A program made the position numbers and the translations under genes. From Candidatus Eiseniibacteriota bacterium (lineage in GTDB: Bacteria > Eisenbacteria > RBG-16-71-46), in the NCBI GenBank assembly GCA_036522895.1, contig DATDEX010000425.1:1-50715 (forward strand): a stretch of 50,715 bases of DNA, read 5' to 3'. Positions 1 through 50,715 of this stretch are shown here, piece after piece. Below the pieces are notes generated by a model that did not search any database, had not been told where the DNA came from, and saw nothing but the letters and a program-made list of their open reading frames with translations. Position 1 is the stretch's first letter. Every line of letters starts with the position of its first letter.

Positions 1-410
1 CGCTGGCGCTGGACGCCTCGGGGGCCCCGGTGATCGCGATCGGGGCGCGAACCGGCGGTCCGTTCCGGCTCGTCTCGGCGAGCGTGCCGGGGGGAGCCCA
101 CCCGCTCGACGGCGATGTCGCGCCGGGCACGGGCCACGCGCTCGCCGCGTGGCCGACGCCGTACCGCGGCGGCGAACTCAACGTCTCGTTCGTCGTCCCG
201 CCCCACTCGTCCGACGCCGACGTGCGTGTGGTCGATCTCGCCGGCCGGCATGTCCGCACGCTCTCCCACAGCAGGCTCGAGCCGGGCCGTCGGATCCTCG
301 GATGGGACGGCCGCGACGATGCGGGCCACGCAGTGCCGAATGGCGTCTACTTCCTCATCGGCCGCAGCGACGATCAGACCTCGAGGCTCAAGCTGGCCGT
401 GCTCCGCTGA
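1..410 (+). CDS. 3' end of a secreted protein gene (5' end lies outside the window). It ends in an FlgD-Ig-like / T9SS-CTD-like beta-sandwich domain.
   Basis: The frame is open to the window edge, with no stop upstream of 30. The tail reads WPTPYRGGELNVSFVVP...VRVVDLAGRHVRTL...WDGRDDAGHAVPNGVYFLIGRS...KLAVLR. It has the same pattern as the C-termini of the 44020-46287 and 46404-48677 proteins. Confidence 0.7.
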   Translation, partial: LALDASGAPVIAIGARTGGPFRLVSASVPGGAHPLDGDVAPGTGHALAAWPTPYRGGELNVSFVVPPHSSDADVRVVDLAGRHVRTLSHSRLEPGRRILGWDGRDDAGHAVPNGVYFLIGRSDDQTSRLKLAVLR

Positions 411-516
411 ACGGGAGCAGGAATGCACGGCGGCGCCGAACGTTCGAACGAAGTGCCCCCCCACCCGGAGACGATTCGATCATCCCACGCCCACGTTCCA
501 CCAGGAGTGCACGAAC

Positions 517-2259
517 ATGGCTGGCTGGAAGGCGCAGCTCGCCGAGACCGCACGGCGCAATCGCATCGAACTCATCGACGCCAAACTCTCGCGGCGCGAG
601 CTCTTCAAGCTCGGTCTGCTCACGAGCTCGGGATACCTGGTCACGAAGGTCGGCCTGAGCGCGCGAGCGGTGCACGCGGACGACGGCCCGTCGAGCCCGC
701 CCACGACGCCGTGGGTCGAGGAGCTGCCGATTCCGGCCGTCCGGCAGCAGAACCCGCTGGATCCCGCACCCACGGCGGAGGTCAACACCGCGATGGGCGA
801 GATGGGCCGGGGCACGCACCAGGGCTGGACCCAGTTCTACGACCCGGCGAACCTCGACTCCTACCTCATCAATTACCAGCTCGCGCACCCCGTGTGGCAC
901 CGCGAGCTGCCGCCGGACGTGTGCTGGCTCTTCGACGGCGTCTTCCCGGGCCCGCGCCTGCACGCGCGCTACGGCCGCCCGACGCTGGTGCGCTTCCAGA
1001 ACCAGCTTCCCGCGCTCGACCAGCACACCGGGTACGGCCGCCCGGCGATGACGACCCACCTCCACAACGCCCACACGCCGTCCGAGAGCGACGGGAACCC
1101 GCTCGACGAGGTCCTGCCGGGCCACTGGAAGGATCACTTCTACCCCAACGTGCTCGCAGGCTTCACGGATCCCAAGTACGCCGGCACGATGGGGGATCCG
1201 CGCGAGAGCATGAGCACGCTCTGGTACCACGACCACATGGTGGACTTCACCGCGCAGAACATCTACCGCGGGCTCGCCGGCGTGTACTACCTGTTCAACG
1301 AATTCGACTCGGGGGACGAGAACGACCCGAACCCGAGCGCGTTCCGACTCCCGAGCGGCGCATTCGACGTACCGCTCGTGTTCCACGACCGCGTGTTCGA
1401 CTCGCAGGGTCTCGGCTATTACGACCTGTTCAATCTCGACGGTATCCTGGGCGACAAGTTCAGCGTGAACGGCAAGATCAATCCGTTCCTGCGGGTGGCG
1501 CGGCGCAAGTACCGCTTCCGCACCCAGAACATCGGCCCTTCGCGCTGGTACGAGTTCTTCCTCTCGAACGGGCAGGACCTCGTGCAGATCACCGAGGACG
1601 GCAACCTCCTGCCCGCGCCCTACCGCACGAAGAGCATCCGGCTCGCGGTGGCGGAGCGGAAGGACGTCATCCTCGACTTTTCGAGCTTTCCGGACGGGAC
1701 CGAGCTCTACCTCGTCAACTGCCTCGAACAGACGGACGGCCGCGGTCCGACGGGCAACGTGCTTTCGATCGGCGCAGGCACCCCGATCCTCAAATTCATC
1801 GTCGATGCCTCGATCGACACGCTCGGCGATCCGAGCCGCGTGCCGGACCGGTTCTACGACCTGCCACCCGTGGACATGAACGAGGTGGTCACGACCCGCA
1901 CGTTCGAGTTCGACCGCAGCAACGGCTCGTGGACCGTGAACGGGCGGACGTTCGATCCGGCGGTATTCAGCGCGAGCCCACGCCAGGGCACGGCCGAGGT
2001 GTGGACGATCGTCAACAGCTCGGGTGGCTGGATGCACCCGGTGCACATCCACTTCGAGGAGCACCGGATCCTGTCGCGGAACGGTTCACCGCCGCGCCCG
2101 AACGAGGTGTCGCGGAAGGACGTGATCGAGCTGGGGCACGGGGAGACGATCAAGATCTTCCTGCGCTTCCGCGACTTCCTCGGCCGCTACCCGATGCACT
2201 GCCACAACGTCGTCCACGAGGACCACGCCATGATGATCATGTGGGACATCGTGCCGTGA
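517..2259 (+). CDS. Tat-exported multicopper oxidase (laccase / bilirubin oxidase / CotA-like), 580 aa
   Basis: ATG 517 has AGGAG 9 nt upstream. There is a twin-arginine motif, SRRELFKLGLL. All four canonical copper-ligand motifs are present: HLHNAH, WYHDH, HPVHIHFEEH and HCHNVVHEDHAMM. The Arg/Ala-rich upstream extension of the ORF (115-516) was trimmed. Confidence 0.9.
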   Translation: MAGWKAQLAETARRNRIELIDAKLSRRELFKLGLLTSSGYLVTKVGLSARAVHADDGPSSPPTTPWVEELPIPAVRQQNPLDPAPTAEVNTAMGEMGRGTHQGWTQFYDPANLDSYLINYQLAHPVWHRELPPDVCWLFDGVFPGPRLHARYGRPTLVRFQNQLPALDQHTGYGRPAMTTHLHNAHTPSESDGNPLDEVLPGHWKDHFYPNVLAGFTDPKYAGTMGDPRESMSTLWYHDHMVDFTAQNIYRGLAGVYYLFNEFDSGDENDPNPSAFRLPSGAFDVPLVFHDRVFDSQGLGYYDLFNLDGILGDKFSVNGKINPFLRVARRKYRFRTQNIGPSRWYEFFLSNGQDLVQITEDGNLLPAPYRTKSIRLAVAERKDVILDFSSFPDGTELYLVNCLEQTDGRGPTGNVLSIGAGTPILKFIVDASIDTLGDPSRVPDRFYDLPPVDMNEVVTTRTFEFDRSNGSWTVNGRTFDPAVFSASPRQGTAEVWTIVNSSGGWMHPVHIHFEEHRILSRNGSPPRPNEVSRKDVIELGHGETIKIFLRFRDFLGRYPMHCHNVVHEDHAMMIMWDIVP

Positions 2260-2326
2260 TCACCCCGATCCCGACCGCTGCAGTCGGATCCGGCGACGGA
2301 TCCCATCCGAGCCCGGAGGCTGAACG

Positions 2327-2986
2327 ATGAACCGACGACAACTGCTCATGCTCGCGGGGCTCGCACCGCTCGCCGCCGCGGCGGCGCCGGTGGCTTCGTA
2401 CGTCCAGCGCCGGGCCCATCCGCGCCGGATCCGACCGGCCACGGGGTTTCACGCCGACTACTTCCCCAACGTGGTGCTGCGCACGCAGGACGACCGGCCC
2501 GTGCGGCTCTACGACGACCTGCTGCGGGGGAAGAACGTGCTCGTCAACTTCTTCTATGCCAACTGCAAGGACGGCATCTGCCCCGTCACGACCCAGAACC
2601 TCGTGCGGGTGCAGCGACTGCTCGGGGAGCGCTGCGGCCGGGACGTGTTCATGTATTCGTTCTCGCTCGCGCCGGAGCAGGACACGCCCGCGCGGCTCCG
2701 CCACTACGCGGCGATGCACGGCACGGGGCCGGGCTGGCTCTTCCTCACGGGTGCGGTGGACGATCTCGAGCTCTGCCGGGTCCGGCTCGGGTTCACGGAC
2801 CCGGACCCTAAGCTCGACCGCCAGCGCGGTCAGCACACCGCGGTCGTGCTGCTCGGGAACGAGCCCCACCAGCGCTGGATGGCGACGCCGGCGGCGACGC
2901 GGCCGGGCTTCCTCGTCGAGCAGCTCGGCTGGGTGATGGGCGGGGATCCCGGACGCGTTCAGACCACCGCGACCTTCACGCAGTGA
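2327..2986 (+). CDS. SCO1/SenC-like thioredoxin-fold copper chaperone with an atypical CX4C site, 219 aa
   Basis: GGAGG lies 7 nt upstream of the ATG. The N-terminus is Tat-like or signal-like (MNRRQLLMLAGLAPLAAAAAP). The redox/metal motif reads VLVNFFYANCKDGICPVTT in the position of the SCO CxxxCP motif, with a downstream His (QHTAVVLLG). The gene sits immediately downstream of the multicopper oxidase. Confidence 0.75.
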   Translation: MNRRQLLMLAGLAPLAAAAAPVASYVQRRAHPRRIRPATGFHADYFPNVVLRTQDDRPVRLYDDLLRGKNVLVNFFYANCKDGICPVTTQNLVRVQRLLGERCGRDVFMYSFSLAPEQDTPARLRHYAAMHGTGPGWLFLTGAVDDLELCRVRLGFTDPDPKLDRQRGQHTAVVLLGNEPHQRWMATPAATRPGFLVEQLGWVMGGDPGRVQTTATFTQ

Positions 2987-4050
2987 ATCGGCGGTAGCGC
3001 GTCGAAGACGCAGCTCCACTCCTCGCCGCCGTCGCGGCCGATCCAGAGCTGGCCGGTCGTGGTCCCGAAGTAGAGCGCGGGCGACTTGAGCTCGTCGACG
3101 TCCATCGCGTCGCGCTGGACCGTGAAGTAACTCTGCTTCTTCGGCAGCCCCTTCGCGAGCCGCTTCCAGGAGTCGCCGCCGTTCTCGCTCCGCCACACCG
3201 CCGGGGCCCCTCCCGGACACGTGCGCGTCATCGGCTCGAGCGGCATGACGTACACCGTGTCCGCATCGTGCGGGTGAACGACGAGCGGGAAGCCGAAGTC
3301 CGACGGCAGCCCGGCGGCGATCGAGCGCCAGGAGTGGCCGTGGTCGTCGCTCCGGAGCACGCCGATGCCCGGGCGCTCCGGCCAGCCCCCGTGGTTCTGC
3401 ATGTAGAACCGGCCGGGGGCGTCCTTGTGACCCGCGATCTTGTGCACGCACTGCCCGAACTCGGGATTGGGGTCGGGCGAGAAGCCGGCGCCGACGCCCT
3501 TGTTCGCCGCCGTGAACGTCGTGCCGCCATCCTCGCTCAGGTAGTGCCCGCCGGTGGAGATGCCGAGGTGCACCCGCTTCCCGTCGCGCACGATCGTGTG
3601 CATGCAGAGCCCGCCGTTTCCGGGATTCCACTTCCTCGCGTGCTCGTGATTGCTGATCCCCTGCACCATCTCCCACGAATCCCCGCCGTCCGGGCTCCGG
3701 AACAGCGACGCCGGCTCGACGCCGCACCAGAGGTCCTTCGAGTCGCTGCCCGGCTCGAGCGACCAGATGTTCGCGAGCGCGCGGCCGTCGTCCTTGGGGA
3801 ACGCGGGCGCGGACGTGGTCTCCTTGAACGACTTCCCGAGGTCGGTCGAGCGCAGGACCTTCATGCCGAAGAACGGGTTGCAGCTCGAGGCGTAGAGGCG
3901 CGGCGACTTGCGCGTGTCGATGAGCGCCGAGTACACGCTCACGCCGGGGCCGAACGGCCCGCGGAGCGCGAACGTGTTTCGCGTCTTCGCGGCCTCGGCG
4001 ACGAACAACCCCTTCTTGGTCCCGATACAGAGAATCACACGCTCCGGCAT
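2959..4050 (-). CDS. BNR/Asp-box repeat (sialidase-like, Ycf48-like) beta-propeller protein, 363 aa
   Basis: It contains repeated Asp-box-like motifs: STDLGKSF, SPDGGDSWE, SEDGGTTF, SDDHGHSWR, SENGGDSWK and GRDGGEEW. The ATG lies 2 nt after the stop of the upstream MoaD-like gene. An AGGAGG Shine-Dalgarno sequence is formed by that gene's final Ser-Gly-Gly codons. Confidence 0.8.
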   Translation of the reverse strand: MPERVILCIGTKKGLFVAEAAKTRNTFALRGPFGPGVSVYSALIDTRKSPRLYASSCNPFFGMKVLRSTDLGKSFKETTSAPAFPKDDGRALANIWSLEPGSDSKDLWCGVEPASLFRSPDGGDSWEMVQGISNHEHARKWNPGNGGLCMHTIVRDGKRVHLGISTGGHYLSEDGGTTFTAANKGVGAGFSPDPNPEFGQCVHKIAGHKDAPGRFYMQNHGGWPERPGIGVLRSDDHGHSWRSIAAGLPSDFGFPLVVHPHDADTVYVMPLEPMTRTCPGGAPAVWRSENGGDSWKRLAKGLPKKQSYFTVQRDAMDVDELKSPALYFGTTTGQLWIGRDGGEEWSCVFDALPPIHCVKVAVV

Positions 4051-4052
4051 GT

Positions 4053-4343
4053 TCAGCCTCCTGAAACCGCGGTCAGGATGGTGACGGTGTCACCCGGTTC
4101 CAGCACCGTGTCGAGCCCTTCCCGATCGCGGATGCTGGACGTATTGACGAACACATTGATGTGGCGGCGCACCGCGCCCGTCTCGTCACAGACGCTCCGG
4201 TAGAGGGGCGGGTAGCGCTGCTCGAGTTCCTCGAGCACGACGCGCACGGTCGGCGCCGCGAGCGGAAAGCTCGAGCGGCCCGCGCAGCAGTCGCGGAGCG
4301 CGGCGGGGACACGGATCGTGACGTTCGTGACGGCTTGGGTCAT
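4053..4343 (-). CDS. MoaD/ThiS-family ubiquitin-like small protein ending in Gly-Gly, 96 aa
   Basis: The size fits the family. The pattern is typical of a beta-grasp fold (IRVPAALRD...VNTSSIRDREGLDTVLEPGDTVTILTAVSGG) and the protein ends exactly in GG. Confidence 0.8.
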   Translation of the reverse strand: MTQAVTNVTIRVPAALRDCCAGRSSFPLAAPTVRVVLEELEQRYPPLYRSVCDETGAVRRHINVFVNTSSIRDREGLDTVLEPGDTVTILTAVSGG

Positions 4344-4570
4344 GGCGAGGGACCGTGTCGGGCGCGGTACTGGCAGCCTTACAACCGGTGGAATGGGGTG
4401 CGCGACGATGCAACCGCTCGCAGGTTAGCGCGGTGGGCGGGGGGCCTTCAACAGGATCCGGCGGCCGGCACGGGCTCGCCGGCCCTCGCACCGGCCGGGC
4501 CCCGGAAGAATCCGACGAACGCCCGGGAATTCCCCGCGGACGGCCCCGCCGCGCGGGCCCCGGAAATGCC

Positions 4571-4601
4571 CGCGGGGGCCCGCAACAGGCGAGCCCCCGC
4601 G
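4571..4601 (-). terminator. GC-rich hairpin 20 nt downstream of the 4621-5196 gene, a candidate intrinsic terminator
   Basis: A perfect 9-bp stem pairs CGCGGGGGC (4571-4579) with GCCCCCGCG (4593-4601) around a 13-nt loop. There is only a weak T run after it on the minus strand. Confidence 0.3.
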
Positions 4602-4620
4602 CCGGCACGTGATCCCCCGA

Positions 4621-5196
4621 TCACTGCACCTGGTAGACCCGGAACTGGACGATCCGGAAGTCGGCATTCGTGTCGACGGTCCAGATCAGGTCCTCGAGGC
4701 TCGCGTCGAACATCGCGGAGGGGGCGAGTTGGAACTTGGACTGTCCGCTCGCCCGCGTGAGGTCGATGGTGCCGAGCAGACACAGCGTGTCGCCCGTGGC
4801 AAAGTCGGTCACCGTCTGGCCGCAGGCGAAGAAGTGGCCACCCGGCTTCCCGAGGATTCGCATGTACACGTTGAAGAGACCGACCTGGTTGGTCTGGAGC
4901 ACGGCCTGGTGGTCCGACGTCGCGTTGCAGTCGACCACGCTCCAGTTGGCGCCATTCTTGACGAGGACCTGTGCCTTCGACGCCTCCCGGTTCACGAAGA
5001 TGCGGTGTCCGTCCCCGCAGTTGCCGTCGTACGTCCGGCCTGCGGGGTACCCGATCACGTTGAAGTTGTAGACGAGTTTGGCCCCGATCGGAATCGGTGC
5101 GGGCGACGCCTGCGCGTTGCCGGCGAACGTCGTGGCCGCGAACAGCAGCACCACGGCCAGCGCCTTCGACAGCGTGTGAGATGGAGTGTGACGCAT
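4621..5196 (-). CDS. Secreted hypothetical protein, 191 aa
   Basis: The internal ATG at 5196 has AGGAG 9 nt upstream. It is followed by a classical signal peptide, MRHTPSHTLSKALAVVLLFAATTFAGNAQA. The mature part is Cys-containing and looks beta-rich. I recognise no family. Confidence 0.7.
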   Translation of the reverse strand: MRHTPSHTLSKALAVVLLFAATTFAGNAQASPAPIPIGAKLVYNFNVIGYPAGRTYDGNCGDGHRIFVNREASKAQVLVKNGANWSVVDCNATSDHQAVLQTNQVGLFNVYMRILGKPGGHFFACGQTVTDFATGDTLCLLGTIDLTRASGQSKFQLAPSAMFDASLEDLIWTVDTNADFRIVQFRVYQVQ

Positions 5197-5411
5197 TGAG
5201 CCGCTCCTATGGAGTGGGTTGATGGTCGGACACTCCCCGCCGTGCGCGAGCGGGCGGCGGGCAGTCTCGCATCCACGCCGGGCGACGCGCGCCGCCCGGC
5301 GGTGGCGCGCCCAGCAGCGATCGTGCCTCGGGGCCCGTGCAGGATTCACGGGTTCGCCGGGCTTGCCGCACACCGGCTTGCGTGGTCCGCATCCGGCGAA
5401 CGCCGCGATTG

Positions 5412-5540
5412 GCGACGCGTTCGCGAAATGCGTCGCGCGGGAACCGGATTAGAGGCGTGCAGTTCGTGGCACGGGTGCGTGTTGCTGACCCGCGCCCCGT
5501 CCGTGCAACCGTGGCGCGACGCGTTCGTTGACATCGCGCC
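5412..5540. promoter_or_regulatory. Two related dyad-symmetric sites in a 600-bp divergent intergenic region, candidate operator pair
   Basis: Site 1 is GCGACGC-N11-GCGTCGC (5412-5436), with the palindrome TTCGCGAA in its centre. Site 2 is GGCGCGA-N14-TCGCGCC (5513-5540). Both contain the same 12-mer, GCGACGCGTTCG (5412-5423 and 5516-5527), placed 104 bp apart. Confidence 0.3.
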
Positions 5541-5652
5541 GCACGCCACCGTCCCGTCGCTGCGAATTCGGCGCTTGCGCGGCCATTTCTCGAACCCTCG
5601 GTCGACATTTCGGCCCGAAGAGGCCGGATGCGAACGCATTCTCTGACACGAG

Positions 5653-5681
5653 TTTGACCCTGCGCCCCACGCGCCCTAGCG
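5653..5681 (+). promoter_or_regulatory. Candidate sigma70-type promoter for the 5797 gene
   Basis: TTGACC (5653-5658), then a 17-nt spacer, then TAGCGT (5676-5681), about 115 nt upstream of the ATG. This is a hexamer match only. Confidence 0.2.
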
Positions 5682-5796
5682 TGCTTGGTTCGGGATCCCA
5701 TGGACCGGGAACGCAGCGGGCCGCGCTGGAAACCATCCAGCCGGCTCCCCGCTACGCATCCTGAGCCTCCGGCCGGGGAATTCCAGAGGAGGCTGC

Positions 5797-6957
5797 ATGT
5801 TGCGTTCCCTGCGGACGCTCATCGTCCTGGTTGCGCTGCTGATCGGGGTGATCCAGCTCGTCGCGCCGCGCCCCGCGAGCACACTCCCGCTCTTCGCCCG
5901 GGACCGCAAAGTCCCCTGCACGACCTGCCACATGGCGTTTCCGCGCCTCAATCCATTCGGCATGCAGTTCAAGCAGAATGGCTACCGGATGCCGGGCGAG
6001 AAGGGCACGTCACCCTGGGAGAAGGAGAGCTTCCCGATCTCGCTCATCGGCAACGTGGGCGCGGACTGGTTGCACACGGACGTCGACACGGGCGGACCGT
6101 CGCGGTTCAAGTCGACGCAGTCGTCGTTCCGGCAGAACTGGGTCGAGTTCCACACCTGCGGCACGCTGGCGGAGAAGGTGACGTTCCACTTCGACAACGG
6201 CTTCAGCGAGGACTCGGGGCTGCTCGAGAGCGGCATGGCGTTCGTGCAGTTCGACGACGTCGCGGCCGACGGGAAGCTCAACGTCAAGCTCGGCATCTTC
6301 GACGGCGAGATCCCCTACCTCTCGGACGCGCGGCGCACGACCATGGCCGGCTACCTCACCGACTGGACGCAGGACAACCGCGGCATCGAGCTGAACGGCA
6401 GGACGAACCCGTGGATGTACGCCGCGGGCGTCGTGAACAGCGACCGCACGCAGGGCAAGGCCGGCTCGACGAACTTGAATCAGTTCGAGAACGTCTACGG
6501 CTGGCTCACCCGCGAGATCAACAATTGCATGGTCACGGCGCGCGTGCGCCTCGAGCGGCAGGATCCGCGCGCGGCCGACAAGGACGCTTCGACACACATG
6601 GAGTCGAACTTCAGCCTCTACCTGACCCCGTCGTCGGGGCGCTTCGCGGTCATCCCGGCCGTGACGCTCGAGCACTTCTCCGACGTCCCGTCGGCGAAGG
6701 ACATCGACACGGGCATGGTCGAGGCGATCGCCCTGCTCGACAAGGACGGCAGGTGGGTGGGCACCGGCCGGTTCGAAGACCGGCGCACGCTGGCCTCGGG
6801 CGGCGTGGACGCGACGTCCGAGACGCAGGCGGCGCTCAACCTGGCGTACTACGTGAACCCGAACGCGCGTGTCGCGCTCGACTGGACGCACAACGCGCTC
6901 GACCACGACGGGCCGAAGGCCGACGAGTTGCGGGCCTTCGTCCACGTAGGCTACTGA
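5797..6957 (+). CDS. Fused monoheme cytochrome c / outer-membrane beta-barrel protein (Cyc2-like cytochrome-porin), 386 aa
   Basis: GAGGAGG lies 4-5 nt upstream of the ATG. The signal peptide is MLRSLRTLIVLVALLIGVIQLVA. A single CxxCH (PCTTCHMAFPRLNPFGMQFKQNGY) follows directly after it. The remaining ~330 aa have alternating beta-strand-like patterns and end in an aromatic residue (FVHVGY). Confidence 0.85.
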   Translation: MLRSLRTLIVLVALLIGVIQLVAPRPASTLPLFARDRKVPCTTCHMAFPRLNPFGMQFKQNGYRMPGEKGTSPWEKESFPISLIGNVGADWLHTDVDTGGPSRFKSTQSSFRQNWVEFHTCGTLAEKVTFHFDNGFSEDSGLLESGMAFVQFDDVAADGKLNVKLGIFDGEIPYLSDARRTTMAGYLTDWTQDNRGIELNGRTNPWMYAAGVVNSDRTQGKAGSTNLNQFENVYGWLTREINNCMVTARVRLERQDPRAADKDASTHMESNFSLYLTPSSGRFAVIPAVTLEHFSDVPSAKDIDTGMVEAIALLDKDGRWVGTGRFEDRRTLASGGVDATSETQAALNLAYYVNPNARVALDWTHNALDHDGPKADELRAFVHVGY

Positions 6958-6968
6958 GCCTCGAACGT

Positions 6969-7000
6969 GCCGGCCGCTCACGAGCGTGAGCGCGGCCGGC
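6969..7000. terminator. Strong GC hairpin between convergent genes, a candidate bidirectional terminator
   Basis: GCCGGCCGCTCAC-GAGC-GTGAGCGCGGCCGGC forms 13 bp of stem with a 2-nt bulge and a 4-nt loop. It lies between the stops at 6957 (+) and 7105 (-). There is no clear U-tract. Confidence 0.4.
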
Positions 7001-7104
7001 CCCTGTAGGCTGCAAGAGCTCACGCGATCGCGCCCGGCGGACTCCCGCCGGGCGCGTCGCGTTTCCGCCCAGCTGGCGGCAGACGTGCCGCCCGCCACCG
7101 GCCC

Positions 7105-8028
7105 TCAGTGGCCCGCCGTCCCCCCCGCCGTCTGGTCGAGCGCGGCGCGCAGGCCGCGGGCGAGCGCCTCGGTGGAGCCCACACCCCAGTAGTGGAGGAA
7201 CACGATCCGCGGGCTCTCCCCCGTCATGTGCTGGTGGATCGCGACGATGTCGATGCCCGCGCCGCGGAGCGCCTTGAGTACCGCCTGCAGCTCCGACTCG
7301 AGCATCGCGAAATCGCCGTCCACGACCGCCTGGGCATCCGAGCCGACGAATGCCGCCCAGGTGTTCACCCCCATCGTGTTCCCCACGACCGCGTCGTGCA
7401 TGCGCGTCGTGCGGCCCACGACCACCTTGTAGACGCCGTCCTTCAAGCTCCCCGGCTCGTGCAGGATCGCCTCGATCCTCGCGGGGTCGAGCGAGCTGTT
7501 CGCCGGGGCGAGATCCGCGGCAGGCGCCTCCCCCTTCCCGCCGCTCGTCTCCCCGATCTTCGCGAACACCTTGCCCACCGCCTGGGCCAGCTCCGCCGCG
7601 TCGCCCATGCCGCCCACGTGCATGAACATCACGCGCGGCGACTCCCAGAGGAAGTGGTTGTGAAGCGCCGTGACCTCGAGCCCGGCATCGAGCGCCGCGC
7701 TCATGACCGGGTTGACCTGATCCTCGAGCAGGACCATGTCGCCCATCACCGCAGCCTGATGTCCCATCGGCTGAAACGCCGCCCACGAGGTGAGGCCCAT
7801 CGCCGGCGTCATGTGCACGCCGGCCGCGACGACGTGGAGGTCCGAGCGCGGCAGCGAGACCTTGAACACGCCCTCGGCCTCGTTCCACGCTCCCTTGGCG
7901 CCGGTGAGCGCCTCGATGCGGGTGGTGTCGAGCGGCTTCGCGTCCGGTGGCTTTGCCGCGGCCGCTCCGGTGGCGGGCGCGGCGAGGGCGAGCGCGACTG
8001 CGGCAATTCCGATGAGCAGGGCTTTCAT
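7105..8028 (-). CDS. DUF1259 (LppY/LpqO-like) secreted protein with two tandem DUF1259 halves, 307 aa
   Basis: ATG 8028 has GAGGAGGAAG upstream. The signal peptide is MKALLIGIAAVALALAAPATGAAA. Two homologous halves each carry the ALHNHF / AIHQHM signature. The upstream ORF extension was trimmed. Confidence 0.8.
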   Translation of the reverse strand: MKALLIGIAAVALALAAPATGAAAAKPPDAKPLDTTRIEALTGAKGAWNEAEGVFKVSLPRSDLHVVAAGVHMTPAMGLTSWAAFQPMGHQAAVMGDMVLLEDQVNPVMSAALDAGLEVTALHNHFLWESPRVMFMHVGGMGDAAELAQAVGKVFAKIGETSGGKGEAPAADLAPANSSLDPARIEAILHEPGSLKDGVYKVVVGRTTRMHDAVVGNTMGVNTWAAFVGSDAQAVVDGDFAMLESELQAVLKALRGAGIDIVAIHQHMTGESPRIVFLHYWGVGSTEALARGLRAALDQTAGGTAGH

Positions 8029-8214
8029 GACTTCCTCCTCGGGCACGAGCCTCGCGGCCACGTCGCACCCCGCACTCTGTGCCGCGCCGGCATGGCGCGC
8101 AAGGCCGTACCGCGATCGCCGCATCGGGTAGACTGCTTCCATCGGGCGCGATCGCCCGCCCGGCCGCGCGACCGAGAGATCACTCTCCCAGGGAGTCCCT
8201 CAAGGAGTCCGTCC

Positions 8215-9036
8215 GTGACCGACTTGAATCCACAGGGCAAGCAGATGGCCGACGAATCCATGGTGCGCACGCTCCGCGCCCAGGCGCTCGCCATCTGGCC
8301 GCAGGAATCCCAGCTCATCCGCCGTTACGGGCTCGCCCCCGACGTGCGCATTCTCGACGCCGGCTGCGGCACGGGCGAGGGCAGCTCGCGGCTGGCGGAG
8401 ATGTTCCCCCGGGCGCGCGTGCTGGGCGTGGACATCCTCGACGACCACCTGGCGCTCGCCCGCGAGCGCTACGCCGGCCTCGGGCCGCGGCTCACGTTCG
8501 AGCACCAGAGCATCTTCGAGCTCCCCGCCCCGGACGGCACGTACGACTTCACCGTGTGCAGGCACGTCATCCACTCGATTCCGCACCCGGACCGGGTGAT
8601 CGCCGAGCTCGTTCGCGTGACCCGTCCCGGCGGCCGGCTGCACCTGATCCCCGAGGACTACGACATGCTGCACTTTCAGCGCGGGGCGCTCGATCCGCGC
8701 GGGTTCTGGCACGAGACCCCGGCGCGCTTCGGCGAGGCCACGGCCACCGACCTGTTCATCGGGCGCAACACCTACGGCATCCTCGCCGCGCTCGGGCTCA
8801 CCGAGATCACGGTCGACTACGTCATCGTCGACACCCTGCGCGTGCCGCGCGAGACGTTCGCGGCGATCCTCGAGGCGTGGCGGGACGGCTACGTCGAGCC
8901 GATCAGCGAGGTGACGCGCTTCAGCCGCGCCGAGGCGACCGCGTATTTCGACCAGATGATCGCCGACATCCTCGACCCGCGGCGCTACGCGGTGTGGATG
9001 GTGCCCGTGGTCGCGGCGAAGGTGCCGCTCCTCTAG
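8215..9036 (+). CDS. Class I SAM-dependent methyltransferase
   Basis: The SAM-binding motif I is ILDAGCGTGEGS and the post-I motif is VLGVDI, followed by RPGGRLHL. GTG 8215 has AAGGAG 7 nt upstream. The alternative start is ATG 8245. The 7108-8214 part of the long ORF is antisense to the DUF1259 gene and was rejected. Confidence 0.85.
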   Translation: MTDLNPQGKQMADESMVRTLRAQALAIWPQESQLIRRYGLAPDVRILDAGCGTGEGSSRLAEMFPRARVLGVDILDDHLALARERYAGLGPRLTFEHQSIFELPAPDGTYDFTVCRHVIHSIPHPDRVIAELVRVTRPGGRLHLIPEDYDMLHFQRGALDPRGFWHETPARFGEATATDLFIGRNTYGILAALGLTEITVDYVIVDTLRVPRETFAAILEAWRDGYVEPISEVTRFSRAEATAYFDQMIADILDPRRYAVWMVPVVAAKVPLL

Positions 9037-9064
9037 ACTGCGCCGCGGTCCCCGGAGGAACCCC

Positions 9065-11332
9065 ATGGCGCAGGCTCCCGGCAGCACGCTCGCGCACTAC
9101 AGGCTCGTGGAAAAGATCGGCGAGGGCGGCATGGGCGTCGTCTGGAAGGCGCACGACGAGCACCTGGACCGCGAGGTCGCGGTCAAGGTCCTCGCCCCCG
9201 GGGCGCTGGCCGACAGCCAGATCCGGCAGCGCTTCCGTCGCGAGGCGCACGTGCTGTCGCGCCTCTCGCACCCGGGCGTCGCGACGGTGTTCGATTTCGC
9301 CGCCCAGGACGGGGTCGACTTCCTGGTCATGGAGTTCGTCCCCGGCGGCACGCTCGCCGAGAGGCTGCGCGCGGGTCCGCTCGCGCTCGCCGACGTGTAT
9401 CGCCTCGGCGCCGCGATCGCGGATGCGCTCGAGGACGCGCACCGGCAGGGATTCCTGCACCGGGACTTGAAGCCCAGCAACGTCGTGCTCACGGCCGCGG
9501 GCCGGCCCAAGATCCTCGACTTCGGGCTCGCACGGCTGCTGCACGGCGCCCAGACCGCCGCGGGGCTCACGCAGAGCGGCATGATCCTCGGCACGCTTCC
9601 CTACATGGCGCCCGAGCAGTTGCTCGGGGAGGCGGACGACAAGCGCACCGACGTCTACGCGCTAGGCACGCTCCTCTACGAGATGGCGGCGGGACGCCGG
9701 CCGTTCGTCAAGGAGCGCGCCGAGGCGCTCATGTTCGAGATCCTGAACAGCGCCCCGGCGCCGGTCCGCGCGCTTCGGCCGGACGTCCCGGTCGAGCTCG
9801 AGCGGCTGATCGCGACGTGCATGAGCAAGGACGCGACGCTCCGCCCGGCGTCCGCCGGGAGCGTGAGCGAGGCGCTCCGCCGGCTCGGCGAGCCGGCCGC
9901 GGCCGGGGTGGCGCCGGTGGCCGGGCCGGACACGATCCGCTCGCTCGCGGTGCTGCCACTCACGAACGTGTCGAAGGACCCGGCCCAGGAGTACTTCGCC
10001 GACGGCATGACCGAGGCGCTCATCTCCGATCTCGCGCGCATCAAGGCCCTGCGCGTCATCTCGCGCACGTCCGCGATGAAGTACAAGGGCGCGCAGCAGG
10101 CGCTCCCGGAGATCGCGCGCGAGCTCAACGTGGACGCGATCCTCGAGGGCTCGGCGCTGCTCGTGGGCGGCCGCGTGCGCATCAGCCTGCAGCTCGTCTC
10201 CGCCCGCTCGGACGAGACCAAGTGGGCCGAGCGCTACGATCGCGAGCTCACGGACGTGCTGGGACTGCAAAACGAAGTGGCCGGGGCGGTGGCGCGCGAG
10301 ATCGCGATCCAGGTCACCCCGCGCGAGGCGTCGCGGCTGGCCCGGCACAGCGCGGTGAACGCCGAGGCCCACCTCGAGTACCTGAAGGGCCGCCACACGT
10401 ACTCCGCCGGTTCGCCGCAGGCGATCGAGCTGAGCCTGCGGCACTTCCGCCGCGCGATCGAGCTCGATCCCACGTTCGCACCGGCGTGGGCCGGCCTCGC
10501 CGACTGCCACATCGTGCGCGCGAACCGCGGCATGGCGCCGCCCGCCGAGGCGAGCGCGGAAGCCCGTGTCGCGGCGCTCAAGGCGCTCGAGTTGGACGAT
10601 TCGCTCGCCGAGGCGCACGGCGCGCTCGGCACGCTGCTCTGCACGCAGCACGATCTCGCGGGCGGGATCCGCGCACTCGAGCGCGCGATCGAGCTGAATC
10701 CGGGGATCGCGCCGCCCTACCACTGGCTCGGGCGGGCGTTCTATTGCCTCGAGCGCCACGTCGAGGCCGAGCAGGCGATGCTCAAGGCCCTGAGCCTCGA
10801 TCCGCTCTCGATGTGGATCCACACCACGGTCGGCGACGCCTACTACTACGCGCGCGAGTTCGAGAAGTCCGTGGTCTATTACCGCATGGCGATCGAGCTG
10901 GACCCGCGCTTCGACGGCGCGCACACCGATCTCGCGCGCTCGCTCGAGGCGCTCGGGCGGTTCGACGAGGCGCGCGCCCAGTACGAGGAGGGCCGCCGGC
11001 TCTCGGGTGGCGTCGCCGGACCTTCGTTCGGCCTCGCCCACCTCGAGGCGAGCATGGGTCACGCGGCCGAGGCGCGGCGCATGCTCGAAGCGCTCGTCGC
11101 GGCGCGGTCGCACCGGGTCGTCTCAGCGTGGGGTATCGCGGCGCTGCACGCGAGCCTCGGCGACGTCGATGACGCGTTCCGCTGGCTCGAGACCGCGATC
11201 GCCGAGGGCGCGACCGGGCTCGTCTTCCTGCGCGTCCATCCCCGGCTCGATCCGATCCGCAGCGATCCGCGGTTCGCGCCGCTCGTCGAGCGCGTGGGGC
11301 TCGCGGGAGGCCGCGCCACGCCCGGCGCCTGA
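9065..11332 (+). CDS. Hanks-type Ser/Thr protein kinase with a central TolB-N-like domain and C-terminal TPR repeats, 755 aa
   Basis: GGAGGA lies 5 nt upstream. The kinase motifs are GEGGMGVVWKA, VAVKVL, HRDLKPSNVVL, DFGLA and APEQ. A domain reading AVLPLTNVSKDPAQEYFADGMTEALISDL follows. TPR-like helical repeats run to the C-terminus. Confidence 0.9.
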   Translation: MAQAPGSTLAHYRLVEKIGEGGMGVVWKAHDEHLDREVAVKVLAPGALADSQIRQRFRREAHVLSRLSHPGVATVFDFAAQDGVDFLVMEFVPGGTLAERLRAGPLALADVYRLGAAIADALEDAHRQGFLHRDLKPSNVVLTAAGRPKILDFGLARLLHGAQTAAGLTQSGMILGTLPYMAPEQLLGEADDKRTDVYALGTLLYEMAAGRRPFVKERAEALMFEILNSAPAPVRALRPDVPVELERLIATCMSKDATLRPASAGSVSEALRRLGEPAAAGVAPVAGPDTIRSLAVLPLTNVSKDPAQEYFADGMTEALISDLARIKALRVISRTSAMKYKGAQQALPEIARELNVDAILEGSALLVGGRVRISLQLVSARSDETKWAERYDRELTDVLGLQNEVAGAVAREIAIQVTPREASRLARHSAVNAEAHLEYLKGRHTYSAGSPQAIELSLRHFRRAIELDPTFAPAWAGLADCHIVRANRGMAPPAEASAEARVAALKALELDDSLAEAHGALGTLLCTQHDLAGGIRALERAIELNPGIAPPYHWLGRAFYCLERHVEAEQAMLKALSLDPLSMWIHTTVGDAYYYAREFEKSVVYYRMAIELDPRFDGAHTDLARSLEALGRFDEARAQYEEGRRLSGGVAGPSFGLAHLEASMGHAAEARRMLEALVAARSHRVVSAWGIAALHASLGDVDDAFRWLETAIAEGATGLVFLRVHPRLDPIRSDPRFAPLVERVGLAGGRATPGA

Positions 11333-11496
11333 GGTCGCGCGAGCTGACACTCGATTCTCCCGGCGAAAGCGTGTGGTCGCTCCGGCCCCGCTCCCGACGG
11401 GCGTTCCCATTCCCACGCGCGCGCTTCGCCTGTATCCTGCCCCACCGCGGCGGGGGATCCGCCGGCTTCGAGCTCGATCACCCGGAGGGTGCCGTC

Positions 11497-12117
11497 ATGA
11501 AGAAGCGCTTGGCTCTGCTGTCGGTCGCGCTGTTCGTCATTGCGCTCGCTCCCATCGCGCGCGCGCAGATGGGTGGACCCGAGGGCATGGGATCCAACCG
11601 GCTGGTGAGCTTCGGCCTGGGCGGCGGCGTCTCCGTCCCGGTGAGCGATGCGAAGGACGCGTTCAAGACGGGCTTCAACGGCCAGGGCTTCGCGCGCCTG
11701 AACCTCAAGGGCCTGCCGATCTCCCCGCGCGTGGACTTCACGTTCTCCAAGTTCGACGTGTCGTCGGCCAAGCTCGCCGCGCCGGGGGCCACGGCGGGCG
11801 CGAGCGGCACCGGACAGATCCTCGCCGGGGTCGCGAACCTCCAGTACTTCCTCATGCCGGGTGGTCCGGCCCGTCCCTACATCGTCGCCGGCGTCGGGGC
11901 GTACAACTTCAAGACCGATATCTCGGGCATCCCCGGGGCCACGTCCAAGAGCGACACGCGCTTCGGTGTGAACGGCGGGGCCGGGGTGCTGGTGAAGTTC
12001 GGGAGCATGGTGAGCGCGTTTGTCGAGGGCCGCATCGACAACGTGTTCAGCCAGAAGGGCTTCGTGAACTCGGACCAGATCCAGGTCGTCCCCGTGACGT
12101 TCGGGATCGTGTTCTAG
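11497..12117 (+). CDS. Small outer-membrane beta-barrel protein (OmpA-beta-barrel / OMP_b-brl-like), 206 aa
   Basis: GGAGGG lies upstream of ATG 11497. The signal peptide is MKKRLALLSVALFVIALAPIARA. The sequence is Gly/aromatic-rich with alternating strands and ends in a terminal Phe (VTFGIVF). Confidence 0.8.
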   Translation: MKKRLALLSVALFVIALAPIARAQMGGPEGMGSNRLVSFGLGGGVSVPVSDAKDAFKTGFNGQGFARLNLKGLPISPRVDFTFSKFDVSSAKLAAPGATAGASGTGQILAGVANLQYFLMPGGPARPYIVAGVGAYNFKTDISGIPGATSKSDTRFGVNGGAGVLVKFGSMVSAFVEGRIDNVFSQKGFVNSDQIQVVPVTFGIVF

Positions 12118-12127
12118 CTTCGGATCG

Positions 12128-12195
12128 CCGGGGTGGCGGGCGCGCGACCGGGCGTCGCCACCCCGGGCGTCACCGGCTCGCGGGCGGCGCGAGCC
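12128..12195. terminator. Two adjacent GC hairpins between convergent genes
   Basis: The first pairs CCGGGGTGGCG (12128-12138) with CGCCACCCCGG (12156-12166), an 11-bp stem. The second is GGCTCGCG-GGCGG-CGCGAGCC (12175-12195), an 8-bp stem. They lie between the stops at 12117 (+) and 12220 (-). Confidence 0.4.
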
Positions 12196-12219
12196 GTCCC
12201 CTCGCCCTCCCCCTCCCCC

Positions 12220-13263
12220 TCACTCGCCGAGCACGAGCAGCTCGAACGACCCGGGCACGATCGACGGCCGCGGTCGCGGCTGCTCGGGGGTCGCGGCGGG
12301 CGTCTCGCCGAACTTGGCGGTGATGACGAAGATGCGGTGCCCGCCGGGGTCGAGCGCGAGCGTGCGCGCCCCGAGCGCCGTGGGCACGTTTCCGACCACC
12401 CGGAAGCTCGCGGGCGAATCCTCGTGGACCACGGTGAGCGTCCCCTCCCCGTTCGAGCTGAACGCCTGTCCCGTCGCGGGGTCGAACCCGGCGCCGTCCA
12501 CGCGTGCGCCGATCGGCAGCGTCGCGACGACGCTCCCCTTCTCGACGTCGCTCACCACGAGCTTGCTGTTCGAGCAGCCTGAGAAGAGCCGACCGTGCGC
12601 CCGGTCGAGCGCGACCCCGCTCGGTCCCTCGCCCGGCGCGAGCGACCAGTGGCCGAGGACCTTGAGCGCGCGCGTGTCGACGCGCACGACCTGGCTCGAG
12701 TCCTCGAGGTTCACGTACATCCGCCCGGCCCCGTCGCACGCCGGCTCCTCGGGCTGGCCGCCGAGGGCGATCGTGCCGACGACGGTCCCGGTCGCCGGAT
12801 CGATCGCGCTCGCGCTCCGGCTTCCGGCGTTCATCACGAACACGCGCCGCGACGCGCCGTCGTACACGATCGCATCCGGGGAGAGCCCGACCCGGATGCG
12901 CGCGAGCGGCCGGAGCGTCTTCAAGTCGAACATCGTCACGCTGGTGTCACGCCCGTTGCTCGTGAAGCCGCGGCCCAGGTCCTGGACGAGCGCGACCCCG
13001 TGCACGCCAGGCGTGTCGGGGATGTCGCCGACGACGCGGAAGCTGTCCGAGTCCACGACCATGACGTGCGTGGAGCGCGTGATGAACAACCGGTGCCCCA
13101 CGCCGTCGAACGCGAGGTAGTCCCAGCGGCCCTCCCCTCCCAGCACGACGGTCCGGACCACGTGGAACTCCGCGCGCGCCGGCGGCGCCGTCAGGACTGC
13201 GAGCAGCGCGAGCCCGGCGAACCGAAGCCGCGAGTCGATGCGATCGAAGCGATGCCGCCGCAT
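12220..13263 (-). CDS. YncE/YVTN-type beta-propeller repeat protein, secreted, 347 aa
   Basis: ATG 13263 has GGAGG upstream. The signal peptide is LRFAGLALLAVLTAPPARA. Repeated motifs typical of YVTN propellers are present (GVALVQDLGRGFTSN, PDAIVYDGASRRVFVMN, GVALDRAHGRLFSG and GAGFDPATGQAFSSN). The 13264-14280 extension of the ORF overlaps the next gene in another frame and was rejected. Confidence 0.85.
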   Translation of the reverse strand: MRRHRFDRIDSRLRFAGLALLAVLTAPPARAEFHVVRTVVLGGEGRWDYLAFDGVGHRLFITRSTHVMVVDSDSFRVVGDIPDTPGVHGVALVQDLGRGFTSNGRDTSVTMFDLKTLRPLARIRVGLSPDAIVYDGASRRVFVMNAGSRSASAIDPATGTVVGTIALGGQPEEPACDGAGRMYVNLEDSSQVVRVDTRALKVLGHWSLAPGEGPSGVALDRAHGRLFSGCSNSKLVVSDVEKGSVVATLPIGARVDGAGFDPATGQAFSSNGEGTLTVVHEDSPASFRVVGNVPTALGARTLALDPGGHRIFVITAKFGETPAATPEQPRPRPSIVPGSFELLVLGE

Positions 13264-13307
13264 GGGAGCCTCCTCGGGGACTTTCGCGCCCGGGGGATCC
13301 CGGCCGC

Positions 13308-15590
13308 TCACTGTTGCCAAGCGTACGATATCTTGGCGAACAGCTGCCGGCCCGCCCGCTCCATGTTGCGGGTCGCGTCCAGGAACGTGCGCTGGTCGCC
13401 GTAGCCCACGTAGAGCACGGTCTGCCAGTTGACCTTGTACGCGAACAGGCCGGACAGGCTCACGTGCTGGTCCCGGGGCCCGACCGCAGACGTGTAGAGC
13501 ACGGGGTCGCGATCGGTGCGGACGTGCTGAACGATCAGGCGCGCGAACGATTGCGCGTTGAGCGTGTAAGTCGTGCGCAGCCGCTCGACCTGGGCCGTGA
13601 GCAGGCGGCCGTCGAGGCCGGGGCCGGCGTGCACGTCGAGCCAGCGCACGCTGGACGTGGCCTGCACCTCGACGTGGTTCCCGGGGCGCACGGAGGCACC
13701 CGCGGCCAGCGTCGCGCCGTGTCCCTCGCGCGCGTTTGCAAAATCGATCTCGTCGCCGAGGTCGGCGTCGAACGAAAGGGAGTTCACGACCCGCCCCAGG
13801 CTCGCGTCGAAATGGAGGTGCGGGCGGAAGCGCTTGAGGAGCCGGCCGCCGACCCGGAACTCGTCGCGGTTCAGCTCGATCCGCGAGAAGCTGCTCACCT
13901 TGCCGTCGGCCCCGGCGCCGAGCTGAGCGTGACGCGCGAGCACGTCGCCGCCCGGAATCACGTCCTCGTAGGCTTCGCTGAAGATGCGTACGCGATTGAA
14001 GAACGCCTGCTTGGGCCGGATCGTGTACCCCCCCTGGTAGTAACCCTCGCGGTATCCGACCTGCGGGATGAAGCCATCGTCCGCGCGGAAGTCGTGGCCG
14101 AGCTCCTGGGCCTGGAGGAACAGGTCGTACGTCGGCGTGGGGTGCGACCAGTTGAGCACGAGCGCGTGGTCCTGGAGCGTGCGGCCATCCCATTCCGCGG
14201 CCAGGTCGGGCCGGTTCGGCGTCCGGCTGTCGCTCCAGAGCACCTGCCCGGTGAACTTGTCCGTCGGCGTCATGCGCCACTGGAAATCCGGCCCGAGGAC
14301 GCGGTTATGGCCACCCCCTTCGATCTCACGCGAGGTCGCGAGCAGGCTCACGAACGACTGCCCCATGTCGTGGCGCACCCGCAGCACGCCCACGCCGGAG
14401 CGGAAATCCTGGTCCGCGGCATCGGAGCGCAGGGGCCCGGGCAGGATCACCTGCCCCTGTCCGCGATCGCGCGCCACGAGCGCGGTGAACGCCGTCGTGC
14501 CGGCGCGCCCGGTGGCCCGGAGGCCGAAGTCGGGCGAGGTCACGGTGCGCGTGTACACCGCCTGGAACGGCGTCGAGAACAGGTCGACGCCCTCGAGGAA
14601 GAACGAGCGCTTCTCCGGGAAGAACAGCGCGAACCGCTCGTTCGCCACGATCTGCGCGGCGTCGGACTCGACCTGGGAGAAGTCGGGCTTGAGCGTGCCG
14701 TCCACGGCCAGCCCCGAGAGCGGACTCCACTTGATATCCGCACCCGACGTCGACTTGACCTTGTCTTTCGCGAGCGGTTCGCCCAGGAGCACGTTGCCCG
14801 AGCCGTCCTCGGGCGGCGCGGCGGTCTGCTGCGTGGTCGCGAACGGCGCGACCACGAGGTGCGAGCCGTGCGGAAGCTGCTCGAGCCCGGTCAGCTTGCT
14901 CGAGTTGCAGATGAAGCAGTTCACGTCGCGTGGCAGGCGGGCGGTGAAGAATTGGTAGTGGCGTTCGCGCGGGTAGTTGCGGTAGAGGAGGATGCCCCAG
15001 GTCTGGACCGGCGTGTTCGCGTAGCGGAGCGACGTGAACGGGATGCGCAGCTCGAGCGTGTAGCCTTCCTTGGTGATCTTGCCCTTCGAGTCCCAGAAGA
15101 AGTCCGGCGAGCTGTCCTCCCCCGTCACGTCGCTGTTGATCGCGTCGTACTGGAGCCCGTTCGGATTCGTGAGGAACTCCACCGCGGTCTTGCCGTCGTT
15201 CCGGCTGTCCACGATGACGCCGCCGTAGTCCGTGAGGCCCGAGAGCGCGTCGTGGTCGCCGAGCGGCGCCCGGATCAGCTCCGGGTGTGGATCGTCGAAA
15301 CGAAACGCCGCGTAGAGGTAGTGGTCGTCGTAAGCGAGGAACCCGAGATTTCGCACCTGGGGCTCGACGTTGTCGCCGATGCGGGTCTCGAACCACGTCG
15401 TCACGGAGTCTGCGCCCCGCCAGCCGGCGTCGGAGAGATCCCCGTCGACGACGATGGGTCCCGTGGCACGGCGGATCGTGAGCAGCGGCCCGGGCCGTGG
15501 ATCGGCCGCGCGCGAGGCGCTCGCGCAGGCGGCGAGGAGCAGGCAGACGGCGAGCGCGGCCGGGGCCGCGCGAGGGGTCGCGAGGGGCAT
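13308..15590 (-). CDS. CBM9-like / DUF5916 family large envelope protein (probable lipoprotein), about 760 aa
   Basis: The N-terminus MPLATPRAAPAALAVCLLLAACASAS contains a lipobox-like LAAC. The segment IVVDGDLSDAGWRGADSVTTWFE...LGFLAYDDHYLYAAFRFDD is characteristic of the carbohydrate-binding family 9-like domain that precedes DUF5916. AAGGGA lies 8 nt upstream of ATG 15590. Alternative starts are 15596 and 15641. Confidence 0.8.
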   Translation of the reverse strand: MPLATPRAAPAALAVCLLLAACASASRAADPRPGPLLTIRRATGPIVVDGDLSDAGWRGADSVTTWFETRIGDNVEPQVRNLGFLAYDDHYLYAAFRFDDPHPELIRAPLGDHDALSGLTDYGGVIVDSRNDGKTAVEFLTNPNGLQYDAINSDVTGEDSSPDFFWDSKGKITKEGYTLELRIPFTSLRYANTPVQTWGILLYRNYPRERHYQFFTARLPRDVNCFICNSSKLTGLEQLPHGSHLVVAPFATTQQTAAPPEDGSGNVLLGEPLAKDKVKSTSGADIKWSPLSGLAVDGTLKPDFSQVESDAAQIVANERFALFFPEKRSFFLEGVDLFSTPFQAVYTRTVTSPDFGLRATGRAGTTAFTALVARDRGQGQVILPGPLRSDAADQDFRSGVGVLRVRHDMGQSFVSLLATSREIEGGGHNRVLGPDFQWRMTPTDKFTGQVLWSDSRTPNRPDLAAEWDGRTLQDHALVLNWSHPTPTYDLFLQAQELGHDFRADDGFIPQVGYREGYYQGGYTIRPKQAFFNRVRIFSEAYEDVIPGGDVLARHAQLGAGADGKVSSFSRIELNRDEFRVGGRLLKRFRPHLHFDASLGRVVNSLSFDADLGDEIDFANAREGHGATLAAGASVRPGNHVEVQATSSVRWLDVHAGPGLDGRLLTAQVERLRTTYTLNAQSFARLIVQHVRTDRDPVLYTSAVGPRDQHVSLSGLFAYKVNWQTVLYVGYGDQRTFLDATRNMERAGRQLFAKISYAWQQ

Positions 15591-15849
15591 GGGCATGGTC
15601 CCTTGGACGGGCGAATCCAAGCGAAGGGTTGGACCGCGCACGACCGCGGCCGGAGGGGCGAACCACTGACTCGAACTTAGTGGCCCTACGCGGGTGCGCG
15701 CCGCGAGGTTGCCACGAAGGTGGCCGGAGTCCTGCCGAACGCTGGAGCATCGGGGCCGGGCGTGGCAGTGCCGAGGCGCTCCGGCCCGCGCCGGGTCGGC
15801 AAGGCGGGCTCGCGACGCGGCAGCGACCCGCGCGCGGCGCGGTCCTTGG

Positions 15850-17238
15850 TCAGCGATGCCGCGGACTCGCTCCCGGCCCCGATCGCTCGAGGACCCAACT
15901 CGTGACGCTCTCGAGGTACCCGGGCGCCGCCCGCGGCCAGTCCCACCTGCCGCCCGCCACGAGCGGGAGCGTGCGAAGCACGTGATTCGCGGCCGGGAAC
16001 ACGCGCACGGTCACGTCGCGGTTGCCGCCCTGGCGGAGCGCGTGCTCGACGAGCCTCGCACTCGGCTTCGCCGGGACCAGCTCGTCGGCGGCGCCGTAGA
16101 CCGCGAGCACGGGCACACGCACGGCACGCCACCACGGGGCCGGATCCAGCGTGCGCCCGCGCCAGTACCAGCCGGCGAGCGCGGCCCCCGAGGGAAGCCG
16201 CTCCGGCAGCGAGCTCGCGCGCCGCCACGGCGTCGTCGCGGCCTCCGCGAGGAGCGCCGAGAGCTCGTTCGAATCGCGTCTGGTGCCGAGCCAGGCCTGG
16301 AGCCGTCGATCGAGCGAGACCGTGCGCTGGATGTCCGCGGCATCGAACCCGGCCGAGGCGAGGCGCATGCTGTCCTGGTACGCCGCGCTCTCGCCGATCG
16401 GCATCCCGGGCGCGGAGATGGCCACGATGAAGCGCAGCGACGGCACCCGCGCGGCGACGAGCGGGGATATGAACGCACCCTGGCTCAGGCCCCACACGCC
16501 GACGCGCTGCGCGTCCACGCCGCGCGTGGCGCGCAGGCACTCGACCGCCGCGGCCGCATCGCCCGCGAGCGTGTCGTACGTGGCGGCGCCGTAGTCCCCG
16601 GAGGATTCGCCGGCCCCGCGCTTGTCGAATGCCAGCACGGCGAGCCCCGCGCGGGCGAAGTGGTCGGCGTAGAAGCGGTAATCGCTCCGGAGATTGGTCG
16701 AGGAGCCCTGGAGGAGGACGATCCCGGCGCGCGGCGCCGGACCCGCGTCCGGCACGTACACCGTTCCGGCGAGCCGGGCCCGCCCACTCGCGAAGCGCAC
16801 CTCGTGCGCCGAGTAGGGCGGCAGGTCGGGCGCGCGTGCGCGGCCCAGCGAGAAGCGGAGCGGCGGTGCGGTGCCGCCCGCTTCCACGACCCCGGGGACC
16901 GCGGGCACCACGGCGGTCCCGCGCAGCGAATCCCCGTTCACTTCGCCCTCGAAACGCAACGGGTGGTCGTCCGTGGTGACGAAACGTACCTGGCGGCCGG
17001 CACTCTCCACGCCCGCGAGCGGCTGCTCGAGCATGAGCAACTCGGGGCTGCTCATCGCCGCCCGCAGCGTCCCGCCCTCCTGGGAGAAGCGGATGCTCAG
17101 ATCCAGGCGCGCGCCCTGGAAGACGGCGCTCCCCCGCCACGTGCCCGCGAGCGATCCGTCCGGCGCGCGCGTGGGCGCCGCGCCGCCCGCGCAGGCGGCG
17201 AGGGCGCAGATCCCGAGCGCACGGCCGATGGCACGCAT
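15850..17238 (-). CDS. Alpha/beta-hydrolase lipoprotein (S9/S15-like serine hydrolase), 462 aa
   Basis: The internal ATG at 17238 gives MRAIGRALGICALAACAGG, which contains a lipobox. The nucleophile elbow is GVWGLSQGA. The fold pattern is typical (VLLQGSS...VLAFDKRGAGES...VPVLAVYGAADELVP...NH). Confidence 0.85.
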   Translation of the reverse strand: MRAIGRALGICALAACAGGAAPTRAPDGSLAGTWRGSAVFQGARLDLSIRFSQEGGTLRAAMSSPELLMLEQPLAGVESAGRQVRFVTTDDHPLRFEGEVNGDSLRGTAVVPAVPGVVEAGGTAPPLRFSLGRARAPDLPPYSAHEVRFASGRARLAGTVYVPDAGPAPRAGIVLLQGSSTNLRSDYRFYADHFARAGLAVLAFDKRGAGESSGDYGAATYDTLAGDAAAAVECLRATRGVDAQRVGVWGLSQGAFISPLVAARVPSLRFIVAISAPGMPIGESAAYQDSMRLASAGFDAADIQRTVSLDRRLQAWLGTRRDSNELSALLAEAATTPWRRASSLPERLPSGAALAGWYWRGRTLDPAPWWRAVRVPVLAVYGAADELVPAKPSARLVEHALRQGGNRDVTVRVFPAANHVLRTLPLVAGGRWDWPRAAPGYLESVTSWVLERSGPGASPRHR

Positions 17239-17264
17239 CGGCTTGAGACTACACGCTCGAGGCC

Positions 17265-17681
17265 TCAGACGAGCCCCGGCGACCTGGCCGGCCGGGCCCG
17301 CGGCCGGCCATCGGGCGAACCCCAGAGGAGGGCCACGACGATGAGCGGATCGACGACGCCCCAGAAGATGCTCGGGAACAGGAACCCGGGATCCTGGGGC
17401 GTGCCGGCGGCGCCCTCGAGTGCCGAGAGCGCGAGCATGAGAAGGTGGTAGGCCGCTCCGGTGCACGCGGCGACGAGCGCGACCCGGCTGCCCCAGCCGC
17501 GTGCGCCCCGGCGCAGCTCCGCGAACATCCCCGTGCCGCCGATCGCCTGCGCGAGCCCCACGAGCAGGAACAGCATGCGCAGGCTCAGCACGTGCGCGAC
17601 CCCGGCGACGAGGCTCGCCCCCAGCGCGAGCTGCCAGGCCATCCGGCGGCGCCGGATCTCTTCCTCGTCGGGGCCGGCCAC
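17265..17681 (-). CDS. Small integral membrane protein, hypothetical, 138 aa
   Basis: There are three to four hydrophobic segments (LALGASLVAGVAHVL, MLFLLVGLAQAIGG, VALVAACTGAAYHLLMLAL and IFWGVVDPLIVVALLW). GTG 17681 lies 4 nt after the TRAP permease stop. The alternative start is ATG 17642. Confidence 0.55.
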   Translation of the reverse strand: MAGPDEEEIRRRRMAWQLALGASLVAGVAHVLSLRMLFLLVGLAQAIGGTGMFAELRRGARGWGSRVALVAACTGAAYHLLMLALSALEGAAGTPQDPGFLFPSIFWGVVDPLIVVALLWGSPDGRPRARPARSPGLV

Positions 17682-17685
17682 GTCG

Positions 17686-19536
17686 CTACTTCCCGAGCAG
17701 CCGGAGGACGCCGACGGTCATCTGCGGCAGATAGGTGATCGCGAGCGTACCCGCGCCGAGGATGAGCAGGAACGGCACGACGTGGCGGTAGAGCTGCGGC
17801 AGCGGTTTCCCGAACCGCGACGAGGACAGGAACAGGTTCAACCCCGCGGGCGGGAACAGGAATCCCAGCTCCAGGTTGGCAAGGAACACCACGCCGAGGT
17901 GCACCGGGTCCACGCCGAAAGCGGCTCCGATCGGGGCGACGAGCGGGGCCAGGATGACGATCGCGGAATAGATCTCGAGCACGCTCCCGAGCACGAGCAG
18001 CACGAGGTTCAAGGCGAGCAGGAACACGTGCTGCGAGTGGATGTGCGCCCGGACGAACGCGAGCAGCGCATCGGGAATCTGCGCGTCCACGAGCCAGCTC
18101 GTGAGCCCGAGCGCGCTCGAGAGCAGGATCAAGACGGCGCCGCAGAGCACGCTCGCCTTCACGAGCACACGGGGGAGCTCGCGGAACGGGTGGATGTCGC
18201 GGGTGACGAAGCACTCGACCCCGATCGCGTACGCGAACGCCACCGCCGCGGCCTCGACCATGGTCGTGAGCCCGGTCGCGAAGAGCCCCACCACGAGGAG
18301 CGGCACCGAGAGCTCCCACTTCGCGGACCAGCCGGCCGCGAGCGCCTCGCGCGCCGAGAACGCCTGGCGCGGGGTCTTGATCCGGCGTCCCACCTGCATG
18401 CCGTAGAGCGCGACGATCAGGATGAGCAGGAGCCCGGGCAGGAGCCCGGCCAGGTAGAGCGAGTCCGCCGGCACGTTCGCGACGACCGCGTAGAGGATCA
18501 CGGGCAGGCTCGGGGGGAGCAGGAGCCCGAGACTCCCCGAGGCGGTGACGAGCCCGAGCGAGAAGCCCTCGGGGTAGCCGTCCTTCAGGAGCACCGGCAG
18601 GAGCAGTCCGCCGAGCGCCATGATCGTGACACCCGAGCCGCCCGTGAACGTGGTGAACAGCGCGCACACCGCGGCCACGAGCACCGCCACGCCGCCCGGG
18701 AGCCAGCCGAAGAGCGCGCGGAAGAACCGCACGAGCCGCTGCGAAGCGTTGGATTCCGCGAGGACGTAGCCGCACGCGGTGAGGAGCGGGACCGCGGGCA
18801 GCGTGGGCGAGGACATGAGCCGGTAAATGTCGGCGCTCACCGCCGAGACGGGCACGCCGTCGCGAAAGAACAGCACGAGCGCGATGCCGCCCATGGCCAC
18901 GAACACCGGCGCGCCGACGAGCGCCGCGAGCAGGATCAGACCCACGAGCGGCAGGGCGATCGAGTGCGCCGCCCCGTGGAGCAGGCCGAGCGACAGCCCG
19001 GCCGGAATCGCCGCGTAGGCGAGCGTCCTCCCCCGCCAGCCCTCCGAGGCGGCCCAGGCGAGGCGCAGCGCGAGCAGCGCGAGCGCGAGCGGCATGACGC
19101 ACTCGCTCACCCAGACCGGGACGCCGATGGCGAGGAGTTTCCCCTGCTCGCGATCGGCGAGCACCACGCCGTAGGCGGAATACGCGAGCACCGCGCAGAC
19201 CGCGGCGGCGATCGCCGACGAGAACACGCGCGCCGCGTCCCGGACTTTCGCCTTGCCGATCGCCTCGGCGGTCGAGAGCGTGAGGTGCTGGCGCTGGCGT
19301 GCGGCGAGGAGCCCGCCGAGGAGCGCGAGCCAGAGCGTGAGCTGGGCGCGGTACTCGGACGAGCCGGGCACGCCGAAGCCGCCGAACGGCCGCCCGAGCG
19401 CATCGACGAGCGGGATCAGCATCGACAGCAGGAAGGCGACGACCAGCACGCCGCCTTCGAACCGGTGCACGAACGAGTAGAGGCGGCCCGGCGGGTGACG
19501 CTGCGCGGCCGTGTGCATGGGCGCGCACACTAGCAT
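17686..19536 (-). CDS. TRAP transporter fused small/large permease (DctQ-DctM fusion), 616 aa
   Basis: The N-terminal ~170 aa form a DctQ-like four-TM segment. A long polytopic DctM-like region follows (FTGGSGVTIMALGGLLLPVL, GSLGLLLPPSLPVILY, EIYSAIVILAPLVAPI and FLFPPAGLNLFL). Confidence 0.9.
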   Translation of the reverse strand: MLVCAPMHTAAQRHPPGRLYSFVHRFEGGVLVVAFLLSMLIPLVDALGRPFGGFGVPGSSEYRAQLTLWLALLGGLLAARQRQHLTLSTAEAIGKAKVRDAARVFSSAIAAAVCAVLAYSAYGVVLADREQGKLLAIGVPVWVSECVMPLALALLALRLAWAASEGWRGRTLAYAAIPAGLSLGLLHGAAHSIALPLVGLILLAALVGAPVFVAMGGIALVLFFRDGVPVSAVSADIYRLMSSPTLPAVPLLTACGYVLAESNASQRLVRFFRALFGWLPGGVAVLVAAVCALFTTFTGGSGVTIMALGGLLLPVLLKDGYPEGFSLGLVTASGSLGLLLPPSLPVILYAVVANVPADSLYLAGLLPGLLLILIVALYGMQVGRRIKTPRQAFSAREALAAGWSAKWELSVPLLVVGLFATGLTTMVEAAAVAFAYAIGVECFVTRDIHPFRELPRVLVKASVLCGAVLILLSSALGLTSWLVDAQIPDALLAFVRAHIHSQHVFLLALNLVLLVLGSVLEIYSAIVILAPLVAPIGAAFGVDPVHLGVVFLANLELGFLFPPAGLNLFLSSSRFGKPLPQLYRHVVPFLLILGAGTLAITYLPQMTVGVLRLLGK

Positions 19537-19579
19537 GCCCCCGCGGGCCGGCGGGTGCCGCGCGCGCGGCGCGCGGCGC

Positions 19580-20749
19580 TTACGGCTGCGGCTTCACCGT
19601 GAACTCCGCGGAGGCCCGGGTCGTGTCCCAGTCGAGGTTCAGCACGCCGCCGCTCGAGGTGGGATCGACGCTGATCGTAAATCGCTCCACCACTTGCGGT
19701 AAGCTGCTCACTTTCATGTCGATCGTGAACAGGTCCCTGGCCGGGTTGTGCTGCGTCCCCCACTGCCCGGTCTCGCCGTTCACGATGAGCTTCCAGCCCG
19801 CGGCCGAGGGCAGCGACCAGAGCGTGTAGAAGCCGGCGGGCACGACGGTGCCGCCGAAGTCGAGTGGCTTGTCCGTGCGGAACTGCGTCGCGGCATTGGC
19901 GCCCGTGCGCCACACCTCGCCGTAAGGCACGAGCGCCGCCCCGAACACCGCACGCCCGCGCTTGGCCGGGCGCCCGTAATCGATCGTGATCGCCGCGCCG
20001 CCCGCGTTCGTCACCCGCACGGTGTCGCGCGGCGACAGCGTACCCACGCCCTGGCCGGCCTGCTCGCGCGCCATGTAGCCGTTCGCGAGCGCGTCGACGT
20101 CGAGCGAGGCCACGCGGGTGATGCCGAACTTGGCCGTCCCGGCCACCGGGAGCGTGCCCAGGATGTGCCCTGCCTTGTCCACGGCCGCGTGGTAGACGTC
20201 ACCGTGCGTGTCGGAGATCTCGACGGAATCGCGGCCGAGCTTCCGGAGCAGGAAGCGCTCGGGTGACGGGAAGCCCACGATGTAGAGCGGGCCCCCGAGC
20301 GTGTCCGGCCTGGCCTTCACGAGCTTCATGATCTGCCCTTCGTAAACCGCCCACGGGCTCGAGCTGAAGAGCAGGAGCGCTCCGAGCGAGAGTCGCTGGT
20401 GGGTCACCTGGGGCGCCGCGCTGCCGTTCTTGATCTCGACGCGCAGCGAGTCGCCCTCGTACGCGACCTCGGCGGTCTGGAGCGGCGCGGCCGCTCCCGG
20501 CGGCGTGGCGACGATCGAGACGTGGGTGATCGCGCCGTCCTTCATGTCGTACGTGAAATGCCGGCGGAGCGTCCGCGGCGCGCGCCCGACCTGGTCGATC
20601 TCCAGCCGATTCGCGGTGCGCACGTAGTGCTCGACGCTCGTCGTGTCGAGGCCCAGCCGCACGACGAAGTTGCCGGTGTCGTCCGCCCGTGCGGGAACCG
20701 CGAGGACGAGCAGCAGGGACAGCGTGGCGAGTGGCGAAACGCGCTTCAT
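19580..20749 (-). CDS. Secreted protein with a C-terminal DUF2911 domain, 389 aa
   Basis: ATG 20749 has GAGGAG 8 nt upstream. The signal peptide is MKRVSPLATLSLLLVLAVPARA. The C-terminal half carries the DUF2911 signature IDYGRPAKRGRAVFGALVPYGEVWRTGANAAT...GFYTLWSLP...WKLIVNGETGQWGT. Confidence 0.75.
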   Translation of the reverse strand: MKRVSPLATLSLLLVLAVPARADDTGNFVVRLGLDTTSVEHYVRTANRLEIDQVGRAPRTLRRHFTYDMKDGAITHVSIVATPPGAAAPLQTAEVAYEGDSLRVEIKNGSAAPQVTHQRLSLGALLLFSSSPWAVYEGQIMKLVKARPDTLGGPLYIVGFPSPERFLLRKLGRDSVEISDTHGDVYHAAVDKAGHILGTLPVAGTAKFGITRVASLDVDALANGYMAREQAGQGVGTLSPRDTVRVTNAGGAAITIDYGRPAKRGRAVFGAALVPYGEVWRTGANAATQFRTDKPLDFGGTVVPAGFYTLWSLPSAAGWKLIVNGETGQWGTQHNPARDLFTIDMKVSSLPQVVERFTISVDPTSSGGVLNLDWDTTRASAEFTVKPQP

Positions 20750-20985
20750 GGCGGGCACTCCTCGGCGGACGGGTCGGGGCGGCAGGGGAACAAGGAACGC
20801 CGGAGCCTAGCGCGCGCGCGCGGGCCGGGCGTGCCCGCGGGCGAGCCACGGCCACGAGCGCGGTGTCGCGGCTGCCGACCGCGGGATCGCGGCGTGGACG
20901 CGGGCGGGCGGCGCTGCAACACTGCGGCGGTCCGATTCCGCGATTCCACGACGGGAACGCCGAACACCGAAGGAGGCTCGCCCCG

Positions 20986-23043
20986 ATGGTCATGCGATTC
21001 GCAGCCGCGACGCTCGCGCCGACATGCCTCGCGGTCTGCGTGCTGGCGACCCGGGCCGAAGCGGCCCCGGTTCCCTCCCGCGCCGCCCCGGGCGGCTCGA
21101 TCCGACCGACCGCGGCCGACGTGGTCTCGCTCGCGACTCCTGGCGACCTGGCGTTTTCCGCCGACGGCCGCTGGGCCGCGTTCGCGCTCGCCCGGGCGAC
21201 TCGCGACACGTCCGCCAGGCCGAGCGCGGACGACACGAACGGCGGCTGGAAGCGGACGCGCCAGATCGTGCTCCTCGACCTCACGACCCGGGCGAGCCGC
21301 ACGCTCACGTCGGGCGACGACCGCGCCGGCTCGCCGCAGTTCGCGCCGGACGGCCGCTCGCTCGCGTTCGAGCGGAAGGGCGCGCTCTGGCTCCTGCCCC
21401 TGACCGGCGGCGAGGCGCGCAAGCTCGACACCGGCAAGCTCGAGCCGGACGCGTTCCGGTTCGCGCCGGACGGGAAGAGCATCGCGTTCATCGCGAAGCC
21501 CGAGCGGACCGACCCGGAGATCGCGGCGGCGTGGCGGGCGGGGGGCGCGTTCGCGTGGGACGAGCAGTGGCGGCCGGCGCGGATCTGGATCGTGCCGGTC
21601 GACGGCGGGGCGAGCGACAAGCCGCGCGCCGCGAGCCCCGAGAGCCTGAGCGTCGCGGAGTTCGCGTGGTCGCCGGATGGGAAGCGCTTCGCGGTGCTGA
21701 CCGCGCGGAACAGCGACCCTTACGAGATGTTCAATTTCCCATTGCCGCGCGTGCTCGACGCCGCGGACGGGCATGTCCTGGCGACGCTCGCGCGCAAGAG
21801 CGACTCGTACGGGAGTCTTTATGGCGAGCTCCATTGGTCGCCGGGATCGAACGCGGTCGTCATGACCGGCCTCGACGGCGGGCTCTCGAACGTGAACGCG
21901 CTGCTGGTCTGGGACGTCGCGACCGGCACCGTCCGCGACCTGGCGCCGGGAAGGGATCTGACGCTCGACGGGATCGCGCTCGCGAACGGTGGCCGCGAGG
22001 TGATCGCCTGCGTCAAGGCGCGCACGGAATCGCGGCTCATGCGCTTTGCGCTCGCGGGCGGGCCGCCGCAGGACGCGGGGTTCTCCGGGCGCGGGATCTC
22101 GGGCGCGCTCCTCGCGGACGCGGCCGGGCGCCGGCTCGCGTTCCTCTCCTCCACCCCGCGCGAGCCGCAGGAGGTCACCGTGTTCGACCTCGGCGCGCGC
22201 CGCACGGACGTGGTCTCGAAGCTCAACCCCCAGGTCGCGGGCTGGACGCTCGGCGAGACGCAGGTCGTCCGCTGGAAGTGCCCGGAGGGCGGCGAGCTCG
22301 AAGGCCTCCTCACCCGCCCGCCCGGTGCGGCGGCCGGTGCCGCGACGGCGCTCGTCGTGATGCCGCACGGCGGCCCGGACGACGTGACGCAGCAGACGTG
22401 GAGCTCGCAGGCGCAGCTCTTCGCCTCCCGCGGCTACGCGGTGTTCCGGCCCAACTATCGCGGCGGCACCGGCTACGGCTTCGAGTTCTACGCCGCGAAC
22501 CGCAACCGGTTCGGCACCATCGAGCAGATGGACATCGAGAGCGGCGTGGACGCGCTGGTCGCGCGCGGGCTCGCCGATCCGCAGCGGCTCTTCTTCGGCG
22601 GCTGGTCGTGGGGCGGATACCTGACCGCGTGGACGATCGGCCACGTCCAGCGCTACCGGGCGGCGGTCGTCGGCGCCGGCGTCAACGACGTGGCGTTCAG
22701 CTACTCGAGCAGCGACATCAACCACGGCGTGGCGGCGCAGTGGGAGTACAAGGGCGACCCGTGGCGCGAGACCGATCACTTCGACCGCGCGAACCCGATC
22801 CGCTACGCGAAGGACATGAAGACGCCGACGTTGATCCTGCACGGCCAGAGCGACGACCGGGTGCAGTTCCTGAACGGGGTCACGCTCTACCGCGCGCTCT
22901 CCGACGTGGGCTGCGAGGTGAAGTTCTACGCCTACCCGCGCGAGCCGCACGGCTTCCAGGAGCCCGCGCACCTCGTGCACCGGCTCGACACCTGGCTCGG
23001 CTGGTACGACGCGCACGGCGGTCCGTCGGCGGCGCGGCCGTGA
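20986..23043 (+). CDS. S9 family serine peptidase (acylaminoacyl-peptidase / dipeptidyl-peptidase-like) with an N-terminal beta-propeller, 685 aa
   Basis: AAGGAGG lies 9 nt upstream of ATG 20986. The signal peptide is MVMRFAAATLAPTCLAVCVLATRAEA. TolB-like repeats are present (FSADGRWAAF, FAPDGRSLAF, FAPDGKSIAF and WSPDGKRFAV). The catalytic serine motif is GGWSWGGY, with HGQSDDRV and a terminal H. Confidence 0.9.
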   Translation: MVMRFAAATLAPTCLAVCVLATRAEAAPVPSRAAPGGSIRPTAADVVSLATPGDLAFSADGRWAAFALARATRDTSARPSADDTNGGWKRTRQIVLLDLTTRASRTLTSGDDRAGSPQFAPDGRSLAFERKGALWLLPLTGGEARKLDTGKLEPDAFRFAPDGKSIAFIAKPERTDPEIAAAWRAGGAFAWDEQWRPARIWIVPVDGGASDKPRAASPESLSVAEFAWSPDGKRFAVLTARNSDPYEMFNFPLPRVLDAADGHVLATLARKSDSYGSLYGELHWSPGSNAVVMTGLDGGLSNVNALLVWDVATGTVRDLAPGRDLTLDGIALANGGREVIACVKARTESRLMRFALAGGPPQDAGFSGRGISGALLADAAGRRLAFLSSTPREPQEVTVFDLGARRTDVVSKLNPQVAGWTLGETQVVRWKCPEGGELEGLLTRPPGAAAGAATALVVMPHGGPDDVTQQTWSSQAQLFASRGYAVFRPNYRGGTGYGFEFYAANRNRFGTIEQMDIESGVDALVARGLADPQRLFFGGWSWGGYLTAWTIGHVQRYRAAVVGAGVNDVAFSYSSSDINHGVAAQWEYKGDPWRETDHFDRANPIRYAKDMKTPTLILHGQSDDRVQFLNGVTLYRALSDVGCEVKFYAYPREPHGFQEPAHLVHRLDTWLGWYDAHGGPSAARP

Positions 23044-23564
23044 GCTCGCCGGCGCCGGCGGGTCCGAGTGTGCGGCCCGCGGTGGCCGGCGACGTCGCGG
23101 CGATCGCGGCCTTCGCCGGCGAGCTCTACCACGCGCACCACGCCTGGGACCCGGTGCGGTTCTGGGACTTGAGCGGCGTGGCCAGCCCGGCCGGACGCGA
23201 GCAGTTCTTCGCCTCGCAGCTTGCCGCGCCGGACACGGTGCTGCTCGTGGCCGAGCGCGCGGGCGCGTGCGTGGGCTACGCCTACATGACGTTCGAGTCG
23301 AACGATTACATGAACCTGCTCGAGCGCGCGGCATGGCTCCACGACGTGTTCGTGGTGCCCGAGGCGCGCGGCAGCGGCGCGGCCGACCTGCTCTTCGCGG
23401 CCGCGTGCGCGCGCGCCCGGGCCGCCGGCTACCCGCTCCTCGCGCTCAACGTGGCCGAGGCGAACCCCCGCGCGCAGGCGTTCTTCGCCCGCCAGGGCGC
23501 ACGCGTCACGATGCGGGAGATGATCGTGGAGCTGCCGCCGCCCGGGCCGGCCGCCCGGGCGTAA
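23040..23564 (+). CDS. GNAT family N-acetyltransferase, about 174 aa
   Basis: GTG 23040 overlaps the peptidase stop (GTGA). The alternative start is GTG 23070. The acetyl-CoA-binding motif is HDVFVVPEARGSGAADLLFAAACARARAAG, and the region LNVAEANPRAQAFFARQG follows. Confidence 0.8.
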   Translation: MSSPAPAGPSVRPAVAGDVAAIAAFAGELYHAHHAWDPVRFWDLSGVASPAGREQFFASQLAAPDTVLLVAERAGACVGYAYMTFESNDYMNLLERAAWLHDVFVVPEARGSGAADLLFAAACARARAAGYPLLALNVAEANPRAQAFFARQGARVTMREMIVELPPPGPAARA

Positions 23565-23570
23565 CGCCGA

Positions 23571-23600
23571 GGCGCCCGGCGGGTCTCCCCACCGGGCGCC
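23571..23600. terminator. GC hairpin between convergent genes, a candidate bidirectional terminator
   Basis: GGCGCCCGG (23571-23579) pairs with CCGGGCGCC (23592-23600), a perfect 9-bp stem with a 12-nt loop. It lies between the stops at 23564 (+) and 23622 (-). Confidence 0.4.
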
Positions 23601-23621
23601 ACGAGAGCTTCCGGGCCGAAC

Positions 23622-26600
23622 TTAGTACCGGCTCTGCGCGCGCAGGAACCAGCCGCGCGAGGTGTCCTGGTTGCGGACCAGCGGATCGCCGGAGAACCGG
23701 CTGAAGTTGTAGCCGATCCCGAAGCGCACGTGCTGGCCCGGATCGTACGAGAGCTCCTGCAGCCAGCCGCCACGCGTGTCCGCGGCCTCGCGCTGCTCGA
23801 GCAGGCGATACTCGACCCCCAGCCGGAACGGCTGCTGGGCGATGCGATAGTCGAGCCGGCTCGCCCACATCGTGCTGTGCGCGGTGCCGAGCGGCAGGCC
23901 GCTCCTCCCGCTCTGGTCCAGCCGGGCGGCACCCTTCGCCGCCCACTCGAGGCCGGGGAACACGCGAACGGTCGCCTCGAGCGCCGCCACCCCGAGCACG
24001 GACGCGGTCCCGAGCGAATCCCCCGGCTCCGGCCCGCGGCGGTCGGCGAGGCGCGTCCAGCGGCCGAGCGCCTGGACGGCGTCCGAGCGCGGCGCACGCC
24101 AGGCGAGGCCGACGCTGCTCTCCGTGAACCGGTTCGGCGTCGTGTACATCTGCTCCAGTCGCCGCGACATGCTCATGCGCAGGTCGGTGAGCACGGTGAA
24201 GCCGCTCGGGAGCGCCAGCTCGAGGCGCGTCGCGGACAGCATCTGCCGGCTGTAGGTGCTTCCGAGCATGCGCCGCGCCTCCGCCCGGCTCGAGCCCGAG
24301 AGCGGCGAGTTGCCCTTGTACGCGATCTGGCCGGAGATCGTGCCGTGCTGGCCCGAGTCCCCGCCACGCGTGCCGTGCTCGCCCGCGACGTTGAGCGAGA
24401 GACCCTCGGCGTTGTGCCAGCCCTGCTCGATGCCCGTGACCGACACCCCGTGATCTCCGAGCGGGTCGCGCTGCCACTGGTATTCCGAGTAGACCCGGCT
24501 CTCCGGGCCGAGCGGAGCCTGCATGCCGAACAGCGTCCCGCCGCGGAGTCCCGTCGTCGACTGCGCCTGCTCCTCGCGCACGTAGAACTGCCGCGCGCCG
24601 ACGCTCATCGTCGCGCCGCCGCGGATCGTCTTGCCCTGGTCGCCGGTGGAGCCGCGCGCCTCGAGTGCCAGCGTCGGCAGCGCCCGCCACTCGAGCGCGA
24701 GCGCGGACTGGCTCGCCTTCTCGCCGGCGAACGTCTGCTGGTGCTCCACCGTGGTCTTCACGCGCTCGACGGGCTTCCACCAGAGCCGCATCGCCCCGGT
24801 GCTGTTCTTGTCCGTCGGGTCGAGCACGCGCGTCGTGTTGCGCTGCTCGAACTCCGTCGCCGCGCCGGTCCGCGCGCCGTCCACCCGCCACTGCATGCCG
24901 TAGACGTCGGTGCCGTCGATCTGGCCCAGCTGGTTCATCTCCGGCCGCGTCTCGCGGTCGAATCGGCCCGAGAGGAGGCCGTACCGGCCCGCGCTCAGCT
25001 GGCCGCGTACGCCGGAGCGATCGAGCGCCACGCCCGCCCGCTCGCCGTCGCTCAAGAAACCGGCGTCGACGCGACGCACGTAGCCGCTCACCGAGGCGAG
25101 GCCCGGCCGGTGGAGCCATTGGCCGAGGTCCACCTCGGCGGCGGTCTTCCAGGCCAGCCCCTCGTTCGTGTTGGCGGAGTCCGCCTCGTTCCACGCCAGC
25201 CCGCCGTCGGTACTGACGAACGAACGGCCGGTGTGGCCGTGGCTCGTCGCGAGCTCGCCGAGCAGGCGAGTGCCGTGCCCCATGTTGAGCGTGAGGTCGG
25301 TGCCGCGCAGGCGGTAGTCGCCGTCACCCGAGCGATCGTCCACGACGGTCGAGCCGAGCGTGAGCTTGTCGCCCACGTTCTGGGTGATGCGGCCGCCGGC
25401 GGCGGTCTTCTCGCCGCCGTGGCCGGCGGTCTCGTAGTCGACCTCGATCGTCACCGGGTGGCCCTGGAGCCGGCCGCTCCCGATCACACCGCCGTCGTCC
25501 CAGACGCTGGCGATCGGACGCGTGAACTGCACCCGGCCCTCGAACTCCTTCACCACGACGTCGATGCCGGAGCGCTGCGGAACGCGCGCGAGCTGGAGCC
25601 CGGTGTTGCGATCGCGAACGACCAGCGTGACCTGCGCGCTCCCCTCCAGCACGTCGCCGTGGCTCAGGTAGTAGAGCGTGCCGCCCGTGGCCTCGAGCAC
25701 GTCGTGCACGTGCACGTGGGATGCCTCGGCGCCGAACAGCGCCACCGAGGTGCCGCTCGCGATGTTCTGCACGCCGGCGGCCTTGCCGAAGCCCATCTGC
25801 GCACCGTAGAGCGTGCGGTGGAAGCCCGCGAGCTCGACGTCGTTCAACGCGATCGGGAAGTTGCCGAGCGAAGCGCGCACCGCCTCGCCCTGGAGGCCGA
25901 CGTAGAGCCGGCCGCCGGAGAGGCTGCTGTTCTGGACCGAGCCGGAGTCCCCGAAGACCGGGTACAGGCGATCCGGGTCGAGGTTCGTGAGCAGCCGGTC
26001 GCGGCCGGCGTCGTCCAGGTTCTTGAACAGCGAGTTGAAGTCGCGCCGCCGCGAGTCGAACGCCGACGTGACCAGGTAGCGGCCGGAGATCCAGCCGCGC
26101 AGGTTCCACGCCAGCCGGCCCTCGGTGTAGGTCTCCTTGTCGCCACCGGGGCGCAGGAACGCGGCGCCGCTCGAGCGGCCCACGACCCCGTCCGCGAGGC
26201 CGACGAGGAACATCTGCGGCGAGCGCACCTCGAGGTCGCGCTCGATCGACGACGTGCGGCCCTTGTCGTCCACGACGCTCACGTCGAGGTGGTTGTTGCC
26301 CTCTGCGAGCATCAGGCGGTGGCTGAACGAGCCGTCGCCGTTCACCGCCACGGTGTCGCGGTTGACGACGAGGCGGTAGCCGGCGTGCGTGTGGCCCGCG
26401 AGCGTGAGCGCCGGCGACTTGAGCGCGACACCCTTGGGGGGCAGGAACAGGCTCAGCTCGGGGATGGCATCCACCGCCACGACCGGCGTGCCGTCCGCCT
26501 CGCGGTCCGCGACCTGCACGGTCACGTGCGTGAGGTTGCTCATCCCCGTGGCGTCGTGCGCCATGACGGAGATCGTGTTCTCCCCGACATGGAGCGCGAC

Positions 26601-29600
26601 CTGGGAGGTGAATCCGCCATCGGCGCCGACCGCGACCTTGCGGCCGTTCACCTCGACCACCGCGGAGGAGTCCGTGCGCCCGCGCACCTGCGTCCACGCC
26701 ACGGGCCGATCGCCCGCCGCGCCGTCCGTGCTCGCGAGCGGGACGCCGCCGCCGCTGGAATCCGCGGCGTGGCTCGCCAGCTTCACGTCCGCCGAGGCCT
26801 GGCCGAACGGCAACCGGACCTCGCCGCGAGGCGAGAGGATGTCGAGTCGGGGCAGGCGGACGTGCCCGGCGGAGACCCGGCCGAGGTTGTCCACGAGCGC
26901 CACCTCGAGCGTGTCACCGCCCGGATGGGGCACCGACGTCGCGAACCGGCCGGCCCGGTCCACGGGGACCGCGAGCGAGCCCAGTCGCACCGCCGGGTAG
27001 TGCGGCGCGAACGCCGGCGGCGTCACGGTGGTGCCCGTCGCGTGCACCGGGATCGTGATGCCGTTGATCGTCAGCTCGGAGTGCGTCGTGTTGCCCGCGA
27101 GGTCGAGGATGCCCTCGGGCTCGGTGGCGGACACGGCGAGGCCGTTGCCGCCGGCGCGTCCCACCGCGACGGTGTCGCGCGGGAACGCCACGCCGAAGCG
27201 CACGCTCGAGAGGAGACCGGGCGCGATCGTCACCAGCGTCGAAGCGTCCGTCGTGGGAATCGCGGCGGCGCCGAGCCCGGGCACGTCGAGCTTGACCGCG
27301 CGCGGGCCGGATTCGAGGTCCGGCACGTGGAACATGCCCATCGCGTCGGTCGTCACCGAGGTGCCGTCGTCCATCACCACGCGCGCGCCGGCGATGCCAG
27401 GCTCGTTCGCGGCCTGCTGCCCGTCCCGGTTCTTGTCCTCGAAGACGCGGCCGAGCAGCGTGCTGCGCGTGAAGAGCTCGTTGTCCTCGACGTGGACCAC
27501 CGCGGACACCGGGACCGCCGACGAGCAGGTATCGCAGCCGCTCGTGGCGCTCACCCGGTCCAGGTAGCTCCCCGACGAAGCGCCGGCGCCGGCCACGAGC
27601 TGCCAGCGGAACTCCGCGTAGCCGGGCTCCCCGGGACCCGCGATGCCGTCCCCGTTCCGGTCCACGAACCCGTCGAGGTGCGCGAGCGGCAGCGTCTGCA
27701 CGGGGCCGCCCTGGTCGGCGATCACCTGGCCGTTCCGCATGAGCGTGCCCTTGATCGCGGCGAAGCGGACGGGCAGCGTGTGGGTGAGCGTGATGGCGTC
27801 GATCGGCAGTGAAGTGCGGTTGCGCACGCTCAGCCGGAAGCCGACGGGCTGGCCCTGCTGGACCTTGTCGCGGTCGGGTACCAGCTCGAGCACGATGTTC
27901 GAGCCGTCCTGGTCGTCGCGGTTCACGAGGCTCACGTCGGCCGGATCGAGTCCCGCGTATTCCGGATCGGCGCTCTGGACGACACCGTTCGCGACCTGGT
28001 AGGGCACATCGCCGTCGGGGAGCGCGTCGTCCACGCCCGTGACGGTCACGACCTGCGGCGTGTTCCAGTCGCCCGGGCTGAACGTGAGGCTCGGCGCGGA
28101 CACGATGCCCTCGCTGACGTCGCTGCTCGTGATCGGGATCACGACGTCGGCCGTGGGCTGGCTCCGGAGCACGACGCTGTAGGTGGCGGTGCCCCCCGCC
28201 TCGGTCGTCACGAGGCCCGCGACCGGGGAGACGAACACGCCGATCGAATCGTCGTCCGTGTTGCTCGCCGAGACGTCCGCGGGGTCGAGGCCGGCGTAGC
28301 GGGCGTCGGTGCTGGCCGCGGCGCCGGTGACTATCGTGTAGGCGATCGTTCCGTCGACCACGGCATCGTTGACGCCGCGGACCGTGACCGTCTGCGGGGC
28401 GCTCCAGTTCGCGGACGTGAACGTGAGGCTCGCGGTGGACACGGTGCCCTCGGCCGGGTTGCTGCTCGAGAGCGGGATCGTCACGTCGGCGGTGGGCTGG
28501 CTCGTGAGCACCACGAAGAACGCCGCGGCCCCTCCCGCCTCGCTCGTGACCAGACCGGCGACCGGGTTGACCGTGATCCCCGCGGCGTCGTTGTCCGTGT
28601 TGCTCGCCGACACGTCGGCCGGATCCATGCCGTTGTAGACCGGGTCCGCGCTCGCGGCCGCACCGGTCACGATCGTGTAGGCGATGTTGCCGTCCTGGAC
28701 CTGGTCGTCGACACCGGTGACCGTGACGGTCCGGGCGACGTTCCAGTTGGCGGCGGTGAACGTGAGGCTCGCGGGCGAGACGCTGCCCTCGGCCGGGTTG
28801 CTGCTCGAGATCGGGATCACCACGTTCGCAGTCGGCTGGGTCTGGAGCCGCACGGTGAACGTGGCGGTCCCGCCCCACTCGGCCGTGACCAGGCCGGCCG
28901 TCGGCGTCACGGTGATGCCCGCGACGTCGTTGTCCGTGTTGGTCGCGGAGACGTCCGCGGGATCGACGCCGGCGTAAACCGGGTCGGCGCTCGCGGCCGG
29001 GGAGAGCACGATGGTGTACGCCACGTCGCCGTCCTTCACCTGGTCGTCGACGCCCGTGACGGTGACGGTCTGGGCGACGTTCCAGCTCGCCGCGGTGAAC
29101 GTGAGGCTCGCGGCCGAGACGCTGCCTTCAGCCGGGTTGCTGCTCGCGATCGGGATCGTCACGTCGGCCGTCGGCTGGCTGAAGAGCCTGACCGTGAAGC
29201 TCGCGGTGCCGCCGGCCTCGGTCGTCACGAGGCCCGCGACGGGCGTCACGCTGACGCCCGAGGCGTCGTTGTCCGTGTTCGTGGCCGCCACGTCGGCGGC
29301 GTCCATTCCGGAGTAGCGCGGGTCGCTGCTCGTCGCGGCCGCGAGCACGATCGTGTAGGCGATGTCGCCGTCCTTCACCTGGTCGTCGACGCCCGTGACC
29401 GTGACGGTCTGGGCCGTGTTCCAGTTCGCCGCGGTGAACGTGAGGCTCGACGTCGACGCGGTCCCCTCGGCCGGCTTGCTGCTCGTGACCGGGATCACCA
29501 CGTTCGCCGTGGGCTGGCTCGTGAGCACGACCGTGAACGTCGCGGTGCCGCCGGCCTCGGTCGTCACGAGGCCCGCGGTCGGCGTGACCGTGATGCCCGC

Positions 29601-32600
29601 GACGTCGTTGTCGGTGTTCGTGGCCGAGACGTCGGCCGGGTCCATGCCGGCGTAGCGCGGATCGGCGCTCGCCGCCGCGGCGAGCACGACCGTGTACGCC
29701 ACGTCCCCGTCCTGCACCTGATCGTCGACGCCGGTGAGCGTGACGGGCTGGGCGACGCTCCAGTTCGCGGCGGTGAACGTGAGGCTCGCGGTCGAGACCG
29801 CGCCCTCGGCGGGGTTGCCGCTCGTGACCGGGATCGCCACGTTCGCCGTGGGCTGGCTCGTGAGCACGACCGTGAACGTCGCGGTGCCGCCGGCCTCGGT
29901 CGTCACGAGGCCCGCGGTCGGCGTGACCGTGATGCCCGCGACGTCGTTGTCGGTGTTGCTCGCGGAGACGTCGGCCGGGTCCATGCCGGCGTAGCGCGGG
30001 TCGCCGCTGGCCGCGGCGGCGAGCTGGATCGTGTAGGCGATGTTGCCGTCCTGGACCTGGTCGTCGACGCCAGTGACCGTGACGGTCTGGGCGACGTTCC
30101 AGTTGGCCGTGCTGAACGTGAGGCTCGCGGTCGAGACCGTGCCCTCGGCCGGGTTGCTGCTCGCGACCGGGATCGCGACGCTCGCGGTCGGCTGGCTGTT
30201 GAGGCGCACCGTGAAGCTGGCGGTCCCGCCGGCCTCGGTCGTCACGAGGCCCGTGGTCGGCGTGACCGTGATGCCCGCGGCGTCGTTGTCGGTGTTCGTC
30301 ACCGACACGTCGGCCGGGTTCGTGCCGGAATAGCGCGGATCGGTGCTCGTCGCCGCGCCGAGGACGATCGTGTAGGCGATGTTGCCGTCCTGGACCTGGT
30401 CGTCGACGCCCGTGACGGTGACGGTCCGGGCAACGTTCCAGTTCGCGGCGGTGAACGTGAGGCTCGGGGCCGAGACGGTGCCCTCGGCCGGGTTGCTGCT
30501 CGCGACCGGGATCACCACGTTCGCCGTCGGCTGGCTGTCCAGGCGCACCGTGAACGTCGCCGTGCCGCCGCTCTCCGTCGTCACGAGCCCGGCGGTCGGC
30601 GCGACCGAGATCCCGGCCGTGTCGTCGTCGAGGTTCGTCACGGCCACGTCGGCGGCGTTCCGGCCGCTGTAGTTCGGGTCCGTGCTGGTCGCGGCGGCGG
30701 TCGCGATCGTGTACGCGATGTCGCCGTCGTCGAGCGCGTCGTCGATGCCCGTGACGGTGGCGGTCTGGGGCACGTTCCAGTTCGCGGCGGTGAACGTGAG
30801 GCCCGCCGGGGCCACCCTGCCCTCGGTGGGGTCCGCGCTCGAGAGCCCGATCGAGACGTCGGCCGTGGGCTGGCTCGTGAGCACGACCGTGAACGAGGCG
30901 GTGCCCCCGGCCTCGGTCGTCACGAGGCCGGCGACCGGCGTGACCGTGATGCCCGCGACGTCGTTGTCGGTGTTCGTGACCGCGACGTCCGCGGGGTCCT
31001 GTCCGGAGTACTTCGCGTCGCCGCTCGCGGCGGCGGCGAGGACGATCGTGTAGGCGATGCTGCCATCCTGCACCTGGTCGTCGACGCCCGTGACCGTGAC
31101 CGTTTGCGGGGTGTTCCAGTCCGCCGCGGTGAATGTGAGCGTCGCCGCGGACGGCACGCCCTCCGCGGGCTTGCTGCTCGAGACCGGAATCACCACGTTC
31201 GCGGTCGGCTGGCTGTTCAGCCGCACGGTGAACGTGGCGGTGCCCCCGGCTTCCGTCGTCACGAGCCCGGCGGTGGGCGTGACCGTGGTGCCGGCCGTGT
31301 CGTCGTCCCGGTTCGTCGCGGAGACGTCGGCGGCGTCGGCGCCGCTGTAGTTGGGATCGGTGCTCGTGGCAGCCCCGGTGGCGAGCGTGTAGACGACGTC
31401 GCCGTCGTCGACCGCGTCGTCCACGCCCGTCACCGTGATCGTCTGCGGAATGCTCCAGTTCGCGGTCGTGAACGTCACGCTCGCCGGCGCGACCGAGCCC
31501 TCTGCGGGGTTGCTGCTCGAGACCGGGATCACCACGTTGGCCGTGGGCTGGCTCCCGAGCACGATCGTGAACGTCGCGGTGCCGCCGGCCTCCGTGGTCA
31601 CGAGGCCGGTGAGCGGGGCGACGGTGATGCCGGGCGCGTCGTCGTCGGAGTTCGAGACCGCGACGTCCGCGGCATCCCGGCCGGAGTAATTCGCGTCGCT
31701 GCTCGTCGCGGCGGCGAGCACGACGTGGTAGGCCACGTTGCCGTCGGCGATCGCGTCGTCGACGCCGGTGACCGTGACCGTCTGTGGCTGGTTCCAGTCC
31801 GCGGGCGTGAACGTCAGCGAGGCCGGGGCGGCGACGCCCTCGGTCGCATCGTCGCTCGCGACCGGGATCACGACGTCGGCGGCGGGCTTCGAGTCGAGCC
31901 GCACGGTGAACGTGGCGGTGCCGCCGGCTTCCGTCGTCACGAGCCCGGCGGTCGGGGCGACCGTGATGCCCGCGACATCGTTGTCCGTGTTGGTCGCGCT
32001 CACGTCGGCGCCGTCCTTCCCCGCGTAGACGGGGTCGGAGCTCGTCGCGGGCTCGACCGCGACCGTGTAGGCGACGTCGCCGTCCACCGCGGGGTCGTCG
32101 ACGCCGGTGACCGTGACGGTCTGCGGCGCGTTCCAGTCGGAAGCCGTGAACGTGAGGCTCGCCGGGGAGACACTGCCCTCGGCGGGGTTGCCGCTCGAGA
32201 CCGGGATCACCACGTCCGCGACCGGCTGGCTCGTGAGCCGCACGGTGAACGTCGCGGTGCCGCCGGCCTCGCTCGTCACGAGGCCCGCCGTGGGCGTGAC
32301 CGTGATGCCCGCTACGTCGTTGTCGGTGTTCGTGACCGCGACGTCGGCGGGGTCCTGCCCGGCGTAGTTGGGGTCGGCGCTGGTCGCGGCGGCGAGCACG
32401 ATGGTGTACGGCCGGTCGCCGTCCTGGACCGCGTCGTCGACCCCGGTGACTGTGACGGTCTGGGGCGTACTCCAGTCGGACGCCGTGAACGTCAGGCTCG
32501 CCGGCGCCGAGGTCCCTTCCGCGGCGTCGCTCGAGGCGACCGCCACCGCGACGTCCGCGGTGGGCTGGCTCGTGAGCACGACCGTGAACGTCGCCGTGCC

Positions 32601-35600
32601 GCCCGCCTCGGTCGTCACCAGCCCCGCCGTGGGCGAGACGGTGATGCCCGCGGCGTCGTTGTCGGTGTTCGTGACCGCGACGTCCGCGGGATCCTGCCCG
32701 GCATAGCCGGCGTCCGCGCTCGTCGCGGCGGCGAGCACGATGTGGTAGCCGACGGTGCCGTCGGCGACGAAGTCGTCCGCGCCGGTGACCGTGACCGTCT
32801 GCGGCGTGCTCCAGTCGGCCGCCGTGAACGTCAGGCTCGCCGGGGCGGCCGTGCCCTCCGTGGCGTCGTCGCTCGCGACCGCGATGGAGACGTTCGCCGT
32901 GGGCTGGCTCGCGAGCTTCACGGTGAACGTCGCCGTCCCCCCCGCCTCGCTGGTGACGAGGCCGGCCGTGGGCGTCACGTCGACGCCGACGGCGTCGTTG
33001 TCGGTGTTGGAGGCGCCGACGTCCGCGGGGTCGTAGCCCGAGTAGTGCGGATCGGAGCTCGTCCCCGCGCCGATCGTGATGGTATAGGCCACGGTGCCGT
33101 CGGCGACGAAGTCGTCCGCGCCCGTCACCGTGACGGTCTGCGGGACGTTCCAGTCGGCGGCCGTGAACGTGAGGCAGGCCGGGGCGGCCGTGCCCTCGCT
33201 CGCATTGCTGCTCGAGACGGGGAACGTGACGTCCGCCGAGGGCTGGCTCGTGAGCACGAGCGTGAAGGTCGCCGTCCCGCCGGCTTCGCTCGTCACGAGG
33301 CCCGCCGTGGGCGTCGGCGTGGCGCCCGCCACGTCGTCGTCGGTGTTCGTGACGCCCACGTCGGCGGGGTCGTAGCCCGTGTAGCCGGCGTCGGCGCTCG
33401 CGACCGCGCCGGTGACGATCGTGTAGGCCTGATCGCCGTCGACCGCGGAATCGTCGACGCCCGTCACGGTGACCGTCTGGGGCACGTTCCAGTCCGCCGA
33501 CGTGAACGTGAGGCTTGCCGGGGACACGGTGCCCTCGGCCGGGCGACTGCTCGTGAGCGTGAAGCTCGCGTCGGCGGACGGCTTGCTCGTCAGCCGGGCG
33601 GTGAACGTCGCGGTTCCGCCCGCCTCGGTGGTGACGAGGCCCGCGCCCGGCGTCAGCGTGACGCCGACCCCGTCGTCGTCCGTGTTCGTGACCCCCACGT
33701 CGGCGGCATCCAGCCCGGAATAGTGCACGTCGGCGCTGGTGGCGGCGCCGGTCGTCACGTTGTAGGCCTGGTTGCCGTCGGCGACGGCGTCGTCGACGCC
33801 GGTCACCGTGACCGTCTGCGGCACGTTCCAGTTGACCCCGGTGAACGTGAGGCTGGCCGGGGCGACCGTGCCCTCGGCGGTGTTCGTGCTGGCGAGCGGG
33901 AGCGAGACGTCGGCGTCGGGTTGCGTGTCGAGCCGCACCGTGAACGTCGCGGTCCCGCCGCCCTCGGTCGTGACGAGACCGGTGGTCGGCGCGACCCGGA
34001 TCCCGGCGACGTCGTTGTCGGTGTTCACCACGCTGATGTCCGCGCCGTCGCGGCCCGAGTAGTGCGAATCCGAGCTCACCGCCGGCTGGACCTGGATCAC
34101 GTAGGGCTGATCGCCGTCGATCCTGAAGTCGTCCACGCCGTGGATCGTCACGGTATGCGGCAGGTTCCAATCCGCGGGCGTGAACACGACGCTCGCCGGC
34201 GAAGGCGTGCCCTCGGCGGGCTTCGTGCTCACGAGCGGGATCGTCACCGTCGACGTGGGCTGCGACTGGAGCACGATCGTCGCCAGCGCGCTGTCGCCCG
34301 ATTCGCTCGTCACGAGCCCGGACGTCGGGCTCACGATGATCGCCGCGGCATCCGCGGCGAGCATCGCGTTGGAGAACTCCGAGGTGTTCGAGAAGTCGAG
34401 CGACGTGGCGGTCACGGTGACCGCCTCGCCGATCGCCACGTTCGCCGCGAAGGTCGTGTCGAACGGCGCGCTGCCCGCGCCGTCCGACGCCACGTCCGTC
34501 GAACCCAGGTAGCGTTCGCCCTCGCCGTTCCCGCTCGGGTCGCCCGTCGCGCTCGCGAAGTATTCGAGCCGGAACGACGAGTTGGGCTCGCTCGCGAGCG
34601 TGCCCTGCACGCGGAGCGTCGTCCCGCCCGTCCGGACCAGCGTCAGCACGGGGAAGTTCTGAAGATCGTTCGCGCCGGTGTCCGCGTCGAGCGGGTCGTT
34701 CGCCGTGATGCCGTCGTTGCCGAGGTCGATCCCCAGCGCGCCGTTCGTGCCGATCGCGTTTCCGAGGACCATGTTCCCGTTGCCCGCGGCGGGGTCGAAG
34801 GCCACGCCGGCACCGCCGTTGTGCGCGATCAGGTTGCCCTCGCCCGCGTTCACCCCGCCGATGGCGAGGTTCGAGCCCCCGAAGCCGCCCGAGACGAGCA
34901 GCCCGTGGCCGGTGTTTCCGAGCGCGAGCGAGCGGCTCGCGTCCATGCCGATCGTGTTCCCCACGAAGCGATTCGCGAAGCCGGACATGCGCACGCCCAC
35001 CCCGGTGTTGCCGGAGACGACGTTCCCATCGCCTGCGCCGGATCCGCCGATCGTGAGGTTGTCGCCGTCCACCTCGAGCCCGGCGCTCGCCGGGACCAGG
35101 CTGCCGTTCGGGATCCCCGAGGAGCCCGCGGCGTTCGTGCCCACGTAGTTGCCGCGGAGCGAGCCGCCGGACGTCGTGGACAGGACGCGGATGCCGTTCG
35201 CGCCGTTCCCCGAGACGACGTTCCGGGTCTGTGCCGTGGAGCCGCCGACGATGACGCCGTCCGCGCCCACCTGGAGGCCGTCGACATGGTTCGCGAGCGC
35301 GGCCGTGCCGGTCGGGTCGAGCCCGATCCAGTTGCCGGAGACGATCCCGCCCGCGCCGGAGATCACGACGCCGCTACCGCCGAAGCCGCCGAGCGCGAAG
35401 CCGCGCACCTCGCAGCCCGGGGCGAGGATCTCGATCCCATTGCTCCCGGCGCCGGCGGCGGTGCCGTCCACGGCCACGACCGGGGAGCTGATCCAGCCCG
35501 GCTGCCGCTGCGCGTCGAGCACGAGCGATTCGGTGATCTTGGGGAGCGCGGCGGTGAGCGCGATCCGCGCGACGCCGCCCGTAAAGTAGTTGAGCGAGGC

Positions 35601-42038: not shown

Positions 42039-42101
42039 GGGCACTCTCCTGTGGGTGGGTGCAGCGGGGAACGACGGCTCAGGGATACCAGCGTTGGGGG
42101 C

Positions 42102-42695
42102 TCAGTTCCAGCCGCCCGCTCGCGCGAGGTCCTTGTGGCAGCGGGCACACTGGGGGCGCACCGCGTCCGCGTGCAGCCACGTCCGGGCCGCCTCCCCCCC
42201 GCCGCGGTGCACCTGGTGACAGGCCACGCACGCGAGCTTCAAGCCGCTGTGGTCGCCCAGCTCGTGGAACTTGTCGGTCTCCTCGGCGGTGCCGGAGCCG
42301 TGGACCTGCCTCGCGTGGCACTTGAGGCACGCCTCGTTGGTGATTGGCAGCCGCATGGTTGTGGGCTCGTGCCGATCGCCCGCGATCCACCGGGCGGCAT
42401 CCCAGGCCGAAAGCAGCGTGACCTCGGTCCAGCCGCCGACGCCTTCGCCGCTGTGGCAGGTGAAGCAGCGCTCGGGGTGGCCGCCCCGCCGGGCGGCGTG
42501 GTGCGCGCCCGCCAGCGTCAGCGCCGGGCTCGCGGTCATGGTCTTGAGGAGCTCGCCGTGCAGGTGGCAGGCCACGCAGAACCCGTTCTCCTGGTCGAGC
42601 CGCTTGACGAGCGCGACCGGCAAGGCGACGGCGACGAGCACGATCGGGAGCCAGCGCCAGGCACGGACGGTTCGGGCGGGATCGGACGTCGGCAT
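42102..42695 (-). CDS. Membrane-anchored pentaheme cytochrome c (NapC/NirT/NrfH-like topology), 197 aa
   Basis: There is an N-terminal TM helix, WRWLPIVLVAVALPVALV. Five CxxCH motifs follow: CVACH, CFTCH, CLKCH, CVACH and CARCH. I confirmed CARCH on the DNA near 42130. Confidence 0.85.
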   Translation of the reverse strand: MPTSDPARTVRAWRWLPIVLVAVALPVALVKRLDQENGFCVACHLHGELLKTMTASPALTLAGAHHAARRGGHPERCFTCHSGEGVGGWTEVTLLSAWDAARWIAGDRHEPTTMRLPITNEACLKCHARQVHGSGTAEETDKFHELGDHSGLKLACVACHQVHRGGGEAARTWLHADAVRPQCARCHKDLARAGGWN

Positions 42696-42776
42696 CGGGT
42701 GCGGTGGACTCCGGGACGGGCGCGGACCGGGCGCGCGGACGGCGGCACGGCACGATAGCACAGCGGCGACAGCCCG

Positions 42777-43910
42777 CTACCGGAGCGCGAACTCCCAGCG
42801 CGCGCGCAGCTCGACGCCGAACTGCTCCTGGTCGAAGTTCGTCTGCGCGGCCGGGAACGTGATTCCCTGGTGGAACTCGGCCCGGCTGATGAGCCGCTCC
42901 CAGGTCGCGACGGCGTCGAGCGGTCCCCACACCCGCTGGGTGAGCCTGAGTCGTGTGTCGCGGCGGTGGTTCTCGCGGCCGAAGCGCAGGATGTCGAACT
43001 TGTTGTCGGTCGTGTAGCGGCGGACTTCCGGCATGAACGAGCCGTCGAACCGCCCGCGCCACGCGCCCCGCCCCCAGGGCAGCGCGAGCGAAATGCCGAC
43101 GCCGTCATGATCGTAGGAGATGTCCGTGTCGGTGACCCCGAGCGTGTCGGGCAGGTCGCCGCGGGCGTTCAGGTCCCCGCGCAGCCAGGTCACGCGCGCC
43201 GAGCCGTCCCAGCCCCGGAACGGCGTCGCCTCCGCCTGGAGCCGCCAGGAGTCGTTGTCGTTCATGCGCTCGAGGAAATGCCGGTTGTACTCGCGGTGGA
43301 TCCGCTCGAGCGCGCCGCCGAACTCGAGCCGCCCGCGCAGGAGCTCCTGGCGAAGCCGGAGCCCGTAGGTCGTCTGGGCGTATGAAAGCGAGTGCCGCAC
43401 CGTGCGTCCGGCAGCGACGGATTCGTCGATGTCGGTGATCTCGCCCAGGTAGTAGTCGGGGACCCGCCCGCCATAGAGCTCCGCCGTCAGCGGCCGCCGC
43501 CGCGAGGCGGTCAGCTCCTGCGAGGCCGAGAGCTCGAGCTCCTGCCAGTCGAAGACGCGGTCGTGATCGTAACGGTGGAATGCCGCGTCGAGGTCGAGTC
43601 GCGTCTCGCGCCGATCCCAGGGTCGCGCCCGCCACCGCAGCGAGCCCCGGGCGATCGTCGCCATGTCGCCCACCTGGGAGATGAGGAAGCGCGGCGGACC
43701 CGGACGGCGGGTGAAGAGATCGAGGGTCTGCCGCGTGAGCTGCAGCACGTTGTCGTCGTGCCCGCGCCCGAGCGAAAAGTTGAAGCCGAGCGGCGAGCGC
43801 CCGACGGACGCGCGGCGCGGCGGCGCTCCCGGCTCGGCCGCACGGGCGATCGCGGCCGCCGACGTTCCCACGAAGAGACAGACTGCCACGCAGAGCGCGC
43901 GTGTGCGCAT
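42777..43910 (-). CDS. Secreted protein, putative outer-membrane beta-barrel, 377 aa
   Basis: ATG 43910 has GGAG 9 nt upstream. The signal peptide is MRTRALCVAVCLFVGTSAAAIARA. There are many short amphipathic alternating stretches (RLRLTQRVWG and FGVELRARWEFAL). The C-terminal residue is Arg rather than aromatic, so the barrel call is tentative. The upstream ORF extension to 44282 was rejected. Confidence 0.7.
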   Translation of the reverse strand: MRTRALCVAVCLFVGTSAAAIARAAEPGAPPRRASVGRSPLGFNFSLGRGHDDNVLQLTRQTLDLFTRRPGPPRFLISQVGDMATIARGSLRWRARPWDRRETRLDLDAAFHRYDHDRVFDWQELELSASQELTASRRRPLTAELYGGRVPDYYLGEITDIDESVAAGRTVRHSLSYAQTTYGLRLRQELLRGRLEFGGALERIHREYNRHFLERMNDNDSWRLQAEATPFRGWDGSARVTWLRGDLNARGDLPDTLGVTDTDISYDHDGVGISLALPWGRGAWRGRFDGSFMPEVRRYTTDNKFDILRFGRENHRRDTRLRLTQRVWGPLDAVATWERLISRAEFHQGITFPAAQTNFDQEQFGVELRARWEFALR

Positions 43911-44019
43911 GGCGGATTGCTCCGAGAGCGTGTGGCGGAGCATGTGGCCGGACGGGTGACGGAGGCTGTGGCGGACTCGGTCGGGGGACGGGGCCTCTGC
44001 CGCAGGGGTCGCGCGCACG

Positions 44020-46287
44020 TTACGGCAGGAGCGTGACGCGGCGCAGTCGCATGCCACCGCTCGCGTCAGTGAGGCCGACGAGGTAGATCCCCGGCGGCGC
44101 GAGCCGGCCTTCGCTGCCGCGGGCATTCCAGACGACCGTCGTGGGCACGGGCGCGGGACCGTTCCAGAGCGTCGCCACCCGTCGCCCGGTGACGTCCCAG
44201 ACCGAAAGCTTCGCCGCGCCGTGCGGCGCCAGGAACGTGAACCGCACGTCGCGACGGGCGGGGTTCGGCAGCGGTGGCGCAAGCTCGAGCGCGCGGGCGG
44301 CGGGCGGGGCGACGGCCGTCGAGGTCGGCGCCAGCGTCTGGACCGGGAGCGTGAGGTCCGCGCTCACGACCACCCCCCGCCTCCAGGCCTCGGCGTAGTT
44401 GGATCCCACGGGCGGGACGTAACGGATGTCCCAGGTGCCGTTGTCCACCGGGAAGCTGAAGGACCCGAGCGAGTTGGTCTCCGTGTTCGCGGTCAAGAGC
44501 GGCGTGGACTGGTGCGCCGGGAACACCTGGAGCTCTACCCCGGCGATTCCGGCGTGCGTGCCCGCATCCTGGACGCTCCCCGAGAGCAGAAGTCCCGGGG
44601 ACAGCGTGACGGGCGGGAGCGTGGTGGAGCCGGACTCGAAGGGATAGGACACCGAGCGGGGGCGCAATCGCGAGCCGGCCGGCGGAAGGTAATGGAAATC
44701 GTACTGGCCCGGGGCGATCAAGACGTCGTAGCTCCCGTTCGCCGCGGTGAGTGCGTCGGGCGTGTAGACGTGGCGCGTGGTCCCGGCGCGAAGGACGTCG
44801 AGCGCCGCCCCGGCGACCGGCGCGCTCGCCTGGTCCGCGAGGCTGCCGCTCAGATGGATGCCGGTCACGAGGCTCGTCGTGGGCAACGTGGTCGTCGCGT
44901 TGATCACCACGCTGTCGACGGTGGCCGGGGCCAGGCCGTTGCAGGCCGGGGGGCCGTACTGAACGTCGTACGTGCCGGGCGCCACCACGACGCGGTAGTT
45001 CCCGGCCGCGTCGGTGGCGTCGTGCGTCAGATGCTGCGAGACCCGCGTCGCGTGATCGACCACGTTGACGTTGACGTTCTCGACCGGCTGGGCCGCTGGA
45101 CCCTGCACGTGGCTCGAGATCGCGACCCCCGCGAGCGCCGTCAACGTGCCGAGGTTGGCGGCGCCGGCGATCGCGACGCTCGGAAGGTGGATGACGCGCG
45201 CCGTGCTCCCGACGGGGGGCTCGACGTTGATGTCGTAGGTCCCGGGCGGCACCTCGATCGCGAAGGCCCCGCTGGCGCTCGTGTGGTCGCGTGCCGTGCC
45301 CTGGCGAGGGATCCCGGGCAGCGTCACGTCGAAGAACTTGACCCGCGCATCCACCATGGCCGAGCCGTCGGGATTGTGGACCACGCCGGACACGGTGACG
45401 GCGTTCCGGAGCGTGAACGTCCCGAGGCTCGCGGGCCCGCTCACGACCACGTCCACGAGGCGCGTCGCCTCGGACGGGGTGCAGAACGGCGGGTCGACCG
45501 TGAACGTGTAGGTGCCCGCGGGCATGACGATGCTGAAGTTGCCCGCGGCATCCGTGTTGTCGTGCGCGTTCGGCACCTCGTTGCCCGTGCACTTGTCGAA
45601 CGCGCTCAGATCCACCTCGGCGAGCGCGACGCTCGCGGCGTTCTGCACGTGACCGGTCACCGCGAACCCGGTCTTGAGGAAATCGGAGAGCCCGGAGATG
45701 TCGCTCCCGCCCACGACCAGCCCGAGCCGTTCACCGTCCGCGAACGGGCTCCCGGCCGGCGGGCGGAAGTCCACGTTCCACGTGCCCGGCGGCACGCGCA
45801 CGGACCAATTCCCGGCCGCGTCCGTCGAGCCCTTGGTGAGGAACACGCGGTGCTCGGTCGCGGCGTCGATGAACTTGAGGCCCATCCCCGCCGCCGGGCT
45901 GAACGTCGGCGTCAGGACCATGCCCGAGACGAGCCGGCCCTGGACGAGCGAGATCGTGCCGAGCGAGGCGTTCGTGGTCACCACCACCGCCTGGAGATCC
46001 CCGGCGGCCAGCGTGCTGCCCGCGGGCGGATTGAAGTGCAGGTCGTAGGTGCCGTTCGGCAGCGCGATGGAAAACGAACCGTCCGAAGCGGTGAGGTCGT
46101 TCGAGAGGAAGACGCTGGCGCCGGTGCACTGGTCGATCGCGTCGAGGTTCACGTTCGCGACCCCGATGCCGAAGTTGTCGTGGACGACGCCGGTGAGATT
46201 CGCGCCGGAGGCCCGGGTCGCGAGACCGAGGCCAACGACGAGCGTGAGCAGGGCAGCGACTTGGCCGCGACGAGGTGCGACGAGCAT
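44020..46287 (-). CDS. Secreted repeat protein with seven CarboxypepD_reg-like beta-sandwich units plus an FlgD-Ig-like C-terminal domain (paralog B), 755 aa
   Basis: The signal peptide is MLVAPRRGQVAALLTLVVGLGLATRASG. The ~90-aa units each contain xSGxV...D...TDAAGNYxxxVxPGTYDxxxxPPxGS. The tail is LPNPARRDVRFTFLAP...VWDVTGRRVATLW...PPGIYLVGL...RRVTLLP. The ORF extension to 46770 overlaps the next gene and was rejected. Confidence 0.85.
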   Translation of the reverse strand: MLVAPRRGQVAALLTLVVGLGLATRASGANLTGVVHDNFGIGVANVNLDAIDQCTGASVFLSNDLTASDGSFSIALPNGTYDLHFNPPAGSTLAAGDLQAVVVTTNASLGTISLVQGRLVSGMVLTPTFSPAAGMGLKFIDAATEHRVFLTKGSTDAAGNWSVRVPPGTWNVDFRPPAGSPFADGERLGLVVGGSDISGLSDFLKTGFAVTGHVQNAASVALAEVDLSAFDKCTGNEVPNAHDNTDAAGNFSIVMPAGTYTFTVDPPFCTPSEATRLVDVVVSGPASLGTFTLRNAVTVSGVVHNPDGSAMVDARVKFFDVTLPGIPRQGTARDHTSASGAFAIEVPPGTYDINVEPPVGSTARVIHLPSVAIAGAANLGTLTALAGVAISSHVQGPAAQPVENVNVNVVDHATRVSQHLTHDATDAAGNYRVVVAPGTYDVQYGPPACNGLAPATVDSVVINATTTLPTTSLVTGIHLSGSLADQASAPVAGAALDVLRAGTTRHVYTPDALTAANGSYDVLIAPGQYDFHYLPPAGSRLRPRSVSYPFESGSTTLPPVTLSPGLLLSGSVQDAGTHAGIAGVELQVFPAHQSTPLLTANTETNSLGSFSFPVDNGTWDIRYVPPVGSNYAEAWRRGVVVSADLTLPVQTLAPTSTAVAPPAARALELAPPLPNPARRDVRFTFLAPHGAAKLSVWDVTGRRVATLWNGPAPVPTTVVWNARGSEGRLAPPGIYLVGLTDASGGMRLRRVTLLP

Positions 46288-46403
46288 GCGGGAACCCTTT
46301 TCCTCGGGAGCGGAGCGAGATGCCGATCGACCGCCGGGCCCGCGGCCGGGCCGGCGAGGGGTGACGGCGCGGCCGGCGGGGAGCCGATCGCGCCGGGTGA
46401 AGC

Positions 46404-48677
46404 TCATTGGAACAGCGTGACGCGCCGGGTCCGGCTCGCGCCGCGCGAGTCGACGAGGCGCACGAGGTAGACGCCGGAGGGAAGCAGGCTCCCGCCATCG
46501 CGCGCCCCGTTCCACTGCACGGTGACGGGTGCGGCCGAACGTCCGCGCCAGAGCGTCGCCACGCGGCGCCCCGCGATGTCCCACGCCGTGAGCTCGGCCT
46601 CCCCTTCGGGCGCCGCGAACGTGAGGCTCACGTGCCGGCGGGCGGGGTTCGGCGAGGGTGCGGCGAGCGAGAGCGAGGCGCCCGCGCCGGGTCCCACGCC
46701 CGCGCTGGGCGGCGACAGCAGCATGTCCGCGAGCGGCAGGTCGGCGCCGACCGCGACCTGGTGCAGCCATTGTTCCGCGTACCCCGAGCCGACCGGCGGC
46801 ACGAAGCGAATGTCGTACGTGCCGGGATCGACCGAGACGTCGTAGGTGCCGAGCGTTCCGGTGACGTGGTGCGGCGTCCAGAGCACCGGGAAGTGGCCGC
46901 CCGGGTAGAACTCGAGCGTGACGCCGGCGAGCGGTACCAGCGTGCCCCCGTCACGGACGGTGCCCGAGACGAGCCAGCCGTTCGCGAGCACGGTGGTGGG
47001 GAGCGTCTCGGCTCCCGGCACCGGGACACCGAGGCTTTGCGCGGGGCGACTGCGGGACGTCGAGGGCGGGACGTAGTGGAGGTCGTACGTTCCGGTCGGG
47101 AGGAAGAGATCGTAGGCCCCGGCCGCGTCGGTCTGCGCTCCCGGCGTGTAGCGCTTGACCGCGCTGCCGGCCGCGAACACGTCGAGGTCGGCGCCGGCCA
47201 CGGCCAGGGCGGCGGGGTCGGTGACGTGACCCACGACGTGCACGCCGGGCTGGAGCGCGAGCGCCGCCAGCGACATGCTCGCGCTGACGATGACGCTGTC
47301 CCGCTGCCCCGCCGCCATGCCGTCGCACGCGGGCGTGTCGTAATGGAGGTCGTAGACGCCGGGGCTCACGTAGACGGTGAAGTTCCCGCTCGCGTCGGTG
47401 TTGTCGTTCGCGATCCGCTGCGAAGCGCGCGTGGTGTGATCGAGCACGTTGATGTTGACGTTCGCCATCGGCACGCTGCCGGGTCCCTGGAGGTGCCCGG
47501 AAATCGCCAGGCCGGCCGTCGTGTGGAGCGTCCCGAGGTCGATGTTGCCGGCCCCGGTCGAGATCGCGGCGAGGTGATAGACGAGCGCGTTCACGCCGGG
47601 CGGCGGGTCGATGTTGATGTCGTAAGTACCCGGCGGGACCTGGATGCTGAAGTGGCCGTTCGCGTCGGTGTGGTCGCGCGTGGCGCCCTGGCGCGGGCTC
47701 CCGAGCACGGTGGCGTCGTAGAACTTGAACTTGGCGTCGACCAGCGGCAGGCCGTTCGGCGCGAGCACGATGCCCGAGACGACGATGGCCGGCCCCAGCG
47801 CGAACGTTCCGAGGTCCGCCGAGCCGCTGACGAGCAGCGTGCCGATGCGGGTCGCCTCCACCCCCGCGCACGCCGGCGGATCCAGGGTGAACGTGTAGTC
47901 GCCGGCCGGCACCACGACGGAGAAGTTGCCGTTGACGTCGGAGTTGTCGTGGGACGTGGCGAGCTTCAGGCCGGTACATTTGTCGAAGAAGCTCACGTCC
48001 GCGTTCTTGATCTTCAAGTTCCCGCTCTTCGTGCGGATGTTCCCGATGAGCGTGAACCCGTTCGTCAGGACGTCGGAGAGGCCGGAGATGTCGGTGGCGC
48101 CGACCACGAGCGACGGCCGCACGGCGTCGCCGAACGTGGTGCCGGCGGCGGGCCGGAAGTCGACCGACCAGGTCCCCGGCGGCACCCGGATGGCGTAGTG
48201 GCCGGAGAGGTCCGTGAGCGTCTTGCTCATGAACGTGTGGTGGTCGGTGGCCACGTTGACGAACTTGAGGTCCACGTTCGCGGCCGCGGCGAGGCCCGGG
48301 GTCAGCACGGTCCCCGACACGAGCCGGCCCGGGTGGAGCGTCACGGTGCCCAGGCTGGCGTTCGCGGACACGATCAGGTCCGTGTGCTCACCCGCCGCGA
48401 GCGGGCTCCCGGGCGGCGGGATGAAGTGGACGTCGTACGTCCCCGCGGCGATCGTGATGCTGAACGTTCCGTCGGCCGCCGTGTGGTCGCTGGCCAGGAA
48501 CACGTTGTCACCCGAGCACTGGTCGATGAAGTCGATGTCGACGTTGCCGACCGCGACGCCGCCCTCGTCCTTCACGACCCCCGTGAGGGTCGCGGCGAGG
48601 CCGGGGGCGGGCAGCGCCAGCGCCGCCACCAGCGCCAGGGCGCGGAGCGGCATCGCAGGGAACCGGTGGGACCGCAT
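46404..48677 (-). CDS. Secreted repeat protein with seven CarboxypepD_reg-like units plus an FlgD-Ig-like C-terminal domain (paralog A), 757 aa
   Basis: AAGGAGAG lies 8 nt upstream of ATG 48677. The signal peptide is MRSHRFPAMPLRALALVAALALPAPGLA. It is collinear with paralog B along its whole length, and by eye roughly half the residues are identical. The tail is SPNPARRHVSLTFAAP...AWDIAGRRVATLW...PSGVYLVRL...RRVTLFQ. Confidence 0.85.
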   Translation of the reverse strand: MRSHRFPAMPLRALALVAALALPAPGLAATLTGVVKDEGGVAVGNVDIDFIDQCSGDNVFLASDHTAADGTFSITIAAGTYDVHFIPPPGSPLAAGEHTDLIVSANASLGTVTLHPGRLVSGTVLTPGLAAAANVDLKFVNVATDHHTFMSKTLTDLSGHYAIRVPPGTWSVDFRPAAGTTFGDAVRPSLVVGATDISGLSDVLTNGFTLIGNIRTKSGNLKIKNADVSFFDKCTGLKLATSHDNSDVNGNFSVVVPAGDYTFTLDPPACAGVEATRIGTLLVSGSADLGTFALGPAIVVSGIVLAPNGLPLVDAKFKFYDATVLGSPRQGATRDHTDANGHFSIQVPPGTYDINIDPPPGVNALVYHLAAISTGAGNIDLGTLHTTAGLAISGHLQGPGSVPMANVNINVLDHTTRASQRIANDNTDASGNFTVYVSPGVYDLHYDTPACDGMAAGQRDSVIVSASMSLAALALQPGVHVVGHVTDPAALAVAGADLDVFAAGSAVKRYTPGAQTDAAGAYDLFLPTGTYDLHYVPPSTSRSRPAQSLGVPVPGAETLPTTVLANGWLVSGTVRDGGTLVPLAGVTLEFYPGGHFPVLWTPHHVTGTLGTYDVSVDPGTYDIRFVPPVGSGYAEQWLHQVAVGADLPLADMLLSPPSAGVGPGAGASLSLAAPSPNPARRHVSLTFAAPEGEAELTAWDIAGRRVATLWRGRSAAPVTVQWNGARDGGSLLPSGVYLVRLVDSRGASRTRRVTLFQ

Positions 48678-48804
48678 GGGGAGTGCTCTCCTTTTCCTCT
48701 CTCGGTGAAGCGGGGGTGGGTCGTGCGCGGTGGGTGTCGCGCGGGGTGGCGGTGCGGCGATGGGTGCGGCGGGGGTCGGTCCTGCACAGGGGGTGGGCGT
48801 CGCG

Positions 48805-50706
48805 TCAGCGGCTGAGCACCGCCGCGCCGGGGACGTCGAAGAGCTGCTCGGCGAAGAGTTTCCGGTAGTCCCCGCCGCGGGAGAGCAGCTCGTCGTGCCG
48901 GCCCTCCTCGACGATGCGTCCGTCCTGCATCACGACGATTCGGTTCGCGCGGCGGACGGTGGACATGCGGTGGGCGATCACGAACGTGGTGCGGCCCCGC
49001 GTCAGCCGGGCGAGCGCCTCCTGGATGAGCGCCTCGGACTCGGCGTCCACCGCCGAGGTGGCCTCGTCGAGCACCAGGATCGGCGGATCGCTCAGCACGG
49101 CGCGAGCGAGCGCGATCCGCTGCAGCTGGCCGCCTGAGAGGCGCTGGCCGCGCTCCCCGACGTCCGTCTGGAAGCCATTCGGGAGCTGGACGATGAACTC
49201 GTACGCGTTCGCGATCCGTGCCGCCTCGAGCACCTGCTCGTCGGTCGCCTCGGGGAGCCCGTAGCGGATGTTCTCCGCGATCGTGCCGGAGAACAGGATC
49301 GTCTCCTGGGTCACGACGCCGATCTGGCGGCGGAGCGACTTCAAATCGACCTGCTGCACGTCCTGGCCGTCGATCAGCACCCGGCCGGACTCCGGGTTCA
49401 GGAACCGCAACAGGTGGCTGATGAGCGTCGTCTTGCCGGCGCCGTTCGCGCCCACGAGCGCGATCGTCTCCCCCCCGCGCGCGCGCAGCGTGATGCCCTG
49501 CAGCACCGGCTTTCCGGGCACGTACGAGAAATGGATGCCCTCGAAGGCCACGTCGCCGCGCGTAACGCGCAGCTCCGGTCCGCCGGCGCGCTCCTGGAAC
49601 GGGGTCGTGTCGTCGAAGAAGTCGAGGATGCGGTCGAGGGACACGCGCGACGCCTGGTAGGTCTCGTTCGTCTTCGCCAGCCGGCGGAGCGGCGGGAACA
49701 GCATGGAGCTGAGCGAGTAGAACGCCATCAGGCTGCCCTTGGTCATGATTCCGGCGAGGACCTCGCGGCCGCCGAACCACAGCACCATGGCCGCGCCGAG
49801 TGCCACGGTGGTGTTCGCGACAGCGGTGAGCAGGCCCCCCCAGCGCGCCTTTTCGATGAGCCGATCGCGGAGCCGGCCGGTCTGGGCCTCGACCCGACCG
49901 CTCTCGGCATCCTCCTGCACGAACGCCTTGACGATCACCGCGCCCGCGATCTTCTCCTGGAGGTGCCCGGAGAGCGCCGAGCGCTCGCGCCGCGCCGCCC
50001 GCCCGCTCTGGCGCAGGCGCGGGTTCAGGCTCAGGAACGCGGCGAGGTAGATCGGCATGGCGACGAGGACGATGAACGCGAGCTTCCAGTTGACGAGGAA
50101 GATCGAGACGAGCACCGCGAGCACCGTGACCATGTCCATGAGCGCGCGCATGTAGCCGTCGGTGATCATGTCCAGGACCGCGTTGATGTCGCCCATCAGC
50201 CGGAGCATGAGCTTGCCGGTGCGCGCCTCGCGGAACCAGCGCATGGACAGCGACTGGAGCTGGCGATACAGGTCTAGCCGCATGGCGTAGACCATGTACT
50301 GGCCGATCGTCTCGCTCACGGTGCGCTGCACGTAGACGAGCACGCCCTTCACGAGTGCCAGGCCCGCGAGCGCCACGAACAGCCCGAGCAGGAACGTCTC
50401 GGGTTCGACGGGCCGGCCGAGGAGCATGAGCCGGGAATGGTGCTTGAGCACCGCGTCGATGATGTGCTTGAGCATGAACGGCACCGGCACGTCGATGACC
50501 GCGAGCAGCAGCGAGAACGCGAGCGTGAGCCCGAGCAGGAGCCGGTGGTCGCGCGCGTACGGGACGAGCCGCGCGAGCTCCTCCCAGTGGCTTCGCTCGC
50601 GGCCCTCGTCCAGCGCCGCGTCAGCGGCCGCCGCGGCCGCCTCCGCCGGGGTCACCGTGACGGTTGCGGCCGCGAGCGTCGCCGGCTTGCCGGGGACCTC
50701 GCTCAC
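48805..50706 (-). CDS. ABC exporter with fused transmembrane and ATPase domains (MsbA/type I exporter-like), 633 aa or more
   Basis: It has six TM segments followed by an NBD. Walker A is GANGAGKTT, the signature is LSGGQLQRIALARA, Walker B is ILVLDEATSAVD and an H-loop is present (VIAHR). The GTG at 50706 is the first start in the window. The frame stays open to the window edge, so the true start may lie outside. Confidence 0.9.
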   Translation of the reverse strand: MSEVPGKPATLAAATVTVTPAEAAAAAADAALDEGRERSHWEELARLVPYARDHRLLLGLTLAFSLLLAVIDVPVPFMLKHIIDAVLKHHSRLMLLGRPVEPETFLLGLFVALAGLALVKGVLVYVQRTVSETIGQYMVYAMRLDLYRQLQSLSMRWFREARTGKLMLRLMGDINAVLDMITDGYMRALMDMVTVLAVLVSIFLVNWKLAFIVLVAMPIYLAAFLSLNPRLRQSGRAARRERSALSGHLQEKIAGAVIVKAFVQEDAESGRVEAQTGRLRDRLIEKARWGGLLTAVANTTVALGAAMVLWFGGREVLAGIMTKGSLMAFYSLSSMLFPPLRRLAKTNETYQASRVSLDRILDFFDDTTPFQERAGGPELRVTRGDVAFEGIHFSYVPGKPVLQGITLRARGGETIALVGANGAGKTTLISHLLRFLNPESGRVLIDGQDVQQVDLKSLRRQIGVVTQETILFSGTIAENIRYGLPEATDEQVLEAARIANAYEFIVQLPNGFQTDVGERGQRLSGGQLQRIALARAVLSDPPILVLDEATSAVDAESEALIQEALARLTRGRTTFVIAHRMSTVRRANRIVVMQDGRIVEEGRHDELLSRGGDYRKLFAEQLFDVPGAAVLSR

Positions 50707-50715
50707 AGGGCCGCG

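Follow-up and report, generated by a model that had tools for sequence, protein, structure and literature searches.

How bacteria adhere, build biofilms and make contact with other cells is shaped by giant surface proteins, and the routes by which diderm bacteria are known to export them (type 1, type 5 and type 9) bear recognisable signatures. In type Va autotransporters, a single chain combines an N-terminal Sec signal, a long passenger that may include a beta-helix and a C-terminal barrel with an aromatic end, a separate secretion partner is not needed, and the barrel has 12 strands (PF03797), its lumen being occupied by a linker segment once the passenger has crossed. Two-partner secretion divides the task between a cargo, TpsA, marked by a TPS domain, and a transporter, TpsB, an Omp85-type barrel with POTRA domains. 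Inverse autotransporters (type Ve, intimin and invasin) hold in one protein a peptidoglycan-binding domain of LysM type, an N-terminal 12-strand barrel, a rod of Ig repeats and a binding tip, while the giant type 1 adhesins (LapA, SiiE, MpIBP) have no Sec signal, carry C-terminal RTX repeats with a secretion signal and are encoded beside ABC, membrane fusion and TolC genes. Large barrels are known from two further settings: SprA, the type 9 translocon, is a 36-strand single chain whose lumen passes folded proteins, the largest solved barrel of its kind, and a March 2026 preprint still cites it as the largest known barrel; the trimeric tethers SlpA and OmpM join an N-terminal wall-binding domain (SLH) to a large C-terminal barrel, of 30 strands in SlpA. 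Predictions go further: in Solan et al. 2021 (PNAS, PMC8346858), sequence and contact maps led to the prediction of a 'superfamily of large OMBBs', whose members would form single barrels of 38-40 strands and surpass every solved barrel in size.

The gene considered here lies in a 50,715-nucleotide stretch of a Candidatus Eiseniibacteriota contig (DATDEX010000425.1; the window in what follows) and belongs to a very common family that bears none of the type 1, type 5 or type 9 signatures. We propose, at a probability of roughly 55%, that its product is a Sec-exported giant protein whose own C-terminal barrel, of about 40 strands, fixes it permanently to the outer membrane, in the manner of an autotransporter.

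Coding frame and domain order of the giant protein

A preliminary description had read a single intact 12.7-kb ORF of about 4,240 residues, a quarter of the window, with domains running from a signal peptide to a C-terminal region with an outer-membrane-protein type aromatic end. The ORF is intact, and this N-to-C order is essentially correct, domain searches and structure predictions being in agreement:

23622..36350, minus strand: ORF of 4,242 aa, 0 internal stops in the translation, 25% of the window
36270..36350, minus strand: GTG start and Sec-type signal peptide, aa 1-27 (MRAAISRLASVALALVLAGSVPLVAQA, then G); from the translation and homologues
35766..36269, minus strand: beta-sandwich region of SdrD_B/CarboxypepD_reg (CnaB) type, aa 28-195; from sub-threshold Pfam, AF2 and Foldseek
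34731..35765, minus strand: right-handed parallel beta-helix, aa ~196-540; from Pfam matches of homologues, AF2 and Foldseek
34347..34730, minus strand: conserved module ending the beta-helix (LGIDLG..G.T.ND..D.D.G.N..QNFPVLT) plus beta-sandwich, aa 541-668; from the consensus and AF2
27906..34346, minus strand: 19 tandem Calx-beta-type repeats of 113 aa each, aa 669-2815; from register count, Tandem Repeats Finder and Pfam
27486..27905, minus strand: DUF11-like beta-sandwich, aa 2816-2955, first element of the conserved stalk; from alignment to P0043
27156..27485, minus strand: SdrD_B, aa 2956-3065, second element of the conserved stalk; from Pfam
26214..27155, minus strand: linker and Ig-like modules (Glucodextran_B / Big_6 type), aa 3066-3379; from Pfam
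23625..26213, minus strand: C-terminal module, 863 aa, aa 3380-4242, ending ...GWFLRAQSRY, predicted barrel; from AF2, Foldseek and family alignment
23622..23624, minus strand: stop codon, read from the ORF translation

The length of the ORF alone says little about coding because long stop-free frames are common in DNA of 72% GC; the opposite strand holds a 1,837-aa ORF. The minus-strand frame is nevertheless the coding frame, given that GC3 is 0.96 throughout the 12.7 kb, with no stops or frameshifts, and that homology extends over the entire protein. This frame is free of stops from 23622 to 36692, and the GTG at 36350, the start chosen in the preliminary description, yields MRAAISRLASVALALVLAGSVPLVAQA followed by GRITG, a typical Sec-type signal peptide; in the homologues P0303-P0305 a signal peptide likewise precedes a mature N-terminus that can be aligned with that of the window protein. 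Promoter and terminator scans at both ends of the gene found none.

In the N-terminal sandwich, AF2 places beta strands at aa 28-122 and 161-194, the Foldseek list for the model includes CnaB2 and Bap-type sandwiches, and Pfam matches CarboxypepD_reg below threshold (E 0.0034). The beta-helix behind it starts with GSLRQFLINAN, which resembles the CSLREA motif. Pfam gave no direct match to the beta-helix of the window protein, and a single-sequence PDB search with the N-terminal 670 aa returned no match; the assignment comes from the AF2 model (pLDDT 87, pTM 0.87), from Foldseek, where beta-helix proteins (8wm1, E 8e-15) are followed by phage tailspikes and depolymerases, and from homologues at 35-50% identity in which Pfam finds PF13229 Beta_helix or PF05048 NosD, or which bear the name 'CSLREA domain-containing'. 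The DADTGANDLQNFPVL module pointed out in the preliminary description is present and conserved across the beta-helix family, its motif standing in the consensus of 67 aligned homologues; AF2 folds aa 568-650 into a sandwich at pLDDT >90, and the module likewise stands ahead of the repeats in the orthologue L003.

The repeats, described earlier as 19 beta-sandwiches, number exactly 19 and can now be identified as Calx-beta type: the units share a length of 113 aa with zero indels, Tandem Repeats Finder reports a period of 339 in 17.7 copies, and Pfam Calx-beta (PF03160) matches at E 3.2e-18 over profile positions 3-118 of 119. Nucleotide identity between units averages 73% and reaches 88% at most. 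The acidic motifs DDxxxDG and NTDND are conserved in the 19 units; by PF03160 together with these acidic calcium-binding motifs the protein is a Calx-beta repeat protein, and calcium binding is predicted from its sequence. A Calx-beta-like domain is estimated at about 4 nm in length, and the 19 domains would thus form a calcium-stiffened rod of about 80 nm.

The stalk begins with a segment to which Pfam gave no direct match in the window protein and which aligns to residues 1177-1298 of P0043 (E 5.7e-19), overlapping that protein's Pfam DUF11 domain (1172-1246); the earlier label of DUF11-like is borne out by this alignment. It continues with SdrD_B, matched by Pfam in a tile of the window protein at E 3e-9, and with Ig-like modules that comprise two stretches of Glucodextran_B (E 3.7e-24) and Big_6 (E 6.5e-6).

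For the C-terminal module, the prediction is a beta-barrel of the outer membrane that has about 40 strands and includes a small insert of beta-sandwich type. Its AF2 model is all-beta with about 41 long strand elements (pLDDT 75.5, pTM 0.71), the strands show alternating hydrophobicity, and Foldseek matched it only to large outer-membrane barrels (SprA, LptD, SlpA, TonB-dependent transporters and MtrB), at TM-scores of 0.14-0.26; the most conserved motif, LDPDRLYPV[YF]GD, sits in a low-confidence part of the model. Sequence comparison was silent on known folds: Pfam on the C-terminal 863 aa, even at E=5, NCBIfam on the whole protein and a single-sequence search of the module against the PDB gave no match, and a profile search of the PDB with a 14-sequence alignment (A2) gave only a chance match at E 1.1. 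If the strand number of about 40 is true, the barrel would exceed SprA.

A family built around the C-terminal module

At 50% identity and E<=1e-30, the family of the C-terminal module comprises 2,689 clusters. Loci were searched with alignment A2 and with motifs used as patterns, and relatives occur in at least 550 genomes, among them those of cultured Stenotrophomonas, Lysobacter and Variovorax. The window module matches the family over its full length, in alignments at 25% to 84% identity, and includes the family motifs LDPD[RK]xYPV and GYNF[TS]xFS[GD][DN]. Of 149 representatives, 128 have the module at their very C-terminal end; GWFxRAQxRY is a conserved terminal motif, and the final residue is aromatic in 123 of the 149, a tyrosine in the window protein.

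Carriers of the module are proteins of 1,000-7,402 aa with a usual layout: a variable passenger, DUF11, SdrD_B, usually OmpA, Ig modules and the barrel. Passengers are drawn from Calx-beta, Big_1/invasin (Invasin_D3), Big_9, cadherin, Laminin_G_3 and fn3. The stalk is more constant, an SdrD_B-type domain preceding the barrel in 98 of 106 long representatives, usually after DUF11, an arrangement that the window protein fits. A canonical OmpA peptidoglycan-binding domain stands between passenger and barrel in 61 of these 106; the window protein lacks it, as do L002, L009, P0034, P0049 and P0072. At the position of the Ig modules, most relatives have an extra FlgD_ig-like domain besides the OmpA domain, and the window protein has neither.

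The comparative survey for proteins with the same N-to-C domain order, which the preliminary description had called for, found the orthologues L002, L003, L004 and L009. L002 is syntenic with the window, and repeat number differs among the others: 14 in L003, at least 25 in L009 and at least 12 in L004.

In Xanthomonadales and other lineages the protein is split, passenger and barrel being encoded by two adjacent genes. Each of the two products has a signal peptide, and the upstream giant has SdrD_B and an OmpA-like domain at its C-terminal end. The start of the barrel gene falls, at most of these loci, within a span from 156 nt inside the upstream ORF to 96 nt past its end; two loci have wider gaps of 177 and 472 nt. 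A candidate stand-alone short form made of OmpA, Ig and barrel (P0014) proved to be a fragment of a longer ORF cut by a scaffold gap.

The preliminary description recognised no named adhesin family in this domain combination, and the C-terminal module lies outside every Pfam and NCBIfam model; for so common a family this amounts to an annotation gap. The combination is still unnamed, but it is no orphan: the window protein shares a conserved layout of stalk plus barrel with a very large family. NCBI names its relatives 'hypothetical protein' or, loosely, 'TonB-dependent receptor' (several Stenotrophomonas homologues). A literature search on the domain combination, on barrels of 38-44 strands and on barrel databases found no description of the family, with the possible exception of Solan et al. 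2021 (PMC8346858). The agreement with the large-OMBB superfamily of that paper (families 002/003) is one of strand number, and its text gives no accessions, domain context or function and describes neither a fusion to giant passengers nor a conserved stalk.

Export, anchoring and competing topologies

The genes next to the giant protein encode an AcrB-type pump paired with a membrane fusion protein of CusB/HlyD type, as well as a peptidase S9, a DUF2911 protein and a TRAP transporter. TpsB, an usher and a type 1 secretion trio were all sought among the adjacent genes and none was present, and the RND pair (membrane fusion protein and AcrB) is not an ABC system, as the preliminary description had concluded. 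That description left the export and anchoring route open. A candidate is now at hand in the predicted barrel, and the protein would need no secretion partner nearby because it carries its own; the earlier caution still holds for surface exposure and passage through the barrel, both of which we infer.

We picture export in four steps. Sec would first deliver the protein to the periplasm, as the signal peptide read from the translation indicates; BAM would then insert the barrel, guided by the aromatic C-terminal signal. The N-terminal passenger would next cross the wide lumen of its own barrel to the cell surface, where calcium-dependent folding outside the cell could make the passage irreversible. 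The Ig modules, and in relatives the OmpA domain, would finally remain at the periplasmic mouth of the barrel. The fibre so formed would have the beta-helix as its tip, the Calx-beta array as its shaft and the DUF11-like, SdrD_B and Ig modules with the barrel as its base, and since the window protein lacks an OmpA domain its only anchor would be the barrel. Judging from the types of domain, it probably serves in adhesion or in matrix/carbohydrate binding by the beta-helix tip.

Among described systems, type Va autotransporters come closest in plan, sharing with the window protein the Sec signal, a long passenger with a beta-helix, a C-terminal barrel (here a predicted one) with an aromatic end and the lack of need for a partner. 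The window module, with about 40 strands predicted, matches no Pfam model and shares no sequence similarity with their barrel, and nothing like the Ig modules (with OmpA in relatives) stands between their passenger and barrel. As modelled, the barrel would have no kinship with any barrel of type V and would be about three times larger. The split form recalls TpsA/TpsB in pairing an upstream giant with a barrel gene; it differs in gene order and in that the element beside the barrel is the cargo's C-terminal tail of SdrD_B and OmpA-like domain. Furthermore, Pfam found no TPS domain, no POTRA and no Omp85 16-strand barrel in the giant protein, in the genes around it or in the two proteins of the split form in Stenotrophomonas. 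Inverse autotransporters offer a likeness in composition, reinforced by the Big_1 and Invasin_D3 domains of some family passengers, but their barrel is N-terminal with 12 strands where this one is C-terminal with about 40 predicted, no Pfam model matches, and the family uses a wall-binding domain of OmpA rather than LysM type, the window protein having none. SprA is the best Foldseek match; its TM-score is only 0.16, however, with no sequence similarity and another strand number, and SprA is not fused to its cargo.

More tentatively, and at somewhat less than even odds, the module of about 40 strands could be the translocon of an undescribed secretion and anchoring route, in which a single barrel larger than SprA passes its own (or an adjacent gene's) giant passenger, perhaps pre-folded, and then holds it permanently, while a periplasmic collar of Ig modules, with OmpA in most members, couples the fibre to the wall. 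Such a type V-like system would have arisen independently and be present in thousands of species of Pseudomonadota, Acidobacteriota, Nitrospirota, Omnitrophota, Eisenbacteria and other phyla. If its own passenger does travel through the barrel, autotransporters and two-partner secretion would gain a new counterpart that evolved independently.

Among the alternatives, the one that survives best, while still unlikely, keeps the protein inside the envelope: the barrel would sit in the outer membrane and everything N-terminal to it in the periplasm, as a tether or spacer to the wall like SlpA or OmpM. N-terminal extensions of outer-membrane proteins are normally periplasmic, and in most relatives the Ig modules and barrel directly follow a canonical OmpA domain, which implies that at least the base of the protein, and possibly more of it, is periplasmic. 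The next gene in 16 related loci encodes an inner-membrane-anchored FecR-like protein whose Ig domain is of the same type, and this also points to periplasmic contacts; when the FecR-like and histidine-kinase partners found downstream in relatives were sought in the window, only the giant protein's own Ig domain matched. SlpA itself is among the Foldseek matches; SlpA and OmpM differ in having no giant adhesin-type passenger and in binding the wall by SLH rather than OmpA. Against a periplasmic location, the window protein, like L002 and L009, its closest relatives, carries no wall-binding domain at all. Passengers that reach the upper end of the family's size range and are built of adhesin or lectin modules (Calx-beta, Big_9, cadherin, invasin D3, Laminin_G_3) also fit poorly with a periplasmic spacer, a rod of the length estimated for the Calx-beta array would be too long to span the periplasm, and in other proteins the beta-helix module is paired with dockerin, SLH or type 9 C-terminal sorting domains, all markers of an extracellular location.

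It is highly improbable that the protein is exported by machinery encoded elsewhere (type 9, type 1 or type 2), with the barrel as a mere anchor or in an unrelated role. Two genes at 44020-48677 of the window end in FlgD_ig-type domains, which can act as type 9 sorting signals, and an ABC exporter lies at 48805-50706. The giant protein, for its part, differs from the type 1 adhesins in having a Sec signal peptide and a barrel end; Pfam found no HemolysinCabind (RTX) match in it, and Pfam and NCBIfam found no type 9 C-terminal sorting domain of the Por_Secre_tail type. The absence of a type 1 or type 9 C-terminal signal follows from the C-terminus being the barrel. In addition, passenger and barrel are kept fused or adjacent across phyla without type 9 secretion, as in Xanthomonadales.

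A shade less probable again is an importer, in which the C-terminal module would mainly be a transport channel resembling a TonB-dependent receptor or a porin and the N-terminal part would only capture substrate. The NCBI names of the Stenotrophomonas homologues and the presence of TonB-dependent transporters among the Foldseek matches speak for it, and beta-helix and lectin-type passengers could bind polysaccharide. Against this, TonB-dependent transporters are matched at TM-scores of only 0.15-0.20 and have 22 strands where about 40 are predicted here, and no TonB/ExbBD genes lie near the gene. The receptor domains are missing as well: Pfam found neither the Plug (PF07715) nor the barrel (PF00593, TonB_dep_Rec) in the window protein, even at E=5, or in a Stenotrophomonas homologue, and NCBIfam gave no receptor match either. 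The RefSeq label 'TonB-dependent receptor' on members of the family is probably wrong.

Least credible of all is that the long frame is an assembly artefact or pseudogene (a gene chimera, or a collapsed or expanded repeat array): although short reads could mis-join 19 similar units that have exact words of up to 103 nt common to two of them, and although a scaffold gap in the relative L001 did produce a mis-called gene fragment, the frame is unbroken with uniform GC3, its units are identical in length despite their nucleotide divergence, and the same N-to-C order recurs in the independent assemblies of L002, L003, L004 and L009.

Attachment through an own or adjacent barrel, the reading that we prefer, can be tested now, as cultured bacteria such as Stenotrophomonas, Lysobacter and Variovorax, presumably open to genetic work, have the two-gene form.

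Coding frame and architecture of the giant protein

The giant gene fills a quarter of the window and its product has 4,242 aa. At a window GC of 72%, long stop-free frames arise by chance, so ORF length alone is little proof; the coding frame is the minus-strand frame 23622-36692, as shown by its third-position GC (0.96), the absence of any internal stop and homologues for every part of it. Further long ORFs overlap the gene in different frames or on the opposite strand, at 31104-36617 (+), 29128-34170 (-) and 23730-27812 (+) (1,837, 1,680 and 1,360 aa); GC3 reaches 0.96 only in the reported frame, and these ORFs are by-products of the 72% GC and of the repeats, not genes. Translation from the GTG at 36350 gives MRAAISRLASVALALVLAGSVPLVAQA and then GRITGTVFED, which reads as a standard Sec signal peptide; the same arrangement recurs in P0303-P0305, the closest homologues at the N-terminus, where AAKISGTIFED follows the signal peptide.

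Features of the giant protein (ORF 23622-36350, minus strand)
aa 28-668: tip, composed of a beta-sandwich, a beta-helix and a conserved end module with a sandwich
aa 28-195: beta-sandwich of the tip; sub-threshold Pfam match to CarboxypepD_reg, strands predicted by AF2
aa ~196-540: right-handed beta-helix of the tip, from the homologues' Pfam families and the AF2 model
aa 669-2815: shaft, 19 Calx-beta repeats of 113 aa
aa 2816-3379: base, with DUF11-like, SdrD_B and Ig modules
aa 3380-4242: C-terminal module, 863 aa, ending in GWFLRAQSRY

The beta-helix segment itself gives no direct Pfam match; of its 455 homologues, many match Beta_helix (PF13229) or NosD (PF05048) or bear the name "CSLREA domain-containing". 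An AF2 model of the tip built on 67 aligned homologues is confident (pLDDT 87, pTM 0.87), and in the PDB it matches beta-helix proteins best (8wm1, E 8e-15, followed by phage tailspikes and depolymerases). This beta-helix family has a conserved end, which here is the DADTGANDLQNFPVL motif; at that point the consensus of the 67 homologues reads LGIDLG..G.T.ND..D.D.G.N..QNFPVLT before passing into the sandwich.

In the shaft, every unit is exactly 113 aa long without a single indel (Tandem Repeats Finder period 339), and Pfam assigns the repeats to Calx-beta (E 3e-18). Nucleotide identity among units averages 73% and peaks at 88%, so that repeat collapse in the assembly is possible but unlikely. 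AT skew is strong in two regions, at -0.27 over the array (29000-33000) and with opposite sign, up to +0.34, over the TRAP transporter region (16000-20000); as both genes are minus-strand, strand cannot be the whole reason, and amino-acid composition is the likely source. In the base, Pfam detects SdrD_B (E 3e-9) and Ig modules of the Glucodextran_B and Big_6 types; it does not match the DUF11-like segment directly, and this segment aligns with a stretch of P0043, a relative's protein, that Pfam calls DUF11.

The C-terminal module as a predicted barrel

No match to the C-terminal module was found in Pfam, even at E=5, in NCBIfam, or among PDB sequences, whether it was searched alone or as a profile. 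AF2, given a 30-sequence alignment, predicts an all-beta fold (pLDDT 75.5, pTM 0.71): some 41 long strand elements run antiparallel, and module residues ~155-245 form a small sandwich insert. Hydrophobicity alternates along the strands, as expected for membrane beta-strands. Foldseek returns large outer-membrane barrels only (SprA with 36 strands, LptD, SlpA, MtrB and TonB-dependent transporters) and at low TM-scores (0.14-0.26), so the fold class is clear, without a close structural relative. We estimate 38-42 strands for the predicted barrel. A March 2026 preprint still names the 36-strand barrel of SprA as the largest known. Working from sequence and contact maps, Solan et al., 2021 (PMC8346858) predicted that a superfamily forms barrels of 38 and 40 strands and described it no further; it may or may not coincide with the present family. 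The best-conserved sequence of the module, DLDD.GRDRLLTNLDPDRLYPV[YF]GDS (module residues 55-101, protein aa ~3434-3480, window ~25911-26051), falls in the least confident part of the model and may serve as a plug, bind calcium or make a contact instead of forming a barrel strand.

The domain searches, AF2 models, Foldseek matches and homologue alignments show that the preliminary description was accurate overall and its finding real: the single uninterrupted frame stands, the N-to-C domain list is essentially right, the count of 19 beta-sandwich repeats is exact, the sequence module noted after the beta-helix is a conserved feature of the beta-helix family, and the aromatic, outer-membrane-type C-terminus ends a predicted barrel.

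A large family with fused and split forms

A profile search of 1.84 billion representative proteins recovered 2,689 clusters at E<=1e-30 and 4,931 at E<=1e-10, and a scan of one genome per species found the family in at least 550 genomes. Cultured carriers include Stenotrophomonas, Lysobacter, Pseudoxanthomonas, Luteimonas, Hydrogenophaga, Variovorax, Halopseudomonas pelagia and a Neisseria; metagenome-assembled ones come from Acidobacteriota, Nitrospirota, Omnitrophota, Desulfobacterales and Eisenbacteria. The family is very large and has no database model; in the literature we found no experimental study of any member. NCBI names its proteins "hypothetical protein" or "TonB-dependent receptor". 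The latter label, carried in RefSeq and UniRef by P0215, P0228, P0231 and others from Stenotrophomonas, looks wrong, since the barrel proteins so labelled match neither the Plug nor the TonB_dep_Rec model.

Family proteins range from 1,000 to 7,402 aa. At most 5 residues follow the module in 128 of 149 representatives, and the last residue is aromatic in 123. The layout before the barrel is conserved: a variable passenger (Calx-beta, Big_1/Invasin_D3, Laminin_G_3, DUF2341, fn3, Big_9, cadherin-like), then DUF11, SdrD_B, OmpA and Ig, with SdrD_B detectable in 98 and OmpA in 61 of 106 long representatives. The OmpA domain is absent from the window protein and from loci L002 and L009; the L002 barrel is 69% identical to that of the window protein, and the locus is syntenic with the window, sharing a TRAP transporter at 83-94% amino-acid identity. 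The comparative survey proposed at the outset does yield orthologues of the same domain order with other repeat counts (14 in L003, at least 12 in L004, at least 25 in L009). One apparent short stand-alone form, P0014 (OmpA, Ig and barrel, 1,368 aa), was rejected as a mis-called fragment at a scaffold gap: its ORF (L001:25-5802) extends upstream across an N run into Calx-beta repeats, DUF11 and SdrD_B, and is then cut off by the end of the contig.

Passenger and barrel are two adjacent genes in many Pseudomonadota, and the split is seen in Xanthomonadales, Hydrogenophaga, Variovorax and other lineages (L060:16-12640 of Stenotrophomonas sp. LGBM10, L029, L039, L053, L056, L061, L064, L074, L075 and others). 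The barrel gene lies directly 3' of the giant gene, often overlapping it or beginning 1-4 nt after; at most loci the start of its ORF ranges from 156 nt before the end of the upstream ORF to 96 nt past it, with wider gaps of 177 and 472 nt at two loci. Its product, ~1,230 aa long, starts with a signal peptide of its own and has an Ig-like N-terminal part of ~350 aa. The giant partner also bears a signal peptide, and its C-terminal end consists of SdrD_B and an OmpA-like domain, often degenerate; the break thus separates the OmpA domain from the Ig modules. The Ig modules and barrel behave as a portable partner of a giant cargo, and the fused form relates to the split form as autotransporters relate to two-partner systems; type V domains are found in neither the giant protein nor the split Stenotrophomonas pair.

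A proposed export route and its genomic setting

The logic of the window protein resembles that of autotransporters; every membership test was negative for it, for secretion types V, 1 and 9 as well as for TonB-dependent families. Sequence and searches show that the protein starts with a Sec signal peptide and that its predicted giant barrel ends in a conserved aromatic terminus; across the family the stalk is conserved, the genes occur both fused and split, and the passengers are made of extracellular-type modules. We propose that BAM would insert the barrel and that the passenger would cross the outer membrane through the lumen of its own barrel. By usual barrel geometry, 40 strands give an estimated ~7-8 nm from backbone to backbone. 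Calx-beta and SdrD_B modules would then fold with calcium outside the cell, which could render export irreversible, while the Ig collar, and in relatives the OmpA domain, would remain periplasmic; the beta-helix tip, on a shaft of ~80 nm, might bind a surface or polymer. We give roughly a one-in-three chance that the family represents a truly new secretion and anchoring route.

The genes around the family bear on the main rival, in which the entire N-terminal part is periplasmic and serves as an envelope tether. Many OmpA-containing relatives carry two conserved genes directly after the giant gene, a membrane-anchored protein with FecR and Glucodextran_B Ig domains (16 loci) and a HAMP/HisKA/HATPase sensor kinase (23 loci), as at L001:5768-8997, L003:12540-15733, L005:12465-15730 and ~13-20 further loci. 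Both the FecR-like partner and the OmpA domain of these relatives would suit a tether, which fits poorly with the sizes and module types of the passengers and with a window protein devoid of any wall-binding domain. The pair hints at a system coupled with signalling; neither gene is present in the window. There, the giant gene is flanked by a divergent CusB/HlyD-type membrane fusion protein with an AcrB pump and by a convergent peptidase S9, and the giant protein and its neighbours show neither TpsB nor an usher, a type 1 trio or a type 9 signal, in agreement with the earlier view that no dedicated secretion partner is adjacent.

Elsewhere in the window, a small minus-strand cluster (41223-44282) may be an electron-transfer module. 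Its middle gene (42102-42761) encodes 219 aa containing five CXXCH haem motifs; on one side lies the gene of a 273-aa protein that bears a signal peptide and a single CXXCH (41223-42044), on the other that of a 501-aa protein without any Pfam match (42777-44282). Two apparent paralogues (44020-48677, minus strand) carry 4-5 CarboxypepD_reg domains along with SdrD_B-like stretches and end in a FlgD_ig-type domain; their ORFs overlap as listed, so the true start of the first is probably further downstream. An ABC exporter gene (48805-50706) adjoins this pair and reaches the window edge.
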